NCBI GenBank assembly: GCA_016212585.1
Contig: JACRFU010000075.1
Location: 1 to 37,444 of the forward strand
From: Candidatus Magasanikiibacteriota bacterium
GTDB lineage: Bacteria > Patescibacteriota > Patescibacteriia > Magasanikbacterales > UBA10146
Direction of reading: 5' to 3'
Length of the DNA: 37,444 nt
The translations under genes were made by a program, and so were the position numbers. Numbering within the stretch: position 1 is the stretch's first letter; each line of letters opens with the position of its first letter. This document shows positions 1 through 37,444 of this stretch, piece after piece. The notes under the pieces were generated by a model. That model saw only the letters and a list, made by a program, of their open reading frames with translations. It did not search any database and was not told where the DNA came from.

Positions 1-138
1 GTAACGAAATACGCATAGTTCGAGACAGAATTGTTGAATAAATTTTGAGGTTTAATTGCAAATTAAGCTGAAAAATTTTGAAACAATTATGGCCGAACTA
101 TGCGTATTGCAGTCAAAATGGCATTCGGCGACAGACCC
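1..138. repeat. Long-hairpin intergenic repeat (LHR), subfamily A, copy A1. The left arm is truncated by the window edge.
   Basis: Bases 31-83 carry the invariant core TTGTTGAATAAATTTTGAGGTTTAA / loop / TTAAGCTGAAAAATTTTGAAA that recurs at four other sites. The right terminus GCATTCGGCGACAGACC(C) (121-138) is identical to copy A2. The inner arms ATACGCATAGTTCG (9-22) and CGAACTATGCGTAT (94-107) are perfectly complementary. Confidence 0.85.
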
Positions 139-160
139 ATAATATGTGGAGTAATCACTT

Positions 161-1159
161 ATGTCCAAACTAGAAACCCTTCTCACAAATTTTTTAGACC
201 ATCTCATCATAGAAAAAAACCGTTCCGAGCGCACACGGCGGAATTACGCGTTTTATCTTAAGCGTTTTTTTGAATTTGCGCGCTTTGACGCTCCTGAACA
301 AATTACCGCGGACATAGTGCGCAAATATCGCCTGCACCTCCACGGCATCCGTATGCCACAAAACGAAGAGCTCAAAAGTTCCACACAAAATTACCATCTT
401 ATCGCATTGCGTGCATTTCTTAAATATCTCTCCAAACGAGACATAAAAACACTCGCGCCGGAAAAAATTGAATTGGGCAAAATGCCGGAACGACAGGTGA
501 GTTTTTTGGAGCAAGGCGATTTGGAGCGTTTGCTTTCCGCGCCAATGAAAACAGAAAATGCTTCCAAAAAATCCGCGTCGGGCACTGATTTGGTGCAACT
601 GCGCGACAAAGCAATCTTGGAATTGTTGTTTAGCACGGGTCTGCGCGTTTCGGAATTGGCAGGCATCAAACGCGATGAAATTAACTTGAAACACGATGAG
701 TTAAGTGTTCAGGGCAAAGGGCGCAAATGGCGCGTGGTGTTTTTGTCCAATCAGGCAAAGTACTGGCTTAAGATGTATTTGGACAAGCGCGCGGATGTAA
801 ACCCATATTTATTTGTCCCCCATGACCGCGCGGACGAAGCGCGGGTGTATAAAACAGCACGGGAAGAAATGACCGGAGTAAAAAATAAAAAACAAACAAA
901 TTTCAAAGGCCTCACTCCCCGCTCCATTGAGCGGCTTGTCTTGCGCTACACTAAAGCCGCAGGCATTACCAAAAAAGTAAGCCCGCATACTTTGCGGCAT
1001 TCATTTGCAACGGATTTATTGCGCAATGGCGCGGATATACGCAGTGTGCAGGCTTTACTTGGCCATACGTCCATTACCACTACGCAGATTTATACCCACG
1101 TGACAGACCAGGCATTGCGCGCGGTGCATAAGTCGTTTCATGGAAAAGGAAGAAAATAG
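161..1159 (+). CDS. Tyrosine site-specific recombinase, XerC/XerD family
   Basis: 332-aa ORF. It has an N-terminal core-binding region (FLDHLIIEKNRSERTRRNY) and catalytic signatures LLFSTGLRVSEL (Arg), HTLRHSFATDLL (H-x-x-R) and LLGHTSITTTQIYTHV (His plus Tyr nucleophile). GGAG lies ~9 nt upstream of the ATG. A ~30-aa insertion (DRADEARVYKTAREEMTGVKNKKQTNFKG) precedes the LTPRSIERL segment. Confidence 0.9.
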   Translation: MSKLETLLTNFLDHLIIEKNRSERTRRNYAFYLKRFFEFARFDAPEQITADIVRKYRLHLHGIRMPQNEELKSSTQNYHLIALRAFLKYLSKRDIKTLAPEKIELGKMPERQVSFLEQGDLERLLSAPMKTENASKKSASGTDLVQLRDKAILELLFSTGLRVSELAGIKRDEINLKHDELSVQGKGRKWRVVFLSNQAKYWLKMYLDKRADVNPYLFVPHDRADEARVYKTAREEMTGVKNKKQTNFKGLTPRSIERLVLRYTKAAGITKKVSPHTLRHSFATDLLRNGADIRSVQALLGHTSITTTQIYTHVTDQALRAVHKSFHGKGRK

Positions 1160-1200
1160 ATCCGATCTTGCGCGCACTAAAAACGCAGGATTAAATAACT

Positions 1201-1229
1201 TTGACGAACGGACAAAAAATTGATAAGGT
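1201..1229 (+). promoter_or_regulatory. Candidate sigma70-type promoter for tRNA-Arg
   Basis: TTGACG (1201-1206), 17-nt spacer, TAAGGT (1224-1229). It ends ~14 nt before the tRNA 5' end. AT-rich DNA gives many chance matches. Confidence 0.3.
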
Positions 1230-1242
1230 GCTGATATATTGC

Positions 1243-1317
1243 GCGCCCGTAGCTCAATGGATAGAGCAAGACCCTTCTAAGGTCGAGATGTAGGTTCAAT
1301 TCCTACCGGGCGCACCA
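1243..1317 (+). tRNA. tRNA-Arg (anticodon TCT)
   Basis: Cloverleaf folded by hand. Acceptor GCGCCCG/CGGGCGC; D arm GCTC-AATGGATA-GAGC; anticodon stem AGACC/GGTCG with loop CTTCTAA (anticodon TCT); T arm GTAGG-TTCAATT-CCTAC; discriminator A; CCA is encoded. Confidence 0.9.
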
Positions 1318-1454
1318 GGAAGGAAAAGTTGAAAAAACATTATAAAAAAATATAGTAAAAAACGAAAAACATCTTTTGCCTGCTGGCACGCATATAGATC
1401 ACGCAAGCGTTTTGGAACTGATTTCCGCGTTTGCCGACACATGGGTTTCCCTTG

Positions 1455-1648
1455 ATGCCTATGGACATCACACTATGAAATCGCACTTAAGATTTTCAGA
1501 TTTGGCAATATCGGCTTACTTGGAGCAAAAATATTTAAGAGGCGTAGCCATAGCAGGGCGCGATTAAATATTTTTGTGAAAGGCAGTCGAGATTGGCAAA
1601 TATGTAAATTCTTGGAGTGCAATTTCATAGTGTGATGTCCATAGGCAT
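1455..1648. repeat. 194-bp foldback (MITE-like) element bounded by ~43-nt inverted repeats
   Basis: Left end ATGCCTATGGACATCACACTATGAAAT (1455-1481) is the perfect reverse complement of ATTTCATAGTGTGATGTCCATAGGCAT (1622-1648). Complementarity continues imperfectly for ~18 more nt (CGCACTTAAGATTTT vs AAATTCTTGGAGTGCA). A 43-nt copy of the right arm recurs at 29146-29188 (40/43 identical). Confidence 0.75.
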
Positions 1649-1814
1649 TTATCTTGTTTCTTAAAAAAGCAGGAATACTTGATGCGTCAAAAATGACCCC
1701 GCCAGCTCTTACTGCCTTAACATTATTTGTTGCTGAAAGCGATTCAAAGCATAAAGAGCGAGTGACTCGCCTGATTCTGCAATTGCTAAAAAAATGAGCA
1801 TGAACCATGGTATC

Positions 1815-1843
1815 TTGAATAAAAATTTCAAATAGCGTATAGT
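1815..1843 (+). promoter_or_regulatory. Candidate sigma70-type promoter for tRNA-His
   Basis: TTGAAT (1815-1820), 17-nt spacer, TATAGT (1838-1843). The tRNA 5' end lies 12 nt downstream. Confidence 0.4.
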
Positions 1844-1854
1844 ACCACGCGTAT

Positions 1855-1929
1855 GGTGGCTATGGTGTAATGGTAGCACAGAAGCTTGTGGAGCTTTTAG
1901 CACGGGTTCGATTCCCGTTAGCCACCCCA
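1855..1929 (+). tRNA. tRNA-His (anticodon GTG) with genome-encoded G(-1)
   Basis: Acceptor GTGGCTA/TAGCCAC, preceded by an extra G (1855) opposite discriminator C, which is the tRNA-His hallmark. D arm GTGT-AATGGTA-GCAC; anticodon stem GAAGC/GCTTT with loop TTGTGGA (GTG); T arm ACGGG-TTCGATT-CCCGT; CCA is encoded. Confidence 0.9.
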
Positions 1930-2072
1930 GACAAGAGAAGCGGAGCAAAAAGGCTCTATTTTTGTTTTATCTAAGGACAAATTTGACATTTGGATTGATA
2001 CATACTGATTTTCAATTATTAGTGATAAAACTGGCAAGAAAATGTTTTTCCAAGTATAATGATATAATTCGT

Positions 2073-3977
2073 ATGAAATTCCTCAAAAAACTGCTTTTCT
2101 ATCTCAACGCCGCCCGCTTACCTATTGTCTTAGCTGGCATATTTGTTGTACAAAACCAAATTTTCAATTTCTGGCTTCATATTGTCCCCCAACTGTATCT
2201 TGTACGAGCAAGCGTAGTAACTTTTGCTTTAGGCATATTACTGTATGGACCCGTGGTCTTTTTTGAAAAAAGACTAAGATATTGGTATCTTTTACTCATT
2301 TCTTTTATTATCTCCCTGCTTTTCATTTCAGAATATCTTTATTATTCTTATTATCGCGCGTTTTTGCAAGCCAGCGCGTTAAAAATGTTTAAAGAATCTC
2401 TAGCGGTGGGGGGCACAATACTTACACTATTGACTCCCAAGATTTTTATATTTACCATTAATTTTCCAATTATACTCATTGCCACTTTACTGGCGCACCA
2501 AAATAAACTACGCCAAATTATTTTAAAAAAACTTGAAAAAATTGTTGCGGTCATCGTTATTATAACGATATTGACGATGGGTTATGGTTGGGTCGCGTAT
2601 GCTGAAAGCCGCGATTGGGGGAATATCAAACAACTATATGCCAACTTATGGGATCTTAATATGCTGGTTGGCAAAGTAGGGATTGTGAATTTTTTTATTG
2701 AAGACGCAATAAAACTGGGGTTAAAAGGCAGAAAAGTAACTGTCCAAGATAAAAATTTCGCCAAAGAATGGCTCAATGGACAAAAAACCGCAACTTCCAC
2801 TGCTGGCTTTGGACTGGCCAAAGGCAGGAATTTAATTTTTATTCAAGTGGAATCTTTAGAAACCGTTTCCATTAATACAAAAATAGATGAACAGGAAATA
2901 ACACCGAACCTCAACAAACTCATAACACAAGGAATATATTTTCCTAATTATTTTACGCAAGTCTCCCAAGGCAATACCGCGGACGCGGAGTTTGTGATTT
3001 TAAATTCTTTATACCCTCTGCCTAGTCAAGTGGCTTTTATTGATTACGCGCAAAATAAATATCAAGCATTGCCGAGTTTGCTCACAAAAAACGGATATCA
3101 TACTTATTCTCTGCATGGCGATGTTCCTACATTTTGGAATCGCTCCAATATCTACCCCCGATTAGGATATCAAAAATATTTCACCAAAGCCGATTTCACT
3201 ATTCCTCGCCCTGTTGGTTTTCAAGATCTGGGAGATGACGATTTTTTTAAACAATCCATACCAAAACTCAAAAACTTTCCACAGCCTTTTATGGCAACGC
3301 TCATTACATTGAGTTCCCACACGCCGTTTGAACTGCCCCCAGATCTCCAGACACTTTCTTTCCCCGCCGATACGAATCTTAATGATGAACAAAAAAAATA
3401 TCTCCAAAGCGTTCATTACGCGGATCAATCTATTGGCACCTTCATAGACCAACTCAAAGAAGAAAAACTCTTTGACACCTCATTGATTGTGGTTGTAGGA
3501 GACCATGGAAGCTACACCAATATCAGCCAAGCGCTCGGAAAAGACGAAGGTCTGCTTAATAATTTTAAAGACAGCAAAGTTCCTTTGATAATCGCGGATC
3601 CGGGTATAAAACTTGAAGGAGATAATACAATCATGTCAAGCCATTTGGATTTGTATCCAACTTTGGCTAATCTGTTAGGTGTTCCGGCTCCTTCTTATGT
3701 ATTAGGAAAAGATATTCTAAATACCACCTCTTCATTAGTCGTGCGCCGTGCGCCTAATACTGGCTTAATTAAAGCCATCTTTTCCTCCAATCTGAATTAT
3801 ATCTCCTCAAATGACGGTGTATTTGAGAACGGAAAATGTTTTCAGGCAAACAAGAACGAGCCAACATCAATCAAAGATTGCCAAACGCTGTATGATGACC
3901 AATCAACCAAAATTAAAATTTCCGATACCGTTGTACGAGGTAATCTGATATTGCCCTTTGCCGATGAATCAAAATAA
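2073..3977 (+). CDS. LtaS-family (lipoteichoic acid synthase / phosphoglycerol transferase-like) membrane sulfatase-fold enzyme
   Basis: Multi-TM N-terminus followed by an extracytoplasmic sulfatase-fold domain. Motifs seen: IFIQVESLE, the QGNTADAEF nucleophile-Thr motif typical of LtaS, SLHGD, and VVVGDHGS. The track ORF starts at a TTG at 1962. I prefer the ATG at 2073 (MKFLKKLLFYL), which removes a non-hydrophobic 37-aa leader abutting tRNA-His. Confidence 0.85.
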   Translation: MKFLKKLLFYLNAARLPIVLAGIFVVQNQIFNFWLHIVPQLYLVRASVVTFALGILLYGPVVFFEKRLRYWYLLLISFIISLLFISEYLYYSYYRAFLQASALKMFKESLAVGGTILTLLTPKIFIFTINFPIILIATLLAHQNKLRQIILKKLEKIVAVIVIITILTMGYGWVAYAESRDWGNIKQLYANLWDLNMLVGKVGIVNFFIEDAIKLGLKGRKVTVQDKNFAKEWLNGQKTATSTAGFGLAKGRNLIFIQVESLETVSINTKIDEQEITPNLNKLITQGIYFPNYFTQVSQGNTADAEFVILNSLYPLPSQVAFIDYAQNKYQALPSLLTKNGYHTYSLHGDVPTFWNRSNIYPRLGYQKYFTKADFTIPRPVGFQDLGDDDFFKQSIPKLKNFPQPFMATLITLSSHTPFELPPDLQTLSFPADTNLNDEQKKYLQSVHYADQSIGTFIDQLKEEKLFDTSLIVVVGDHGSYTNISQALGKDEGLLNNFKDSKVPLIIADPGIKLEGDNTIMSSHLDLYPTLANLLGVPAPSYVLGKDILNTTSSLVVRRAPNTGLIKAIFSSNLNYISSNDGVFENGKCFQANKNEPTSIKDCQTLYDDQSTKIKISDTVVRGNLILPFADESK

Positions 3978-4000
3978 AATCAGCGCCAACCAACATATTT

Positions 4001-5164
4001 ATGGAACGGATTTACAAAGAAGCGTTGCGTTTACACAAACGCACACATGGCAAACTTGAAATAATAAGCAAAGTACCGCTTGAAACGCGCACGGATTTGT
4101 CGCGTGCCTATACTCCGGGAGTGGCGCAAGTATCTACAGCAATTGGAAAACAGAAATCTCTTGCGCGCATTTATACTATAAAACAAAACACCGTAGCAGT
4201 GGTATCAGACGGTTCAGCTATTCTTGGGTTGGGCAATTTAGGCCCCGAAGCCGCGTTGCCTGTCATGGAAGGCAAAGCCGCGCTCTTTAAACGATTTGCT
4301 CATATTGACGCATTTCCTATTTGCCTCGCTACTCAAGATACGGAAAAAATTATCAGCACAATCAAGTATATCGCTCCCGTATTTGGCGGCATTAATTTGG
4401 AAGATATTTCAGCGCCGCGTTGTTTTGAAATTGAACGCCGTCTGCAAGCCGAGCTTGATATACCAGTACTTCACGACGATCAACACGGAACGGCAGTAGT
4501 AGTGCTTGCCGCGCTTATTAACGCGCTCAAAATCACACAACGCTCAAAAAGGCATGTCAAAATCGTCATCAATGGCGCGGGCGCCGCAGGCACGGCGATT
4601 GCCGAGCTTTTAATCTCATACGGAATAATGCATGTCGTACTCTGCGATTCGCAAGGAGTGATTTACAAAGGACGCGCAAAGCTGAATAGCGCAAAACATA
4701 TGCTTGCTGAGATTACAAATCGCTCGTGTCTTAAAGGTCTCCGCGCCGATGGATGCATCATTGGAGACCTTACAAGCGCCTTACGCGGAGCAGATGTATT
4801 TATTGGAGTGAGTGCCGCGAGTATCCTCAAAGCAAGCATGATTCGTATTATGAATAAAGAACCTATTATTTTTGCCATGGCAAATCCGATACCGGAAATG
4901 ATGCCCAATGCGGCAAAAAAAGCTGGAGCCGCTATTGTGGCAAGCGGACGATCGGATTTTCCAAACCAGATCAATAATGTACTCGCGTTTCCAGGTATTT
5001 TCCGAGGCGCACTTGATCATAAAATAAAAAAAATAACCACCTCTATGCTTCTGCAAGCGGCACACAACCTTGCGGGATGCGTTAAAAATCCCACCACAGA
5101 CCAAATTATTCCTTCCATATTTGATGCGCGTGTGGTTCCAGCTATTACCCGCGCGATACTATAA
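4001..5164 (+). CDS. NAD(P)-dependent malic enzyme (short, ~390-aa bacterial type)
   Basis: 387 aa. Motifs: YTPGVA, VVSDGSAILGLGNLG, MEGKAALFK, FGGINLEDI, HDDQHGTA, a Rossmann GAGAAG, and ANPIPE. These are characteristic of the malic enzyme N-terminal plus NAD-binding domains. Confidence 0.9.
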   Translation: MERIYKEALRLHKRTHGKLEIISKVPLETRTDLSRAYTPGVAQVSTAIGKQKSLARIYTIKQNTVAVVSDGSAILGLGNLGPEAALPVMEGKAALFKRFAHIDAFPICLATQDTEKIISTIKYIAPVFGGINLEDISAPRCFEIERRLQAELDIPVLHDDQHGTAVVVLAALINALKITQRSKRHVKIVINGAGAAGTAIAELLISYGIMHVVLCDSQGVIYKGRAKLNSAKHMLAEITNRSCLKGLRADGCIIGDLTSALRGADVFIGVSAASILKASMIRIMNKEPIIFAMANPIPEMMPNAAKKAGAAIVASGRSDFPNQINNVLAFPGIFRGALDHKIKKITTSMLLQAAHNLAGCVKNPTTDQIIPSIFDARVVPAITRAIL

Positions 5165-5204
5165 GATTGCGTGAAAATTCCTCAAGGTATTTTTAATTTT
5201 AAAT

Positions 5205-7556
5205 TTAATTCATCCTACTCAAACGGGCAAAAAGAAAAAAGATAACCGTAAATACCACACCCATAACAAGCGGCGCCAAAGTAGATGCCCAATTCCACTT
5301 ACCTGAACGGAACCGCCGCAAAAGCAAAGAATTTGACACCACGGAAACGCTGGAAAACGCCATTGCCAACCCCGCAAGTTCGGGTTTCAGCACCAACCCG
5401 TATACGATAAACACACGCGCGGCAATGGGAATCCCAATCACATTGTAAAACAACGCAAAAAACAAATTCTGTTTGATTTTGCCAACCGTCTCTCTTGAAA
5501 GTTGTATGGCGGTCAACACATCGCGCAAATCATCTTTGATAATCACAATGCCACCAGTTTCCATTGCCACATCAGTGCCGCTTCCCATGGCAATTCCCAA
5601 ATCCGCTTGCGCGAGCGCTGGCGCGTCGTTGATACCATCCCCCACCATTGCCACTTTCAAGCCCTCTGACTGTAACTTTTTAACTTCCAGCGCTTTGTCT
5701 TGCGGCAAAACTTCCGCAAGCACATGCGTAATGCCAACAAAACGCGCAATAGCAAGCGCCGTACGCTCGTTATCACCGGTAATCATATATACTTTAATCC
5801 CTATTTTCTGCAATGCCATGATAGCTCCCGTAGTAGTTTCTTTGAGGGTGTCTGCCACCGCAATCACCCCAAGCAGAATCTTTGAATCCGCAAAAAACAT
5901 CACCGTTTTGCCTTCATTCTCAAGCGCCTGCACATGATTTTCATGCGCGCTTATCTCTATGCCGGTACGCGTCATGAGCGCGCGATTACCTAAAATATAG
6001 GTGATACCTTCATGCTCCGCGGAAACACCATATCCAGGAATCGCCTTGAAATGCTCCATATCATAAAAATCCGCGCCGCTTTTTTCCGCGTAGCGCACAA
6101 TCGCCTCGGCAAGCGGGTGCTCGGATACTTTTTCTAAACTCGCCATGAGTGTGATCAGTTTTTTTTCATTGTTCATTGCTATATCAACTATGTCAGTTAC
6201 CTCCGGCGCACCCTTGGTGAGCGTACCTGTTTTATCAAACACCATGGCATTGATTTTGCATGCGGCTTCCAGCGGCTCACCCCCTTTAATCAACACGCCA
6301 TTCTCCGCGCCCTTGCCGGTACCCACCATTATTGCAGTGGGTGTTGCAAGCCCCAACGCGCACGGACACGCAATCACAATCACCGCGGTAAATGCCATCA
6401 AACTAAAGGTAAGCGGCGCGCCAAGCGCAAAAAACCACACCACGAAAGTTACTATTGCGGATACAATTACAATGGGAACAAACACCGCGGAAATCTTGTC
6501 CGCTAAATCTTGAATCGGCGCTTTTGACCCCTGTGCTTCTTCCACCAAACGAATAATCTGTGCAAGCGTTGTCTCCGCTCCAACCTTAGTTGCCTGAAAT
6601 TCAAAACTGCCATTTTTATTAATGGTCGCGCCATAGACCGTATCACCAGCGTGTTTTTCCACCGGAATACTTTCACCAGTGAGCATGGACTCATCCACTG
6701 CAGAATCCCCTTTTTGCACTACGCCATCAACCGGAATTTTTTCTCCAGGTCGCACCACCACCATGTCGCCTTTCACTACCTGTGCAAGCGGAATATCCAA
6801 TGTTTTACCTTCACGCACCACACGCGCGGTTTTGGGCTGTAGACCCATAAGCTTCTTGATGGCATCAGAAGCGCGCCCTTTGGCGCGCGTCTCAAGCCAT
6901 TTTCCCAAGATGACAAATGTAATTAAAAATGCCGCGGTTTCAAAGTAAAGATCAGGAATTTTTGCCCCGTTTATCCCCAAAATCGTGCCATAATTGAGAA
7001 CATGCCCCGCAAACCGCGCCAAACTGTATACATATGCCGTGCTCGTTCCAATCGCAATAAGACTGTCCATGTTGAATGTCTTCATGCGCAACGCGCTCCA
7101 CGCGCCATTATAAAATCCAGCACCAATCCAAAGCTGGACAGGCGTGGCGAGAACAAAAGAAATAATACCCACAAACGGCAACAACGCGGCACGAAATGGC
7201 ATCCACGCAAAAAAATCAAAAAACATAAAATAGAGCATGGGCGCGCTCAACACGGCACCCCACACAAACTTGCGCCAATACGCGCGCATTTCTTCTTCTT
7301 TTCTTTTTTGAACGCCTTCACTGTCTGCGGCTTGATACACGCTTGGTTTGTAACCGGCTTTTTCAACAGCGGTAATCAAATGCGAGGCATCGGTTGTTTC
7401 AGCGTCGTATACTACACGCGCTTTTTCCGCGGCAAAATTTACATTCGCGTCGGAAACGCCAGGCACTTTTTTGAGCGCGCGTGTAATAATTCCGGCGCAC
7501 GACGCGCAATGCATGCCCTGCAGACTCAAAAGCACGAAGTCTTTTTTATTTTCCAT
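5205..7556 (-). CDS. copA: Copper-translocating P1B-type ATPase (CopA-like)
   Basis: 783 aa. N-terminal HMA domain with GMHCASCAG; TGES actuator motif; CPC metal site ([12 protein letters not shown]); DKTGTLT phosphorylation site; [11 protein letters not shown]; C-terminal [12 protein letters not shown]. Confidence 0.92.
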
Positions 7557-7586
7557 ATAGCCAACGTTATTTTATGATTGAACACA

Positions 7587-7805
7587 TTATGTGTTCACGA
7601 TTTCTTCAGAAGTCTTACCTACTTCTTCCAATGCTTTATGAATATCCGCCCATGGAATTTCACGCTCGGCGGTCAAACTAGCCATACCTGTTTTTTGATC
7701 AATTTGAACATCCTTTACGCCGGGCAAATCTTTGAGCACATCGGTGCTCAATCCCACGCACGAGTGGCATTCAATGTTCGTAATGCGGAATTGTTTGGTA
7801 ACCAT
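7587..7805 (-). CDS. copZ: HMA-domain metallochaperone (CopZ-like)
   Basis: 72 aa with a ferredoxin-like HMA pattern and a CxxC site. The context is slightly atypical: ITNIECHSCVG instead of GMxCxxC. It lies immediately upstream of copA on the same strand. Confidence 0.75.
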   Translation of the reverse strand: MVTKQFRITNIECHSCVGLSTDVLKDLPGVKDVQIDQKTGMASLTAEREIPWADIHKALEEVGKTSEEIVNT

Positions 7806-7806
7806 A

Positions 7807-8001
7807 TTATTTAATAAAAATTAATTTAAAAAGTATTATATTAGCCGCGATAATTCCCACAACAAAAGCAACTACAGCACCAAAAATAAACGCGAATTTT
7901 GAGGAAAAATTTCCATTGGATTGAGATCCAGACACAGAAGCCGACCCCTGCGCCACATTGGATCGCGAGTCAAACTCTGAATCAAAAGGTATGTGTGTCA
8001 T
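7807..8001 (-). CDS. Small tail-anchored membrane protein, unknown function
   Basis: 64 aa with a Ser/Gly/Asn-rich N-terminus and one C-terminal TM (FAFIFGAVVAFVVGIIAANIILF). It overlaps the upstream gene by 4 nt and is 1 nt from copZ. This packing argues for translation, but no family was recognised. Confidence 0.5.
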   Translation of the reverse strand: MTHIPFDSEFDSRSNVAQGSASVSGSQSNGNFSSKFAFIFGAVVAFVVGIIAANIILFKLIFIK

Positions 8002-9689
8002 ATATTGTGTTTTGGTATTACATTAATATAGCCGCGATACATGCCCATAGAACAACTGAACAAATATCGCCCGGGCTTGTCCGGCGTGAACTCAAGCACA
8101 TTATCTGATTTCCCAGAAATCATCGCGCGCAAACCAAAATCTCTAGCCTGCAAAACACTGGCACACCCAGCCGCGTTTGTCCCATCTATTTCCCACTTCA
8201 CCGGTACCCCCGCTCTCACCGTAAATTCATCCGGTGTATAACCGTAACTATCTACAGTCATCTTTACAATTTGTTGTTTGCTATCAAATCGTACATTTGG
8301 GTCGTTGGCCGCACCATCGCTCCCGGGGTCCGCGGCCACGACCGAGCTTGAATTAAATGAAATCGTTGGCAATGGATACCCCAAAATTGTCAAACCATTT
8401 TGAATATTGTAAAGCCCCAACACCACCACAAGGGCGCCTGCAAACTGAAAAAACAATCTCCCTGCTTTACCTTTGAGCGAACTGGATGCCCAACCAAGCG
8501 CCAAAAGCGCCGGCGCGGTACCCAACGCAAATCCAAATAACAAAAGCGCGCTGGTTACGGCGCTACCGGTGGTAAGCGCGTACAACTGCAACGCCTGTGT
8601 AAATCCACACGGCAAGAAAAATGTAGAGGCTCCAAGCATAAATGGCGCCAAAGGATGCTCACTCTTTTGACCTGCGTCAAGCACTTTGTGCGATAAATCT
8701 TTTGATGCCATATTGGGTAAAATACCCCTAAGCCAAGACGGTGCTATATGAAGCATTTCCAATCCCATAATCAACATATAGAGCGCCGCGATAAGCGAAA
8801 TAACTCCTGTAATCCATTGCGGGAGCGACAACGATTTTCCAAGAAGTCCAATCAACCCACCTAAAACTCCATAGGACACTACGCGCCCTATTACAAACAT
8901 ATATACCGGATACATACGACCTAATCCTGTGGCACTAAACCGCTCATGAAATCGCGCCGCCGAAGAAAGCAAAAGACCTCCCGAAACCGCGATACATGAA
9001 GAGCTCGCGGCAATGAGCCCTATAACAAATACTGCCCAAAAACCCGTATTTTGCCCAATCACAAAACCTGTTTTAAATAGTCCGACCTTAGAAAGTATCC
9101 ACAAAACCCCCACCACAATAACAAAAACTCCAACGAGTTGATTGAAAGAAAGTTTTTGATCTTTTTTCTCACCAATTTCCGCCACAACACGATCCGCGCG
9201 CGCATGATTACCCGCAAGCGAACGAACACAATATCCATCATTCACAATGGCCGACTGTAACACATCAAACGACGGCGCCTGCGCGGAATTATATACCACG
9301 CGTGCCTCACCTTTTGACGCATTCACATTCACCTTGACTACGCCTTCAATTTTCTTAAACTTCCTTTCAATGGTGATTTCACAAGAACGGCACGTCATGC
9401 CATCAACACCGATTTTCAATTCTCCGCACTGTGGCGCACACGCTGTTGACGATTCGCATGGATTCTCTGCGACAGCACCAACTTCATAAACAGCAAGCTC
9501 AATACCATGCTCTTTAAGCACACTATTGATTACTTCTAGATTCATCGAATCTGCAATCACGATACGCGCTTTTTTATGCGATTCATTAATATCTACCTGC
9601 AAAACACTCTTTTGCCTCCCTAGTGCTTCTTTGAGTGTTCCCGTCCAATCTTCTTTACTACATCTAATATGTACTTTAATAACATGCAT
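7998..9689 (-). CDS. Fusion protein: degenerate HMA + HMA (CxxC) + DsbD_2/TauE-like polytopic membrane domain + C-terminal cupredoxin-like domain
   Basis: 563 aa. The first ~70 aa are HMA-like without CxxC. The second HMA has GMTCRSCE. About 6 TMs carry intramembrane Cys (SSSCIAVSGG, FFLPCGFTQALQLY). The C-terminal beta domain has YTPDEFTVRAGVPVKWEI ... AAGCA ... FTPDKPGRYLFSCSMGMYRG, which is a Cupredoxin_1-type pattern. Confidence 0.8.
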   Translation of the reverse strand: MHVIKVHIRCSKEDWTGTLKEALGRQKSVLQVDINESHKKARIVIADSMNLEVINSVLKEHGIELAVYEVGAVAENPCESSTACAPQCGELKIGVDGMTCRSCEITIERKFKKIEGVVKVNVNASKGEARVVYNSAQAPSFDVLQSAIVNDGYCVRSLAGNHARADRVVAEIGEKKDQKLSFNQLVGVFVIVVGVLWILSKVGLFKTGFVIGQNTGFWAVFVIGLIAASSSCIAVSGGLLLSSAARFHERFSATGLGRMYPVYMFVIGRVVSYGVLGGLIGLLGKSLSLPQWITGVISLIAALYMLIMGLEMLHIAPSWLRGILPNMASKDLSHKVLDAGQKSEHPLAPFMLGASTFFLPCGFTQALQLYALTTGSAVTSALLLFGFALGTAPALLALGWASSSLKGKAGRLFFQFAGALVVVLGLYNIQNGLTILGYPLPTISFNSSSVVAADPGSDGAANDPNVRFDSKQQIVKMTVDSYGYTPDEFTVRAGVPVKWEIDGTNAAGCASVLQARDFGLRAMISGKSDNVLEFTPDKPGRYLFSCSMGMYRGYINVIPKHNI

Positions 9690-9704
9690 ACGAAAAAAGT
9701 AAAG

Positions 9705-10250
9705 TTATTTTTTAAATAGATATTTTATTGCGGCCGCAATACCCGACATAAGAAGCAGTACCGTCAAGAGCATAATCAAACCGCTCGCCCATCCAAAACC
9801 CGCGTTCAACCCCACCAATCCATAACCACTCCCCATCATACCATAGCCTCGACCCCAATTTTGATTGAATGAACCACCCCTCATTGATTGATTGTAAAAA
9901 CCGCTCATCATACCCATCATTCCCATACCAACCGCATCACCGCAGTACCATCTGCGTGCCATTAAAATATGCATTTGTTTCAAATTTTCAGAACCCTCGC
10001 CGCCCAAAACTTGCTCCATATTTTTATGCGCTTGTCCAGGCATCATCTGTTCCATATAATAATCACCCATTTGTTCAAGCTGGTCTTGGCTCAACTGCCC
10101 GCATGGAGCGCCTTGGCTGATCAATAACTTTGCACTTGCAAACTCGTCGGTGCTCGCAACAGGCACATCAGCGGCGGCAAAGACGCCTGAAACAGAAAAA
10201 AACGCAACCGCAAATACGACTACAAAACTAAGACGTATATTTTTGTTCAT
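9705..10250 (-). CDS. Secreted/membrane-anchored Met- and Gly-rich protein (candidate Cu(I)-binding)
   Basis: 181 aa. Signal peptide (FVVVFAVAFFSVSGVFAAA), Met-rich tracts (YYMEQMMPGQAHKNMEQ, GMGMMGMMSGF, GYGMMGSGYG) and a C-terminal TM. No family was recognised. The metal-binding role is inferred from Met richness and operon context. Confidence 0.55.
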   Translation of the reverse strand: MNKNIRLSFVVVFAVAFFSVSGVFAAADVPVASTDEFASAKLLISQGAPCGQLSQDQLEQMGDYYMEQMMPGQAHKNMEQVLGGEGSENLKQMHILMARRWYCGDAVGMGMMGMMSGFYNQSMRGGSFNQNWGRGYGMMGSGYGLVGLNAGFGWASGLIMLLTVLLLMSGIAAAIKYLFKK

Positions 10251-10289
10251 ATATACTTATTAAAAATAAATAAATTTAAATACTAAAAA

Positions 10290-12353
10290 TTAATCCGATA
10301 ATTTTGCCTCAACTCTCTTTAGAAGAACCGCGTTAGTGGCAACAATAATAGAAGAAGCGGACATCAAAAGCGCGGAAATTTCCGGACGTAGAGAAATGCC
10401 AAATGAAGTATAAAATACTCCGGCCGCGACTGGGATGGCGAGCACATTATAAATCGCCGCCCAAAAAAGATTTTGCTTCATCTTCACCACAGTTGCCCTG
10501 CTTAAACGGATTGCCGCCACAATATCGTACGGATCGGATTTCATCAGCACAATATTGCCGGTTTCTACAGCAACATCGGTGCCAGCGCCGATAGCAATTC
10601 CTATATCCGCTTGAGCTAACGCCGGGGCATCGTTAATACCATCACCTACCATTGCCACAAATTTTCCTTCTTCTTGGAGTTTTTTAACATATTTTGCTTT
10701 GTCTTCCGGCAGGACATGCGCGAAATAGCGTTTAATCCCCAAATCATTGGCGACTTTCTTTGCTACTTCTTCATGATCTCCGGTTATCATCGCTACTTCA
10801 ATTCCCATCTCCTGCAATATAGCCACCGCTGTTTTTGCAGTTGGCTTGACCTCGTCGGCGATGCCCGCTGCGCCGATAATTTTTCCGTCAACCGCCACGA
10901 TGCTGATAGTGTTTCCATTAGACAAAAGGCGGTCTATTTCCGTTTTCATTTTTCCGAAATCAATTTTATTGTCAATCATTAAACGCTCGGTCCCGGCCAA
11001 AACAATTTTTCCGTCAATTTCCGCTTTTATTCCATGCCCGCCGAGGCTCTCAAATTTTTCCGTTTTTTTATTTCTAAATTCCAATTTTTTATTCTCTGCC
11101 TCTTTAATGAGAGCGGCGCTGATAGGGTGATTGGAACTGGTCTCCACAATCGCGATTATTTCTAAAACCTGACTTTGATTGTAACCTTCGGCCGCCACAA
11201 TCTCTGTCACTCTTGGTTTCCCTTCTGTAAGCGTTCCTGTTTTATCAAGAACAATAGCGGTTAATTTTGAAGTATTTTCAAGCGTGACCGCGTCTTTGAT
11301 TAAAATATTATGTTTGGCGCCAATTCCCGTGCCAACGGCAATGGCCGTCGGTGTGGCCAGCCCCAAAGCATCCGGACAAGCAATCACAATCGTAGAAACA
11401 GCAAAAGTTAAAGCGACTAGAGCAGTGTCTCCTGCAATAAAATACCAACCGAAAAAAGTTGCCAGTCCCGAGCCGATCGCTAAAACAACAAGCCACGCCG
11501 CGGCTTTGTCGGCGATTCTTTGCCCCGGCGCTTTGGAATTTTGCGCGGTTTCCACCATTTTAATAATTTGCGCCAAAACCGTATCGCCGCCAACTTTAAT
11601 CGCTTTAAACTTAATCACTCCGGTTTGGTTGATTGACCCGCCGATAACTTTGTCGTTGATTTTTTTGGTAACGGGGATTGACTCGCCAGTAACTAATGAC
11701 TCATCAATTGAAGATTCGCCTTCCATAACTTCGCCGTCAACAGGAACTTTATCACCCGGCTTAAGTATGACAATATCTCCGACCACAATTTCAACGCTGG
11801 GGATTATTACTTCCTTGCCGTCGCGCCAAACTCTCGCTTGCGGAGGAACTAAATCAAATAAAGCCCGGAGTGCCTCGGAAGTGCCGCGACGAGACTTCAT
11901 TTCCATCCAATGACCGAACAAAACAAACGTCACTAAAAGTGCTGCCGCTTCATAAAAAGTTTCAACTCCTTGCTGCATCACGGTTAAAACAACGCTAAAA
12001 AGATACGCCGCCAAAACGCCGGTTGATACCAAAACAGACATATCCAGCTTTCTTTTTTTGAACGAATAATATGTGCCGGTAATAAAAATTGATCCAGCCC
12101 AAAAAACAATCGGCGTGGTGAGAATAAAAAGAAGCCAATTAACAGGAATAGGCGTTGGCAGATTAAGTTTGAAAAAATTTTTACCAACCGGCGAATATAA
12201 AAATATGGGAATGGATAAAATTAAAGAAATCCAAAATCGACGGCGCATATCCGCTTCCATCGCTTTTGCTGTCTGGGGATTGGTCATCGCAGCTTCGTGA
12301 TTCATGTGCGACATTTTGGACATGTCGTGCCCCGCGTGATTTATTGTTTGCAT
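10290..12353 (-). CDS. P1B-type heavy-metal ATPase, CopB-like, with His/Met-rich N-terminus and an unusual CPD transmembrane motif
   Basis: 687 aa. N-terminus is MQTINHAGHDMSKMSHMNHEAAM with no HMA domain. Motifs: TGES, IACPDALGLATP (codons tgt-ccg-gat confirmed on the minus strand), [18 protein letters not shown], and C-terminal YNVLAIPVAAG and LLMSASSIIVATNA. Confidence 0.88.
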   Translation of the reverse strand: MQTINHAGHDMSKMSHMNHEAAMTNPQTAKAMEADMRRRFWISLILSIPIFLYSPVGKNFFKLNLPTPIPVNWLLFILTTPIVFWAGSIFITGTYYSFKKRKLDMSVLVSTGVLAAYLFSVVLTVMQQGVETFYEAAALLVTFVLFGHWMEMKSRRGTSEALRALFDLVPPQARVWRDGKEVIIPSVEIVVGDIVILKPGDKVPVDGEVMEGESSIDESLVTGESIPVTKKINDKVIGGSINQTGVIKFKAIKVGGDTVLAQIIKMVETAQNSKAPGQRIADKAAAWLVVLAIGSGLATFFGWYFIAGDTALVALTFAVSTIVIACPDALGLATPTAIAVGTGIGAKHNILIKDAVTLENTSKLTAIVLDKTGTLTEGKPRVTEIVAAEGYNQSQVLEIIAIVETSSNHPISAALIKEAENKKLEFRNKKTEKFESLGGHGIKAEIDGKIVLAGTERLMIDNKIDFGKMKTEIDRLLSNGNTISIVAVDGKIIGAAGIADEVKPTAKTAVAILQEMGIEVAMITGDHEEVAKKVANDLGIKRYFAHVLPEDKAKYVKKLQEEGKFVAMVGDGINDAPALAQADIGIAIGAGTDVAVETGNIVLMKSDPYDIVAAIRLSRATVVKMKQNLFWAAIYNVLAIPVAAGVFYTSFGISLRPEISALLMSASSIIVATNAVLLKRVEAKLSD

Positions 12354-12370
12354 AAACTATTTTGCATTAA

Positions 12371-13075
12371 TTAACGCAACGGACGATCAAAACTATATTC
12401 TCCTTCTACTCTCATAAATTTATTATTCACACAAGAATAAATGAGCGGACGACCTGTTGGAAGATCTAAAAATGGAATTTGATCATCTTCTATATTTTCT
12501 AAAAATTTGATAATCGCGCGTAACGTGTTTCCGTGCGCGACAATTAGCACTTTCTGTCCTTGCCCTATTCTTGGGTGGATACACTCTTGAAAATATGGAA
12601 TTACCTTGTCAAATACATCTTTTAAACTTTCACCTTTAGGCGGTCTATCCTTGAATCCACGGCGCCACCTAGACACTTTTTTTAAGCCAAATTGTTGAGA
12701 AGCTAGAGCTTTGTCTAACCCCTGCAAATCACCATAGGATCGTTCATTAAGATGTGTACTCGTAAAAATAAGAAATGTTTCACGAATAAAATCCTCCGGC
12801 GACTTACTAAAATGGTTATAAGAGCGATTTTTCTCATGTTGAAAGATTCCAATCTTTTTCTGATGCGACAAAATAACCAGAAGGGTTTCGTGCGCGCGTT
12901 CAAGGTGCGATGTAAAAGCAACGTCATAATCAAATTGCCTGCAATGATCGGCGACTTGATGCGCTTCATCAAGTCCTTTTTTACTCAAAGGAATATCAAT
13001 CAAGCCGGTAAAAATATTTAATTCATTCAAGCGAGACTCGCCGTGCCGCACTAGAACAAGCGTCCCATGTTTCAT
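12371..13075 (-). CDS. gpmA: 2,3-bisphosphoglycerate-dependent phosphoglycerate mutase (histidine phosphatase superfamily)
   Basis: 234 aa. Motifs: LVRHGESRLNELNIFTG, D.PLSKKG..EA, RSYGDLQG, and VLIVAHGNTLRAIIKFLENI..DQIPFLDLPTGRPLIY. These are classic dPGM motifs. Confidence 0.85.
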   Translation of the reverse strand: MKHGTLVLVRHGESRLNELNIFTGLIDIPLSKKGLDEAHQVADHCRQFDYDVAFTSHLERAHETLLVILSHQKKIGIFQHEKNRSYNHFSKSPEDFIRETFLIFTSTHLNERSYGDLQGLDKALASQQFGLKKVSRWRRGFKDRPPKGESLKDVFDKVIPYFQECIHPRIGQGQKVLIVAHGNTLRAIIKFLENIEDDQIPFLDLPTGRPLIYSCVNNKFMRVEGEYSFDRPLR

Positions 13076-13090
13076 ATCGTGCTATCAAAA

Positions 13091-13378
13091 TCATTTATTA
13101 GACAAAACATAAAGTTTAATCAATTCGCTGATTGTTTTGGACTCTTCTTTACCATTTATCTGATGTTTAACATGGGAACGCAAATGATTCTCAATAAGAA
13201 AGGCGTCAAGACTTTTGAGCGAGCGTTGAATAGAACGGGTCTGCTCAAGTAATTGGGTACAGTACAGTTCTTGATCAATAGCCTTAATAAGACCTTCCAA
13301 CTGGCCCCGAATTATTCTTGCTCTGTGAAGAGCCCTTTTTTTGAGTTTTTGATTTACCATGACAGGTTGATGAAACAT
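13091..13378 (-). CDS. CsoR/RcnR/FrmR-family (DUF156) metal-sensing transcriptional repressor with an H-C-H-H ligand fingerprint
   Basis: 95 aa. Family core: RARIIRGQLEGLIKAIDQELYCTQLLEQTRSIQRSLKSLDAFLIENHLRSHV. Candidate ligand positions are His3, Cys40, His65 and His69, with spacing C+25=H and H+4=H. Confidence 0.85.
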   Translation of the reverse strand: MFHQPVMVNQKLKKRALHRARIIRGQLEGLIKAIDQELYCTQLLEQTRSIQRSLKSLDAFLIENHLRSHVKHQINGKEESKTISELIKLYVLSNK

Positions 13379-13402
13379 ATGCTCAATGTTATATCAGTTC
13401 CT

Positions 13403-13431
13403 ATCATATACCCCCGCCCCCTATTTGTCAA
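13403..13431 (-). promoter_or_regulatory. Strong sigma70-type promoter with a C5-G-C5 tract operator in the spacer, upstream of the CsoR/RcnR-family gene
   Basis: The minus strand reads TTGACA (13431-13426), a 17-nt spacer AATAGGGGGCGGGGGTA, then TATGAT (13408-13403). The spacer holds an 11-bp G/C tract flanked by the AT-rich inverted triplets ATA/TAT (13408-13424). The ATG is at 13378. A second TTGACA lies 20 nt further upstream. Confidence 0.6.
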
Positions 13432-13466
13432 GTGCCTCCAAAAATTGTCAATGGCGTGCGTTTTGT

Positions 13467-13937
13467 TTATTTCACATTCCATTTAAAAACACGCTCGGGA
13501 GCTTCTCCAATATCTCTTATTCTTAATTCAAAATATCTTGGTATGGTATTAAAAGGAGCAAAAAATAATGTTCCGCTCCGGTGATGCCCGCCAGGTCCTG
13601 ACCCAGTCCAGCTCACTGGCTTATACTCGTTGGATTGATCATCCAACAGAATAGATTGTTTTACCAAATCATCGTCCAAATCCACGGTATGGGTACTAAG
13701 ATTGATATCAAATTGTAACGGAACATTTAGCTCTATTTTTGCCGGGGTCACCTCAATATTTACCCCCCTTTGTTCGTCCACACGGCTTTCAAACGCGGCA
13801 TCAAGCGATGCGCTGGCGGCAACATTTGGTCTTGCAGATATTTTTTTTGATGTAAGCGTATTGCGTAAAATCAAAATAATGATTGCCACACTCACCGCCA
13901 TCAACACCACCCAAAAAATCATCGTTCGTGTTTTCAT
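13467..13937 (-). CDS. Membrane-anchored extracytoplasmic protein, unknown function (GPGGHH loop)
   Basis: 156 aa. N-terminal signal anchor (IFWVVLMAVSVAIIILIL), a beta-rich ectodomain, and a WTGSGPGGHHRSG loop. It overlaps the upstream gene by 4 nt. No family was recognised. Confidence 0.6.
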   Translation of the reverse strand: MKTRTMIFWVVLMAVSVAIIILILRNTLTSKKISARPNVAASASLDAAFESRVDEQRGVNIEVTPAKIELNVPLQFDINLSTHTVDLDDDLVKQSILLDDQSNEYKPVSWTGSGPGGHHRSGTLFFAPFNTIPRYFELRIRDIGEAPERVFKWNVK

Positions 13938-14371
13938 AGTATTGATTTCTTAAACATAAACAGCTTGCGAGCAATAAAAATTATTCCTCCTATGTTAAAC
14001 GCAAGTCCAATCCAAAATAACCGTATCTGGTAGTGAGCTATAAAACTCAAGGCTCCGGCGATTCCCAATATCGGAGCAATGTTTGCCAGATAGTGCGCGC
14101 AACAAGATATCATCGCGGCGGTTGAGGTTGTGCCTGATACCGCCAATACTTTCCCAGAATCGCGCCGTTCACGCACGGCGTCTTTTAAAAACATATACAA
14201 ACAGATTTGTATGCCAAAGCCTAAAGCCAAACTAACAATATAGTACCAAAAATCGCCAAATTGTTCTTTAGTGAATCTCCATCCAGAGACAAGAGTTAAA
14301 ATAGAAAAATAAAAAACCAACAACATCACGCTTGCCGCCAATCCGTACAATATTGGTTTGAAATACTTCAT
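13934..14371 (-). CDS. Four-TM membrane protein with an intramembrane SCCAH motif
   Basis: 145 aa with four predicted TMs. The motif AAMISCCAHYLANIAPILG lies at the start of TM3. It overlaps both neighbouring genes by 4 nt. No family was recognised. Confidence 0.6.
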   Translation of the reverse strand: MKYFKPILYGLAASVMLLVFYFSILTLVSGWRFTKEQFGDFWYYIVSLALGFGIQICLYMFLKDAVRERRDSGKVLAVSGTTSTAAMISCCAHYLANIAPILGIAGALSFIAHYQIRLFWIGLAFNIGGIIFIARKLFMFKKSIL

Positions 14372-15051
14372 TTTAACTTCGCCAATTCATCCACGAGTTG
14401 GTTATTATGAATCGCCATTCTTGGATCATCATATACATGCTGGACAATTCCCTCTCTATCTATAATAACATAACTATGCCCGGGCAAAGACCCAAAATGC
14501 ATGGATGATGGCGTGGTGAGCACACCAAAATTATTGGAAACTTGTTTGTCTGTGTCAAACACTACCGTTGCCTTAGCTAATTCCGGCATTTTTTTAACGG
14601 CGCTTTGCCAATCTTTGGCAGAGTCAACCACTATAGATAGGACTACGGTGTCCGCGTTGTTCAATCTGTTGTCGGAAGCGAGTTGGACAATTTGTTCCCA
14701 GCACGCGGGATAACACATTAACCCCTCATTGAAAAAAAGAACGATCTTTTTGCCTTTGAGACTCTCTTTGCTATAGGTTTTGCCATCTTTATCAACAAAT
14801 GCAAAGTCAGGAACGGATTTTCCGACTAAAGCGTCAATACCCGCGGTAGAGGCTTTGCCTCCATTCCCGGAATGATGTCCCGCTATGCCATCTTGCGATT
14901 CTTGCGTTTTAGCAGTAGCAGTATTCTTATTTTCTTTTTCCGCGGCACTGCTCAAAAACCAAATCGCGGCAACTACTATAATGGTAAACGAAGCAATACC
15001 TGCCAGAATAACCGAATTTTCATTCTTGTCGTGGTGTGTCTTTTTGCTCAT
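14368..15051 (-). CDS. Membrane-anchored thioredoxin-fold protein (redoxin/AhpC-TSA-like) with CxxxC spacing
   Basis: 227 aa. N-terminal TM (VILAGIASFTIIVVAAIWFL); GKKIVLFFNEGLMCYPACWEQI, where Cys-Y-P-A-Cys is CxxxC rather than CxxC; and a cis-Pro-region-like LPGHSYVIIDREGIV. The CxxxC plus downstream His resembles the Sco1/SenC pattern, which is inference only. Confidence 0.65.
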   Translation of the reverse strand: MSKKTHHDKNENSVILAGIASFTIIVVAAIWFLSSAAEKENKNTATAKTQESQDGIAGHHSGNGGKASTAGIDALVGKSVPDFAFVDKDGKTYSKESLKGKKIVLFFNEGLMCYPACWEQIVQLASDNRLNNADTVVLSIVVDSAKDWQSAVKKMPELAKATVVFDTDKQVSNNFGVLTTPSSMHFGSLPGHSYVIIDREGIVQHVYDDPRMAIHNNQLVDELAKLK

Positions 15052-15907
15052 ACTTTTCTTTTTTAAATAAGTAAATAGTTTTGGCTATTAAACCGATGAA
15101 CAATAATAAAAACAGTGCCGCCCACGCGTATTCCGGCAAGAGAGTGATGAATCCTCGTACGGAATTAAATAAGTTAGTGAGATATATATTTACGTCAACC
15201 TGCAACGACGATTGCATGGTAAGCCTATTGGAAAATGCGAGGCTCATGGTTACTACAGCCATTACCATGAACATTATGCCTGAAATAAATTCGCCGATTG
15301 TCAAACTAACTTTTACTGTACCCAATGAATACGAAATCGGCTTACGCATACCCATAAATTTCTTTGTTATCGCGCCTTTATCCAGGAAAGAAGCGATAAA
15401 AAACAAAGGGATTACCATGCCAAGCACGTAACTCAATGTATAGAGTACTCCCCAAAAAATCGATCCGGGTAAAGCCGATAACGCTAACACGCCGGCCAAC
15501 ACCGGCGCGCAACAGGTGGTGGCAATTCCGGAAAATACGCCCAACATAAAAACAGAAAATGGATGATGATTCTTGAGCGTCGGACTCACATGAAAGGGCA
15601 AGGTAAAGTGCCTGCCTGTAAGGAGCAACAAACCAAGAATCATCAGAAAAATACTACCAAAAACAAAAATGGTATTATGATTTTTGCTTAATAACTGCCC
15701 AAATGCGGCAGAACCCAACCCCAGAGGCAAAAAAACCAAAAGGATGCCCAAGAAAAAAATAAAAGTCATTACAAAAACTTTTTTGCGCTCCCGAAATATT
15801 GAGCCGAGGTAAGATGGTAACAACACCGTAATACAACACGGCGCGAAAAGCGCCGCCACACCAGCTACAAATGCCGCCACCAATGAGGTGCCAATGAGTA
15901 CATTCAC
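15020..15907 (-). CDS. CcdA/DsbD-like thiol:disulfide transmembrane electron-transfer protein (DsbD_2-type)
   Basis: Polytopic protein with vicinal or intramembrane Cys in TM1 (LFAPCCITVLLPSYLG) and a later TM (TTCCAPVLAGVLALS). The track ORF extends to 16033 but overlaps the DUF2933-like gene by 119 nt and translates a poly-Lys run. An in-frame GTG at 15907, 8 nt after that gene's stop, gives a start right before TM1. The start is uncertain. Confidence 0.7.
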   Translation of the reverse strand: MNVLIGTSLVAAFVAGVAALFAPCCITVLLPSYLGSIFRERKKVFVMTFIFFLGILLVFLPLGLGSAAFGQLLSKNHNTIFVFGSIFLMILGLLLLTGRHFTLPFHVSPTLKNHHPFSVFMLGVFSGIATTCCAPVLAGVLALSALPGSIFWGVLYTLSYVLGMVIPLFFIASFLDKGAITKKFMGMRKPISYSLGTVKVSLTIGEFISGIMFMVMAVVTMSLAFSNRLTMQSSLQVDVNIYLTNLFNSVRGFITLLPEYAWAALFLLLFIGLIAKTIYLFKKEKYEQKDTPRQE

Positions 15908-15914
15908 AAAATTA

Positions 15915-16193
15915 TTATTTGATATCTGTTGATATTTCTTTTTCTTTTTTTTCGCCGCCGGATTTGCAACAACCACCACCCGCGGATTTATTGTCAGATT
16001 GCCCGGAATGTCCATCTTGGCCGTGTCCACCATGCCCCTTCATCATAAAAACATGCAAAAGAGGACATGCGATAACAAAAAGCCACACTAAAGAGTTGCC
16101 CCCTAAATTAGGAAACAATCTTGGCAAAATAATAATGGCGGCTACGACCGCGATACCTATGCCGAGCATAGTGGAAAGTTTTGGAAACTGCAT
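15915..16193 (-). CDS. Small membrane protein resembling DUF2933 (CPLLH-FMM-GHGGHG motif) with a Gly/Cys/Lys-rich tail
   Basis: 92 aa with two TMs. The motif VIACPLLHVFMMKGHGGHGQDGHSG matches my recollection of DUF2933 proteins found in heavy-metal clusters. The tail carries GGGCCKSGG. Confidence 0.6.
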   Translation of the reverse strand: MQFPKLSTMLGIGIAVVAAIIILPRLFPNLGGNSLVWLFVIACPLLHVFMMKGHGGHGQDGHSGQSDNKSAGGGCCKSGGEKKEKEISTDIK

Positions 16194-16197
16194 ATGA

Positions 16198-16731
16198 TTA
16201 ACTCTTTAAATTAAACGAATTAAAATTATATTGAGGTGTTATTTTACATGCTCCATACAATTGTCTATAAATATTTTCAATAAGCCAATAAATAGACGCG
16301 AATAAAAAAATTAAGCTTATCACTTTTAATTCCAACCCCTTAAAAGGCAAGGACATAAGCGCAAATGGCGCGCCAATGAGCGCCAAAAGCGGGGCTCCGC
16401 ATGTTGGGCACCCGGAAGCAACAATGCCTCCAAACGCACCACTTGCGCCCAATGCCGTGCCAGTAGCCGCCTTTCCTTGCTTAATAATATCTCTCCGCAA
16501 AAGCCACACCGTGGCGTACAAGCCAAAAAATATTGAAACGAGCAAAGTGAGCACAACAGACAAAATAGTAAACCACGCGCCGTTCATAAGCGCGTACGCG
16601 TAGATGCTTTTGCCGGTAATGTTAAATATCATCAAATAATACGAAATGCCAAACATGACAAACCCCGCGGCGAGCGCCGTCAAAAAATATCGTTTTCTTT
16701 TCAATGAGGAAAAAAGTATTGCAAAAAACAT
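16198..16731 (-). CDS. Polytopic membrane protein with an intramembrane GCPTCG motif, unknown family
   Basis: I prefer the ATG at 16731 (MFFAILFSSLKRKRYF...), which lies 1 nt after the stop of the upstream thioredoxin-like gene. The track start at 16782 would overlap that gene by 50 nt. Motif: GAFGGIVASGCPTCGAPLLALIGAPFALMSLPF. Confidence 0.65.
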   Translation of the reverse strand: MFFAILFSSLKRKRYFLTALAAGFVMFGISYYLMIFNITGKSIYAYALMNGAWFTILSVVLTLLVSIFFGLYATVWLLRRDIIKQGKAATGTALGASGAFGGIVASGCPTCGAPLLALIGAPFALMSLPFKGLELKVISLIFLFASIYWLIENIYRQLYGACKITPQYNFNSFNLKS

Positions 16732-16732
16732 A

Positions 16733-17581
16733 TTATTTTTTTGGAGTAGCGACACCGCTCTTTGTTTGCGCGGACGGATCAATTATTTTTCCTGTTTTTA
16801 AATCTTTGTAGACACCCATTGACGCTACTCCTTTATCAAAAATATACGAGTTATTTTTTACCACACCGACTTGTGGCCAAACCTTGAGCAATCCCTGATA
16901 CTCCTTTACGTCTCCCGTAAGCACAAAAGTTGGCACAAGAAATATTTTGTAAATTTCTAAGAGGGTTTTAGCTTCTGGAGTGTTTATGTCAATAATTTTT
17001 GTCTTGGAATTAAGGCCAAATTGAGAGAGTATCGCCTGATGTTTTTTTACATCATAGCAAGTACCGCATGAAGAATCAGTAATCAATGCCAATTCCGTCC
17101 TGCCCTTTATTTCGCCAGTCGCGACAGACACATACGGCCCGCCGATTTGCCTCAAAACAAAGGTATCGCCATCTATACTGCCTACGCGCGAGAGCGACGT
17201 CTTCAAATCAGCGTTTTTTTGAACCTCCCCGCGCAAAATAATCGTCGGCAATTTATCTATCTTATATTTGGCAATCAGTGTTTTTGCTTCTTCATCGTTT
17301 CTTTCTATAGCGCGATGAGAAGACAACACAACATTTGTCTTAGAAAAATTTTTCAGCATCGGCGCCACATCAAAACAATCCGCGCAACTTTTGTCTTGTA
17401 TCGTTATCGCATCTATCCGCGCCGGACGCGCAGCTTCTTTATTTTCAGCTATCTTGGTCTTGACTATGGAGTTCGCGCGCGTCATAAACAAAATACCCAG
17501 ACTCGAGCCGCCAAGCACAATGGCAAAAAAAACCCCCACTATCCAAAAATTTATGGAAACGTTCGCGTCAGAATTTTGCAT
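16733..17581 (-). CDS. Membrane-anchored protein with two tandem thioredoxin-fold (CxxC) domains
   Basis: 282 aa. N-terminal TM (FWIVGVFFAIVLGGSSLGILFM). Two homologous ~110-aa halves each carry a CxxC (DKSCADCFDV; DSSCGTCYDV) and a cis-Pro-like element (KLPTIILRGE; FLVPTFVLTGD). Confidence 0.75.
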   Translation of the reverse strand: MQNSDANVSINFWIVGVFFAIVLGGSSLGILFMTRANSIVKTKIAENKEAARPARIDAITIQDKSCADCFDVAPMLKNFSKTNVVLSSHRAIERNDEEAKTLIAKYKIDKLPTIILRGEVQKNADLKTSLSRVGSIDGDTFVLRQIGGPYVSVATGEIKGRTELALITDSSCGTCYDVKKHQAILSQFGLNSKTKIIDINTPEAKTLLEIYKIFLVPTFVLTGDVKEYQGLLKVWPQVGVVKNNSYIFDKGVASMGVYKDLKTGKIIDPSAQTKSGVATPKK

Positions 17582-17608
17582 ATTTTAAAGATTACTCAAA
17601 ATATAAAC

Positions 17609-18031
17609 TTAACAACCCCCAACTTGATTCGGCAGGCCTTGTCCAGAACCTGAAGGCACACCAACAGCGGCTGGCGAAGACTTAAAATCTCCAGATTTTA
17701 ATTTACTATACAGTGACGCAGTCTGAACGGTCTGGAGTATAGAAAGCAACGCTAACACACCTAAAACAACACTCACTGTGGCACTCCCCCACGACAAAGG
17801 CGCGCGGTGCTGTTTGTTGATACTCATCAAAATTTCGTTCTTCAATTCTTCCAACACTGCGCCTTCTGCTGGTGGAACACTCTTAAAATTTTCATGATCT
17901 TCGCTCGCAACAGAATATTCTGTAACATTGTTAGAATTATCATACATTTTTTGGCCATGAATTGAGTCATGGGCGCAACAAGATGATTTTGTCTCCGCCT
18001 CTTCATTATTTTTGTGTATATGCGTTGTCAT
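17609..18031 (-). CDS. Single-pass membrane protein with an N-terminal His/Cys-rich segment (SSCCAHDSIHG) and a C-terminal LPNQVGGC tail
   Basis: 140 aa. One TM (ATVSVVLGVLALLSILQTV), a Gly/Ser/Pro-rich C-terminal linker, and a terminal ...GLPNQVGGC-stop confirmed in the DNA. No family was recognised. Confidence 0.6.
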   Translation of the reverse strand: MTTHIHKNNEEAETKSSCCAHDSIHGQKMYDNSNNVTEYSVASEDHENFKSVPPAEGAVLEELKNEILMSINKQHRAPLSWGSATVSVVLGVLALLSILQTVQTASLYSKLKSGDFKSSPAAVGVPSGSGQGLPNQVGGC

Positions 18032-18076
18032 ATAAATGTATGTTAAAAAATAAGTATTTAATGTATTGATCTTGCG

Positions 18077-18865
18077 CTAGCAGCCACCAACTTGTCCGGG
18101 GAGCTTCACCTCACTTGGCAAAGGCGCGCTTTTGCTGTCCGCGCTGTATTGAGGAACTTTTAAGGTAAGCAGTAATGCAGCAACATCCGGCGTATACTGC
18201 CCACTCACCAATTGTTTTGAAATCTTATCAACCATTGCTTTGGGGAAATAACTGCCTTTCCAGCGCGCCAATTCACGCAAAATCTGATCATCGGTATACT
18301 CTAACGCGTGTTTCTCCAATAAATACGCCGCCAGACCGCGCATGGCTTGAGAATGCGCGCAACCGCACGCCGCATCGCCATTTTGCTGTATAAGAGCCGT
18401 AGCTCCGCAACAAAACTCACAAGCAATTTTTGTGCCCACATTAATGTATCGTTTTAACAAATCACCGGAGAGTTGGATTTTTTTACTGCCATACGTGGGA
18501 TCAAAGTCTTTCATGATATTCATAGATTGAGGGACGTTCGCAAAATCTACCACCAACTCATTTCCATATACTTCTGGCACGCCTTGAGCAAGCGCCAGTT
18601 TTATCGCGTCTTGCCCCACATTTCCTGTCAAACCTCTGTTGGTGCCGACATTTAATTTTACACTTAACTTAGTGAGAAAATTATTTGATTGCACACCGGC
18701 AAACTCTCTGCTTTTTGAAAGGACAAATTGATTGGTAAAAAGTGAAATGGTTATTACTACGAGCAAAACACTATTAATGGTTGAACGTCTTTTCAACCAT
18801 GACGTACCATGACGTGAATAATACGCCGATTCTCTTTTGTCTGATTCTTTTGGTATTTCATGCAT
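18077..18865 (-). CDS. Membrane-anchored extracytoplasmic Cys-cluster protein (CEFCCG...CGCAHSQAM) with a C-terminal LPGQVGGC tail
   Basis: 262 aa. N-terminal TM (INSVLLVVITISLFT), a Cys cluster KIACEFCCGATALIQQNGDAACGCAHSQAM, and a terminal ...KLPGQVGGC-stop confirmed in the DNA. No family was recognised. Confidence 0.65.
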   Translation of the reverse strand: MHEIPKESDKRESAYYSRHGTSWLKRRSTINSVLLVVITISLFTNQFVLSKSREFAGVQSNNFLTKLSVKLNVGTNRGLTGNVGQDAIKLALAQGVPEVYGNELVVDFANVPQSMNIMKDFDPTYGSKKIQLSGDLLKRYINVGTKIACEFCCGATALIQQNGDAACGCAHSQAMRGLAAYLLEKHALEYTDDQILRELARWKGSYFPKAMVDKISKQLVSGQYTPDVAALLLTLKVPQYSADSKSAPLPSEVKLPGQVGGC

Positions 18866-18883
18866 AAAAAATAAATTAAAAAT

Positions 18884-18906
18884 AGCTACTACACAGTATA
18901 GTAGCT
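18884..18906 (-). promoter_or_regulatory. Palindromic operator-like site 2 (AGCTACTA-CACAGTA-TAGTAGCT), 19-41 nt upstream of the 262-aa gene
   Basis: 8-bp perfect inverted repeat with a 7-nt centre. The core TACTACACAG-T-ATAGTA is identical, apart from one central base, to the site upstream of the BlaI-like gene. On the minus strand it is followed by a T-rich run, so it could also act as a weak terminator for the M56 gene. Confidence 0.5.
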
Positions 18907-18977
18907 TTTCATTAAAATGTCAAATCTGGTCAAAAAATCTTATCCACAAGTCAAAATTTCATTCGGCGGCAAACCCA

Positions 18978-20030
18978 TTAAGGCAATTGACAAGAGTCCA
19001 CACTTTTATACGCAACATGCCTCATTGAGCAACGTTGATAATAACTATCGACTTTGCACATAGTACCGCTTAATTGAGTAAGTTCAGATGAAATACAGCT
19101 ATTTTCATAAGAACCAAACGCCTTTGAAGTGTCTGTCAAAAAAACAAACAAAAGAAGAGACGCAATTATGATTGATGACATACCAAGCAAAAATCCTCTG
19201 CCAAACAATCCAAACCTCGGAATATAATTGTCATCGGACAGCCTATTGACTCGTTCATCTATGACTGAACTAAAAAAAGACAATGCGAGTCCCGCGCGTA
19301 TTATATTTTTTTCTTCTCTTTGAGCCACTTTAAAAATTGCCCGCGCCAGAATTGATTTGTTCAAAAAATTATTCGTCGCCAGCTCATCCGCGGCCAGTTC
19401 GGAAAATGTTATGTATTTTTTTATAATTGTCTTTATTCCCGGCACAAAAAACAATACGCGTTGAAAATATTTCAAGACAAAAAGCCTTAATGGATCATGA
19501 GAAATAAGATGGTGCCGCTCGTGCAAAAGCACAGCGCTTAATTCAGCATATTCTAAAATATCAGTCAAGCCATTTGCAATACAAATTTTTGATCGTACAA
19601 TACCAAAACAAAAAACTATAGGCTCTTTACTTCTTATCTCCACAACCCTGCCCGGCGCGATACCAAGACTATCAAGCGATCTTTTGAGTTTTGAAGAATG
19701 AGTTGTTTTGGATAATTTTAAATAATCTATTGAGTATTTTCTTGTGCGTATCATCAAACTTACCAAGGTATACAACGCAAACCCCAAAAACGAAGTGGCA
19801 AAGATCCCCAACGCCCCCAAAGCCGCAAAAAGATAAGGATGTGAAGCAAGCGAAGCCATTTGAGAACATCCGCACGTCGTTTTAATTTTGTGTGTTATCA
19901 TTGGCAGATACAACCAAATTTTCTCGTAAATTTTAAAAAAAGCCATAGTAAGCAGGCCAAAAATAATACCAATTAAAAAAATGGCTTGTATAAAAGCTTT
20001 ACCTGTCTTTTGAGCAAATGGCGAGCGCAT
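18978..20030 (-). CDS. BlaR1/MecR1-like M56-family membrane metalloprotease/signal transducer. It lacks a penicillin-binding sensor domain and has a short Cys-rich C-terminal ectodomain.
   Basis: 350 aa. HExxH motif (LLHERHHLISHDP) within a Peptidase_M56-like region and multiple TMs. The first loop contains TTCGCSQMASLASH. After the last TM there are only ~55 aa, with 4 Cys (YENSCISSELTQLSGTMCKVDSYYQRCSMRHVAYKSVDSCQLP). Its start is 1 nt after the BlaI-like gene stop. Confidence 0.8.
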   Translation of the reverse strand: MRSPFAQKTGKAFIQAIFLIGIIFGLLTMAFFKIYEKIWLYLPMITHKIKTTCGCSQMASLASHPYLFAALGALGIFATSFLGFALYTLVSLMIRTRKYSIDYLKLSKTTHSSKLKRSLDSLGIAPGRVVEIRSKEPIVFCFGIVRSKICIANGLTDILEYAELSAVLLHERHHLISHDPLRLFVLKYFQRVLFFVPGIKTIIKKYITFSELAADELATNNFLNKSILARAIFKVAQREEKNIIRAGLALSFFSSVIDERVNRLSDDNYIPRFGLFGRGFLLGMSSIIIASLLLFVFLTDTSKAFGSYENSCISSELTQLSGTMCKVDSYYQRCSMRHVAYKSVDSCQLP

Positions 20031-20031
20031 A

Positions 20032-20418
20032 CTACTTTATAAACTTTTTTAATTTTTCCTTCCATCGGCCGGATTGTCGCGCGTCTGATTTTTCAATAAT
20101 ATCAAGAAATTGCGCGACCGCCACATCCCCATAAGTCTTAATAAAATTTTTAATTATCTTCTCGGAAGCATTTTCCAAAAAAGATTTTTTATCATTCACG
20201 GGAACATATAAAAAAGCGCCGCTTTTGTCCATTCTCCGTTTGAGCACCCCCTTATCGCTCAAACGGGCCATAACCGTCATTATGGTGGTATAGGCGATTT
20301 TTCTTTTTTTGCTCAACAGAGCCAGAACATCTCTCACATTAGCTTGTCCCGCTTCCCAAACTATATCCATAATTTCCGCTTCTAAATCTCCAAATATTTT
20401 TATTGTATTTCGCACCAT
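20032..20418 (-). CDS. BlaI/MecI/CopY-family winged-helix transcriptional repressor
   Basis: 128 aa. Penicillinase_R pattern: LGDLEAEIMDIVWEAGQANVRDVLALL...IAYTTIMTVMARLSDKGVLKR. It has no C-terminal CxCxxxxCxC metal site, so it is not a classical CopY. Confidence 0.85.
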   Translation of the reverse strand: MVRNTIKIFGDLEAEIMDIVWEAGQANVRDVLALLSKKRKIAYTTIMTVMARLSDKGVLKRRMDKSGAFLYVPVNDKKSFLENASEKIIKNFIKTYGDVAVAQFLDIIEKSDARQSGRWKEKLKKFIK

Positions 20419-20429
20419 AGATGTAATTA

Positions 20430-20450
20430 GTTACTACACAGAATAGTATA
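20430..20450 (-). promoter_or_regulatory. Operator-like site 1 (GTTACTACACAGAATAGTATA), 12-32 nt upstream of the BlaI-like start codon
   Basis: Core TACTA-CACAGAA-TAGTA (20432-20448) is a 5-bp inverted repeat with a 7-nt centre. It matches site 2 at 16 of 17 core positions. Confidence 0.5.
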
Positions 20451-20515
20451 ACAAAACCCGAGAAACCTTGCAAGCCATGCAATTTCATGGCACACTGTCC
20501 ATATACTAATTTCCC

Positions 20516-21634
20516 ATGCCAAAAAAAATCCTCATGCTCTCGCTCTCAGCAGGAAGCGGGCATGTCCGCGCGGCTGAAAGTCTTCGTGAAGAAGCACACA
20601 ACTCGTATCCAGACGCGATTGTTGAACATCGTGATATTATTGAATTTGTACATAAACCTCTCAAACTGATATACCGGGATTTTTATGTTTTTATGACCAA
20701 AAATGCCCCTCTCGTATGGGGGTACCTTTACAAAACCGCAAACTCGCCTATGGTGCGGGAAACGATCCACGCGACCTCACACATTCAAACACTTCTGGCA
20801 GCTGGTCTTGCGCGCTTTATAGATGTTTTCAAACCAGACATGATTGTGTGCACACATTTTGTATGCGCTGAAATCGCAACTTCCATACTCAAGGAGCGCG
20901 GTATGGCAACACCGGTAGCAATGGTGATTACCGATTATCAAATACATCATCTTTGGATGGTTGAGGGAGTGTATCATTATTTTGTGGCGACACAGACAAT
21001 AAAAAAAGATTTAATTGCCGCCGGAGTTGCTGCCGAGCGTATTACCGCAAGCGGTATACCAGTATCCACCGCAGTCATTGCTACTGAACGATCACCGCAT
21101 TTATATGAACATTATGTGGTAGAACAAGGGCGTCCTATAGTGCTCGCGCTCTCCGGCGGGTTTGGTTTGCAAGATACCTCAACAATTGTTCAAACGCTCA
21201 TGGCAAGCAAATTGCCACTTCAAATATGCGCCGTAGCTGGCTCCAACAAAGCACTTAAGGAAAAATTAGAAGCGCTTCAATCACCATCACATATTACGGT
21301 GCGTATATATGATTTTGTGCGTGCCATACATGAACTCTACGCGCTCGCGGATGTTGTTATCAGTAAAGCAGGGGGACTGACGGTAACCGAATGCATCACG
21401 CGCGGAGTGCCACTCATTATCACCGAACCTCTGCCCGGACAAGAAGCCGCAAACGCGAATTTCTTGCAGACACACAAGGCCGCGCTTCAAATCAAAAAAA
21501 CTCCTGATGTGCTCAATAAAATTCATCGCATTCTCACCAACGCGGCACTTCGCGGTGAACTCACAAAAAACATGAAAAAAATAGCGCGTCCTTATGCGGC
21601 TCGCGCGATTCTTGAGCAAGTCATCAAAGAGTAA
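20516..21634 (+). CDS. MGDG-synthase-family (UgtP-like, GT28) diacylglycerol glycosyltransferase
   Basis: 372 aa. N-terminal ILMLSLSAGSGHVRAAESL, an MGDG_synth-type motif, and a C-terminal GT-B half with ISKAGGLTVTECITRGVPLII..PLPGQEAANANFL. Confidence 0.85.
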   Translation: MPKKILMLSLSAGSGHVRAAESLREEAHNSYPDAIVEHRDIIEFVHKPLKLIYRDFYVFMTKNAPLVWGYLYKTANSPMVRETIHATSHIQTLLAAGLARFIDVFKPDMIVCTHFVCAEIATSILKERGMATPVAMVITDYQIHHLWMVEGVYHYFVATQTIKKDLIAAGVAAERITASGIPVSTAVIATERSPHLYEHYVVEQGRPIVLALSGGFGLQDTSTIVQTLMASKLPLQICAVAGSNKALKEKLEALQSPSHITVRIYDFVRAIHELYALADVVISKAGGLTVTECITRGVPLIITEPLPGQEAANANFLQTHKAALQIKKTPDVLNKIHRILTNAALRGELTKNMKKIARPYAARAILEQVIKE

Positions 21635-21643
21635 CCCTTGCTG

Positions 21644-21805
21644 CATAAGACTTGTCCCCAAATAGGCTTTCGTTACGAAATTGCCAAATTTTGAGGCAAA
21701 ATTGTTGAATAAATTTTGAGGTTTAACAGCGGTTAAGCTGAAAAATTTTGAAATAATTTTGACCGAAATTTGGCAATTGCAGCAGAAATGCTATTGGGGG
21801 ACAAG
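21644..21805. repeat. Long-hairpin intergenic repeat (LHR), subfamily B, copy B1
   Basis: It has the same invariant core as the A copies (TTGTTGAATAAATTTTGAGGTTTAA-CAGCGG-TTAAGCTGAAAAATTTTGAAATAATTTT). Its arms differ from the A copies but are mutually complementary: CTTGTCCCCAAATAG / CTATTGGGGGACAAG, and AATTGCCAAATTT / AAATTTGGCAATT. It lies between convergent gene ends. Confidence 0.85.
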
Positions 21806-21834
21806 GATATAGATGCGCGAGATTGCGTGAACAT

Positions 21835-21869
21835 CAAAAAACAACTCCGCTGGCCGCGGAGCTGTTTTT
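21835..21869 (-). terminator. Rho-independent (bidirectional-type) terminator after the 470-aa gene
   Basis: The minus strand reads CAGCTCCGC-GGCCA-GCGGAGTTG, a 9-bp stem with one G-U, followed by TTTTTT. The plus strand has the mirror A-run/T-run but an A-C mismatch. Confidence 0.6.
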
Positions 21870-21920
21870 AAGAGTTGTGCATATTTCCTGCATCCAAATT
21901 CCACGCAGGATTGAGATATA

Positions 21921-23333
21921 TTACGGAGCGATATTTTGCTGACCGCCTCCAATACCAAATTGGCTGAAGTCAACGGAATTGATTTGCTTGAATTGTTGAG
22001 GACCTTGTTCCCATGGGCGCGATTCTTGCGCTCCAGAGAGCTCTTGGCGCGCGGCATCAAACTGCTGACGCAAATCCTCAAGTTCTTGCAAAGCAGACAT
22101 CACCGCTTCTTCATCCAATGGTTTTGTCTTTAATAGAGCAAATATCTCTTGTCCTTTTGCTTGTGATTGCGCGAGTACATCTTCCAGCGCGGAGGTATCA
22201 ACTTTACTGCGTTTTAGAGATTTAATGGTTCTCTGCGCGTCTGCGATACCGCGTTTGAAATCAGAGGTGAAACGACCCAAATTGCTCATCGTCTGTATAA
22301 TACGATCGTTCTGCCACACATCCTGCATGGCGCCAAAGAATCTGTCTTCAAGCGCGCTAAACGCGCCTTCTGAATCACCAGACTTAATTTTTGAATCAGC
22401 TTCATCGCGCACTGCCTTGAGTCCGCTAATAGCAGTTTCAAACGCGTTGTATTCATCGGATAAATCAATACCTTGTTTTGATAACTTCGCGACAATTGAT
22501 TTATCTCTCTTTAATGCTGATTCTAATCGCTTAATTTCGCTGTTAAGTTGTTTGATGGTTTGCGGCCAACGAGCAAGCATCTCTAACTGCTGACGGCAAC
22601 CGTCAAGAGACTGCATGGCCTCTTGCAAATCCTCTATACCCGCTTCTTGAACAGCTTCAAAGGTTTCCGCGGTTTTGACAGCCGCAATGACAGTTTTTAC
22701 CTTTGTAAGATTATCAGAACATTCGGTAGGTACAACAATACCTTGTTTGGTAAGTTTTGTAATTTGCTTATCAAACATATTGATACCTTGCTCCATGCCT
22801 TTCATACCTTTCTTCATTTGTGCTAACTGCTGTTTTTCCATTTGTTTCTGGCGAGCTTCTTGTTGTTGTTGCTGTTTTTCTGACATGCCATTATCACCAT
22901 TTTCTTGGTCATTGCCCATGCCTTGACCTTGGTCGCCGCCAAAACCCTGCTGGTTAGGACCGCTAAAACCTTGTCTTTGGTTAGTATCCATTTGTTGATT
23001 AGGACCGCCAAAACCTCTTGAGTTTTGCATTTGATTTGTACCCTGCTGATTGCCCATGCCTTGACCTTGGTCACCGCCAAAACCCTGCTGGTTAGGACCG
23101 CCAGAACCCGGTTGCATGCCTGGTTGACCGCCTGGTGGAGGTGACATTGGAGCATTCATAGGAGCAGGTGAACCACCCACAGGAGAAGGAGCACTGCCTT
23201 GTATGCTCTGAGCAAGCAAAAGCATTGGGAAGCCTACTCCCAACACCGTAAACGCCAAAAGTGAAAACACAACAGCCGACACATGGGGGTAGTGACGATG
23301 ATGTATGATCCCCGGCTTGCAAAATAGTTGCAT
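21921..23333 (-). CDS. Secreted protein with a Pro/Gly/Gln/Met-rich low-complexity repeat region followed by a long alpha-helical (coiled-coil-like) region
   Basis: 470 aa. Hydrophobic signal/anchor (VVFSLLAFTVLGVGFPMLLLAQS). The internal repeat GPNQQGFGGDQGQGMGN occurs twice, along with related GFGGPNQQ units. There is a QQQQQEARQKQMEKQQLAQMKKGMKGMEQG tract, then ~300 aa of heptad-like helical sequence. No family was recognised. Confidence 0.65.
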   Translation of the reverse strand: MQLFCKPGIIHHRHYPHVSAVVFSLLAFTVLGVGFPMLLLAQSIQGSAPSPVGGSPAPMNAPMSPPPGGQPGMQPGSGGPNQQGFGGDQGQGMGNQQGTNQMQNSRGFGGPNQQMDTNQRQGFSGPNQQGFGGDQGQGMGNDQENGDNGMSEKQQQQQEARQKQMEKQQLAQMKKGMKGMEQGINMFDKQITKLTKQGIVVPTECSDNLTKVKTVIAAVKTAETFEAVQEAGIEDLQEAMQSLDGCRQQLEMLARWPQTIKQLNSEIKRLESALKRDKSIVAKLSKQGIDLSDEYNAFETAISGLKAVRDEADSKIKSGDSEGAFSALEDRFFGAMQDVWQNDRIIQTMSNLGRFTSDFKRGIADAQRTIKSLKRSKVDTSALEDVLAQSQAKGQEIFALLKTKPLDEEAVMSALQELEDLRQQFDAARQELSGAQESRPWEQGPQQFKQINSVDFSQFGIGGGQQNIAP

Positions 23334-23600
23334 ATGCCTAAAATTAAATAATTAAAAAATACCCAAAATTTGAGTATTTGTATTTAATAAACTTAAAATT
23401 TTTCGTAATCCTCCTTGAGATAACATAAGACGACGCTTTTATTTTTGTTTTTATTTTAGAAATTTTTTGAATACACTTTAACTTTTGATGTATTCTGCAT
23501 ATAGTATACCATTTTTTTAAGCCAAAGTCAATAGCAAAAATGCAAAAAAATCATTTATGACGACACGCATCGCAACTCATGTTATACTTAAAACACTTGT

Positions 23601-25193
23601 ATGTGCACTCCATTCAAAAAAATCACCACACCCCTCCCCTATCTTGCCATTGCAGGGTATTTTATCTACCTCCAATGGGGCGCTGGGTTTGCCGATCCTG
23701 ATTCTTTTTACCACGCAGGCGTAAGCACTATCATGGGGCAAAAACAAATAATACTCAAACAATTCGCATGGTTTACTTTTAACAATTTCAACGGACAGTT
23801 TGTTGATCATCAATTTCTCTATCATCTTCTCCTTGCGCCTTTCACTTTATTTATATCTCCTCTTGTAGTGACTAAGACAATCGCTGTAATTCTTGCGGTG
23901 CTTTTCTTTGTGGTGTTTGATTTTATATTAAAACGAACAGGAATCCGCAATCGTCTCATCTATATTTTTATTCTCCTCACCACCAGCCCATTTATAGTGC
24001 GCCTGAATCTTGCCAAAGCAGGCTCGCTCGCGCTCATATTGTTATTGTTAGGTACATACGGCTTGTGGCATAAAAAATATACATTATTATTTTTCACGAC
24101 ATTTTTATATGTCTGGACGCACGCGGGTTGGATGAGTATGGGTGTAGTGTACTTCACATGGATACTCGCACGAATCCTTACCAAAGATAATCCACTACCC
24201 TCTATTTATGGAAACAACATTTTTGGCATGAGTACAAAATATATACGCACACTTTTCATCGATCGCGCGTTATGGGCTATAGGCGGCGGGGTGCTGTTTG
24301 GAATAGTATTCAACCCATACTTTCCTAACAACCTCAAATTTTATTGGCAACAAGCAGTGCAGATTGGACTCGTGAATTATCAGTCAGTAATTAATGTTGG
24401 CAACGAGTGGTACCCATTCCCTATTGCCAAACTTTTCACAGAACTTATTGGTATTTGGATTGTGTTCGCCGTCGCACTCGCGGCATTTATTTTTCTCTGC
24501 CTATGCACTCAACAAAATGAACTCCGGCCGCGCACCCGCGCGCTTGCGGTCAAACTATTGCATAGCACCATACTTGCGGGACTATGGTTTACGCTCACAC
24601 TCAAATCCGCGCGCTATGTAGAGTACCTCGCGCCAACCGCGCTGATTGCGGGAGCCTTCTTGATGGAAATATCTCTTCGACTTGGCGCTTGGACATATCT
24701 AAAAAAATATGCGCAACCGCACCGCGCACTGTACCGCATGCTCGCGTTTGCACTGCTCATTTTTTATATCGGTTGGAGCGCGTACGAATCGCAAGCGATC
24801 CGCGTTTTCTTAACGCAAACATTGCCATGGACCCGCTTTGAAAAATCAAGCGCCTATCTTGCCGCGCATACGCCTGATACAACGCTCGTGTTCCACACCA
24901 ATTGGAGCGACGCGCCGCTTTTGTTTTTCCACAATACGCACAACCGTTATATGGCAGGGCTTGATCCAACCTTTTTCTATCTTGCCAACCCAGAACTCTT
25001 TCGCCGTTATATAGATATCGCGCAAGGGAGTGTTCATAAACCAGCAGAAGCAATCTTCAATGCCTTCAACACTCCGTATATACTCATCACGCTCCCACAA
25101 GATGGGAACCTCAACTATCAATTAAAAAAAGAGCCACGCGCACAAGCTCTTTTTCATGACGATAATTCAATAGTGTATCGCTACACACCGTAA
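23601..25193 (+). CDS. Polytopic GT-C-fold-like membrane glycosyltransferase (family uncertain)
   Basis: 530 aa with ~11-13 TMs. The first extracytoplasmic loop has an acidic motif, GFADPDSFYHAG. After the last TM there is a ~140-aa soluble C-terminus containing LVFHTNWSDAPLLFFH. The GT-C assignment rests on architecture and loop-1 DxD, not on a recognised HMM. Confidence 0.55.
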   Translation: MCTPFKKITTPLPYLAIAGYFIYLQWGAGFADPDSFYHAGVSTIMGQKQIILKQFAWFTFNNFNGQFVDHQFLYHLLLAPFTLFISPLVVTKTIAVILAVLFFVVFDFILKRTGIRNRLIYIFILLTTSPFIVRLNLAKAGSLALILLLLGTYGLWHKKYTLLFFTTFLYVWTHAGWMSMGVVYFTWILARILTKDNPLPSIYGNNIFGMSTKYIRTLFIDRALWAIGGGVLFGIVFNPYFPNNLKFYWQQAVQIGLVNYQSVINVGNEWYPFPIAKLFTELIGIWIVFAVALAAFIFLCLCTQQNELRPRTRALAVKLLHSTILAGLWFTLTLKSARYVEYLAPTALIAGAFLMEISLRLGAWTYLKKYAQPHRALYRMLAFALLIFYIGWSAYESQAIRVFLTQTLPWTRFEKSSAYLAAHTPDTTLVFHTNWSDAPLLFFHNTHNRYMAGLDPTFFYLANPELFRRYIDIAQGSVHKPAEAIFNAFNTPYILITLPQDGNLNYQLKKEPRAQALFHDDNSIVYRYTP

Positions 25194-25194
25194 T

Positions 25195-25668
25195 TTACTT
25201 ATACTGCGAGGAATAATAATCATACAGCGGATTAACCGTCGCTTTGAGCAGATAATTGAACACCAAACGAGAAATACCATACGCGGAAAGCACAATCGCA
25301 ATGCCAATGACGCCATTGGTAATCAAACCTTTGGCGGTTTTGATTTTGTCCTCTTCTCCACCGGCGGTAAGCCACAAAAAGCCCGCGTACACCACCAGTC
25401 CCACAAACACCATACCGAGCAACGAGAGTGAAACATAAATAATATACGCTACTGTCTGGCGCGGGTCTTGATTTTTAAGCCCCGTGCTTTTGCCCGCGGT
25501 GTCTAATTGTTTGTTAATATCCGCGGCGGCGTTGGTTTGCGGTTCTTGCGCGAGCTGATAGGCGGCGCGCGCTTGCGGCGCTTGCAGTAGTAATGCAAAA
25601 ACAGCTCCAACCACCCATAAAAGAAAAGGGCTGGCGGCAAAAAAATGTTTGCGTAATGATGTTTGCAT
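25195..25668 (-). CDS. TrbC/VirB2-like (CPR T4SS_pilin-type) small membrane protein, paralog 1 of 10
   Basis: I prefer the ATG at 25668 (MQTSLRKHFFAASPFLLWVVGAVFALLLQAPQARA signal), which avoids a 73-nt overlap with paralog 2. Core: LLGMVFVGLVVYAGFLWLTAGGEEDKIKTAKGLITNGVIGIAIVLSAY. Confidence 0.75.
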   Translation of the reverse strand: MQTSLRKHFFAASPFLLWVVGAVFALLLQAPQARAAYQLAQEPQTNAAADINKQLDTAGKSTGLKNQDPRQTVAYIIYVSLSLLGMVFVGLVVYAGFLWLTAGGEEDKIKTAKGLITNGVIGIAIVLSAYGISRLVFNYLLKATVNPLYDYYSSQYK

Positions 25669-25700
25669 ATAACGCGTTGAAAATCTTCTTTGAAAATTAA

Positions 25701-26120
25701 TTAAGGCTTCACGCCCGGTGTTGAGGATGCCGGCTGTGTGAGAGATGACTGCACAATAGCTCCAACAATCCATTTGGTGATACCAAAAGACGATAACACA
25801 ATAATCAGCCCAATAATAGCGTTGCGAAGATATTTTATGGCGGTTTTTATCTGTTCTTCATCCCCGCCGGCGGTAAGGTACTGATAGCCCGCAAAGACCG
25901 TAAAAGCCAAAAATAAGACGCCCAATATCCCGAGCGACGCGGATATAATGTTGCCTACTGTCTGGGCAAGCGAGGTATCATCCCCAGCAGTGTTATACTT
26001 TGCGTTTTTCCCCACCCCTTGAAGTAAACTTTGCGCGGTTTCCGGCGTTTCCGCGTCAAGGCGTAACGGAAAAACTAACAACAAACTAAACGCAAGAAAA
26101 GCTAATAAAGTAAATTTCAT
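25701..26120 (-). CDS. TrbC/VirB2-like small membrane protein, paralog 2 of 10
   Basis: 139 aa. Signal peptide (LLAFLAFSLLLVFPLRLDA). Core: ILGVLFLAFTVFAGYQYLTAGGDEEQIKTAIKYLRNAIIGLIIVLSSF. Confidence 0.75.
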   Translation of the reverse strand: MKFTLLAFLAFSLLLVFPLRLDAETPETAQSLLQGVGKNAKYNTAGDDTSLAQTVGNIISASLGILGVLFLAFTVFAGYQYLTAGGDEEQIKTAIKYLRNAIIGLIIVLSSFGITKWIVGAIVQSSLTQPASSTPGVKP

Positions 26121-26212
26121 ATCAACAATATTTGAATAAGATTCAAAATAATCTTATGGATACCACATTGAGAAACCGCATTAAGAATTCTTTAATGATG
26201 CATCTTCCATGA

Positions 26213-26635
26213 TTACTTAGCTGACGGGCTTGCCGTGGTTGTTGTCGCGTTGGTGAGCCTTGTTACGATAAAGTTAGTCAGCACATACGCCGCGAGCACC
26301 ACCGCCATGCCAATGGTCGCCATAATGATAATATCTTTTGCTTTTTTGGCCTGTGTCTCGTCTCCGCGCGCGATCATCCAAATATACCCCCCATAGACGG
26401 TTAAAATTAAAAATATAACTCCCACGAGCGTCAAAGCGATATTAATAATGCCGCCAACCTGCTTTTCAAAAGCGCCCTGTTCAAGTTTGCCTGTGCCGCC
26501 ATATACGCCGCTTCCAACTTTTTCCAATCGTCCTTGAAGCGTAGGAGGAGGATCAGCTGCAAATACAGGAGACACTGTCCACACAACGCTATATACAACA
26601 AAAAAAACAAACAGGAGAGAGAAAACATATTTCAT
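26213..26635 (-). CDS. TrbC/VirB2-like small membrane protein, paralog 3 of 10
   Basis: I prefer the start at Met13 of the track ORF (MKYVFSLLFVFFVVYSVVWTVSPVFA signal). Core: LVGVIFLILTVYGGYIWMIARGDETQAKKAKDIIIMATIGMAVVLAAY. Confidence 0.75.
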   Translation of the reverse strand: MKYVFSLLFVFFVVYSVVWTVSPVFAADPPPTLQGRLEKVGSGVYGGTGKLEQGAFEKQVGGIINIALTLVGVIFLILTVYGGYIWMIARGDETQAKKAKDIIIMATIGMAVVLAAYVLTNFIVTRLTNATTTTASPSAK

Positions 26636-26698
26636 AATTATGTTTACTATATTGAATTTAAATAGACTCATTTTAAAGATGTTGGAAATGTTTGTGCA

Positions 26699-27100
26699 CT
26701 AACCAGGAGCATTAAATACTTGGGTTGCCACCAGGTAGGTGGCGGTGTAAGAAAGCAAAATAATCACCATGCCAATGGTCGCCATAATGATAATATCTTT
26801 TGCTTTTTTGGCCTGTGTCTCGTCTCCGCGCGCCGTCATCCACAAAAACCCGCCATAGAGCATCAAAAGAAAAAACGCGACGCCGACAAAAGAAAGTGCC
26901 ACTTGAATAATTTGTCCAACTCTTTTTTCAGGATCGCTTGAAACATCCAACCCCGCGCCTCCAGAGCCAGCTGCTTGTTTAAATTGTTTGTCCGCGTCGC
27001 CAAAGTTAAGCGCGGCGCGCGCTGGAAATACGCTTCCCAACCACACTGCCGGCACCGCGGTCGCGATCATTATACTCGCAATGCTTTTATTCAAACGCAT
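26699..27100 (-). CDS. TrbC/VirB2-like small membrane protein, paralog 4 of 10
   Basis: 133 aa. Signal (IMIATAVPAVWLGSVFPARA). Core: FVGVAFFLLMLYGGFLWMTARGDETQAKKAKDIIIMATIGMVIILLSY. Confidence 0.78.
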   Translation of the reverse strand: MRLNKSIASIMIATAVPAVWLGSVFPARAALNFGDADKQFKQAAGSGGAGLDVSSDPEKRVGQIIQVALSFVGVAFFLLMLYGGFLWMTARGDETQAKKAKDIIIMATIGMVIILLSYTATYLVATQVFNAPG

Positions 27101-27104
27101 AAAA

Positions 27105-27662
27105 TTATTTAACCGCAGTTACCACATTACTAAACACGAATGAAGTAATAATACCCGCGGCGGCAACAATAATAATGCCAATGACCGCGTCTATGATAAT
27201 ATCTCTTGCTTTTTTGGCCTGCGTCTCGTCTCCGCGCGCCATCATCCACAAAAACCCGCCATAGAGCATCAACAGGAAAAACGCGATGCCTACGAGTGAA
27301 AGCACCACTCCAATAATCTTTCCGGTAATTCCCGCGACGGTTCCGCTTGTTTTTATTCCCGCGGCTCCGGCTGTTGCGTTGAGACCGTAGTTTCCTCCGC
27401 TAATTTCTCCTGTTTTACTGCTCTCAGTTTTATTTTGTGAACACTCACTAAACACACTGCATGGCTGATTAAGTTTTAAATTTCCGCTACATTGACTAAT
27501 AGTGGCATTGTCAAGACAAAAATTATTGCTATTCACACAACATCCTTCGTTTGTTGCATAAACCAACTGAGGAAAAGTTACCAAACTTAAAATATTTACC
27601 ACTGAAAAAACTAAGGCTGAAAAAACTAAAATGTTGCGCTTCATAAGTAAATTTGTTTCCAT
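27105..27662 (-). CDS. TrbC/VirB2-like membrane protein with an N-terminal six-Cys module, paralog 5 of 10
   Basis: 185 aa. A signal is followed by NEGCCVNSNNFCLDNATISQCSGNLKLNQPCSVFSECSQ. Core: LVGIAFFLLMLYGGFLWMMARGDETQAKKARDIIIDAVIGIIIVAAAG. An alternative start exists at Met7 (27644). Confidence 0.75.
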   Translation of the reverse strand: METNLLMKRNILVFSALVFSVVNILSLVTFPQLVYATNEGCCVNSNNFCLDNATISQCSGNLKLNQPCSVFSECSQNKTESSKTGEISGGNYGLNATAGAAGIKTSGTVAGITGKIIGVVLSLVGIAFFLLMLYGGFLWMMARGDETQAKKARDIIIDAVIGIIIVAAAGIITSFVFSNVVTAVK

Positions 27663-27722
27663 AATAATTTTCTTCTATCTGATTGCGTGTGCAATAAAAC
27701 ACAAGAAAGTTATTATTCAAAC

Positions 27723-27767
27723 CCTCTCGCCAGAGCGCGTCATGCGTGCGCGCGCCCCGGCAAGAGG
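27723..27767 (-). terminator. GC-rich hairpin in the 181-bp gap that splits the pilin array (possible terminator or attenuator)
   Basis: The minus-strand stem CCTCTTGCC / GGCGAGAGG is 9 bp with one G-U. It encloses a second GCGCG/CGCGC stem and is followed only by a short TTT. This is the only long intergenic gap inside the array. Confidence 0.35.
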
Positions 27768-27843
27768 CAGATATATCTGAAAAATTCCGCGCGTTTGTTA
27801 TGAATCAATATCGCGCTCTAACAACTTTAATTTTATTTTTATC

Positions 27844-28272
27844 CTAGGATGTGGCCTTTACCAAACTGTCTATGACGAACTTGGCGATGGCGTACGCGGA
27901 CAATATAATCGCCAAACCAATCACGCCGGCGATAATGCGTTTTTTTGCTTCCCCTGTTTTTTCTTCATTTCCTCCGGCAGTCATCCATTCAAAACCGCCA
28001 ATAAGGATAATGACAACAGCCACAATGCCGAGCAAACCTAGCGCGACGTTGATGATGTTGCCAACGGTTACACGAATATCTTTATTGCCCAAACCTGTTG
28101 ATCCACTTAGACTTTCACTATTAGAGTTTCCAATACCTTCAATGCCCAGCGCCTTGTTGCCGTTAGTAGTATCAATAGGAACTGGCGTATACGCCGATGC
28201 CAACGCAGGAACCAACATTGTCCCCAATAAGCTCGCGGTTGCTAAAAATGAAATAATTTTTTTCTTTGTCAT
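27844..28272 (-). CDS. TrbC/VirB2-like small membrane protein, paralog 6 of 10
   Basis: I prefer the ATG at 28272 (MTKKKIISFLATASLLGTMLVPALASA). The track's TTG-initiated MKGGEN extension is the translated Shine-Dalgarno region (AAGGGGGTGAAAAC-ATG). Core: LLGIVAVVIILIGGFEWMTAGGNEEKTGEAKKRIIAGVIGLAIILSAY. Confidence 0.8.
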   Translation of the reverse strand: MTKKKIISFLATASLLGTMLVPALASAYTPVPIDTTNGNKALGIEGIGNSNSESLSGSTGLGNKDIRVTVGNIINVALGLLGIVAVVIILIGGFEWMTAGGNEEKTGEAKKRIIAGVIGLAIILSAYAIAKFVIDSLVKATS

Positions 28273-28320
28273 GTTTTCACCCCCTTTCAAATAGTAAAGA
28301 TAATTTGCTTGTCAAAAAAT

Positions 28321-28710
28321 TTATGTGGTAGCGCTCACCAAACTATTAATAACAAACTTGGCGATGGCGTACGCGGACAATATAATCGCCAAACCAATCA
28401 CGCCGGCGATAATGCGCTTTTTTGCTTCTCCTGTTTTATCTTCATTGCCTCCGGCAGTCATCCACTCAAAACCGCCAATCAGGATGATGACAACGGCCAC
28501 AATGCCGAGCAAACCCAATGCCACGTTGATGATGTTCCCAACGGTAACGCGAATGTCTTTTTGCCCCAAGCCGGTATACACGCCATAATTGACACCCAAC
28601 GCGTCTCCTTGAGAAATTGGCGGCGGCACAGGGTCAGCAAACACAGGAGCCGCCATCAAAAGCGTTAAAGCTCCTGTGGCAAACGCTGCTGCAATTTTTT
28701 TTGTATTCAT
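28321..28710 (-). CDS. TrbC/VirB2-like small membrane protein, paralog 7 of 10
   Basis: 129 aa. Signal (AAAFATGALTLLMAAPVFA). The C-terminal ~80 aa are almost identical to paralog 6 (…DIRVTVGNIINVALGLLGIVAVVIILIGGFEWMTAGGNEDKTGEAKKRIIAGVIGLAIILSAYAIAKFVI…). Confidence 0.8.
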   Translation of the reverse strand: MNTKKIAAAFATGALTLLMAAPVFADPVPPPISQGDALGVNYGVYTGLGQKDIRVTVGNIINVALGLLGIVAVVIILIGGFEWMTAGGNEDKTGEAKKRIIAGVIGLAIILSAYAIAKFVINSLVSATT

Positions 28711-28747
28711 AAAGAATTTAAATTAAGTAATAAATTTCTAAAATGTT

Positions 28748-29170
28748 TTATAACTTTCCCCCAAGCGCGTCAAAAACAAACTTAAGCAAAATATAACTAG
28801 TCAAAATTACGATAATGCCTATGCCTGACCACATAAACACATCTCTTCCTTTCTTTATTTTATCAGGACTGCCTCCAGAGGTCAACCACAAAAAACCGCC
28901 ATACACAAACATAATAAGCGCGATGGAGCCAATTATCCCCAGCACCGGCTTGATCACCCGCTCCCCCACAATGACAAATATGTCCGTTGTGCCCAATGGA
29001 TTGTCCAAATCAACAGTTGCCTGTCCGGCGGCGCGCGCAAAATGCACTGCGCCAACTATGCCTAAAAACAAAGCGCATAACCCAGCGCAGAGAATAAATT
29101 TTCTTTGCAGTACGAAATAATTTTTTGAGGCAATCGTGCTGTTTTGTAAATTCTTGGAGTGCATTTTCAT
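28748..29170 (-). CDS. TrbC/VirB2-like small membrane protein, paralog 8 of 10 (start uncertain)
   Basis: 140 aa. Core: IIGSIALIMFVYGGFLWLTSGGSPDKIKKGRDVFMWSGIGIIVILTSY. The first codons (MKMHSKNLQ) lie inside a copy of the 43-nt repeat, so the start codon may be repeat-derived or a downstream non-ATG start may be used. Confidence 0.7.
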   Translation of the reverse strand: MKMHSKNLQNSTIASKNYFVLQRKFILCAGLCALFLGIVGAVHFARAAGQATVDLDNPLGTTDIFVIVGERVIKPVLGIIGSIALIMFVYGGFLWLTSGGSPDKIKKGRDVFMWSGIGIIVILTSYILLKFVFDALGGKL

Positions 29171-29188
29171 AAGGTGATGTCCATAGGC
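29146..29188. repeat. Solo copy of the 43-nt arm of the foldback element
   Basis: GTAAATTCTTGGAGTGCATTTTCATAAGGTGATGTCCATAGGC matches 1604-1646 at 40/43 positions in the same orientation. It overlaps the 5' end of pilin paralog 8. Confidence 0.75.
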
Positions 29189-29194
29189 TTCATA

Positions 29195-29842
29195 TTATTG
29201 CAATGCTGAAAAAACAAATTGCACCAGTATATAGCTGGCAAAAATTACCACAAGCCCCAACACTGTCCAGAGCATTATCTTTGCGGACGAACGCGTGCGT
29301 TCTTCATTGCCTGCCGCGGTCATCCACATTATACCGGCGTAGATGAGCAACACGAGCGCGATTGAACCCACCACAGAGAGTGCGGACTTAATTATTGTGC
29401 CAATAAACCCTTGTACCGAATAATTGCCTAATGGATCAAACAACGCGCCAATTTTAAAAGTCCCGCCCCCCACAGGCTTAAAGCTTGGAGGAGTACCTAT
29501 TTTCCCTAAAGTGCCCGCACCTCCTCCTGTTTTTTTCTTTGCACTGGTGCTTTTGCATTCTGAATATAAACTGCATTTACTGTTTGCCTTACTGTCAAAA
29601 TTTTCTTCCCCTCCAAGCGCGTCCGCACACTTGGCATCAACCTCCGTCTTATTATCATAATTTGCCTTTATTTCCGCGCACGCAATTTCTCCTTGCTTGG
29701 ATTTTGGAGGGAAACAACAAATTGTCTCTTGTTTGTTTTCACTCTTATTTTCAGCAAGCACAGAAAACGGTGATATTAAAGACAATACTGAAACAACAAA
29801 AATGAGTGAGATCGTGTTAAAAAAATGTTTATTAATCCGCAT
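29195..29842 (-). CDS. TrbC/VirB2-like membrane protein with an N-terminal Cys-rich module, paralog 9 of 10
   Basis: 215 aa. A signal is followed by ETICCFPPKSKQGEIACAEIKANYDNKTEVDAKCADALGGEENFDSKANSKCSLYSECKS. Core: VVGSIALVLLIYAGIMWMTAAGNEERTRSSAKIMLWTVLGLVVIFASY. Confidence 0.75.
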   Translation of the reverse strand: MRINKHFFNTISLIFVVSVLSLISPFSVLAENKSENKQETICCFPPKSKQGEIACAEIKANYDNKTEVDAKCADALGGEENFDSKANSKCSLYSECKSTSAKKKTGGGAGTLGKIGTPPSFKPVGGGTFKIGALFDPLGNYSVQGFIGTIIKSALSVVGSIALVLLIYAGIMWMTAAGNEERTRSSAKIMLWTVLGLVVIFASYILVQFVFSALQ

Positions 29843-29845
29843 ACT

Positions 29846-30391
29846 CTATTTTTTATCTGTTGAATCCGGCAATTTAACCTCCAAAAGATTATTTTGATTT
29901 TGGTTTTGCGCGGGGACCAAACCTTGAATGACAAACCGCACCAACATCTGTGCGCCAAAGGTAATGAGAAGACCAATGACCGCTCCCAAAATAGCGTCCC
30001 GCCCTTTTTTGACCATTTCCGGACTGCCCGCGGAAATAAGGAGCAAGACTCCGCCATAAATAAAGAAAAGAAACGCCGCGGCGCCGATGATAGCAAATGT
30101 GGCGTTTGAATAATTTACAAAAAGCGCAAGAAACGCGCCAACGTCGCGGCATCCGCCTCCCGGCGTGCCTTCACTGTCCGCGCATTTTGGAATGAATAAA
30201 CTTTTTCCCGGACCGCCTTCCGGACTTCCCAAATTAGTTGGCGCGCCAAAAACCGCAGGTTTTGACGCAGAGGTCGCCTGAACTAAAATAACAGCTAAAG
30301 CATCATTTGCGGAAAATAAAAAAACTCCACCCAAAACAAAATTCAACACAACACTCGCCATGAAAACAAATTGTTTTATTGTATCCCTCAT
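29846..30391 (-). CDS. TrbC/VirB2-like membrane protein, paralog 10 of 10 (first in transcription order)
   Basis: 181 aa. Signal/anchor, a two-Cys loop (IPKCADSEGTPGGGCRD), core IIGAAAFLFFIYGGVLLLISAGSPEMVKKGRDAILGAVIGLLITFGAQ, and a Gln/Asn-rich tail. Confidence 0.7.
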   Translation of the reverse strand: MRDTIKQFVFMASVVLNFVLGGVFLFSANDALAVILVQATSASKPAVFGAPTNLGSPEGGPGKSLFIPKCADSEGTPGGGCRDVGAFLALFVNYSNATFAIIGAAAFLFFIYGGVLLLISAGSPEMVKKGRDAILGAVIGLLITFGAQMLVRFVIQGLVPAQNQNQNNLLEVKLPDSTDKK

Positions 30392-30406
30392 AATCCCACA
30401 TTTTTA

Positions 30407-30567
30407 GGGTCTGTCGCCAAATGCGCTTTTGCAGTGAAATGCGCAGATTTCGAGACAAAATTGTTGAATAAATTTTGAGGTTTAATTGCAAATTAAGCTG
30501 AAAAATTTTGAAATAATTTTGTCCGAAAGATGCGCATTGCAACCAAAATGGCATTCGGCGACAGACC
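30407..30567. repeat. Long-hairpin intergenic repeat (LHR), subfamily A, copy A2 (complete)
   Basis: The termini GGGTCTGTCGCCAAATGC and GCATTCGGCGACAGACC are complementary (one A-C). The inner arms AATGCGCAGATTTCGAGACAAAATT / AATTTTGTCCGAAAGATGCGCATT are complementary. The invariant core is at 30461-30513. It fills the gap between the SBP gene stop (30571) and the pilin paralog 10 start (30391). Confidence 0.9.
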
Positions 30568-30570
30568 ATT

Positions 30571-31965
30571 TTAAGGCCCAATTGTTTGCCCTACGCGCGC
30601 GGCAGCCTGCTGGAGCGCTTTTTTATATGCGTCCGGGTCGTTCAATGCCGCTTCGCTGGTTACTCCATCTATCATCTGCAAAAACGCTGTGTCCGCGGCG
30701 GCCGCGTCTCGCCCCTTATACCAACTCTTGGCGGTCAACGCGCTCTCTGCAAACGGGCCAATGACCGCGTCGTCTTTTTGCCCAGCCACCAGCGCGCGCA
30801 ACGCGGACGGCTTTTTTGTTTTGTTCAAGTAACTTTGCACCTGTTTTTCTTGCGCGGCAAATTGTATAAAATCCCACGCCTCATTTTGATGCGCGCTTTT
30901 CTTTGCAACGGTCTCAACCCAATAACTTGCAAAATTCACCGGAACATCAGGATTCAACTGTGGCAAAGGCGTTACTGAATAATTCAATTTTGGCGCGCGC
31001 GCCTCAACCTGCGGGATATTATATGAATAGCCAAAATAAAATCCTGCTACACCGCGCGTAAACGCGTCCAGAGAATTAGGCATGGTTTTATTCCATGTAT
31101 AGCCTTTCTTTGTTGTGTTTGCAAAATCGGTGTAAAAACGCAATGCCTGCTCGCCCGGGCCAACCTCTTGAGTGTAGCCTTGAGGAATCGCTTGAAATTC
31201 CGGTGTGCCGTCGTCAAGTGCCATTGTGGCGCCGCCCTGCATCATTAAAACAGACAAAATATCCGCCGCACGCGCCACATTGGCACTCCCGCCTATTGCC
31301 GATCCCGCTTGCACCACCTTATTATCCGTATTGACTTTAGCCATTGAAATAACATTATCCAAAAATTGATCCCATGTTTTGGGCGGCGTGCCAATGCCGG
31401 CTTTGTCCAGCATATCTTTGTTGTAAAAAAGCGCGAGCGTATCCACCGCAAATGGCAATCCCCAAATTTTTTCTTCACTTGTTGCGGCGTCTCTGCGCAC
31501 CACATCCCCTGCCACAACGCCAACAAAATTATCTTTTATTTGTTTAATTGTTGGAGACGGAATCGTTTTGGTGGTTACCACCAACTGTTTGCTGATGGTC
31601 CCCTCTATGCTCTGGAAAGTTGATTTAACAGAAGCGGGCATAGGCGCGATTTTGCTCTGATACTTGCCAACCCATGTATTTTGAATTGAAAATAAATCTG
31701 GTCCGCGGTCTTCCGCGAGCGCGTTGATGAGTTCTTTTTCAAATTCGTCCGGCAAAAGTTTTCTGTAGGTAATTTTTATATGCGGGTGCAGTTGTTGATA
31801 CGCGCCAATAATTTCCGCCATGCTGTCTGAATCGTCAAACACGCGCCAATAGTTAAGCTCCACCGGCTTAATAGCGTCTTGTTGTGCTTGCGACAAACCT
31901 TTACACCCCAACCCTGAAGTGAGTAAAAAAACCGTGAGAAAAGAAAAAATAAATATACGCCGCAT
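30571..31965 (-). CDS. ABC-transporter extracellular solute-binding protein, family 1 (sugar-type), probable lipoprotein
   Basis: I prefer the ATG at 31965 (MRRIFIFSFLTVFLLTSGLGCKG, lipobox-like), 1 nt after the galU stop. Family pattern: NYWRVFDD, DLFSIQNTWVGKY, WGLPFAVDTLALFYNKDMLDKAGI..PPKTWDQF. No permease or ATPase genes occur in the window. Confidence 0.8.
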   Translation of the reverse strand: MRRIFIFSFLTVFLLTSGLGCKGLSQAQQDAIKPVELNYWRVFDDSDSMAEIIGAYQQLHPHIKITYRKLLPDEFEKELINALAEDRGPDLFSIQNTWVGKYQSKIAPMPASVKSTFQSIEGTISKQLVVTTKTIPSPTIKQIKDNFVGVVAGDVVRRDAATSEEKIWGLPFAVDTLALFYNKDMLDKAGIGTPPKTWDQFLDNVISMAKVNTDNKVVQAGSAIGGSANVARAADILSVLMMQGGATMALDDGTPEFQAIPQGYTQEVGPGEQALRFYTDFANTTKKGYTWNKTMPNSLDAFTRGVAGFYFGYSYNIPQVEARAPKLNYSVTPLPQLNPDVPVNFASYWVETVAKKSAHQNEAWDFIQFAAQEKQVQSYLNKTKKPSALRALVAGQKDDAVIGPFAESALTAKSWYKGRDAAAADTAFLQMIDGVTSEAALNDPDAYKKALQQAAARVGQTIGP

Positions 31966-31966
31966 A

Positions 31967-32860
31967 TTATATTTTAAGTGAGCGTAGATAATCTTTGATG
32001 CCTTTTGATAAATCCGGATGGCGGAGCGCAAAATCAACCTGCGCTTTGATGTACTCCAATTTATTGCCGGTATCATAATATCGTCCATTTTGTATCTCCG
32101 CCGCGTACATTGGATAGCCGGATTTCATGAGTTGCGTAATCGCATCTACAAGCCAGATCTCTCCGCCCCTGCCCGGCGCGAGCTCTTGCAAATAAGGAAA
32201 AATCTTGCCGGGCAAAATATACGCGCCATGAGCCGCTAGATTTGATGGTGCGTCTTTGGGGTCTGGTTTCTCCATAATTGATTTGATGCAAAACACGCTC
32301 TGTTCTCCTTTTATTTTTTCCACATCCGCAATACCGTAACGCGCGACATCTTCACGATTTTTGATCCGCACCGCTGAAATAACTCCTCCGCCATATTTTT
32401 CATAGACTTTCATCATCTGCGAAAGGCGCCCTGGTTCCGCGTAAATAAGTTCGTCGCCCCAGAGCACTACAAAATCTTCACTCTTGTCTATAAGATGCCG
32501 CGCGCAATACACCGGCGTGCCGTTGCCATAAGGGCCTTTTTGGCGCACATACACAAAATTTGCCATTTCTGCGATGCGCTGGACTTCTCGCAACTGTTTT
32601 ATCTTGTCGTCTGCTTTAAGCCGCGCCTCCAGCTCAAACGAATGATCAAAATGATCTTCTATAGAGCGCTTATTGTAGCCCGTTATGATAATTATGTCCG
32701 TAATCCCGGCCTCCACCGCCTCTTCCACCACATACTGAATAATTGGCTTATCTATAAGAGGAAGCATTTCTTTCGGCATTGCTTTGGTGGCAGGCAAAAA
32801 GCGCGTGCCCAAACCCGCCGCGGGTATAATTGCTTTGGTTATTTTTCTTTTTTCCGCCAT
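31967..32860 (-). CDS. galU: UTP-glucose-1-phosphate uridylyltransferase
   Basis: I prefer the ATG at 32860 (MAEKRKITKAIIPAAGLGTRFLPATKAMPKEMLPLIDKPIIQYVVEEA). Later motifs include VLWGDEL and the EKP region (MEKPDPKDAPSNLAAHGAYIL). The track's 40-aa N-terminal extension is a translation of repeat B2. Confidence 0.9.
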   Translation of the reverse strand: MAEKRKITKAIIPAAGLGTRFLPATKAMPKEMLPLIDKPIIQYVVEEAVEAGITDIIIITGYNKRSIEDHFDHSFELEARLKADDKIKQLREVQRIAEMANFVYVRQKGPYGNGTPVYCARHLIDKSEDFVVLWGDELIYAEPGRLSQMMKVYEKYGGGVISAVRIKNREDVARYGIADVEKIKGEQSVFCIKSIMEKPDPKDAPSNLAAHGAYILPGKIFPYLQELAPGRGGEIWLVDAITQLMKSGYPMYAAEIQNGRYYDTGNKLEYIKAQVDFALRHPDLSKGIKDYLRSLKI

Positions 32861-33018
32861 AAGACTTGTCCCTAAATACGATTTCGTTACGAAATTGCCA
32901 AATTTTGAGGCAAAATTGTTGAATAAATTTTGAGGTTTAACAGTGATTAAGCTGAAAAATTTTGAAATGATTTTGACCAAAATTTGGCAATTGCAGTAGA
33001 AATGGTATTTTGGGACAA
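32858..33018. repeat. Long-hairpin intergenic repeat (LHR), subfamily B, copy B2
   Basis: The left end CATAAGACTTGTCCCTAAATAC... is shared with B1 and includes the complement of the galU ATG. The right end is ...GTATTTTGGGACAA. Arms AATTGCCAAATTT / AAATTTGGCAATT. Invariant core with loop CAGTGA. Confidence 0.85.
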
Positions 33019-33040
33019 ATCTTTAGATTGTATTGTGGAT

Positions 33041-33049
33041 AGTATAGCA
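33041..33049 (-). promoter_or_regulatory. Candidate extended -10 promoter (TGCTATACT) reading into repeat B2 and galU
   Basis: The minus strand reads GTGCTATACT, which is TG-n-TATACT. There is no convincing -35. If active, repeat B2 would be transcribed as the galU 5' leader. Confidence 0.3.
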
Positions 33050-33109
33050 CAACTTGAGGCACGAACGCCACTCACATGCTCACGTGTATTGCCCCAAAAC
33101 ATAAAAAAA

Positions 33110-34327
33110 TTAAAGCAAAGGGATAAACAAACTAGCATCCTGATCTTCCGTGGTTGCGTAAAAATATATGCAAAAAACTGAAAAATCTTTATAGTTCTCT
33201 TTAAAAACGCGAGAAATACGACACTTGTTTTGGTTCAATTTTACTTCCATGGCCACGTGGTTTCCCTCCCCGATATCTAAAATAAAATCCACTTCATTTT
33301 GATTTTTATCACGCCAATATTGGGGCAAAAAATTATTTTTAACAAATTGCGTATAACATCCGTTTTTAAGCAAAAAACCCTTATCTTGGTCATCGCGCTT
33401 ATGTAAAGTTTGAAAGTTATTCACCATATGATTTCTCAAACCTGTGTCAAAAAAATACACTTTTTGATTTTTTACAATCTCTTTTCTTTTATTTTTATAA
33501 AAAGGGCGCGAAAAGCCTGTTATATATGTTTTATTAAGAAAATTAAGATATTTTTTCAATGTATGATATGAAAATTCGGAAATCTCAGTCAATTCTTTAT
33601 ACTCAATCATATTGCCGATTTGCAAAGCAAGTGCCCTAATTAATTTGCCCAATTTGTAATCATCTACCAATCCCAAAATATCTTTTACATCTCTTAAAAA
33701 ATAGGTATTGTAAATATTTTTCAAGACCGCTCTTTTTTCTTCCTCGGTTTTTGATAACACGACAGCGGGGTACCCTCCCCAGATAAGATACTCCTCAAAA
33801 TATTTGTTCAAAGTTTCACGTTGTTTTTTTGTTATCAAAGGAACACTAATGCGTTTTAAATCAATTTTATTTTTTTCATAAAACGTGTAATACGCGCGAT
33901 CGCGGGAGAGAAGATATTCACCAAAATCAAAGGGAAATATTTCCAAGACAAACACCCTACCCACCAAATACTTTGCCGCCTTAAGAGTGAGATCCAGAGC
34001 AGATGACCCTGAAATGATTATCTTCGTATGATGCGTATCATACACATACTTCAAAAGTTTGCCTCCGTTTTTCGCGTATTGAAATTCATCAATAAAAACA
34101 TAGTCCTTGCCCGCAATATAGGTACTGATAAATGCTTTTATATTATTTTCAAAAAGGTTGAGAACTTCTTGATCTTCAAATGTCAAAAAAACGTCATTTT
34201 TTAGATCGCCAAAAATTCTTTTAATAGTGGTTGTTTTCCCGCATTGACGCGGTCCAATAAGCGCAATTATCTCCGGTCTTTTTAGATACTTGAGAATTTC
34301 ATCCTCAATTTTTCGCTTAATATACAT
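33110..34327 (-). CDS. AAA+ ATPase of the AAA_14/DUF4143 type
   Basis: 405 aa. Walker A is IGPRQCGKTT and Walker B-like is YVFIDEFQY. The C-terminal region is typical of DUF4143-containing ATP-binding proteins (…YFFDTGLRN…EVDFIL…). Confidence 0.8.
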   Translation of the reverse strand: MYIKRKIEDEILKYLKRPEIIALIGPRQCGKTTTIKRIFGDLKNDVFLTFEDQEVLNLFENNIKAFISTYIAGKDYVFIDEFQYAKNGGKLLKYVYDTHHTKIIISGSSALDLTLKAAKYLVGRVFVLEIFPFDFGEYLLSRDRAYYTFYEKNKIDLKRISVPLITKKQRETLNKYFEEYLIWGGYPAVVLSKTEEEKRAVLKNIYNTYFLRDVKDILGLVDDYKLGKLIRALALQIGNMIEYKELTEISEFSYHTLKKYLNFLNKTYITGFSRPFYKNKRKEIVKNQKVYFFDTGLRNHMVNNFQTLHKRDDQDKGFLLKNGCYTQFVKNNFLPQYWRDKNQNEVDFILDIGEGNHVAMEVKLNQNKCRISRVFKENYKDFSVFCIYFYATTEDQDASLFIPLL

Positions 34328-34366
34328 ACAAAATCAAAGGTTACTCTAAAATTTAACTATACATCA

Positions 34367-34395
34367 ATTATAGCGTAAATCAATTTTACCTACAA
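34367..34395 (-). promoter_or_regulatory. Candidate sigma70-type promoter for the AAA ATPase gene
   Basis: The minus strand reads TTGTAG (34395-34390), 17-nt spacer, TATAAT (34372-34367). The ATG is 40 nt downstream. Confidence 0.4.
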
Positions 34396-34417
34396 GACCC
34401 CTCCCCGTTAGACCCTA

Positions 34418-35842
34418 TCACGAGGGAAAGTCGCTTGGTTTGGCTCCGGTATTAAAGGGGCACTGCGCGTCGTTCTTGGGACTGGTCAAATTTTCAACTC
34501 CCATACTGCGCATTGTCTGTACGGTCTTGACCCCGTTGCCGTAGCTTGCGGCATGAAAAATCTCCGGATGAGCTTCCCACGCTTTTGTATCGCACCCATA
34601 ATTTTTAATCGCCTTGCGCAAAGCCCCGGGACCGCTTCCGTTATTAAACAACAACATGTGGAGCTTGTCATTGGCTCCCGCGCTCCCGCACATGCCGTTG
34701 ATGGTATTCAACGCCATTTTAAAATGCCCTTGTGTCACAATCGCGGTACTGACCGCTGGATTAGTGAGCCCGGGATTTACACAATATTCATCCCATCCAA
34801 CTTTCTTCAACACTTTATCACAATAGCCTTTCAACACCTGAAAAAGTCCTGTGGCTGATCCTTTTGTATTTTTTGCCGCTGGGTTCAACCGCGACTCATG
34901 AAACGCGAGTACCTTGTACACGCGCCAATCCATGCCGATGCACCCGGCAAATTTCTGAAACAAAGCATCGTAGGTGGTATTACTTAATGCTTTGGGAGTA
35001 CCTGTAGGCTCCCCACGATCGGGGAACTCCGCGTCTTCAAGCGAGACATTTTCAACAACAGGAATACGCAATGACTGAAACCTCACCAAATCCGGATTGA
35101 TGATATACAAGACTAAATACGAACCAATCACCAAGACCAATCCAACCAAAGCCCCCTTAATGCGCTCAAGAGCGCTGGATCTTTGTGCTGAATTGCCGCC
35201 AGATATAATCCACTGAAATCCGCCGACCATAATCATCACCGCGGAAATGACTCCCGCAATGGAAATTAAAAAACGATACAGCGCCGCCAGATATTCTGCC
35301 AGATACGAAACATATACAACGCCGCCGCCTGCCTCCTCTTGCTGTGGTTGGGGTGAGGAGAAACCTTTGAATCCAGGAATGTTGATTGCCAGTGAAGGGG
35401 CTACAGGTTTCCATTCAATTTTTTTTGTGATACCGCCCTCACCATCCGGTTTAGAGCCTTCGGGGGTTTTCCACACACACTGCTCCGTTGAAAAATTATT
35501 TTTAATAAGATAATTGGAAAACGCGGAACAATCATCTTGAGAAGGAGTAAGCCGATTAGTATCTAAACCAAGACCACTTTGCAATTTGCAGGTGCACGGG
35601 CTCCATGTGTCAGATTTATTTATTTCAACGCACGAACTAAAAATTTTTTCCGTATTTCCTTTGAGATTTGTCAACTGCGCGCCGGGTAATTCACTATTGC
35701 AACCAAGAGATGCTACTTTGACATTTACGCTTATACCATCTGAAAGTGTGCATTGGCAGTAGCCAAAATCAGCCTGCACGGAAAGTGGCAAAAAAGTTAT
35801 AAGTATAAAAAATGGCAAAACAAATTTGAAACCGTGTAGCAT
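34418..35842 (-). CDS. Three-part secreted/membrane protein: N-terminal Cys-rich domain + TrbC/VirB2-like pilin domain + C-terminal SLT-family lytic transglycosylase
   Basis: 474 aa. Signal (FVLPFFILITFLPLSVQA). The Cys-rich ~110 aa include YCQCT...LGCNS...SSCVE...SPCTCK...DDCSAF...EQCVW. Pilin-like core: IAGVISAVMIMVGGFQWIISGGNSAQRSSALERIKGALVGLVLVIGSY. SLT motifs: VLAFHESRLNPAA (catalytic Glu-Ser), SATGLFQV, LLFNNGSGPG. Confidence 0.8.
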   Translation of the reverse strand: MLHGFKFVLPFFILITFLPLSVQADFGYCQCTLSDGISVNVKVASLGCNSELPGAQLTNLKGNTEKIFSSCVEINKSDTWSPCTCKLQSGLGLDTNRLTPSQDDCSAFSNYLIKNNFSTEQCVWKTPEGSKPDGEGGITKKIEWKPVAPSLAINIPGFKGFSSPQPQQEEAGGGVVYVSYLAEYLAALYRFLISIAGVISAVMIMVGGFQWIISGGNSAQRSSALERIKGALVGLVLVIGSYLVLYIINPDLVRFQSLRIPVVENVSLEDAEFPDRGEPTGTPKALSNTTYDALFQKFAGCIGMDWRVYKVLAFHESRLNPAAKNTKGSATGLFQVLKGYCDKVLKKVGWDEYCVNPGLTNPAVSTAIVTQGHFKMALNTINGMCGSAGANDKLHMLLFNNGSGPGALRKAIKNYGCDTKAWEAHPEIFHAASYGNGVKTVQTMRSMGVENLTSPKNDAQCPFNTGAKPSDFPS

Positions 35843-35853
35843 AACTATTTTGC

Positions 35854-37296
35854 TTATGGATTCTTGATTTCATCCCAAGAAATCACCTTGTACTCGGTTC
35901 CAACAGGAAACGCCGGCGGCGGACCGTAAGTGAGGTTGGCGTCATAGGTGGCGTTGGTATTTTTGTAGCCGGAAATCGTCGCGCCGCCGCCAGAAACCCA
36001 ACTCCATGTCCACACGCCATTGCTGATGACGCTTCCATACACCGTAAGGCTCGTCAAGATATTGCCCATATAATAAAACCTTTGCGCGCTGCCGTTTTGG
36101 GCGATGAGTGCCGCGTCTATCTCCATTGAAGCAGGTGAATAACGGGGCAACAAGACATCTTTTTGCGCCATCAAACCAAGAGCATCACTCCCGTCTTTTG
36201 TTGAATATACAATTGATTGCGGAATAATAATTGAAGTATAGGTGTTTTGATTCACCGGAAAACGACCGGAACCAATGGTCGCGCGGCCTTTGATGACGCC
36301 ATTGACCCATACTTGATCCTCAAAAAACATAAACCCATTGGAGGGAATGGCATAATTCCCTTGCGAGACCTCTGTTTTGATATCATACGATTCATAATGT
36401 TTCTTGCCATTGATATCCATACCCCACCCGGGCGAAGGCAGTGCGTTGAGCGCGGTTACTTTATACAAATTAAAAGTGCTGTTTTCTTGAAACACCACAT
36501 GATACCCGTATTTCCCTGAAGCGGATCGATAAAATCCGCCATTTTGCGCTCCTGTTTTTATTTTCGCAAGATCAATGGTAATGCCATTAAAATCAAACGC
36601 GGGAACCGGATACTTCCAGAAACTCTTAGGGCCTCCTGCACCCCACACACCGGGTTTGGTGGTGTTATTGCACCCAGACCCATGCATTGGCTGGCATTGA
36701 TAGGTTGATTTGGCGCTCGTAATAGGCGCGTCCGCCTGGCCGTCAAACCGTATGCCGCCGTTCGCGTGCAATTTACCGTGCACTACCTCGGTATTGCCAA
36801 TCCACACATCGCTATTGGTTAAAAAACTATAATCACTCAAAGACGGAAACCCAATACGCACTTTGAGCGTGCGTTTGTTTTTTTGGTTTGCAAGCGTGTA
36901 GCCGGTAGATTTGATGGTGATAACACTTCCCCCATTGGGCGGCGCGGTAATATCTAAACTAAATTTCCCTACGGCAGTGCCATTTTTATCTTTGTAATCA
37001 TGCACATATGGACCCGGCGCGCCGGTGCCGTCTTGCAAATCTGCCGAATCATGCGCCAAATGCCAGCGATAATAATTGATTCCGGCCTCCGCAATCTGAA
37101 ACGCGAGCTCGCTCTGATTCTTGGCACGCGCCGCCCTGTTTTCCATTACGGCAAAATTGGTCATGCCTATAACGAGCGTGGTGATTGCCATTGACCCAAA
37201 CACCAATACAATGAGCAAAATGTTGCCGCGCCGATGATGACGCAAATGCCTCAAAAAACTGTTTCGTAATTCACAAATTATGGAAAAAACGCGCAT
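35854..37296 (-). CDS. PilX-like type IV (pseudo)pilin-type minor pilin with a large beta-rich C-terminal domain
   Basis: 480 aa. The N-terminal segment RRGNILLIVLVFGSMAITTLVIGMTNFAVMENRAARAKNQSELAFQIAEAGINYY matches the PilX_N pattern: a hydrophobic helix followed by E.R.....Q....A...AEAG. The remainder is Gly/Asn/Thr-rich with no recognised domain. Confidence 0.6.
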   Translation of the reverse strand: MRVFSIICELRNSFLRHLRHHRRGNILLIVLVFGSMAITTLVIGMTNFAVMENRAARAKNQSELAFQIAEAGINYYRWHLAHDSADLQDGTGAPGPYVHDYKDKNGTAVGKFSLDITAPPNGGSVITIKSTGYTLANQKNKRTLKVRIGFPSLSDYSFLTNSDVWIGNTEVVHGKLHANGGIRFDGQADAPITSAKSTYQCQPMHGSGCNNTTKPGVWGAGGPKSFWKYPVPAFDFNGITIDLAKIKTGAQNGGFYRSASGKYGYHVVFQENSTFNLYKVTALNALPSPGWGMDINGKKHYESYDIKTEVSQGNYAIPSNGFMFFEDQVWVNGVIKGRATIGSGRFPVNQNTYTSIIIPQSIVYSTKDGSDALGLMAQKDVLLPRYSPASMEIDAALIAQNGSAQRFYYMGNILTSLTVYGSVISNGVWTWSWVSGGGATISGYKNTNATYDANLTYGPPPAFPVGTEYKVISWDEIKNP

Positions 37297-37303
37297 ATAT
37301 TTA

Positions 37304-37444
37304 GGGTCTGTCGCCGAATGCGCTTTTGCAGTGAAACGCGCAGATTTCGAGACAAAATTATTGAATAAATTTTGAAGTTTAACAGCAGTTAAGCTGAAAA
37401 ATTTTGAAATAATTTTGTCCGAAAGATGTGCATTGCAGTCAAAA
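37304..37444. repeat. Long-hairpin intergenic repeat (LHR), subfamily A arms with a B-type loop, copy A3. The right end is truncated by the window edge.
   Basis: GGGTCTGTCGCCGAATGCGCTTTTGCAGTGAAACGCGCAGATTTCGAGACAAAATT, then the core with two substitutions and loop CAGCAG, then AATTTTGTCCGAAAGATGTGCATTGCAGTCAAAA. It starts 7 nt upstream of the PilX-like start codon. Confidence 0.85.

Follow-up and report, generated by a model that had tools for sequence, protein, structure and literature searches.

In the BlaI/BlaR1 and MecI/MecR1 systems of Staphylococcus aureus and Bacillus licheniformis, a PF03965 repressor and a PF05569 (M56) protease are encoded by adjacent genes, the operator overlaps the promoter, and the signal is transmitted in BlaR1 by the EL1 loop (PMC9834060). 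Operators of the BlaI/MecI/CopY family carry TACA/TGTA half-sites with a 2-bp spacer (PMC1935004, PMC7253601). However, the transpeptidase domain occurs in only ~6% of M56 proteins, so that a BlaR without a penicillin-binding protein (PBP) domain is the rule, and the commonest architecture is an M56 domain followed by a short disordered C-terminal region (PMC13492132). C. difficile CenIR and the BlaI/BlaR pairs of M. tuberculosis and M. abscessus share this layout, with a C-terminal region predicted to be disordered; their signals are unknown and their cargo is related to the cell envelope or energy metabolism. In CopY/CopR of Firmicutes, the same winged-helix family and a TACA/TGTA-type box go together with copper export genes; CopY is its own Cu(I) sensor, by means of a CxCx4CxC motif at its C-terminal end, and does not undergo cleavage. 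The nearest precedent for the locus described here is the cyanobacterial pair PetR/PetP of Synechocystis sp. PCC 6803, which governs the cytochrome c6/plastocyanin switch. In the presence of copper, the BlaI-family regulator PetR is degraded by PetP, an M56 protease that has no sensor domain (bioRxiv 10.1101/2020.07.31.226407); a copper-sensing BlaI/BlaR pair is already known.

Here we analyze a repressor–protease pair in a 37,444-bp stretch of DNA from a Candidatus Magasanikiibacteriota bacterium (the window; features in Table 1). Throughout a group of uncultivated Patescibacteria, the targets of this pair appear to be genes for copper handling and thiol redox. Our preferred reading, held with slightly more belief than doubt, is that a BlaI/BlaR-type cleavage-relieved switch has been retooled for extracytoplasmic copper-type (thiophilic metal) stress.

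Table 1. Regulatory sites, promoters and genes of the repressor–protease locus (window positions; strand in brackets).
Feature	Position (strand)	Characteristics	Basis
Operator site 1	20432..20448 (-)	TACTATTCTGTGTAGTA; presumed autoregulation; 13 nt between site and repressor ATG at 20418	
Operator site 2	18884..18906 (-)	Core 18887-18903 = TACTATACTGTGTAGTA; 21 nt before next ATG at 18865	
Promoter P1 (repressor–protease operon)	20445..20473 (-)	TTGCAA, 17-nt spacer, TG-TATACT	Promoter scan
Promoter P2	18895..18923 (-)	TTGACA, 17-nt spacer, TATACT; 11/12 matches	Promoter scan
TGTGGATAA element (reverse complement TTATCCACA)	18940..18948 (-)	Upstream of P2 -35 box; single copy in window	
BlaI/MecI/CopY-family winged-helix repressor	20032..20418 (-)	128 aa, Cys-free	PF03965
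M56 membrane zinc protease	18978..20030 (-)	350 aa, without PBP domain	PF05569
First P2 gene	18077..18865 (-)	262 aa, membrane-anchored; invariant CExCCG...CGCAHS, C-terminal LPxQVGGC	
Single-TM protein	17609..18031 (-)	140 aa; C-terminal end LPNQVGGC	
Membrane-anchored thioredoxin-like-domain protein	16733..17581 (-)	CADC, CGTC	PF00085 + PF13098
Polytopic membrane protein	16198..16782 (-)	GCPTCG	
DUF2933 protein	15915..16193 (-)	His- and Cys-rich	PF11666, E 3.3e-11
DsbD/CcdA-type transmembrane thiol-electron transporter	15020..16033 (-)		PF02683, NF001419
Membrane-anchored AhpC/TSA-Redoxin protein	14368..15051 (-)		PF00578 + PF08534
Last two P2 genes	13467..14371 (-)	145-aa membrane protein (SCCAHY) + 156-aa anchored protein	

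The repressor matches PF03965 over residues 10-108 (E 2.8e-24, 86.1 bits, cut-off 22.6), and its best sequence matches in the PDB are M. tuberculosis 2g9w, BlaI and MecI, the HMMER alignment with MecI spanning residues 10-116. Its best NCBIfam match is TIGR02698, at only 52.5 bits against a cut-off of 121.95. The original prediction had noted that the CopY-type C-terminal Cys cluster is missing; the translation goes further, since the repressor lacks not only the CxCx4CxC metal site of CopY/CopR but any cysteine at all. Unlike in CopY, a CxC motif is carried here by the partner protease, outside the cytoplasm. The pair resembles PetR/PetP, in which a regulator without the CopY Cys motif is co-transcribed with a PBP-less M56 protease. 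The ATG of the protease lies 1 nt from the stop codon of the repressor. The locus differs from BlaI/BlaR1 in that the repressor gene precedes the protease gene and the cargo lies downstream of both instead of being divergently arranged. That the glycosyltransferase gene at 20516..21634 (+) is divergently regulated is not supported, as no counterpart of it stands beside the pair in any related locus. The repressor motif YGDVAVAQF is near-invariant among 27 orthologues. In BlaI and MecI the scissile N-F lies in the C-terminal dimerization helix. HMMER sets D106-I107 of the repressor against this pair in MecI, the N-F pair itself being unaligned, which counts against the preferred reading; AVAQ103-F104, invariant in the same 27 orthologues, lies three residues before this position.

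The protease scores 40 bits against PF05569 (cut-off 31) and contains the zinc motifs HERHH (H170ExxH174) and E211xxxD215, whose residues H170, E171, H174, E211 and D215 are invariant in an alignment of 40 sequences. The same gluzincin HExxH and ExxxD motifs are found in BlaR1, and the best PDB fold matches of the AlphaFold2 model (pLDDT 75.8) are the BlaR1 cryo-EM chains 8exp and 8exq (E 4e-4), whereas a profile of the protease family retrieves only a weak HtpX match from PDB sequences. Three TM helices are predicted, one fewer than in BlaR1/MecR1, and the C-terminal transpeptidase sensor of those proteins is absent: Pfam and NCBIfam find no PF00905 domain in the window protease, and NF000326 matches at 29.4 bits against a cut-off of 400. 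The transpeptidase domain is likewise absent from all ~70 full-length orthologues (330-370 aa), and every orthologue with a named source comes from Patescibacteria. The predicted lack of a PBP sensor domain is thereby borne out. A truncated BlaR1, for which orthologues with a normal PBP domain would be expected, is ruled out by this coherent family, whose members are all ~350 aa and without the domain. A canonical beta-lactam or cell-wall damage response, with a PBP sensor acting in trans or lost, is barely credible; what speaks for it is membership of the two families (PF03965, PF05569), whereas none of the ~70 orthologues has the transpeptidase domain and no beta-lactamase or PBP gene (no PBP2a) follows site 2 in the cargo identified among 28 related loci.

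Two outward segments of the protease carry candidate ligands. The loop TTCGCSQMASLASH carries C53-x-C55...H64, and the outward tail of ~48 aa carries four cysteines (312, 325, 334 and 347) and His 338. In the 40 aligned proteases, C53 and C55 are kept in 40/40 and H64 in 95%, and the four tail cysteines are 90-95% conserved against 12-30% for the neighboring tail columns. The cysteines of loop and tail, which the original prediction had singled out, are therefore the conserved feature of otherwise variable segments, and the signal may be sensed through them. PetP likewise has candidate metal ligands in an outward loop just before the TM helix into the protease domain; however, it has four TM helices, conserved Met and no Cys-rich tail, and its Met pair is absent from the window protease loop, which has CxC...H instead. 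Beyond the shared M56 domain, this likeness is drawn from the description of PetP. In the AlphaFold2 model there is no folded sensor, and pLDDT falls below 50 at residues 54-59 of the CxC loop and 304-350 of the tail, so a metal site is without structural support from the model. Four tail and two loop cysteines make an even number that would fit three structural disulfides, an observation that counts against the copper reading.

It is conceivable, if improbable, that the cysteines form purely structural disulfides and that the signal is some other ligand or an envelope perturbation, as in CenIR. In most M56 proteins the C-terminal region is short and disordered and the signal unknown (PMC13492132), the tail here has no confident AlphaFold2 fold, and distant relatives (L067, L077, L140 and Solirubrobacterales) retain a single loop Cys and a variable number of tail Cys. 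Against this, cysteines are the sole conserved positions in a hypervariable tail, and Cys, Cu or thiols are a constant theme of the cargo. Cysteines and cargo together thus indicate a signal class, unlike in CenIR and the mycobacterial pairs. Of the original description of a candidate thiol- or metal-stress module with a Cys-rich, non-PBP sensor, the conserved outward cysteines stand, but the lack of a PBP domain is no exception among M56 proteins (PMC13492132; PetR/PetP).

The 17-nt inverted repeat is, as had been proposed, duplicated. At up to three mismatches the 17-mer matches just these two sites in the window (expected 0.08; 0/100 shuffles reach this count), and a looser operator pattern adds 2-mismatch matches only, of which those compared with the ORF list sit within long ORFs. 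The genes inspected for a further copy included the HMA-DsbD_2-cupredoxin gene, the ATPases and the CsoR-family gene; in the window as a whole none was convincing. Each of the two sites covers part of the -10 box of a predicted sigma-70-like promoter. Specifically, the last four bases of the P1 -10 box TATACT are common to operator site 1, and P2, the top promoter-scan match of the region, has its -10 box within site 2, whose core is embedded in the palindrome AGCTACTA-N7-TAGTAGCT. The layout of P1 recurs in the site-1 consensus of 18 genomes, and the -35 TTGACA of P2 together with the -10 box within the operator is conserved in 28 sequences.

The duplicated site forms a phylogenetic footprint at two equivalent positions in 27 other genomes. 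TACTA-N7-TAGTA follows the M56 gene in 27/27 related loci (L001-L027), and among the 25 related CPR loci in which blaI and the region before it are covered, 17 have the exact pattern ahead of the gene and three others have it with 1-2 mismatches. Elsewhere than at these two positions, the pattern is absent from ~400 kb of the 27 related Patescibacteria loci. In a further locus, L028, an N8 spacer variant is found at both site 1 and site 2, which fits one protein binding both. The family consensus of the operator is CTACTACA-N3-TGTAGTAG, that is, TACA-N3-TGTA on the inside, and the mecA operator, GACTACA-TT-TGTAGTA, has the same 7-bp half-sites with a 2-bp spacer (PMC1935004). The consensus therefore amounts to mecA half-sites with one extra spacer base, and the operator is less foreign to BlaI/MecI boxes than had been claimed; the supposed departure from TACAnnTGTA boxes comes down to a 3-bp instead of a 2-bp spacer. 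The window copies have left half-sites TATT and TATA, unlike the TACA of the family consensus. The PetR operator, GACA-N3-TGTC, is also an inverted repeat with a 3-bp center (bioRxiv 10.1101/2020.07.31.226407), but its half-sites are GACA as against TACTACA here, and neither a GACN5GTC operator nor petE/petJ targets were found here.

The element TGTGGATAA lies 35-46 nt upstream of site 2 in 26/29 sources (35-37 nt in 24 loci) with constant orientation; its reading as a locus-specific site for a second regulator is weakened, because copies also stand just upstream of other TTGACA-type promoters in related loci. Metagenome contigs were scanned for the 19-mer CTACTAYANNNTRTAGTAG in search of unlinked regulon members. 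Among the listed matches, a BlaI or M56 gene adjoins only 8 of the 80 loci that were read, so the 19-mer alone is not diagnostic, which counts against the preferred reading; the other matches look like chance or unrelated sequence.

Site 2 also has features of a terminator. It can form a hairpin of ~10 bp followed by a T-rich run and is stable as RNA (-11.6 kcal/mol, z -3.25), whereas site 1 is weak (-5.3 kcal/mol, z -0.96). The flanking pairs of site 2 covary (score 0.231 versus 0.144 in shuffled alignments; 0/500 shuffles as high), and the flanks extend the pairing by a mean of 4.0 bp at site 2 versus 0 at site 1, where flank complementarity is lacking in 18/18 and there is no T-rich run. 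Site 2 probably terminates the repressor–protease transcript, and P2 transcripts, which would start within its 3' arm, would escape this termination. The hairpin, its covarying flanks and its RNA stability might suggest that the palindrome is simply an intrinsic terminator that ends the protease gene, with an incidental likeness to site 1. This is very improbable, as the 17-bp core is kept in sequence, not merely in pairing, across 28 genomes and recurs upstream of blaI without hairpin, flank pairing or T-rich run. In addition, both copies overlap a -10 box, the half-sites are those of the mecA operator (PMC1935004), and the spacer of L028 is altered at both sites together.

The ~5.4 kb following site 2 contain nine tightly packed genes on the same strand, and their orthologues follow site 2 elsewhere, so that the proposed site-2-linked set of thiol and Cys-motif genes is upheld. 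The first product, of 262 aa, has no Pfam or NCBIfam match even at E 10, and the named ones among its 404 homologues are annotated as hypothetical, none informatively; its AlphaFold2 model is confident (pLDDT 83.5), yet a PDB fold search gave no match. We found no relevant literature on the C-terminal MVGGC/QVGGC motif. In type A and type C loci, site 2 is followed by orthologues of the thioredoxin-like-domain protein, and the type A orthologues of the DsbD/CcdA-type transporter are 65-81% identical. The polytopic GCPTCG protein is fused to the 262-aa domain in three loci (L017, L018 and L020), and a 4-nt frame overlap between the last two genes suggests co-transcription. The Scs (suppressor of copper sensitivity) and DsbD/CcdA-thioredoxin envelope systems likewise combine a DsbD/CcdA-type transporter with anchored thioredoxin-like proteins and are linked to copper tolerance. 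This likeness concerns the cargo and not the regulator, and the 262- and 140-aa VGGC proteins are without an Scs counterpart.

Further copper- and metal-related genes lie elsewhere in the window. The 783-aa ATPase contains an HMA domain and the motifs CPC, YN(x)4P and M(x)2SS, which we take to be those of Cu/Ag-type pumps and which count for the copper reading. The PF02583 repressor shows an H3/C40/H65/H69 pattern, nearer to RcnR (Ni/Co) than to CsoR, the HMA-DsbD_2-cupredoxin and CopA genes of the window (9689..5205) are without an operator, and the cassette that does follow site 2 is redox-oriented rather than metal-specific; these three observations count against the copper reading.

Cargo was compared across 28 related loci, of which L007 ends at the operator site. 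The thiol-redox cassette follows site 2 in 14/28, in addition to the window. Seven of the 28 have an HMA-DsbD_2-Cupredoxin_1 gene and a 67%-identical CopA, the cassette in these sister genomes including a CopZ-like gene, and in 6/28 the cargo is a variant with a small ...MVGGC protein and thioredoxin-like proteins at its head; type C loci begin, after site 2, with a gene for a homologue of the 140-aa protein. The cargo of L002 opens with a gene for a PF02583 repressor (CsoR/RcnR family) that shows a C...H...C pattern; genes for an HMA-DsbD_2-type membrane protein and an HMA protein come next. DsbA-like proteins are cargo in L001 and L027. All cargo identified is thus thiol-redox or copper-handling. 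This sets the locus apart from PetR, which also activates petJ and controls just four genes in an electron-carrier swap, whereas here the cargo is copper export and envelope thiol redox.

The same cargo raises the question of whether the proteolytic switch responds to the extracytoplasmic thiol-disulfide state (oxidants, electrophiles or failure of a reducing pathway) and not to metal. The six outward cysteines would then act as a redox switch, perhaps maintained by proteins under its own control, namely the DsbD/CcdA and thioredoxin-like ones. We regard this as rather unlikely. Thiol:disulfide oxidoreductases and Cys-motif proteins make up the P2 cassette of the window and of 14 related loci, L001 and L027 have DsbA-like cargo, and the even number of conserved cysteines fits disulfide chemistry. 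On the other hand, a CxC together with a His makes a ligand set typical of soft metals, and some cargo is metal-specific (CopA, CopZ-like and HMA-DsbD_2-cupredoxin proteins in 7 genomes, PF02583 in L002). Because copper itself oxidizes thiols, the metal and thiol-state readings overlap.

The sequences themselves show the homologies, the catalytic motifs, the conserved cysteines, the conserved operators with their placement and the cargo genes. For the preferred copper-type switch, we infer binding, cleavage, the terminator role and the ligand, the last from the cargo genes and the conservation of cysteines in the sequences. A dimer of the Cys-free repressor would bind the two 17-19-bp operators and, as site 1 lies over the -10 box of P1 and site 2 over that of P2, would repress both operons. 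Outside the cytoplasm, the protease would expose the loop C53-x-C55...H64, at the position of the BlaR1 signaling loop EL1, and the four-Cys tail. Engagement of these cysteines by Cu(I), Ag(I) or copper-driven thiol oxidation would cause a change that the TM helices on either side relay to the gluzincin site in the cytoplasm. Cleavage of the repressor by the protease would follow, for which the invariant AVAQ-F is a possible site, and would lift the repression of both operons. In the window, P2 would thereby express the nine-gene envelope thiol-redox cassette, and in sister genomes the equivalent operator would drive CopA, CopZ-like, HMA-DsbD_2-cupredoxin and DsbA-like genes.

A bolder proposal, which we advance only tentatively and with more doubt than conviction, is that this is the main envelope copper/thiol-stress system of a large Patescibacteria clade, in which six outward cysteines read Cu(I) or thiol oxidation, a 23-bp element unites operator, -10 box and terminator, and VGGC proteins form a new relay. 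If true, the protease would be the first among BlaR-like sensors for which a metal- or redox-sensing site is defined, and one 23-bp element would serve as operator, -10 region and terminator of the upstream operon. The relay of the regulon would comprise unmatched-fold Cys-cluster proteins with an invariant ...VGGC 'arm', a CPxC membrane protein and DsbD/CcdA.

About 94% of M56 proteases are without a penicillin sensor, and the signal is unknown for almost all of them (PMC13492132). The present clade offers an unusually clear, testable prediction, with conserved outward Cys/His, two operator copies in each locus and cargo indicative of copper or thiol stress. If the pair were rebuilt in E. coli, as PetP has been, metal sensing by M56 proteases would have a second example with a different chemistry. 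The analysis also points to a role in a copper or thiol response for a large protein family of unmatched fold (404 homologues). The locus is among the few complete circuits that can be read from sequence in uncultivated Patescibacteria, comprising sensor, repressor, two operators, promoters, a probable terminator and regulon.

The repressor of the pair belongs to the Penicillinase_R family and contains no cysteine, and the reading frame of the M56 protease begins 1 nt past its stop codon; both genes, like every other gene described here, are on the minus strand of the window. The protease has the catalytic motif HERHH and the loop TTCGCSQMASLASH; its C-terminal tail includes Cys 312, 325, 334 and 347 plus His 338. 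Among 5.8 billion proteins searched, ~70 full-length relatives of 330-370 aa were found, each with M56/M48 domains only, and those with a named source are all Patescibacteria (Falkowbacteria, Uhrbacteria, Komeilibacteria and the Parcubacteria group). These relatives rule out a truncated BlaR1 and bear out the original prediction of a protease that naturally lacks a penicillin-binding domain. As only ~6% of ~15,000 M56 proteins have such a domain, the signals of the others being largely unknown (PMC13492132), its absence is normal for the family. A beta-lactam response, the classical input of such pairs, is contradicted by the cargo, none of which, as far as identified, is of that kind.

In an alignment of 40 relatives, C53, C55, H170, E171, H174, E211 and D215 are invariant, H64 is conserved at 95% and the four tail cysteines at 90-95%, whereas in the tail columns between them the commonest residue reaches only 12-30%. 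CxC is present in 40/40 sequences and exactly four tail cysteines in 31/40. Among solved structures, the protease is matched best by the BlaR1 cryo-EM chains 8exp and 8exq. The AlphaFold2 prediction is good for the membrane and protease core but not confident for the sensor segments (pLDDT <50 at residues 54-59 and 304-350). The hydrophobic segments suggest three TM helices and a cytoplasmic N-terminus; on this topology both the tail and the CxC...H loop would be extracytoplasmic, the latter in the position of the BlaR1 signalling loop EL1, whose displacement starts BlaR1 signalling (PMC9834060). Alternatively, the cysteines might be structural and the signal some other ligand. Distant M56 relatives of ~310-370 aa from Solirubrobacterales and Thermoleophilaceae loci (L029-L056; 63-74% G+C) keep just one cysteine in the first of their outward loops, within AAC, ALC or SYC and then Q or R; their last TM helix carries a QxCM motif. 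In a few of these loci (L031, L032 and L046), TACTA-N7-TAGTA adjoins the gene pair although G+C is high, and the genes downstream in L029 include DsbD- and redoxin-like ones.

The 17-mer TACTAT(T/A)CTGTGTAGTA occurs upstream of the repressor gene blaI (site 1) and after the protease gene (site 2), and the predicted positions and distances proved correct on re-check. No third copy exists in the window even at 3 mismatches (0.08 expected), and a looser pattern adds 2-mismatch matches only. A family-profile scan, taking one genome per species, yielded 28 related Patescibacteria loci (L001-L028). In L001-L027, TACTA-N7-TAGTA is confined to two places and is found nowhere else in ~400 kb: upstream of blaI in 17 loci, and 40-300 nt past the M56 match in 27/27. 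Three further loci have site 1 with 1-2 mismatches; in a six-locus subgroup it was not found wherever the upstream region is present. L017, L018 and L024, which lack site 1, share a ~45-nt element, GGTTATGGACAnCCGAAGATGAGTACGGTAnACTAnACCTGTCGC, ~60-100 nt upstream of blaI. In L028 the operator is an 18-mer, centred on N8, at each of its two sites (~7560-7580 and ~9080-9110: TACTATACTATTGTAGTA and TACTACACTAACATAGTA), as expected if one protein reads both. Record titles read 'uncultured Gammaproteobacteria' for L003, L007, L009, L018-L020, L023-L025 and L027 and 'Saccharibacteria' for L017 and L022; these labels look unreliable, gene content and best matches being the same as in the Patescibacteria loci. 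At metagenome scale, the 19-mer operator is not diagnostic.

Set against the mecA operator, GACTACA-TT-TGTAGTA (PMC1935004, Table 1), the family consensus CTACTACA-N3-TGTAGTAG has the classical half-sites and differs only in a central spacer longer by one base. The predicted difference from TACAnnTGTA thus holds for the spacer but not for the half-sites, which are those of the mecA operator. The PetR operator of Synechocystis likewise has a 3-bp centre, GACA-N3-TGTC (bioRxiv 10.1101/2020.07.31.226407). Both sites overlap promoters: a correctly spaced TTGACA always precedes site 2, with the -10 box of P2, the cassette promoter, inside the operator, and at site 1 four bases of the -10 TATACT of P1, the repressor-protease promoter, are common to the operator. 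On this sequence evidence, the duplicated site is a conserved candidate operator. Just upstream of the P2 -35 box stands TGTGGATAA, with a gap of 6-9 nt in most loci; it lies 35-46 nt before site 2 in 26/29 sources, in constant orientation, and is absent from L028. Its reverse complement, TTATCCACA, corresponds to the consensus DnaA box. Further copies in the related loci closely precede other TTGACA-type promoters (in L005 at 3520, minus strand, and in L015 at 3485), and TGTGGATAA may be a promoter-upstream element of general use in these bacteria.

Site 2 is also flanked by complementary arms whose sequence varies by genome (agc/gct, aacc/ggtt, atacc/ggtat, aaaccc/gggttt, cttacc/ggtaag) and is followed by a T-rich run; flank pairing is absent from site 1 in 18/18 loci. 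Folded as RNA, the site 2 hairpin of the window reaches -11.6 kcal/mol (z -3.25), versus -5.3 kcal/mol (z -0.96) for site 1. Pair counting gives 80.5% paired cells, against <=50% in slid controls, and a covariation of 0.231 versus 0.144 shuffled (0/500 as high), which we read as suggestive because shuffling is known to exaggerate significance when sequences are related. A reading of site 2 as a terminator only is contradicted by its sequence conservation, by the promoter overlap and by the existence of site 1. More probably it has two functions, operator and terminator: the hairpin would terminate the repressor-protease transcript, and P2 transcripts, starting in its 3' arm, would not form it.

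Features of the window around the repressor-protease pair and its two predicted operator copies
Feature	Coordinates	Strand	Remarks
P1		-	TTGCAA, 17-nt spacer, TATACT; TG upstream of -10
Site 1	20448..20432	-	17-mer
Repressor, 128 aa	20418..20032	-	PF03965 (Penicillinase_R), E 2.8e-24
M56 protease, 350 aa	20030..18978	-	Peptidase_M56, 40 bits vs cut-off 31
TGTGGATAA	18940-18948	-	
P2		-	TTGACA, 17-nt spacer, TATACT; best promoter match of region
Site 2	18903..18887	-	17-mer
Cassette, nine close-packed genes	18865..13467	-	after site 2
P2 gene 1, 262-aa anchored protein	18077-18865	-	CExCCG...CGCAHS
P2 gene 2, 140-aa protein	17609-18031	-	one TM helix
P2 gene 3		-	thioredoxin-like domains
P2 gene 4, CPxC membrane protein	16198-16782	-	
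P2 gene 5		-	DUF2933 protein
P2 gene 6		-	DsbD/CcdA-type transporter
P2 gene 7		-	AhpC/TSA-redoxin protein
P2 genes 8 and 9		-	two small membrane proteins
PF02583 gene promoter	13431..13403	-	TTGACA, 17-nt spacer, TATGAT
PF02583 (CsoR/RcnR-family) repressor	13378..13091	-	H3, C40, H65, H69
P-type ATPase	12353..10290	-	His/Met-rich N-terminus
Met-rich protein	10250..9705	-	
HMA-DsbD_2-cupredoxin	9689..7998	-	
CopZ-like ORF, ~70 aa (MVTKQFRITNIECHSCVG...)	~7804..7589	-	read from sequence only
CopA-type ATPase	7556..5205	-	HMA, CPC, YN(x)4P, M(x)2SS

The thiol-redox cassette of the window also follows site 2 in 14/28 related loci. In seven loci, the genes after site 2 instead encode an HMA-DsbD_2-Cupredoxin_1 protein, a small HMA protein and a P-type ATPase (61-68% identity to the window's 783-aa ATPase; 47% in L008). 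A PF02583 (CsoR/RcnR-family) gene also lies after site 2 in L002, and a DsbA-like protein in L001; the cargo of L027 is DsbA-like and CPxC-type, and L007 stops just past site 2. In six loci the first gene past site 2 encodes an 87-97-aa protein ending ...SMVGGC; beyond it are genes for thioredoxin-like proteins and for a protein that joins the CPxC membrane protein to the 262-aa domain. A pure thiol-disulfide redox sensor would fit the window cassette and the even number of cysteines, but would leave the CopA, CopZ-like and PF02583-family cargo unexplained.

The adjacent, membrane-anchored 262-aa and 140-aa proteins share an invariant ...LPx(Q/M)VGGC as their last residues; orthologues of the two occur in ~14 loci, and we found no literature on a C-terminal VGGC motif. 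In the 262-aa protein, C149, C152, C153, C167, C169 and H171 are invariant. None of its 404 homologues has an informative name, it has no Pfam domain, and its AlphaFold2 model is confident (pLDDT 83.5) yet matches no PDB fold. The CPxC membrane protein and the CxxCC/CGC domain of the 262-aa protein are fused (~425 aa) in L017 (3655-4941), L018 (10695-11975) and L020 (10736-12001), which suggests that the two proteins work together.

Further downstream in the window, a copper gene set has no operator copy. The residues of its PF02583 repressor presumably represent the RcnR-type (Ni/Co) pattern, not the CsoR C-H-C, and its metal specificity is uncertain; ATAGGGGGCGGGGGTAT, inside the promoter spacer of this gene, is a possible G-tract operator. 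The first ATPase has CPD in its transmembrane metal site, in place of the CPC or CPH usual in copper pumps, yet it retains YN(x)4P and M(x)2SS; in L015, a copy with 90% identity to it comes after the thiol-redox cassette. The CopZ-like ORF, under the long-ORF length cut-off, sits between the HMA-DsbD_2-cupredoxin gene and the CopA-type ATPase.

The direct precedent and nearest functional relative is PetR/PetP of Synechocystis: in the presence of copper, the BlaI-family PetR is degraded by PetP, an M56 protease that has no sensor domain, and conserved Met residues in the equivalent loop are the proposed ligands (bioRxiv 10.1101/2020.07.31.226407). Taken together, the homology, catalytic motifs, cysteine conservation, operator placement and cargo seen directly here lead us to conclude that the pair is a BlaI/BlaR-type switch: the repressor would bind the operators, the M56 protease would cleave it, and copper-type or thiol stress outside the cytoplasm would be the input to the protease. 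The original prediction is confirmed in its observations and supported, with corrections, in its interpretation. The system is a variant of the BlaIR-like proteolytic switch rather than a new principle, but it is clear and testable, and it extends across a whole clade of uncultivated bacteria.

Follow-up and report, generated by a model that had tools for sequence, protein, structure and literature searches.

Among the described bacterial systems closest to the repeat analysed here, bcr1 of the Bacillus cereus group is a non-coding, intergenic and dispersed sequence of ~155 bp, the distribution of which differs between related strains (Delihas, 2011, PMC3184786). It is associated with 5-bp direct repeats and with compensatory base-pair changes that keep its fold, and no transposase is known for it (PMC3184786). 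In REPINs, the hairpin formed by a doublet of REP sequences is the replicative unit and is mobilised by RAYT; two-sided compensatory changes are common, and a single-stranded folded intermediate has been proposed (PMC3116915). TIMEs insert into AT-rich targets with 5-bp duplications; their 38-bp Tn3-type ends are conserved, their core is less so, and a genome usually harbours a single copy (PMC4133298). The present repeat resembles bcr1 in size, in its 5-bp direct repeats and in compensatory changes preserving the fold, as judged from the published description. It differs from bcr1, as far as the latter is known to us by description, in forming a single long hairpin, in its host among the Patescibacteria, and in a centre and loops that are invariant while the termini drift. 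Of the systems compared, bcr1 is its closest functional analogue. With REPINs it shares a long hairpin as the apparent replicative unit and the compensatory changes, but the ends of REPINs (the REP 16-mers) are invariant and the spacer varies, whereas here variation falls on the ends and the centre is fixed. REPINs are not known to make target duplications, which are present here, and no RAYT gene was found among the scanned proteins. The repeat shares with classical MITEs (Correia/NEMIS, ERIC, RUP) and TIMEs a small size, a lack of coding capacity, inverted repeats at the ends, duplicated targets and RNA hairpins that are predicted to be stable; a size below ~400 bp, terminal inverted repeats, a target duplication (not in B-type copies) and dispersal with presence and absence between genomes were all found. 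The 5-bp AT-rich duplication is also that of TIMEs, but the 38-bp Tn3 ends are absent (a likeness of 11 nt in the A-type ends was all that was seen), the ends vary around a fixed core, and the family is multi-copy. The original prediction regarded such varying, compensated arms around a fixed apex as the opposite of the usual MITE pattern. This overstated the novelty, as bcr1 and REPINs already show compensatory arm changes. Compensation in a bacterial mobile hairpin is already known; what is unusual is the combination of fixed apex and loops with drifting termini, and the host group.

Two further systems, attC sites and the ends of IS200/IS605 elements, are recognised as folded single strands, with the structure and a few unpaired bases outweighing the sequence of the stem. 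attC sites have conserved end motifs (R''/R') and a variable centre, and stand in cassette arrays beside intI. Here the conservation is reversed, the copies lie 2.4-21 kb apart among housekeeping genes, and 13 external copies are without an adjoining integrase. IS200/IS605 elements insert next to (3' of) a fixed target of 4-5 nt and leave no duplication; unlike in elements derived from them, the present copies have differing left flanks and direct repeats that are not of one sequence. Few descriptions exist of mobile repeats in Patescibacteria (CPR), the genomes of which are very small. A full-text literature search combining MITEs and the candidate phyla radiation found nothing related, and as far as our searches show this MITE-like family has not been described before.

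The window, i.e. the whole stretch of 37,444 nucleotides analysed here (contig JACRFU010000075.1 of a Candidatus Magasanikiibacteriota bacterium, assembly GCA_016212585.1), holds five copies of an imperfect hairpin repeat of ~163 nt (Table 1). All five are on the plus strand and at the places named in the original prediction, the arm motifs of which were each present as quoted. This corresponds to about one copy per 7 kb (5 copies in 37 kb), and the core 21-mer occurs five times in the window against 0.02 expected occurrences. The element is 161-169 bp long and has no coding capacity of its own: the open reading frames overlapping copies (e.g. 21287..21661, 30303..30581, 30486..30764 and 31967..32980) run into the flanks or extend a neighbouring gene on its N-terminal side, and none is therefore element-specific. 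Copy A1 sits ~20 nt upstream of a xerC-like integrase gene (161-1159), and B1 separates the stop codon of the MGDG-synthase gene (20516-21634) from the terminator of this gene. The called MGDG-synthase gene begins later than the open reading frame 20516-21634 as drawn. Within the apex module of B1 are two fixed wobble pairs and two loops, one an internal GAAU/UGA loop and the other a tandem GA/GA. A solo right-end remnant adjoins the stop codon of the M56-peptidase gene; it reached no significance in an nhmmer profile search.

Table 1. Copies of the hairpin repeat and associated features in the window.
Feature	Positions	Strand	Description
Copy A1	1-138	+	Left (5') end cut by window edge; A-type arms; inner stem TACGCATAGTTCG/CGAACTATGCGTA
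Solo A-type right-end remnant AGTCAAAATTTCATTCGGCGGCAAACCCAT	18949-18978	+	30 nt; 87% to A1 right end
Copy B1	21648-21808	+	Full-length; B-type arms AGACTTGTCCCC...GGGGGACAAGGAT; CAG-type loop
B1 apex module AAATTGTTGAATAAATTTTGAGGTTTAA-loop-TTAAGCTGAAAAATTTTGAAAYAATTTTG	21699-21760	+	Conserved
Bidirectional intrinsic terminator	21845-21861	.	Downstream of B1; outside the element
Copy A2	30407-30568	+	Full-length; between T4SS-pilin-like gene and solute-binding-protein (SBP) gene
Copy B2	32862-33022	+	Full-length; between NTP-transferase gene and AAA/DUF4143 gene
Copy A3	37304-37444	+	Right (3') end cut by window edge; A-type arms with CAG-type loop

Genome and metagenome collections were scanned with the exact invariant apex 21-mer TTAAGCTGAAAAATTTTGAAA, and 12 further distinct copies were recovered from Magasanikbacteria-type MAGs and metagenomes; as an exact search misses relatives with a divergent apex, it inflates the conservation of the apex. 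Genuine matches were limited to the Candidatus Magasanikbacteria MAGs DOQH01, JACROI01 and LCLH01, to one MAG labelled as Azambacteria, contig JACRAK010000032.1 of which carries at least five copies in 45 kb, and to groundwater-type metagenome contigs. The copy number of TIMEs is low, which is not the case in either of the two dense regions (5 in 37 kb of the window and at least 5 in 45 kb of JACRAK010000032.1). Protein orthologues of the window genes showed 85-87% identity to Magasanikbacteria proteins, which assigns the window to a Magasanikbacteria-like patescibacterium, and the only DNA common to the window and the external loci (given below as L numbers) is that of the elements. A1 is 99.3% identical to positions 4150-4295 of L011, with different flanks, and A3 is 97.2% identical to positions 2890-3031 of L005, with unrelated flanks; such near-identical copies (97-99%) occur in MAGs of different GC content. 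A truncated copy consisting of the left half only was found in L006, L019 and L020. The end motifs of the family are GGGTCTGTCGCCRAATG and AGACTTGTCCCCAAATA. In viral contigs the end motif gave single, unpaired chance matches without similarity to the family, and the apex motif gave none. Short-read contigs of the same strain stop exactly at copies, as the window itself does.

Each full copy is predicted to fold over its whole length into one long imperfect hairpin, with RNA minimum free energies of -66.7 kcal/mol for B1 (z -7.9 against dinucleotide shuffles), -78.6 kcal/mol for A2 (z -11.1) and -64.7 kcal/mol for B2 (z -9.7). A covariation alignment was made from 17 distinct copies, with a structure of 57 pairs obtained from RNAalifold. 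In 25 of the 57 pairs, both sides had changed with the pair kept, and the compensated arm changes claimed for the window copies in the original prediction therefore held and grew in number with the larger alignment. The covariation score was 0.288 compared to at most 0.068 in controls with the partner slid, and none of 500 shuffles matched the observed number of double-changed pairs, double-changed cells or paired cells, or the covariation score. Some pairs occur in three Watson-Crick types (38:139 as UA/GC/AU and 40:137 as GC/CG/UA), and the swap of the terminal G-C to C-G between B1 and B2 was found again as alignment pair 21:155. The inner region described as 'conserved' co-varies as well (60:117 as GC/GU/AU), and G.U intermediates bridge alternative Watson-Crick pairs, e.g. 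at 31:147 with AU in 9, GU in 5 and GC in 2 copies. That each copy keeps its arms complementary, as had been proposed, was right for the stem as a whole, in which 98.1% of cells pair compared to 34-57% with the partner slid by 1-3 columns (cell counts that are not independent events, the 17 copies being related), and for the outer helix, in which 97.9% of cells pair and the arms are complementary from the outermost bases; it was too strict for several copies, which carry uncompensated mismatches of their own (A16.C160 in A2, A.G in B1 and T.T in B2).

The two parts of the hairpin differ in conservation. Mean pairwise identity was 75-79% in the outer arms and 75-80% in the inner arms, compared to 96% in the left half of the apex, which lies outside the search 21-mer, and 100% in the right half, a value that in the external copies is partly given by construction as the search required that 21-mer. 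The five window copies, found independently of that search, showed 98-100% conservation in the apex compared to 69-81% in the arms, and the fixed centre with varying, compensated termini of the original prediction was recovered. The terminal nucleotides vary by subfamily (GGG.., AGA.. or AGG..). Conservation also extends along the stem, since unpaired bases of internal loops are better conserved than paired ones: G22C23 opposite T153G154 is kept in 15-16 of 16 copies, and G33A34/G143C144A145, GAAU(GAAT)/UGA(TGA) and the tandem GA/GA are near-invariant. Of the wobbles in the apex helix, U78.G100 is present in 17 of 17 copies and G76.U102 in 12, with A-U in the other 5. Pairs right beside the conserved loops co-vary (20:156, 21:155 and 27:149). 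Co-varying stems together with sequence-conserved loops are the signature that would be expected from selection on a folded strand with sequence-specific recognition; the predicted selection on a fold plus a sequence-specific apex was in this respect extended to loops along the stem. An IHF site in the apex was considered and dropped, as no exact consensus match was seen by eye.

The sense strand is predicted to fold better than its complement in all 14 full copies, with RNA and DNA parameters alike, the mean advantage being ~-15 kcal/mol for RNA and -5.2 kcal/mol for DNA. This advantage persisted in 13 of 14 copies when the apex was swapped for a tetraloop. Outside the two fixed apex wobbles, 24 G.U cells compared to 9 A.C cells were counted in the arms (10 A.C over all pairs); G.U states are often common to several copies, and the A.C cells are singletons in 10 of 10 cases. 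By site the numbers were similar (~10-12 G.U sites, depending on how the two apex wobbles are counted, and 10 A.C sites), so that the asymmetry between G.U and A.C is suggestive but not conclusive. The strand asymmetry as modelled is suggestive of a function of one folded single strand, with which RNA and single-stranded DNA would be equally compatible. An RNA would be the active form in a SINE-like retro-element, in which a reverse transcriptase would recognise the sense RNA hairpin by its apex and loops and copy it into AT-rich targets that have been nicked. The roughly threefold larger sense advantage with RNA than with DNA parameters speaks for this, as do conserved loops and co-varying stems like those of functional RNAs and termini without sequence conservation. 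We nevertheless hold it to be very improbable: target-primed reverse transcription does not typically give duplications of a constant 5 bp, there is no poly-A or other 3' tail, no reverse transcriptase was found among the scanned neighbours and no internal promoter was detected at B1. To our knowledge, such an element has no bacterial precedent.

As a separate observation, the sense strand coincided with the strand of negative GC skew in 14 of 18 cases, which are not independent of each other. The replication-strand bias that this suggests was set aside on account of the non-independence and of a direction opposite to the IS608-type expectation.

The mobility of the element had been missed in the original prediction and became apparent from the flanks and from related genomes. 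With element ends set by alignment columns under a uniform rule, perfect 5-bp flanking direct repeats were found at 7 of 14 full copies compared to 4.4% of mismatched flank pairs (binomial P~8e-7). The repeats were TTTTA, TATAA, TAAAA, ATAAT, ATTAT, CATAT and TTAAA; the four B-type copies showed no clear target duplication. A2 is flanked by a TTTTA duplication (30402-30406 and 30569-73), the right copy of which contains the stop codon of the SBP gene. The corresponding site is empty in relatives: the gap between the SBP gene and the pilin-like gene is 8 nt in L045 and 16 nt in L046 compared to 179 nt in the window, and the site is also empty in L041-L044. The SBP orthologues in the compared relatives have 85-87% protein identity. 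The window sequence at A2 is explained by a presumed insertion at TAAAA overlapping the SBP stop codon. Similarly, the B2 site is empty in L045, with flanks recognisable on both sides, and the B1 site is empty in L028 and L029, where the MGDG-synthase stop codon is followed directly by the conserved bidirectional terminator, which is thus kept in relatives with an empty site. The MGDG-synthase orthologues share 71-75% identity (three loci compared, L027-L029). A profile search detected no copy in the syntenic regions L041-L044 (14-21 kb), although the genome to which they belong, LCLH01, carries copies in other places. What by eye resembled decayed remnants, in the spacer of L027 and to the right of B1, was discarded for lack of support from nhmmer. 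Insertion sites are AT-rich and intergenic and often touch stop or start codons. On insertion, 5 bp are duplicated, and an orthologous site may be filled in one genome and empty in a related one; the element is very probably a mobile, non-autonomous one. A set of immobile, multi-copy non-coding RNA genes or a protein-binding palindrome could likewise show covariation with conserved loops, but has been refuted for the most part by empty sites and target duplications; truncated copies, the lack of an own promoter or terminator in the scan at B1 and the lack of an Rfam match also speak against it, and its probability is close to negligible.

Whether complementarity of the arms could result from copying of one arm onto the other, the mechanism named in the original prediction as one that would mimic covariation, can be judged from one aberrant copy (L013 4241-4406). 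Its apex is inverted, its right inner arm is the exact complement of the left inner arm, a private GAGAT/ATCTC variant is present on both arms, and the normal asymmetric loops are erased. Outer and inner arm types are mismatched, and the copy is a chimera. This is the arrangement that hairpin-templated template switching together with recombination between subfamilies would produce. Arm-copying thus occurs at least once, in 1 of ~18 loci recovered, but it cannot explain conserved mismatches and loops, and the conserved loops in all other copies show that it is not the general cause of complementarity. Recombination between subfamilies, suggested from A3 by the original prediction, was borne out by this chimera and by reassorted loop and arm types, since the CAG loop sits on A-type arms not only in A3 but also in L005 and L013a, and L010 joins these arms to a different loop.

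The same copy also bears on the main rival explanation, a conventional TIR MITE that acts as double-stranded DNA, is mobilised by a DDE transposase, perhaps one of the Tn3 family, and has no use for its hairpin. The ends would then co-vary to fit the same transposase, and the inner arms would be complementary through hairpin-templated template switching or gene conversion; L013 4241-4406 is a recorded instance of arm-copying. DDE transposases act on ends in double-stranded form and have no need of a hairpin, and a fixed duplication of 5 bp is characteristic of them; the fixed AT-rich duplication found here is as in the Tn3-derived TIMEs. In addition, the outer 11 nt of the A-type ends (GGGTCTGTCGC) agree in 10 of 11 positions with what we take to be the Tn3 inverted repeat (shuffle p 0.01-0.04). 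This end similarity is weak and limited to 11 nt, and may serve as a lead; the B-type ends are unlike the Tn3 repeat (p 0.74). Against such a MITE, the termini differ between subfamilies while the centre is invariant, mismatches and loops beside co-varying pairs are conserved although copying of tracts would erase them, and the folding asymmetry between strands is unexplained at the double-stranded level. Five copies in 37 kb also conflict with Tn3-type immunity and with the single-copy habit of TIMEs, and no transposase was found among the scanned proteins. We therefore consider this explanation unlikely.

A partner enzyme was sought in the neighbourhood of the copies. Pfam scans of ~30 window proteins and of 17 proteins beside external copies gave no transposase, reverse transcriptase or HUH protein, and no RAYT, Y1 or HUH protein was present among the scanned proteins; likewise, the window, the external loci, viral contigs and the surroundings of 13 external copies yielded no transposase. 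The xerC-like integrase next to A1, the sole recombinase, was rejected as a partner, as other copies have no such neighbour. A 1102-aa open reading frame beside the L011 copy had no Pfam match by which it could be recognised as a Tn3 transposase. Beside the external copies stand housekeeping genes (infC, rplT, alaS, smpB, PPDK and a relB/yafQ-like pair). In searches against Rfam 15, only two tRNAs reached the gathering threshold, and a permissive threshold added only generic long-hairpin (miRNA precursor) noise far below gathering scores. No sigma-70-type promoter was found on either strand at B1, the copy scanned for this, and the element is without a U-tract of its own.

The position of the copies, 0-20 nt from gene ends, would suit a domesticated cis-acting RNA (a stabiliser, RNase III site or terminator-like insulator) maintained by the host, as proposed for ERIC, Correia and bcr1. 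Besides these literature precedents, the very stable predicted RNA hairpins, the tolerance of G.U on one strand and the location of B1 in a 3' UTR upstream of the terminator are in line with it. The orientation relative to the flanking genes is mixed, however, so that about half of the copies are antisense and would be transcribed as the weaker form; orthologous sites of close relatives are empty, and hence no locus depends on the element; there is no U-tract and, in the scan at B1, no own promoter; and the compensated differences common to dispersed copies predate insertion. This makes a domesticated RNA improbable. A function for the host at each locus, in the manner of the protein-binding or RNA-function site suggested by the original prediction, is not indicated given the mixed orientation and the lack of a promoter at B1. 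As compensated differences are common to copies dispersed over loci and genomes, compensation probably arose in the lineages of source ('master') copies, and the fold would consequently be selected for propagation and not for host function at each locus.

From the covariation, the conserved apex and loops, the strand asymmetry, the target duplications and the empty sites, the repeats are probably a family of ~163-bp non-coding, non-autonomous MITE-like transposable elements in Patescibacteria of the Magasanikbacteria type, mobilised via a folded single strand. A mobilisation machinery acting in trans would recognise the folded single strand of sense orientation, either as single-stranded DNA or as RNA. 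Recognition would take place through the conserved nucleotides of apex and loops and action at the base of the stem, and the terminal sequences would be free to drift while still pairing. The family may further be shaped by recombination among its copies and, now and then, by the copying of one arm onto the other with the hairpin as template. This folded-strand mechanism is one that we infer, and neither an autonomous parent nor a mobilising enzyme was found in the searched loci.

A more specific proposal, that of a structure-addressed element whose machinery would read the folded strand (apex, tandem G.A loop and bulges) and cleave at the stem base irrespective of its position, so that no particular sequence would be required at the ends, is speculative, and we give it a low probability. 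If it were true and the strand were RNA, the family would be a bacterial SINE-like element; if the strand were single-stranded DNA, it would represent a new system of transposition, dependent on a hairpin and leaving 5-bp duplications, in the genome-reduced Patescibacteria. A dense family that is common to MAGs of differing GC content and breaks short-read assemblies matters for both binning and assembly of these organisms. Moreover, the apex and loops offer a concrete bait of sequence and structure for finding the mobilising enzyme, and the pattern of the family sets the part that the mobilisation machinery would read apart from the position of the element's ends.

An aberrant copy of the ~163-nt hairpin element was found in L013 (JACRAK010000032.1, positions 4241-4406), in which the apex lies in inverted orientation, the left inner arm is perfectly complemented by a rewritten right inner arm, and the outer and inner arms disagree in type. 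This copy is the footprint of hairpin-templated template switching together with recombination between subfamilies.

A copy in L011 (4154-4322), which shares 99% identity with window copy A1, splits a toxin-antitoxin operon: the gene for a relB-like antitoxin lies on one side of it and that for a yafQ-like toxin on the other, at gaps of 0-3 nt. L010 carries a partial and inverted right half of the element (6621-6687) directly adjoining a full copy (6712-6875), which suggests nested or adjacent insertions. In the window, copy B1 was inserted between a stop codon on one side and a bidirectional terminator on the other, and this terminator is kept in the relatives' loci L027-L029. When the spacers at the B1 site were inspected by eye, L027 2135-2180 and window 21809-21835 resembled decayed A-type arm fragments (GGGTCTGCG...GTAACGA; GATGCGCG..TTGCGTGAAC). 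A profile search gave no support for A-type arm fragments at either position, and the likeness may be a coincidence or the remnant of an eroded old insertion.

Both window ends (1 and 37444) fall within element copies, and short-read contigs of the same strain also break off at such copies (the end of L026 and the P0121 contig of 2032 bp). Therefore, the element fragments the assemblies of this genome.

Coordinates of the remaining features are collected in the table.

Further features annotated in the window
Feature	Position	Strand	Context
Second long-hairpin repeat, unrelated to the ~163-nt element	1455-1648		between tRNA-Arg and tRNA-His
Metal and redox gene cluster	5205-16033	-	
Bidirectional intrinsic terminator	21845-21861		common to convergent genes 20516-21634 (+) and 21921-23333 (-)
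Internal direct repeats: 65 nt with 92% identity; 24 nt	22906-23109		in 470-aa ORF 21921-23333
Tandem array of ~10 T4SS-pilin-like paralogues (Pfam PF18895)	25195-30391		
Solo end of the second long-hairpin repeat	29158-29192		

GC skew is negative throughout the window, and most genes are carried on the minus strand. The metal and redox cluster encodes a peroxiredoxin and two HMA-domain P-type ATPases, together with proteins of the DsbD-like and cupredoxin-domain types. For the 470-aa ORF, Pfam returned only two matches, both weak and under the gathering cut-offs (Metal_resist, E=0.0016; DUF2096_N, E=0.0094). The pilin-like array contains repeated DNA segments, and the related contigs L041-L046 are syntenic for it.

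The second long-hairpin repeat has terminal arms of 33 nt with 97% complementarity, and folding as RNA led to an MFE of -105.7 kcal/mol with a z-score of -12.5. Another copy with 87% identity was detected in a Magasanikbacteria metagenome contig (L019, 2122-2307), and this repeat probably represents another MITE family.

What the first reader, a model, noticed from the sequence alone, without database searches (positions are those of the whole stretch)
25195..30391. Tandem array of ten TrbC/VirB2-like pilin paralogs with no secretion machinery in the window
Ten consecutive minus-strand genes (129-215 aa) each encode a signal peptide, a variable region and then a conserved two-helix core. The core pattern is hydrophobic helix, (Y/I)(G/A)G(F/Y)xW(M/L)(T/I)(A/S)(G/R)G(D/N/S/E)(E/P), a Lys/Arg-rich turn, and a second hydrophobic helix ending (S/A)(Y/F). 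This matches what I recall of the CPR-enriched Pfam family annotated as Type IV secretion system pilin (T4SS_pilin; I believe PF18895, unverified) and the TrbC/VirB2 topology. An eleventh copy of the domain is fused to a lytic transglycosylase at 34418-35842. No VirB4/VirD4 ATPase, VirB6 or VirB8-10 homologue occurs in these 37 kb. Ten paralogs in a row is far more than a conjugative pilus needs. For an episymbiotic CPR cell, this fits either a diversified surface filament or host-contact repertoire, or a multi-subunit envelope structure that has not been characterised.
Basis: partly seen in the sequence, partly recalled or inferred. Interest (0 to 1): 0.72.

Follow-up and report, generated by a model that had tools for sequence, protein, structure and literature searches.

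The report
Ten-gene VirB2-like pilin operon
This is a real, intact ten-gene array of VirB2-like "type IV secretion pilin" genes from a Magasanikbacteria-type ultrasmall bacterium; such arrays are already described in this phylum, but this one belongs to a conserved operon that looks like one major plus many minor subunits and lies away from the secretion ATPase.

Summary
All ten minus-strand genes (25195-30391) and the eleventh copy (34418-35842) hit Pfam PF18895 T4SS_pilin above the curated cut-off. Each has a signal peptide, a variable ectodomain and a two-helix hydrophobic hairpin. The eleventh carries a lytic-transglycosylase domain. No VirB4, PrgI or TraC-like gene is in the window.

The phenomenon is not new. 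Tandem VirB2-like pilin arrays of 2-11 genes in Patescibacteria were catalogued in 2025, and an essential six-gene array is known in Southlakia epibionticum.

What I add:
- The window is Magasanikbacteria-like.
- Ten genes is typical for this clade (5-13, median about 9.5).
- Gene order is colinear across 50 arrays, and every core is under purifying selection. The copies are therefore non-redundant subunits, not a fast-turnover repertoire.
- The array is nearly always preceded by galU and an orphan sugar-type binding lipoprotein, and never has VirB4 within 10 kb.
- The c7-type gene is the most conserved and is followed by a position-specific strong RNA hairpin, which suggests a major subunit with minor subunits around it.
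- Pilin-hairpin fusions to cell-wall hydrolases sit beside VirB4 in other lineages.

Filament formation and dependence on a type IV secretion system remain inferred.

The parts
29846..30391 (-). c10, first pilin paralogue (181 aa); it has lost the Cys-rich N-terminal module present in its orthologue
   Evidence: PF18895 34.6 bits. The orthologue in L002/L006 is 262 aa. It is the position-1 type in most arrays.
29195..29842 (-). c9, pilin paralogue with a long Cys-rich ectodomain (215 aa)
   Evidence: PF18895 29.7 bits, TrbC 19.9 bits. The orthologue is 324 aa. Core dN/dS is 0.12.
28748..29170 (-). c8, pilin paralogue (140 aa)
   Evidence: PF18895 37.5 bits. Core dN/dS is 0.03.
28321..28710 (-). 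c7, candidate major subunit (129 aa)
   Evidence: PF18895 44.3 bits, TrbC 21.9 bits. AlphaFold2 gives a helical hairpin at 53-85 and 90-128 with pLDDT above 90. It is the most conserved paralogue across loci.
27844..28272 (-). c6, recent duplicate of c7 (142 aa from the ATG)
   Evidence: The core is 97% identical to c7 at the protein level but only 88% at the DNA level; dS 0.54, dN 0.03. L006 and L007 have a single gene here.
27723..27767 (-). GC-rich RNA hairpin after the c7/c6-type gene: putative terminator, attenuator or mRNA stabiliser
   Evidence: The intergenic region folds at -63.2 kcal/mol, z = -5.3. It is 100% conserved against L002. A strong hairpin occupies this junction in 70% of 69 loci, against 3-11% at other junctions. 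The motif is found once per locus, on the sense strand only.
27105..27662 (-). c5, pilin paralogue with a Cys-rich ectodomain (185 aa)
   Evidence: PF18895 31.1 bits. Core dN/dS is 0.10.
26699..27100 (-). c4, pilin paralogue (133 aa)
   Evidence: PF18895 31.8 bits. The core is 61% identical to c3 and to c5.
26213..26671 (-). c3, pilin paralogue (152 aa; may start at 26635)
   Evidence: PF18895 34.2 bits. Core dN/dS is 0.08.
25701..26120 (-). c2, pilin paralogue (139 aa)
   Evidence: PF18895 43.3 bits. Core dN/dS is 0.07.
25195..25668 (-). c1, last pilin paralogue (157 aa from the MQTSLRK start)
   Evidence: PF18895 32.7 bits. The orthologues are 158 aa. Core dN/dS is 0.07.
30571..31965 (-). 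Orphan sugar-type solute-binding lipoprotein (SBP_bac_1) directly upstream of the array
   Evidence: PF01547 E 2.8e-26. Best solved relatives are sugar-binding proteins of ABC transporters. It is on the same strand and adjacent to the first pilin gene in 34 of 37 long loci, mostly with a 1-12 bp gap.
31967..32860 (-). galU (UTP-glucose-1-phosphate uridylyltransferase), first gene of the conserved block
   Evidence: TIGR01099 314 bits against a curated cut-off of 326.8, so just under it (E 8.1e-94). It is present upstream of the binding-protein gene in 32 of 37 loci.
34418..35842 (-). c11: signal peptide, Cys-rich ectodomain, pilin hairpin and lytic transglycosylase domain; a VirB1-like enzyme on a VirB2-like anchor
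   Evidence: Pfam. Fold matches to MltE and Slt70. Glu316 is invariant. Related hairpin fusions to VanY and NlpC/P60 lie next to VirB4, or next to radA and recG.
35854..37296 (-). PilX-like protein, probably a type IV pilus minor-pilin-type protein, conserved upstream neighbour
   Evidence: PilX_N matches the full model, but only at E 0.003 and below the cut-off. Homologues are present in 24 of 37 loci. N_methyl prepilin-type genes lie upstream of it in L006 and L007.

Best explanation
The locus is a conserved chromosomal operon of a Magasanikbacteria-like (class ABY1) patescibacterium. Its gene order is galU, an orphan sugar-type binding lipoprotein, and then ten VirB2/TrbC-like pilins of the T4SS_pilin family.

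Each pilin is exported by Sec. After signal-peptide cleavage it sits in the membrane as a helical hairpin, with a variable and sometimes Cys-rich N-terminal ectodomain outside the cell.

The paralogues are ancient, positionally fixed and individually maintained. The c7-type gene (here duplicated as c7 and c6) is the most conserved and is bracketed by its own spacer and a strong downstream RNA hairpin. I read it as the major subunit and the others as minor, specialised subunits.

Inferred steps:
- An MPF-FATA-like type IV secretion system (VirB4, PrgI, TraC-like) encoded elsewhere in the genome extracts the subunits from the membrane.
- It assembles them into a pilus-like or envelope-spanning structure used for contact or exchange with a host cell.
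- The c11 hairpin-transglycosylase fusion opens the cell wall locally, acting as a VirB1 analogue.
For: Shown:
- Family membership of all eleven copies.
- Many close homologues also carry PF04956 TrbC/VirB2, and one is named 'TrbC/VIRB2 family protein' by UniRef.
- Confident helical hairpin in the predicted structure.
- Lineage assignment and one-to-one syntenic orthologues.
- Colinear reciprocal best hits to a distant relative, and median order correlation of 0.78 over 50 arrays.
- Core dN/dS of 0.03-0.14 for every paralogue.
- Array sizes of 5-13 in 36 complete arrays.
- Conserved galU and binding-protein genes immediately upstream.
- c7-type conservation and the position-specific hairpin.
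- Hydrolase fusions next to VirB4, PrgI and TraC-like genes in L090 and L003.
- Magasanikbacteria do encode VirB4 with PrgI and TraC-like genes.
- Nine of the eleven Magasanikbacteria rows I saw in Table S1 of PMC12102498 are VirB4-positive.

From the literature:
- Predicted pilins in the secretion cluster of S. epibionticum are essential (PMC10633639).
- VirB2-like arrays are widespread in the phylum (PMC12102498).
Against: - No VirB4 or other machinery lies within 10 kb of the array in the window or in any of about 35 long related loci.
- The Magasanikbacteria VirB4 locus examined has no pilin gene.
- The closest relative's assembly is scored VirB4-negative in PMC12102498, although it is only 724 kb.
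- No window copy reaches the TrbC cut-off.
- Neither sequence nor fold search finds a solved VirB2 or TraA pilin. A helical hairpin is too generic a fold for Foldseek to be specific.
- Some ectodomains exceed 100 residues, which is unusual for subunits packed in a type IV secretion pilus.
- No pilus made by this system has ever been visualised in Patescibacteria.
Confidence: 0.55

Rival explanations
1. The array is a diversified host-contact repertoire. The paralogues would be interchangeable variants of one pilin, kept to widen host range or to vary the exposed surface, as proposed for the VirB2 paralogues of Bartonella and Anaplasma.
For: - The N-terminal ectodomains evolve faster than the cores (dN/dS 0.16-0.51) and change by large insertions and deletions: c9 is 215 against 324 aa, and c10 is 181 against 262 aa.
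- This is the reading suggested in PMC12102498.
- c6 and c7 are a recent duplication that differs mainly in the ectodomain.
Against: - Paralogue identity and order are conserved between relatives whose orthologues share only 40-62% identity.
- Most orthologues are more similar to each other than neighbouring paralogues are.
- No ectodomain shows dN/dS above 1.
- Only one gene has special expression signals.
Confidence: 0.17
2. The structure is independent of type IV secretion. The two-helix proteins would form a heteromeric membrane or envelope complex that works with the co-transcribed binding lipoprotein, for example in capture or uptake of host-derived sugars, and VirB4 would play no part.
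For: - The binding-protein gene ends 1-12 bp before the first pilin gene in most loci, even where the binding proteins share only 38-40% identity.
- No ABC permease or ATPase is nearby.
- No VirB4 lies within 10 kb in any array locus.
- The closest relative is scored VirB4-negative.
Against: - The family is homologous to TrbC/VirB2 and scores just under the cut-off against a Mycoplasma conjugative-element pilin-like family.
- In other classes the same domain is encoded beside VirB4 and PrgI.
- Most Magasanikbacteria assemblies have VirB4.
- Gene adjacency alone does not show that the proteins interact.
Confidence: 0.13
3. The hairpin is only a two-helix membrane anchor. It would display ectodomains or enzymes on the cell surface as monomers, without any polymerisation.
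For: - The hairpin is fused to SLT, VanY and NlpC/P60 enzyme domains, where an anchoring role is the simplest reading.
- Several paralogues carry ectodomains of 80-220 residues.
- The fold search returns only generic hairpins.
Against: - The shortest and most conserved members (c7-type) have almost no ectodomain to display.
- The loop and helix motifs are conserved well beyond what an anchor needs: Gly69, Gly80, Gly88 and Gly106 are invariant, and the F-x-W-M-T-A-G stretch is nearly invariant.
- The hairpin helices are 33 and 39 residues, longer than a bilayer span.
Confidence: 0.13
4. Most copies are decaying duplicates and only one is functional.
For: None found. In the 2015 assembly L002 the c6 and c7 orthologues carry deletions of 39 and 38 nt, and the c7 one shifts the frame.
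Against: - All ten ORFs in the window are intact.
- Every core has dN/dS of 0.14 or less against L006.
- The L002 deletions lie in the repeated segment, and the independent assembly L006 has an intact gene there, so an assembly artefact is likely.
Confidence: 0.02

Closest known systems
VirB2-like pilin arrays of Patescibacteria (Quinonero-Coronel et al. 2025, PMC12102498; the essential six-pilin series of Southlakia epibionticum, Wang et al. 2023, PMC10633639)
   Same: - Same Pfam family (PF18895, with PF04956 in relatives).
- Tandem same-strand genes.
- Sec signal peptide followed by a hairpin.
- Strong divergence between paralogues.
- Chromosomal location, with no relaxase nearby.
   Different: - The array is not in the VirB4 cluster; it is more than 10 kb away in every locus examined.
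- It belongs to class ABY1, not the Microgenomatia or Saccharimonadia where arrays were reported as most abundant.
- It is embedded in a conserved operon behind galU and a binding-protein gene.
- One pair (c6 and c7) is 74% identical over the full length, above the published maximum of 54%.
- Related arrays reach 13 tandem genes here, against a published maximum of 11.
TrbC/VirB2 conjugative pilins of Gram-negative type IV secretion systems (PF04956; Agrobacterium T-pilus, RP4, F TraA)
   Same: - Leader peptide, two long hydrophobic helices and a short charged loop.
- Three window copies give TrbC hits just under the cut-off, and many close homologues pass it.
   Different: - Ordinary Sec leader of about 25 residues.
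- Long variable N-terminal ectodomains.
- No cyclase or acetylase partner seen.
- Monoderm host.
- Ten paralogues rather than one.
- No solved pilin was retrieved by sequence or by fold.
Tandem virB2 paralogues of Bartonella and Anaplasma secretion systems (as cited in PMC12102498)
   Same: Several divergent VirB2 genes in a row in a host-associated bacterium.
   Different: Those are interpreted as surface variation within a virB operon. Here the paralogues are positionally conserved across deep divergence, under purifying selection, and unlinked from virB4.
Mbov_0395 family pilin-like conjugal transfer protein of Mycoplasma conjugative elements (NCBIfam NF045849)
   Same: A small two-helix protein of an MPF-FATA-type conjugation system. 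The window copies align over nearly the whole 80-residue model.
   Different: Scores are 22-37 bits against a cut-off of 40, so the window copies are not members. In Mycoplasma it is a single gene within a mobile element.
VirB1-type cell-wall hydrolases of type IV secretion systems (VirB1, PrgK, TraG of pIP501), for c11
   Same: Lytic-transglycosylase fold with the catalytic Glu-Ser motif. It is membrane-tethered and encoded with pilin genes.
   Different: The tether is a VirB2-like hairpin rather than a single helix. There is an N-terminal Cys-rich ectodomain. Here it is not next to VirB4.
Major/minor subunit fimbrial and pilus operons in which the major subunit gene is followed by a stem-loop (for example papA in the pap operon; from general knowledge, not tested here)
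   Same: One highly conserved subunit gene is followed by a strong hairpin inside a polycistronic array of related subunits.
   Different: The protein family and assembly machinery are unrelated. The effect of the hairpin on transcript levels has not been measured.

Membership tests
Pfam PF18895 T4SS_pilin | Profile score at or above the gathering cut-off (26.6 bits) | tested here: met
   All ten score 29.7-45.9 bits, and c11 scores 27.8 bits.
Pfam PF18895 T4SS_pilin | Signal peptide followed by a two-helix hydrophobic hairpin with a short charged loop | tested here: met
   Hydropathy segments, alignment, and the AlphaFold2 hairpin with pLDDT above 90.
Pfam PF04956 TrbC/VirB2 pilin | Profile score at or above the gathering cut-off (27.9 bits) | tested here: not met
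   c6, c7 and c9 score 19.9-21.9 bits (E 2e-4 to 8e-4), and the other copies give no hit. About 20 of 120 close homologues do carry PF04956 in precomputed annotation.
Solved type IV secretion pilins (VirB2, TraA, TrwL and similar) | Significant sequence or fold match to a solved pilin | tested here: inconclusive
   The profile search of PDB sequences had a best E of 0.77, to an unrelated protein. Foldseek had a best E of 0.9 and returned only generic hairpins. The fold is compatible with a pilin but not specific to one.
Functional type IV secretion pilus system | VirB4 ATPase and platform proteins encoded with the pilin genes | tested here: not met
   None in the window or within 10 kb in related array loci.
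Functional type IV secretion pilus system | VirB4 present elsewhere in the same genome | not testable with these tools
   Only 37 kb of this genome is available. Relatives: nine of eleven Magasanikbacteria rows seen are VirB4-positive. The closest one (724 kb) is negative. A Magasanikbacteria VirB4 locus was seen in L092.
Functional type IV secretion pilus system | Subunits polymerise into an extracellular filament | not testable with these tools
   No multimer prediction or experiment was available.
Patescibacterial VirB2 arrays (PMC12102498) | Two or more pilin genes in tandem or separated by one non-pilin gene | tested here: met
   Ten contiguous genes with gaps of -73 to 181 nt by raw ORF calls. 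With the corrected c1 start at 25668, the c1-c2 junction is 32 nt rather than an overlap, so the gaps run from 3 to 181 nt.
Patescibacterial VirB2 arrays (PMC12102498) | High divergence within the array (reported mean 25%, maximum 54% identity) | tested here: inconclusive
   Mean full-length identity is 31%, but c6 and c7 reach 74% (97% in the core).
VirB1-like secretion-associated lytic transglycosylase (c11) | SLT or goose-lysozyme fold with the catalytic glutamate | tested here: met
   PF01464 21.9 bits against 21.3. The top 24 Foldseek hits are lytic transglycosylases or g-type lysozymes. Glu316 is invariant.
VirB1-like secretion-associated lytic transglycosylase (c11) | Encoded within the secretion gene cluster | tested here: not met
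   Not next to VirB4 here. Related hairpin-hydrolase fusions are near VirB4 in L090 and L003.
NCBIfam NF045849 Mbov_0395 pilin-like conjugal transfer protein | Score at or above the curated cut-off (40 bits) | tested here: not met
   22.4-37.2 bits.

The most novel reading that the evidence does not exclude
In Magasanikbacteria-like bacteria the VirB2-like proteins may have been uncoupled from the type IV secretion ATPase. On this reading they form, together with the co-transcribed orphan sugar-binding lipoprotein, a new heteromeric envelope apparatus with one major and about nine minor subunits, used for capturing or importing host-derived material.
Probability: 0.12. Interest if true: 0.8.

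Novelty: new member of a known kind. Interest (0 to 1): 0.38.

Why it matters
Patescibacteria depend on host cells. In the one genetically tractable species, both the type IV secretion system and its predicted pilins are essential, yet their role is described as completely unknown (PMC11665869).

This locus and its roughly 50 relatives give three testable leads:
- The paralogues behave as fixed, non-redundant parts, with one likely major subunit.
- The array travels with a sugar-binding lipoprotein rather than with VirB4.
- Cell-wall hydrolases are recurrently fused to the pilin hairpin, which may be the VirB1 function reported as missing from most of these genomes.

As a discovery the array itself is ordinary for the phylum.

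Tried and rejected
- Source contig: exact look-ups of window proteins found only a 1.2 kb fragment or nothing. The rest of the genome could not be searched for VirB4.
- Plasmids: tblastn of c7 against 72,556 plasmids gave no match.
- Solved structures: sequence-profile and fold searches gave no pilin match. I treat this as uninformative rather than negative, because a two-helix hairpin is generic.
- VirB4 on an array contig: I tried to place VirB4 on the same contig as an array by matching contig lengths among the 120 best VirB4 homologues. There was no match.
- 530-aa membrane protein (23601-25193): I considered it a partner because it abuts the array. It is present in only 7 of 37 loci and has no family or solved-structure match, so I dropped it.
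- Pseudogene decay is rejected.
- The hairpin as a dispersed repeat is rejected. It occurs once per locus, on the sense strand only, at a fixed position.
- Rfam finds only two tRNAs in the window.
- One supplement query timed out and was repeated successfully.
- The correct coordinates are 27723-27767.

Full report
**Observation.** The window holds ten consecutive minus-strand ORFs at 25195-30391.
- All ten match Pfam PF18895 (T4SS_pilin) above its curated cut-off: 29.7-45.9 bits against 26.6. Three also give TrbC/VirB2 (PF04956) hits of 19.9-21.9 bits, below that family's cut-off.
- Hydropathy shows a signal segment plus two hydrophobic helices in each copy.
- The eleventh copy (34418-35842) hits PF18895 and SLT.
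- Pfam scans of every other ORF of at least 100 aa show an integrase, an LTA-synthase-like sulfatase, malic enzyme, a copper/heavy-metal island, a BlaI/BlaR1-like pair, an MGDG-synthase-like glycosyltransferase, GalU, a solute-binding protein and an AAA/DUF4143 ATPase. None is a type IV secretion component.
- Likely true starts are 25668 for c1 and 28272 for c6.

**Structure.**
- AlphaFold2 on c7, using a 51-sequence alignment, gives a signal helix, a disordered segment of about 28 residues, and a confident antiparallel hairpin at residues 53-85 and 90-128 with pLDDT above 90.
- Foldseek against the PDB and a profile search of PDB sequences return no pilin and nothing significant. A bare hairpin is too generic, so this test is compatible with a pilin but not discriminating.
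- NCBIfam gives near-threshold hits to the Mycoplasma conjugative-element 'Mbov_0395 pilin-like conjugal transfer protein' (36-37 bits against 40).
- About twenty close homologues carry PF04956 as well as PF18895, and UniRef names one 'TrbC/VIRB2 family protein'.

**Paralogue relationships.**
- Core identity among the ten averages 38% (range 22-97%). Full-length identity averages 31%.
- c6 and c7 share 97% of core residues but only 88% of nucleotides over 248 nt, with dS 0.54 and dN 0.03 in the core. This is a recent duplicate kept under strong constraint. It is not a product of gene conversion, nor a pseudogene.
- Against orthologues in L006, every core has dN/dS of 0.03-0.14. The N-terminal ectodomains have 0.16-0.51 with many insertions and deletions.
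- c5, c9, c11 and the orthologue of c10 carry Cys-rich N-terminal modules.

**Lineage and synteny.**
- The fusion protein c11 has a 79%-identical orthologue in Candidatus Magasanikbacteria bacterium GW2011_GWC2_45_8.
- That contig has the same neighbours and a one-to-one orthologous array in the same order.
- A more distant relative (L007, orthologues 40-62% identical) has nine pilins. Eight are colinear reciprocal best hits to the window's genes.
- A metagenome scan returned 80 further loci.
- Using an HMM of the window's own cores, 36 arrays that lie fully inside their contigs have 5-13 tandem genes, apart from two singletons; the median is 9.5. Ten copies is therefore the norm here.
- The order of best hits follows the window order, with a median Spearman rho of 0.78 over 50 arrays.

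**Context.**
- In 34 of 37 loci of at least 12 kb, an SBP_bac_1 homologue sits on the same strand and ends mostly 1-12 bp before the first pilin gene. This holds at binding-protein identities down to 38%.
- galU precedes the binding-protein gene in 32 of 37 loci, and a PilX-like protein of about 480 aa lies further upstream in 24 of 37.
- N_methyl prepilin-type genes lie beyond that in L006 and L007.
- The downstream flank varies between loci.
- The binding protein is a lipoprotein of the sugar-binding type. No permease or ATPase is nearby.
- No VirB4, PrgI, TraC-like or other protein of a Magasanikbacteria secretion locus is found in the window or in any array locus by blastp or six-frame tblastn.
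- Magasanikbacteria do have such loci. L092 has two proteins of about 590 aa, then PrgI, TraC-like and VirB4, with no pilin gene nearby.
- In Table S1 of PMC12102498, nine of the eleven Magasanikbacteria rows I saw are VirB4-positive. The two negatives are the smallest assemblies and include the window's closest relative.

**A gene set apart.**
- The c7-type gene is the best conserved paralogue. Against L007 it is 62% identical, where the others are 40-56%. Across loci it averages about 62% against 35-46%, with the caveat that the loci were selected by similarity to c7.
- Its junctions differ from all the others. The median gap before it is 76 nt. The median gap after it is 90 nt.
- The gap after it holds a very stable hairpin: the best 50-nt fold has a median of -24.6 kcal/mol, and 70% of 69 loci reach -18 or lower. 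Other junctions are about 10 nt, and only 3-11% have hairpins.
- In the window the hairpin lies after c6, at 27723-27767. The intergenic region folds at -63.2 kcal/mol with z = -5.3, and a 56-nt stretch is identical to L002 while the flanks diverge.
- The motif GGGGGUUCGCGCGCGCAACCCCC occurs once per locus in eleven loci, on the sense strand only, about 17-23 nt after the stop codon.
- I read this as a terminator, attenuator or stabiliser that marks a major subunit. That reading is inferred, not measured.

**The eleventh copy.**
- The C-terminal domain of c11 matches MltE, MltC, Slt70, phiKZ gp144 and g-type lysozymes (probability 1.00, TM-target about 0.6).
- It keeps an invariant Glu316 in an H-E-S motif.
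- The exact fusion is rare, with about six close homologues.
- The hairpin is also fused to VanY and to NlpC/P60. Those genes sit beside radA and recG (L090, L091); L090 also carries comF, VirB4, TraC-like and PrgI. That is the ABY1-type secretion neighbourhood described in PMC12102498.
- In L003 a 463-aa hairpin fusion lies two genes after VirB4.
- This ties the window's family to type IV secretion. It also suggests that these fusions supply the VirB1 function that the paper found missing from most genomes.

**Literature.**
- PMC12102498 reports VirB2-like pilins in 1,948 VirB4-positive assemblies, near virB4 in 1,135 of them.
- It also reports 441 arrays of 2-11 genes in 383 assemblies, with mean identity 25% and maximum 54%. 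The authors suggest adaptation to different host strains.
- PMC10633639 shows that the predicted pilins in the S. epibionticum secretion cluster are essential.
- PMC12857230 notes six divergent VirB2-like pilins there and the possibility of a pilus in a monoderm.
- PMC11665869 calls the role of the system completely unknown.

**Interpretation.**
- Shown: family membership, intactness, purifying selection, positional orthology, the conserved block of galU, binding protein and array, the absence of nearby machinery, the position-specific hairpin, and the hydrolase fold of c11.
- Inferred: an unlinked VirB4 system assembles one major and several minor subunits into a pilus-like or envelope-spanning structure for host contact.
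- The repertoire reading is weakened by colinearity and constraint. The reading without type IV secretion, coupled to the binding protein, is not excluded (I give it about 0.12). A pure anchor role fits the fusions but not the c7-type proteins. Decay is rejected.

**Verdict.** This is a real and correctly identified feature, and a new member of a known kind. Interest is moderate. It comes mainly from the operon architecture and from the major/minor and hydrolase-fusion leads, not from the array itself.

Noticed in passing
window 27723-27767 (minus strand): A 45-nt GC-rich hairpin lies after c6. It is identical in L002, and its position is conserved after the c7-type gene in about 70% of related arrays. 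It is not matched by any Rfam family.
   Followed up: yes
window 30571-32860: galU and an orphan sugar-type binding lipoprotein are tightly coupled to each other. In relatives they are also tightly coupled to the first pilin gene. In the window the gap from the binding-protein gene to c10 is 179 nt. Separately, c10 lacks the Cys-rich module of its orthologue.
   Followed up: partly
window 33110-34327: An AAA_14/DUF4143 ATPase gene with 33% GC (the window averages about 43%) sits between c11 and galU. It is absent from the syntenic loci L002 and L006, so it is probably a recent insertion.
   Followed up: partly
window 35854-37296; L006 1-4019; L007 2196-5979: A PilX-like protein and, in relatives, two N_methyl prepilin-type proteins (type IV pilus minor-pilin-like) lie immediately upstream of the block. 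Genes for two different appendage systems are therefore clustered.
   Followed up: partly
L002 6592-7358: In the 2015 Magasanikbacteria assembly both the c7 and c6 orthologues carry a deletion of 38 or 39 nt at the same place in the first helix. This could be an assembly artefact in the repeated segment, or a deletion spread by gene conversion. The independent assembly L006 has one intact gene there.
   Followed up: partly
L003 5192-9079: The VirB4 of Patescibacteria bacterium AH-259-L07 is 1,295 aa long and contains an intein with a LAGLIDADG endonuclease domain.
   Followed up: no
L090 8866-11320; L091 38-2536: Pilin-hairpin fusions to VanY and NlpC/P60 domains, plus hairpin proteins of about 440 aa with an unassigned C-terminal domain, lie next to radA and recG in ABY1-type loci. 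L090 also carries VirB4 about 7 kb away.
   Followed up: partly
window 5205-20418: A copper/heavy-metal and thiol-redox island. It contains two P-type ATPases, an HMA/DsbD/cupredoxin fusion, DsbD-like and thioredoxin-like proteins, a peroxiredoxin, and a BlaI/BlaR1-type repressor-sensor pair. Part of it is also present next to the array in L006.
   Followed up: no
window 23601-25193 (plus strand): A 530-aa polytopic membrane protein converges on the array, with one base between the two stop codons. It has no Pfam, NCBIfam or solved-structure match and is present in only 7 of 37 related loci.
   Followed up: partly
window 21921-23333: A 470-aa protein with an N-terminal hydrophobic segment, a Gln/Gly/Met-rich low-complexity region and a coiled-coil-like C-terminal half. 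It is conserved in L002 and L006, and its function is unknown.
   Followed up: no
window 161-1929: A XerC/D-type tyrosine recombinase is followed by tRNA-Arg(TCT) and tRNA-His(GTG).
   Followed up: no

Follow-up and report, generated by a model that had tools for sequence, protein, structure and literature searches.

The window, that is, the whole 37 444-nucleotide stretch of DNA analysed here, is cellular and CPR-like in content, with two tRNAs, P-type ATPases, DsbD-type proteins, about 10 T4SS_pilin paralogues and a Xer-type recombinase. It is syntenic, at 72–88% nucleotide identity, with contigs resembling GW2011_GWA2_45_39 (L030/L031 and L036–L039) and with the Logan contigs L040 and L053–L055. 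The small paralogous T4SS_pilin-domain genes, some ten in number, form a tandem array on the minus strand (25195–30391), with an SLT-domain/pilin fusion at 34418–35842, and the array is kept in the relatives L036–L039, where its genes have diverged. The interval from xerD to an MGDG-synthase-like gene measures ∼19 kb in the window (1160–20500) as against ∼8.5 kb in L030 (11000–19470); the extra DNA, which carries a second P-type ATPase, thiol-redox genes and metal-repressor genes, is a putative variable metal-resistance island beside xerD and the two tRNAs. In L030 the gap between gyrA and xerD (8918–10000) holds ∼1 kb with no convincing ORF and with G+C-rich palindromic stretches, in which no Rfam family reached its gathering threshold.

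Five copies and one decayed arm of an imperfect palindrome of 161–166 nt, designated F1, were located in the window. Copy bounds were set with a repeat finder and alignment, which gave three full copies (c2, c3 and c4) and two cut by the window ends (c1 and c5). The scores in the following list are those of the covariance model R1, which was built from an alignment (A2) of 18 distinct full-length copies and with which the window copies score 146–188 bits.

1–138, plus strand: copy c1, subfamily A, 5′ end cut by the window start; 145.9 bits over model positions 28–178; right end ...GGCGACAGACCC at 138, followed by ATAAT at 139–143
18942–18976, plus strand: decayed right arm on its own, AGTCAAAATTTCATTCGGCGGCAAACCCAT, between two minus-strand genes, identical to the consensus right arm at 26 of 30 positions (by eye)
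21648–21808, plus strand: copy c2, subfamily B; 172.6 bits
30407–30568, plus strand: copy c3, subfamily A; 187.6 bits
32862–33023, plus strand: copy c4, subfamily B; 172.0 bits
37304–37444, plus strand: copy c5, subfamily A, 3′ end cut by the window end; 146.2 bits over model positions 1–144

The element consists of inverted-repeat arms of ∼50 bp, with ends of the form (A)GGGYCTG...CAGRCCC(T), placed around an asymmetric conserved centre of ∼55–60 bp; on the left its terminus reads (A)GGGYCTGTCGCC.... The copies are noncoding, with stop codons throughout, and the ORFs overlapping them are short and unconserved. Two core blocks of the centre, TTGTTGAATAAATTTTGAGGTTTAA and TTAAGCTGAAAAATTTTGAAA, each matched five times in the window, in every case on the plus strand, compared with 0.00–0.02 matches expected from dinucleotide-preserving shuffles. 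The five hairpin-repeat sites named in an earlier reading made from the letters alone (the sequence-only reading) were thus borne out, as was its account of a near-invariant, asymmetric centre of ∼55 nt between long paired arms, each full copy forming one long hairpin. The density amounts to about one copy per 7 kb, with 2–21 kb from copy to copy.

Remnants of at least two more hairpin-repeat families are present in the window. One of them, F2, is a sister family of ∼160–190 nt hairpin repeats found in the same genomes, which has ∼35 nt of arm sequence in common with the inner arms of F1 and was traced at the following places.

L010, 15–185: F2 copy
L010, ∼6195–6385, minus strand: F2 copy
L011, ∼3310–3490, minus strand: F2 copy
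L006, 2065–2226: F2 copy
Window, 37247–37275 and 29100–29135: F2 remnant arms

The F2 arms read TTTGAATTACGAAATG..TTGAGGCAAA, and the centre is unlike that of F1, being branched and rich in GC, and its sub-hairpins covary from copy to copy. No Rfam match beyond generic hairpin noise was obtained for F2, at the gathering thresholds or in a permissive search. As the arms are homologous to those of F1 and the centre is a different one, the two families point to modular, transposon-like evolution, and the comparison of their sequences suggests modular elements whose centres may be selected in their own right. One of the F2 remnant arms in the window also supplies the first ∼20 codons of the ORF at 35854–37296. 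A third hairpin element, of ∼196 nt, lies at 1453–1648 between tRNA-Arg and tRNA-His and ends in 33-nt inverted repeats with 97% complementarity; a partial copy at 29145–29192, located upstream of a pilin-like gene, matches its right arm at 93% identity and is joined to a remnant of an F2 arm.

When folded as RNA, c3 and c2 gave −78.6 kcal/mol (z = −10.5 against shuffles) and −66.7 kcal/mol (z = −8.6), respectively, and RNAalifold analysis of alignment A2 yielded a single hairpin of 63 pairs. Compensatory double changes were found in 31 of these 63 predicted pairs as against 19.4 in column shuffles, and the share of paired cells reached 97.4% as against 86.7%, a value attained in none of 500 shuffles; when the partner was slid by 1–3 columns as a control, 36–53% of the cells were paired. 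Watson–Crick pairs made up 694 of the 738 cells of the ∼50-bp arms, which constitute the terminal inverted repeats, and covariation is perfect even at hypervariable positions of the arms. At its apex the hairpin has an inverted repeat, GGTTTAA/TTAAGCT, around a variable spacer of 6–7 nt, and two tandem G-A/A-G internal loops were read off the alignment in the centre.

With RNA parameters the plus strand was the more stable one in all 18 copies, by 10–22 kcal/mol (−78.6 versus −64.9 kcal/mol for c3 and −66.7 versus −48.9 kcal/mol for c2). This advantage stems almost entirely from the conserved centre, whose mean is −15 kcal/mol on the plus and −5 kcal/mol on the minus strand and whose wobble cells comprise 42 G-U versus four A-C, the corresponding counts in the arms being 18 and 10. 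The G-T positions that had been noticed in the apical stem are real, U78-G94 being invariant in 18 of 18 copies and G76-U96 present in 12. With DNA parameters, however, the strands were near equal (−46.7 versus −45.2 kcal/mol), so that the hint of a plus-strand structure taken from those positions in the sequence-only reading holds for RNA and fails for DNA, and is relevant only if the functional form is RNA.

These features could be expected if F1 were a multi-copy structured RNA, either a small RNA family or a cis-regulatory module, with a functional plus-strand fold and with mobility as a secondary matter: the covariation is strong, the plus strand is favoured in every copy, U-G/G-U pairs and the two tandem G-A/A-G loops are conserved in the centre, and F2 has its own branched centre with covarying sub-hairpins. 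The wobble pairs of the arms, on the other hand, show no strand bias. No consistent promoter or intrinsic terminator signal was detected at the F1 copies, the sole promoter-like site lying in the right arm of c4. At the gathering thresholds of Rfam only the two tRNAs of the window passed, so that the comparison called for earlier provided no Rfam family for F1; a permissive search gave plant miRNA-precursor hairpins of 13–35 bits against thresholds of 43–211 (the best, at 35 bits, against 140–195), which is generic long-hairpin noise. As the copies, moreover, lie sense or antisense to their neighbours with no rule and are absent from orthologous loci (see below), a structured RNA seems to us an improbable account of F1, and the suggestion of a structured ncRNA gene made in the sequence-only reading was not upheld.

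All five window copies share one orientation, for which the two-sided chance is 1/16, and a uniform chromosomal orientation had been put forward as a feature of the repeats that called for an explanation. It is correct for the window and does not extend to the family, both orientations being present on contigs L006/L023/L026 and on JACRAK010000032.1. Among 25 tabulated copies, sense and antisense positions relative to the upstream and downstream genes occurred in every combination, and when the flanks were read in the direction of the element, their GC skew was negative in about half of the copies and positive in the rest. The 25-copy table thus ruled out an orientation rule set by the replication strand or by the gene strand, and the relation to the replication strand that was to be looked for proved absent. 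The common orientation in the window is a local coincidence and does not hold as a pointer to a special mechanism.

To define the distribution of the family, GTDB species genomes and JGI/ENA metagenome contigs were scanned with exact words, which more diverged relatives would escape. About 20 further distinct copies were obtained, exclusively from Magasanikbacteria-like CPR contigs or genomes and from groundwater metagenomes; the carriers comprise three Magasanikbacteria MAGs, one MAG labelled Azambacteria (4–5 copies on a 45-kb contig) and the groundwater metagenomes. Viral contigs gave no match to either core block, and the two terminal motifs matched there by chance only, inside unrelated coding sequence. 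Likewise, c3 found no BLAST match among PLSDB plasmids and GenBank phages.

Conservation of the core was measured for each block only in copies found via the other block, thereby avoiding circularity. Block 2 was 92% identical where the arms were 66% identical and block 1 97% where the arms were 83%; in the window copies, which had been found by eye, both blocks were 100% identical where the arms were 71%. Pairwise identity thus amounts to 66–83% in the arms versus 92–100% in core blocks not used for finding. A centre better conserved than the termini is the reverse of what transposase end recognition alone predicts.

With the covariance model, no F1 copy was detected in L040, in L053–L055 or in the syntenic region, ∼60 kb in extent, of the GW2011_GWA2_45_39-like contigs. 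At all four comparable sites the orthologous positions of the relatives, whose nucleotide identity in these regions is 75–88%, were empty, and BLAST alignments between the window and these empty loci break exactly at the ends of the element. Copy c1 ends in ...GACAGACCC and its flank starts with ATAATATG, corresponding to the single ATAAT of the sequence GTCGT-ATAAT-ATGAG found upstream of xerD in L030, and this match places the insertion inside a TATAAT box. Copy c2, which is absent in L030/L031, separates the stop codon of the MGDG-synthase-like gene (plus strand) from a shared bidirectional terminator hairpin; GGGGTCTG, present at the empty site in L030, was considered as an excision footprint and rejected as ordinary diverged flank. 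Copy c3 directly follows the stop codon of a solute-binding-protein gene and precedes the start of the next pilin-like gene, both genes being on the minus strand; TTTTA stands on either side of the copy (30402–30406 and 30569–30573), and the spacer at this site measures 8–17 nt in four of five relatives and 54 nt in the fifth. Copy c4 has come to lie between the −10 box TGnTATACT and the start codon (ATG) of an NTP-transferase gene (minus strand) and is flanked by TA at 32860–32861 and 33024–33025, where the empty alleles of L040, L053 and L054 have a single TA. F1 insertions lie at A/T-rich spots in tight spacers, no more than a few nucleotides from a stop codon, a start codon or a −10 box.

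At the hairpin boundary, 4 of 17 copies had perfect direct repeats 5 nt or more in length (the three 5-mers TATAA, TAAAA and ATAAT and the 6-mer CTACAG), compared with a rate of 1.5% in mismatched flank pairs (permutation p < 0.001). The apparent duplication amounts to 5 bp in several copies of subfamily A, the two outermost bases of each ‘5-mer’ being complementary and possibly part of the hairpin, in which case the duplication would be 3 bp; in subfamily B it is TA or at most 3 nt. Many F1 copies have no clean flanking repeat.

Signs of decay were found as well. Solo arms of F1 occur in L010 and L019, as at position 18942 of the window, and truncated copies occur in L018, with a deletion into smpB, and upstream of gyrB in L006/L023/L026. 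The regions L018:3436–3560 and L028:4063–4300 have the same left flank and left element half, one of the two being without the right arm and the first ∼25 smpB codons; the difference reflects a deletion allele or else a chimeric assembly that ends in the core of the repeat. Contigs break inside F1 copies at both window ends, at the starts of L006 and L020 and at the ends of L016, L023 and L041, which is the behaviour expected of a high-copy repeat. As contigs from several samples stop within the element, short-read assemblies are fragmented by it, and copy numbers in MAGs must be underestimates. Truncated copies, solo arms and contigs ending in copies all fit a decaying mobile repeat.

Taken together, these observations indicate that F1 is probably a non-autonomous, MITE-like mobile DNA element that was recently inserted between genes in Magasanikbacteria-type CPR bacteria. 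Among the possibilities raised in the sequence-only reading, a REP-like element serviced by a distant transposase came closest to the evidence, given the empty orthologous sites, the direct repeats, the decayed and truncated copies and the lack of any gene in the element. F1 constitutes a hitherto undescribed family within a well-known kind of element, that of the bacterial intergenic palindromes resembling MITEs, ERIC and Correia elements (PMC3184786), and not a new kind of gene or a new recombination system; a search of the literature retrieved no description of MITE- or REP-like repeats in CPR/Patescibacteria.

Since a Phage_integrase-family gene starts 22 nt after c1, it had to be considered whether F1 is a site-specific recombination site, integron attC-like or Xer/dif-like, for this tyrosine recombinase, in keeping with the recombination- or replication-associated hairpin proposed earlier. 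The apical inverted repeat around a variable 6–7 nt spacer and the common orientation of the window copies would also suit such a site. The recombinase, however, has homologues of ∼60% identity by the thousands across Patescibacteria, annotated as XerD, and is thus a housekeeping Xer enzyme; its closest relative, at 94% identity, is that of Candidatus Magasanikbacteria GW2011_GWA2_45_39, and the site upstream of this orthologue (L030) is empty. It adjoins no other copy in the collected loci, the spacing of 2–21 kb is not cassette-like, copies lie in operons with target duplications, and elsewhere both orientations occur, with no relation to GC skew. A link between F1 and the neighbouring recombinase was therefore rejected, and a recombination site is by far the least probable of the explanations considered. 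attC sites are imperfect hairpins of 60–140 nt, conserved in structure more than in sequence and uniform in orientation within an array, and they may lie near a tyrosine recombinase; they bound gene cassettes beside IntI, which carries an additional, specific domain, and the base of the stem is their conserved part. F1 differs in its conserved apex, its irregular spacing within operons, its mixed orientation elsewhere and the ubiquitous Xer-type nature of a recombinase that is unlinked to the other copies, and was not regarded as an integron attC array.

Comparison with described elements supports the MITE-like reading and sets F1 apart from each of them. ERIC and ERIC-like MITEs are likewise imperfect palindromes of ∼130–160 bp that lie between genes in transcribed DNA, in either orientation, and differ in presence between relatives; ERIC and F1 have TA at the termini in common, and no transposase is known for either. 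ERIC, too, has a conserved central inverted repeat. F1 shows no sequence similarity to ERIC, resides in CPR hosts and has arms far more divergent than its centre, with extensive compensatory change. The Correia elements (CREE/NEMIS) of Neisseria insert at TA. Like F1, they are MITEs of 100–160 bp with long terminal inverted repeats, often near gene starts (PMC3184786); in Correia elements, however, the ends are conserved and defined promoters and an IHF site are present, whereas in F1 the centre is conserved and no consistent promoter was found. ERIC hairpins in RNA can alter mRNA fate, and Correia elements are co-transcribed, making long RNA hairpins possible (PMC3184786).

Tn3-derived MITEs (TIMEs) resemble F1 in their long stem-loop and, as regards several subfamily-A copies, in apparent A/T-rich target duplications of 5–6 bp, and the outer end of F1, GGGTCTGTCGCC, resembles the Tn3 end GGGGTCTGACGC (a Tn3 inverted-repeat sequence that was verified in at least 5000 plasmids), a likeness judged by eye and confined to the outer ∼12 nt. 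TIMEs are ∼262 bp long, with conserved 38-bp inverted repeats and a less conserved core, and usually occur as one copy per genome (PMC4133298). F1, in contrast, measures 161–166 bp, is present at high density, has ends that vary between subfamilies and lacks, by eye, the inner ...TAAG motif at positions 31–38; in subfamily B the duplications are TA only. On these grounds, and as no Tn3-type transposase was found among the scanned ORFs of at least 750 aa in the collected CPR loci, F1 was not filed as a TIME. The TIME IS101 keeps an internal resolution site (PMC4133298), which by analogy may serve as a precedent for a conserved functional centre.

To our knowledge, IS200/IS605 and RAYT systems make no target duplications. 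This bears on the possibility that F1 is REPIN-like, a hairpin that an HUH/Y1 transposase (RAYT or IS200/IS605-type), present as a single gene per genome, would cut out and put back as single-stranded DNA, with the centre as its recognition hairpin. REPINs are indeed noncoding, hairpin-forming mobile units whose hairpin is kept by compensatory changes, as are the F1 arms, and their singlet remnants are decayed copies (PMC3116915); the better conserved centre of F1, the one orientation of the five window copies and the failure to find a DDE partner could be read in the same sense. Short direct target duplications nevertheless flank several F1 copies, orientation is mixed with respect to both GC skew and genes over the 25 copies, and the conserved parts of a REPIN are its two terminal REPs and not its centre (PMC3116915). 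REPINs thus have conserved ends, a variable middle, a link to RAYT and no reported target duplications, while F1 has the opposite pattern of conservation and carries duplications. In view of these differences, and with no Y1 transposase domain among the 30 window ORFs, F1 was not assigned to the REP/REPIN elements, and we regard single-strand mobilisation of this REPIN type as unlikely, if somewhat less so than a structured RNA.

For the MITE-like reading, a partner enzyme was sought at low power. Pfam scans of the 30 window ORFs and of eight of the largest ORFs of the collected loci detected no transposase, so that the transposase looked for on the strength of the earlier note did not turn up in this set. 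No match was obtained by tblastn with E. coli IS1, IS5, IS30, IS26, rve, resolvase and integrase queries, a weak test in which the Xer gene was missed even with IntF. A search with solo ends for a longer element bounded by F1 termini returned decayed arms only, and these low-power searches detected neither an autonomous element nor a transposase with matching ends in the window, the collected CPR loci or the viral contigs.

As a MITE-like element, F1 would be moved in trans by a transposase making staggered cuts (DDE-type), whose gene would lie elsewhere in the genome or on a different replicon. The complementarity of the arms would then be required for spread, either because both ends are read by the same enzyme or by way of a folded intermediate, and the conserved centre would most likely act in cis, as a site for mobilisation or for resolving transposition products. 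The conservation of the centre over the ends and the perfect covariation of the arms are neither of them predicted by transposase end recognition. Two explanations, which do not exclude each other, are possible: firstly, a folded single-strand intermediate or recognition of the centre, as in REPINs, in which compensatory changes are frequent as well (PMC3116915), and secondly, template switching within the palindrome, by which a change in one arm is carried over to the other. In the copy at L013:4232–4425 (minus strand), the two outer arms have exchanged places around the centre, and a portion of the right core has given way to the reverse complement of the left one; this indicates rearrangement within the element, by inversion or by template switching inside the palindrome. 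On this evidence template switching appears to occur in F1, and it may help to keep the arms complementary.

A further reading goes beyond a MITE with an ordinary transposase. The F1 centre, with its U-G/G-U pairs and tandem G-A loops, and the branched F2 centre might be functional folded modules, that is, an RNA or single-stranded DNA motif for a CPR enzyme, with spread via a folded single-strand intermediate, by a mechanism that is so far undescribed, and with the covarying arms as mere scaffold. We hold this to be rather unlikely, albeit the least so of the alternatives set beside the MITE-like reading; if true, F1 and F2 would not be ordinary MITEs recognized by a transposase at their ends but a new class of mobile element that depends on structure, or else a mobile carrier of a regulatory RNA.

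Whatever moves the probable MITE, its sites comprise 5′ leaders, intercistronic spacers and positions upstream of terminators, and its predicted hairpin has −49 to −90 kcal/mol. As copies lie inside transcription units in either orientation, a very stable RNA hairpin would be added to host transcripts, and once transcribed F1 would probably alter mRNA processing or coupling as a side effect.

CPR/Patescibacteria genomes are ∼1 Mb in size and generally regarded as streamlined. In such genomes repeats of the F1 type are a real force in micro-evolution, splitting operons, replacing the 5′ ends of genes and displacing promoters, and in practice they cause CPR assemblies to fragment. Their insertions provide a strain-level marker for uncultured carriers, and the inverted pattern of conservation, with a centre more conserved than the ends and with covarying arms, provides a lead to what mobilises DNA in CPR bacteria.

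Follow-up and report, generated by a model that had tools for sequence, protein, structure and literature searches.

Type IV secretion systems (T4SS), type III secretion systems (T3SS), and type IV pili have specialized transglycosylases, each a dedicated enzyme encoded with the filament genes. VirB1 and VirB1* of Agrobacterium, P19, BfpH, and PilT of the R64 thin pilus share a GH23 family-1 fold with an ES motif and are soluble periplasmic proteins of diderm cells. In monoderm cells, PrgK (pCF10), TraG (pIP501), CwlT (ICEBs1), and TcpG (pCW3) carry an SLT/lysozyme-type domain tethered to the membrane by a single N-terminal transmembrane helix or a lipid anchor. These proteins often add a peptidase or amidase and are encoded inside transfer operons. 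The job proposed for the PrgK/TraG/CwlT type is wall opening for a surface machine (PMC12102498, PMC12857230). The Patescibacteria are monoderm, mostly uncultivated epibionts for which type IV pili and a T4SS with multiple VirB2-like pilins are essential; the role of this T4SS is unknown (PMC10633639, PMC11665869). Arrays of pilin genes have been described (Quinonero-Coronel et al. 2025, PMC12102498; Wang et al. 2023, PMC10633639), and a review goes no further than a "potential to elaborate conjugative pili" (PMC12857230). A survey of T4SS found most VirB2-bearing genomes without a recognizable VirB1 and did not settle which glycosidase is responsible for opening the wall (PMC12102498).

We analyzed a window of 37,444 nucleotides from a Magasanikbacteria-like CPR/Patescibacteria bacterium from groundwater. 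The window encodes a 474-aa protein in which a VirB2-type pilin hairpin is followed by a lytic transglycosylase domain, and we found that this protein belongs to a large uncharacterized CPR family rather than being a singular fusion. The features discussed below are as follows.

34418..35842, minus strand: whole gene of the 474-aa hairpin-anchored lytic transglycosylase, stop codon at 34418-34420 (ORF, identical independent contig, full-length orthologues)
35771..35842, minus strand: predicted Sec-type signal peptide, aa 1-24, with a hydrophobic core at aa 7-20 and likely cleavage between SVQA and D (hydropathy and sequence)
35408..35770, minus strand: Cys-rich, beta-rich N-terminal ectodomain, aa 25-145, with 8 Cys (AF2 strands, pLDDT 55-84)
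35075..35407, minus strand: neck and hairpin module, aa 146-256 (Pfam, AF2 helices, hydropathy, loop charge, free-pilin homology, conservation)
34982..35074, minus strand: acidic, low-confidence linker, aa 257-287 (pLDDT <50 for aa 251-277)
34553..34981, minus strand: family-1 (GH23) SLT lytic transglycosylase domain, aa 288-430 (Pfam, PDB profiles, Foldseek, conservation)
34421..34552, minus strand: helical C-terminal tail of the enzyme domain, aa 431-474, with conserved Cys461 (AF2 pLDDT 69-89, alignment)
35854..37296, minus strand: upstream gene of 480 aa with a PilX_N-like N terminus, type IV pilus minor-pilin-like (subthreshold PilX_N match, E = 0.022)
25195..30391, minus strand: pilin array about 4 kb downstream of the gene and on its strand, with 10 free PF18895 paralogues listed at 129-215 aa (Pfam)

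The minus-strand ORF is uninterrupted, with an ATG start and no internal stops, and the plus-strand translation of the same interval is full of stops. A Logan contig of the source groundwater run matches the window exactly over 34300-36000, at about 20x word depth. An orthologue with 79% identity, P0002, is full-length on 6 contigs (ENA, NCBI, and Logan), and the entire architecture is kept in 7 orthologues at 30-80% identity from separate metagenomes. All of this evidence consists of assembler contigs and applies at the contig level. Because of the identical Logan contig and the full-length orthologues of several samples, we excluded a frameshift or assembly join. An artefact, whether two genes fused by a frameshift or misassembly or an ORF that is a pseudogene, has practically no chance of being correct: the orthologues read in a single frame across several samples and assemblers, and 127 representative clusters hold both domains in one matched stretch or protein. 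The initial annotation had read this DNA as a single polypeptide that joins the two domains with no visible stop or frame break, and the uninterrupted ORF, the contigs, and the two Pfam matches described below confirm it. Its signal peptide and Cys-rich domain were likewise recovered, through hydropathy and the 8 Cys of aa 25-145. The ectodomain is variable, with 17-35% identity in orthologues beyond the closest one, and matched nothing in Pfam at E ≤ 1.

We then examined the hairpin. Its module consists of a neck (APSLAINIPGF..), helix 1 (aa ~179-213), a basic loop (GGNSAQRSSALERIKG), helix 2 (aa ~218-248), and NPDLVRF. AF2 placed the helices at 179-213 and 218-248, with lengths of 31-35 residues, and hydropathy and charge analysis gave the loop a charge of +3/-1. 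In the whole protein, PF18895 (T4SS_pilin) matched aa 184-239 with 27.8 bits (cutoff, 26.6), and the score rose to 31.8 bits when the hairpin was scanned alone. The SLT family PF01464 matched aa 303-415 with 21.9 bits (cutoff, 21.3). Both domains suggested by the initial annotation thus pass their gathering cutoffs in an HMM scan. These whole-protein scores lie only just over the cutoffs. BLASTP aligned the hairpin with a free pilin paralogue of the window at E = 6e-13 and 31% identity, which, with the PF18895 match, bears out the pilin two-helix core. The TrbC/VirB2 family (PF04956) stayed below its cutoff for the hairpin alone (E = 0.064; 13.9 bits against 27.9) and reached only E values of 2e-4 to 8e-4 in 3 free paralogues. 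The module had no match among PDB sequences at E ≤ 10. SLT matches aside, Foldseek with the full-length model found nothing but helical hairpins of a generic kind (ATP synthase subunit c).

The hairpin is thus built like the CPR VirB2-like pilins (PF18895), with which the protein shares a signal peptide, two long hydrophobic helices, a GGF...GG(N/D) turn, and a basic loop. However, it is not a small protein (~100-200 aa) that ends after helix 2. The free pilins of the window, which have variable Cys-rich N-terminal extensions, end about 10 aa past helix 2, whereas the 474-aa protein runs on for 220 residues into an enzyme, and its gene lies outside the array. It also carries subfamily-specific neck motifs, PxLxIxIPG ahead of the hairpin and NPxLVxF behind it, that are absent from the free pilins of the window. 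Conservation across 150 relatives reaches 90% or more at P149, P156, Y184, G208, G234, L245, N249, P250, and L252, and the neck residues are better conserved than any cargo.

Behind the hairpin, a linker of 31 aa (median of 37 aa in 130 relatives) leads to the enzyme. The initial annotation had recognized an SLT-family muramidase from its ES, GLFQ, and NNGSG motifs, and several results agree with this. The protein has the motifs HESRLNP (E316), TGLFQV (aa 331-336), and LFNNGSGPG. All 7 orthologues share E316 and G332, whose conservation among 150 relatives is 90% or higher, and SLT Pfam matches in relatives go down to E = 1.5e-21. The ES motif marks Glu316, codon 34895-34897, as the putative catalytic residue. 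The best PDB matches in sequence and fold were the N-terminal transglycosylase of T7 gp16 (profile match, 4.5e-7) and EmtA/MltE of Escherichia coli (9e-5); phiKZ gp144 and Slt70 were also found. In the profile alignments both the ES glutamate and GLxQ line up, and the glutamate corresponds to that of the ESR motif of T7 gp16. MltE was also the top Foldseek match (probability, 0.98; TM, ~0.55; identity, ~18%), and AF2 pLDDT is 75-91 across most of the domain. MltE is an outer membrane lipoprotein and gp16 a virion protein, and neither has the hairpin or the Cys-rich domains. Five Cys are invariant in the SLT domain in the orthologue alignment. In total, the N-terminal domain holds 8 Cys and the enzyme end domain 6, and the hairpin, loop, and linker hold none.

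The enzyme had also been called VirB1-like. The GH23/SLT fold and ES motif of the VirB1-type enzymes are indeed present, but a specific affinity to VirB1 is not. The 474-aa protein had no NCBIfam VirB1-type match, and a tblastn search for VirB1/TrbN affinity, with the SLT domain as query, gave no match at 1e-3 in 72,556 plasmids. With no closer sequence affinity to VirB1/TrbN and no T4SS cluster around its gene, the protein falls outside the VirB1 type, and its SLT domain is generic. It shares with PrgK, TraG, CwlT, and TcpG an SLT-type domain on a membrane tether in a monoderm cell. It differs from them in having an internal pilin-type hairpin after its signal peptide, termini predicted to lie outside, a second ectodomain, and a gene that stands outside virB4 clusters with no transfer genes adjacent. 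We therefore did not assign it to that type. The peptidase or amidase activity that those proteins often add is predicted to come from a neighboring paralogue in relatives of the 474-aa protein.

The gene neighborhood points to type IV pili. The spacer between the 480-aa PilX_N-like gene and the transglycosylase gene is 11 nt, read directly, and the two genes are probably cotranscribed. The orthologue of the 480-aa gene in locus L001 lies downstream of two N_methyl prepilin-type genes with gaps of 5-28 nt; N_methyl genes are upstream in L001, L002, and L004. The transglycosylase gene is the last in an operon of type IV pilus pseudopilin-like genes, a context found only in close orthologues (the window, L001-L004, and L008). 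L001-L003 have the same pilin array downstream of their orthologue; in the window, two of the array ORFs (25195-25773 and 25701-26120) overlap as listed. A place in a type IV secretion locus, which the initial annotation had implied, did not hold up. We found no family match to VirB4, VirB6, or VirD4 in the scanned window ORFs of at least 100 aa, the immediate neighbors are pilus pseudopilin-like genes, and L001 has no virB4, virB6, or virD4 within 10 kb. The draft assembly of the closest sequenced relative was scored VirB4 negative (Table S1 of PMC12102498), and a T4SS link is therefore unproven, although we gave this 724-kb draft little weight.

In distant relatives the neighborhood is different. 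In six lineages the genes stand beside radA and/or recG, in five of the six between dsbA and radA. A conserved order of a ~410-aa protein gene, dsbA, one to three hairpin enzyme genes, and radA (-recG) is seen in L005, L006, L007, L010, and L058, and in L011 recG adjoins the hairpin enzyme gene. There is no virB4 within about 10 kb of the genes in these loci except in L005.

The same architecture recurs widely. In an exhaustive search of representatives, 127 of the best 150 clusters at 50% identity carried the hairpin with SLT after it, and 130 of the 162 proteins that we collected have both, in an invariable order. This search exposed the size of the family; further homology rounds added only the fragments P0018 and P0163 and otherwise brought back P0139. 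A contig scan keyed on an SLT peptide pattern mostly returned unrelated SLT genes (Prevotella and others). Among its matches only L009-L011 are true two-domain relatives, and it does not amount to a taxonomic census. The same hairpin and neck also bear at least six other wall-enzyme domains, including VanY/M15, M23, Amidase_2, NlpC/P60, and GDSL/SGNH. Thus, the fusion is not the one-off that it had been taken for. The literature search found no published description or characterized example of hairpin-carried wall enzymes, in keeping with what the initial annotation had said.

To describe the cargo, we scanned with Pfam a 75-member subset that was deliberately enriched for long proteins, so that its domain frequencies are biased. 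An extra GDSL/SGNH domain was present in 34 of these 75 members, and further cargo comprised VanY, M15, M23, Amidase_2, NLPC_P60, C39_2, Amidase_5, and 3D. GDSL/SGNH domains are also found in Ape1-type O-acetyl-peptidoglycan esterases, which work together with lytic transglycosylases; the latter can act only once the O-acetyl group at MurNAc C6 has been removed. The protein of the window has no GDSL domain, and this esterase specificity is putative in the relatives. In L010 the enzyme cargo (GDSL/SGNH) is N-terminal. In L006 a paralogous pair has the N-domain and hairpin in common and different catalytic domains, and some family proteins have 2-4 tandem hairpins. The hairpin and its conserved neck are a reusable carrier for interchangeable wall enzymes (glycosidase, amidase, peptidases, and esterase) at either terminus, and the genes of the carried enzymes often stand side by side in pairs whose bond specificities complement each other.

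From the architecture, conservation, motifs, fold, gene neighborhoods, and family size shown above, we propose a model of the topology, signal peptide cleavage, enzymatic activity, substrate, and connection with filament assembly. After Sec export and removal of the signal peptide, the VirB2-like hairpin would lodge in the cytoplasmic membrane with its short basic loop toward the cytoplasm and both termini outward. With both ends of the hairpin facing out, the Cys-rich N-domain and a disulfide-bonded SLT domain, the latter on its ~30-residue linker, would therefore lie at the outer membrane face. There, Glu316 would cut the MurNAc-GlcNAc bonds of peptidoglycan belonging to the cell itself, most likely to make local gaps for surface filaments that have to cross the monoderm wall. 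Candidate filaments are the type IV pilus, through the pseudopilin-like genes of the same operon, and possibly the nearby VirB2-like pilins. For the topology we counted the signal peptide, the two hydrophobic helices, the charge of the loop, and the lack of Cys in hairpin, loop, and linker; we also counted the invariant Cys of the SLT domain and the DsbA gene adjoining the relatives. For the filament link we counted the 11-nt gap, the upstream N_methyl genes, and the nearby pilin array. The initial annotation had suggested that the fusion anchors the wall-cutting activity in the membrane or in the filament base, and the membrane part agrees with the predicted topology, which would put the enzyme outside the membrane.

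We consider such a tethered N-out/C-out transglycosylase, acting on its own wall and probably making gaps for filaments, the best explanation, with a chance somewhat short of even. Several observations count against it. The Pfam scores of the protein alone are close to the cutoffs, the type IV pilus operon is confined to close orthologues, and the draft of the closest sequenced relative is scored VirB4 negative. The radA/recG/dsbA context of the distant lineages suits a housekeeping autolysin equally, and the conservation of hairpin and neck exceeds the need of a plain anchor and could reflect filament assembly. A housekeeping autolysin would belong to a general membrane-anchored set for wall remodeling in growth and division, with the hairpin a mere anchor and no link to pili or secretion. 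The conserved dsbA-radA(-recG) synteny and the scarcity of virB4 around it fit such a set, as do enzyme sets that span glycan, amide, and peptide bonds and add esterases, which is what complete wall turnover would be expected to use. However, the window and its close relatives show the gene tightly coupled to pseudopilin-like genes of the type IV pilus, with a pilin array close by. A mere anchor would not need nearly invariant neck and hairpin residues, and the anchor is clearly homologous to pilins of the polymerizing type. We regard general housekeeping as rather unlikely. The protein could instead be extracted from the membrane by way of its hairpin and copolymerized as a minor subunit into a VirB2-like pilus, where it would display its end domains on the filament surface and attack the wall of a host at the episymbiotic contact. 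Its hairpin is truly homologous to the free pilins, its helices are of pilin-like length, and free pilins of the array already bear Cys-rich extensions of their own. Moreover, the proteins with tandem hairpins imply that hairpins can pack side by side. Solved conjugative pili have both ends of the pilin facing outward, and F pilin displays short fusions made to its C terminus. In Patescibacteria the T4SS and its pilins are essential for epibiotic growth (PMC10633639, PMC11665869, PMC12857230), and the SLT-plus-GDSL versions look as if they were equipped for O-acetylated foreign walls. However, PF18895 proteins are not known to form pili at all, a tight helical filament would hardly have room for globular domains of 120 aa and 190 aa on one subunit unless the protein were rare in it or sat at the tip, the genes are usually away from virB4, and the missing neck motifs in free pilins suggest a different fate for the two kinds of protein. 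A filament-borne, host-directed hydrolase is unlikely; the evidence speaks neither for nor against the presentation toward a host wall that the initial annotation had raised. A more specific form of this idea is a "drilling pilus," in which the VirB2-like filaments of Patescibacteria would bear hairpin-carried wall enzymes (transglycosylase, amidase, peptidases, and de-O-acetylase) along their length or at the tip and breach the host wall at the episymbiotic contact. This is decidedly unlikely.

The enzyme might also be released. VirB1 processing is a known precedent for cleavage in a linker, giving VirB1*, and the disordered acidic linker here (aa 251-277) would be a plausible site for freeing the SLT domain, which could then act in soluble or secreted form or as a toxin on competitors. 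Neither a conserved cleavage motif nor an adjacent immunity-like gene was found, however, and the strict order of hairpin and enzyme together with the short linkers favors tethering. We judge release very improbable.

If the tethered transglycosylase is correct, the hairpin and neck would represent a novel type of N-out/C-out carrier module, with room for enzymes at each of its two ends. A family of wall enzymes mounted on pilin hairpins is an obvious candidate for the missing wall-opening function of Patescibacteria. The family also gives a testable handle on whether the pilin-like proteins reside in the membrane or form filaments and on whether CPR wall hydrolases are aimed at self or at a host. 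The drilling pilus, if true, would explain why a relaxase-less, multipilin T4SS is essential for epibiotic growth.

A repeated element of 155 nt lies upstream of the operon. We considered whether it was a regulatory RNA common to the operon and the pilin array and rejected this, as the element is absent from all related loci. Therefore, it is more likely to be a lineage-specific palindromic repeat.

The gene at 34418-35842 (minus strand) encodes a predicted specialised, membrane-anchored peptidoglycan hydrolase with an unusual pilin-type carrier. The initial annotation had described it as one polypeptide fusing a VirB2-like pilin to a VirB1-like lytic transglycosylase. The ORF begins with ATG and encodes 474 aa with zero internal stops, and the plus strand across it is closed by many stops. 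All motifs cited in that annotation were found in the protein. Pfam matched T4SS_pilin (PF18895) at aa 184-239 (27.8 bits; cut-off, 26.6) and SLT (PF01464) at aa 303-415 (21.9 bits; cut-off, 21.3), both only slightly exceeding the curated cut-offs. NCBIfam gave a sub-threshold match to a Mycoplasma ICE "pilin-like conjugal transfer protein," weak MltF/Slt matches, and no VirB1-type match.

We rejected the possibility that an assembly join or frameshift had fused two genes, leaving an artefact with a negligible probability. Over 34300-36000 the window is matched exactly, at ~20x word depth, by a Logan contig of the source groundwater metagenome, and signal peptide, hairpin, linker, and SLT domain are kept in a single frame in seven orthologues (30-80% identity). 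The top homologue, P0002 from Candidatus Magasanikbacteria GW2011_GWC2_45_8 (79% identity, full length), is encoded on six contigs, which come from the ENA, NCBI, and Logan collections. The joining of a pilin-type hairpin and an SLT domain in one polypeptide is thereby confirmed. Invariant in the seven orthologues are E316-S317, T331-G-L-F-Q335, and five SLT-domain cysteines. In this alignment the N-domain evolves fast (17-35% identity past the closest relative) and the hairpin and SLT domain evolve slowly (35-92%).

Hydropathy indicated a signal-peptide-like segment at aa 1-24 (SVQA|D) and hydrophobic helices at ~aa 184-212 and 227-250, joined by the loop GGNSAQRSSALERIKG (charge, +3/-1). Eight cysteines precede the hairpin and six follow it; hairpin, loop, and linker are free of cysteine. 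From the signal peptide, the two helices, the loop charge, and this cysteine distribution, we predict an N-out/C-out hairpin bearing two oxidised ectodomains. An AF2 model built from the seven-sequence alignment (mean pLDDT, 68.6) had an N-domain rich in beta structure and a pair of long helices running antiparallel (H179-213 and H218-248); past a disordered linker (aa 251-277), the C-terminal domain is helical, mostly at pLDDT 75-91. In a Foldseek search of the PDB, the top match was E. coli MltE/EmtA (target TM, ~0.55; probability up to 0.98), followed by MltC, phiKZ gp144, and Slt. A PDB sequence profile search returned the T7 gp16 transglycosylase (4.5e-7) and EmtA (9e-5), then gp144 and Slt70, with the ESR Glu aligned. 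These model and profile matches and the aligned Glu assign the C-terminal domain to the family-1 (GH23) lytic transglycosylases. The SLT domain had no tblastn match among 72,556 plasmids. The earlier interpretation is supported in part, for a pilin-homologous hairpin and a transglycosylase; nothing ties the domain specifically to VirB1.

The hairpin by itself scored 31.8 bits on PF18895 versus only E=0.064 on classical TrbC/VirB2, and it aligned to a free pilin of the window (E=6e-13; 31% identity over 61 residues). In a joint alignment, free pilins end ~10 residues past helix 2. Enzyme-carrying proteins have extra neck motifs: helix 1 is preceded by PxLxIxIPG and (F/Y)LAEY, and helix 2 is followed by NPxLVxF. 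On sequence grounds, homology of the hairpin to pilins is genuine, but it belongs to a separate subfamily. Near-invariant over 150 relatives are P149, P156, Y184, G208, G234, L245, N249, P250, L252, E316, and G332. Since these include hairpin and neck residues as well as E316 and G332, conservation of the carrier equals or exceeds that of the catalytic site.

The protein represents a large and apparently undescribed CPR family. A HMMER search with the orthologue profile, run exhaustively over 1.84 billion representative proteins, yielded 52,015 matches at E<=1e-3, falling to 12,860 at E<=1e-10 and to 800 at E<=1e-30. The initial annotation knew of no characterised example; hairpin followed by SLT was found in 127 of the 150 listed representatives (the best 150 of the matches). 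Local HMMs for both modules, run on 162 collected proteins, found both in 130, always in the order hairpin then SLT, with a median linker of 37 aa and 1-380 aa ahead of the hairpin module. Thirty extend 120-320 aa past SLT (mostly 240-320 aa), and four have 2-4 tandem hairpins (P0124, P0126, P0139, and P0140). P0139 (locus L057, 1361-3217) has four hairpins and then an SLT domain. These proteins are "pilin oligomers" joined covalently, which hints that hairpins pack side by side. The carrier also bears other enzymes, as Pfam indicated for a subset deliberately weighted towards long members and members other than SLT proteins.

Pfam domains in the enriched subset (proteins out of 75)
T4SS_pilin, 61
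SLT, 46
Lipase_GDSL_2, 34
VanY, 4
Peptidase_M15, 3
Peptidase_M23, 3
Amidase_2, 2
NLPC_P60, 2
Peptidase_C39_2, 2
Amidase_5, 1
3D, 1

P0010 joins the hairpin to VanY, and a neighbouring gene in locus L007 joins it to NlpC/P60. In L006, the neighbour is hairpin plus Amidase_2 and has a Cys-rich N-domain and hairpin in common with its SLT partner. In L010, a GDSL-hairpin-SLT gene adjoins an esterase-like-hairpin-VanY gene. Judging from examples such as the L010 proteins, enzymes can occupy either hairpin end, which would fit a topology with both ends outside. Lytic transglycosylases are blocked by O-acetylation at MurNAc C6, a modification that SGNH-type Ape esterases remove. By analogy, the GDSL partner may aid SLT by de-O-acetylation.

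The window is CPR-like, and VirB4, VirB6, and VirD4 were absent among its scanned ORFs of >=100 aa. A spacer of 11 nt separates the fusion gene from the 480-aa gene upstream of it, whose N terminus is PilX_N-like. The orthologous locus L001 is a run of genes in one direction, with gaps of 5-47 nt within the first block.

Gene order in L001
1, NUDIX
2, N_methyl prepilin-type, 657 aa
3, N_methyl prepilin-type, 225 aa
4, PilX_N-like, 469 aa
5, fusion orthologue
6, galU-like nucleotidyltransferase
7, solute-binding protein
following gene 7, ten PF18895 pilins

Gene order in the window matches that of L001 except that an AAA_14/DUF4143 ATPase gene follows the fusion (33110-34327, minus strand, before the galU-like gene). 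This gene is also in L008 and is absent from the closer loci L001-L004, an insertion/deletion polymorphism within the cluster. For the closest relative, the draft assembly was scored VirB4 negative (Table S1, PMC12102498), to which we give little weight because the assembly is only 724 kb.

In distant lineages the surroundings are different yet conserved in their own right: dsbA is followed by one to three hairpin enzymes, then radA and often recG.

Distant blocks
L005, 10001-12455
L006, 1772-4596
L007, 17-2536
L010, 2004-5838
L058, 2965-7157

An unannotated protein of ~410 aa precedes DsbA in L005, L010, and L058; the L006 contig ends within its copy, and the L007 contig begins at the first hairpin gene, with upstream genes out of view. 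Adjacent hairpin enzymes carry different catalytic domains (e.g., SLT versus Amidase_2 in L006), and recG lies beside the hairpin gene in L011. Among the distant-lineage loci, L005 alone has a VirB4-like gene within 10 kb.

In Patescibacteria, 441 PF18895 pilin arrays of 2-11 genes have been described, with the remark that most VirB2-bearing genomes are without VirB1 and that its role may fall to other glycosidases (PMC12102498). Both the T4SS and the pilins are essential in Southlakia epibionticum, where the lysozyme/peptidase proteins linked to the T4SS are distinct from the pilins (PMC10633639, PMC11665869, PMC12857230). A pilin-hydrolase fusion was not found in the literature, as far as our incomplete coverage extends.

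We tentatively favour a protein that would be exported by Sec, held in the membrane by its hairpin, and active on the cell's own wall, most likely making local gaps for filaments. Candidates would be the operon's type IV pilus and perhaps VirB2-like pilins, and hairpin and neck may double as a targeting or assembly module. The dsbA-radA synteny would also suit a general autolysin, which we consider rather unlikely. A hydrolase borne on a filament and directed at a host would draw on the true pilin homology, the long helices, the relatives with tandem hairpins, and the decorated free pilins; however, sterics, the neck motifs, and the absence of virB4 linkage speak against it, and we regard it as unlikely. 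That the enzyme is cleaved and released seems highly improbable.

Other features of the window
161-1159, plus strand, tyrosine recombinase (Phage_integrase with SAM-like N-domain, XerC/D-like)
1243-1317 and 1856-1929, tRNA-Arg(TCT) and tRNA-His(GTG), adjoining the recombinase
5205-20418, minus strand, metal/redox cluster: two P-type (E1-E2) ATPases (one with an HMA domain), an HMA-DsbD_2-cupredoxin fusion (7998-9689), DsbD-like, AhpC/Redoxin, and thioredoxin-like proteins, and a BlaR1/M56-BlaI-type sensor-repressor pair (18978-20418)
21921-23333, minus strand, 470-aa protein with a weak Metal_resist match and a 65-nt direct repeat (22906-22970/23044-23108, 92% identity) in Gly/Gln/Pro-rich low-complexity sequence
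23601-25193, plus strand, 530-aa polytopic membrane protein adjoining the pilin array
25195-30391, minus strand, array of 10 PF18895 pilin paralogues

The 530-aa protein had no Pfam match even at E<=1 and is conserved, divergent to the pilin array, in L001-L003; that it could be a GT-C-like glycosyltransferase acting on pilins or wall is no more than a guess. Within the array, 27844-28290 and 28321-28710 have a 248-nt stretch in common (88% identity), and three members within 26213-27662 have a common 159-nt stretch encoding an identical GDETQAKKA loop, which suggests recent duplication or gene conversion. Members 27105-27662 and 29195-29842 have Cys-rich N-terminal extensions. ORF 25195-25773 probably starts at an internal Met, because as listed it overlaps ORF 25701-26120.

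An intergenic repeat of ~155 nt occurs in minus orientation at ~2-143, 21610-21828, 30372-30589, 32829-33042, and 37265-37444, including just 5' of the PilX-like and fusion operon, the galU-like gene, and the pilin array. Its core CAAAATTTTTCAGCTTAA is exact in all five copies (0.01 expected by chance), and RNAalifold on four copies gave a long imperfect hairpin of 53 pairs, 11 with compensatory double changes. Because it was found in none of the related loci, it is probably a lineage-specific REP/MITE-like palindrome and not a conserved regulator. The repeat gives ORF 31967-32980 a spurious N-terminal extension.
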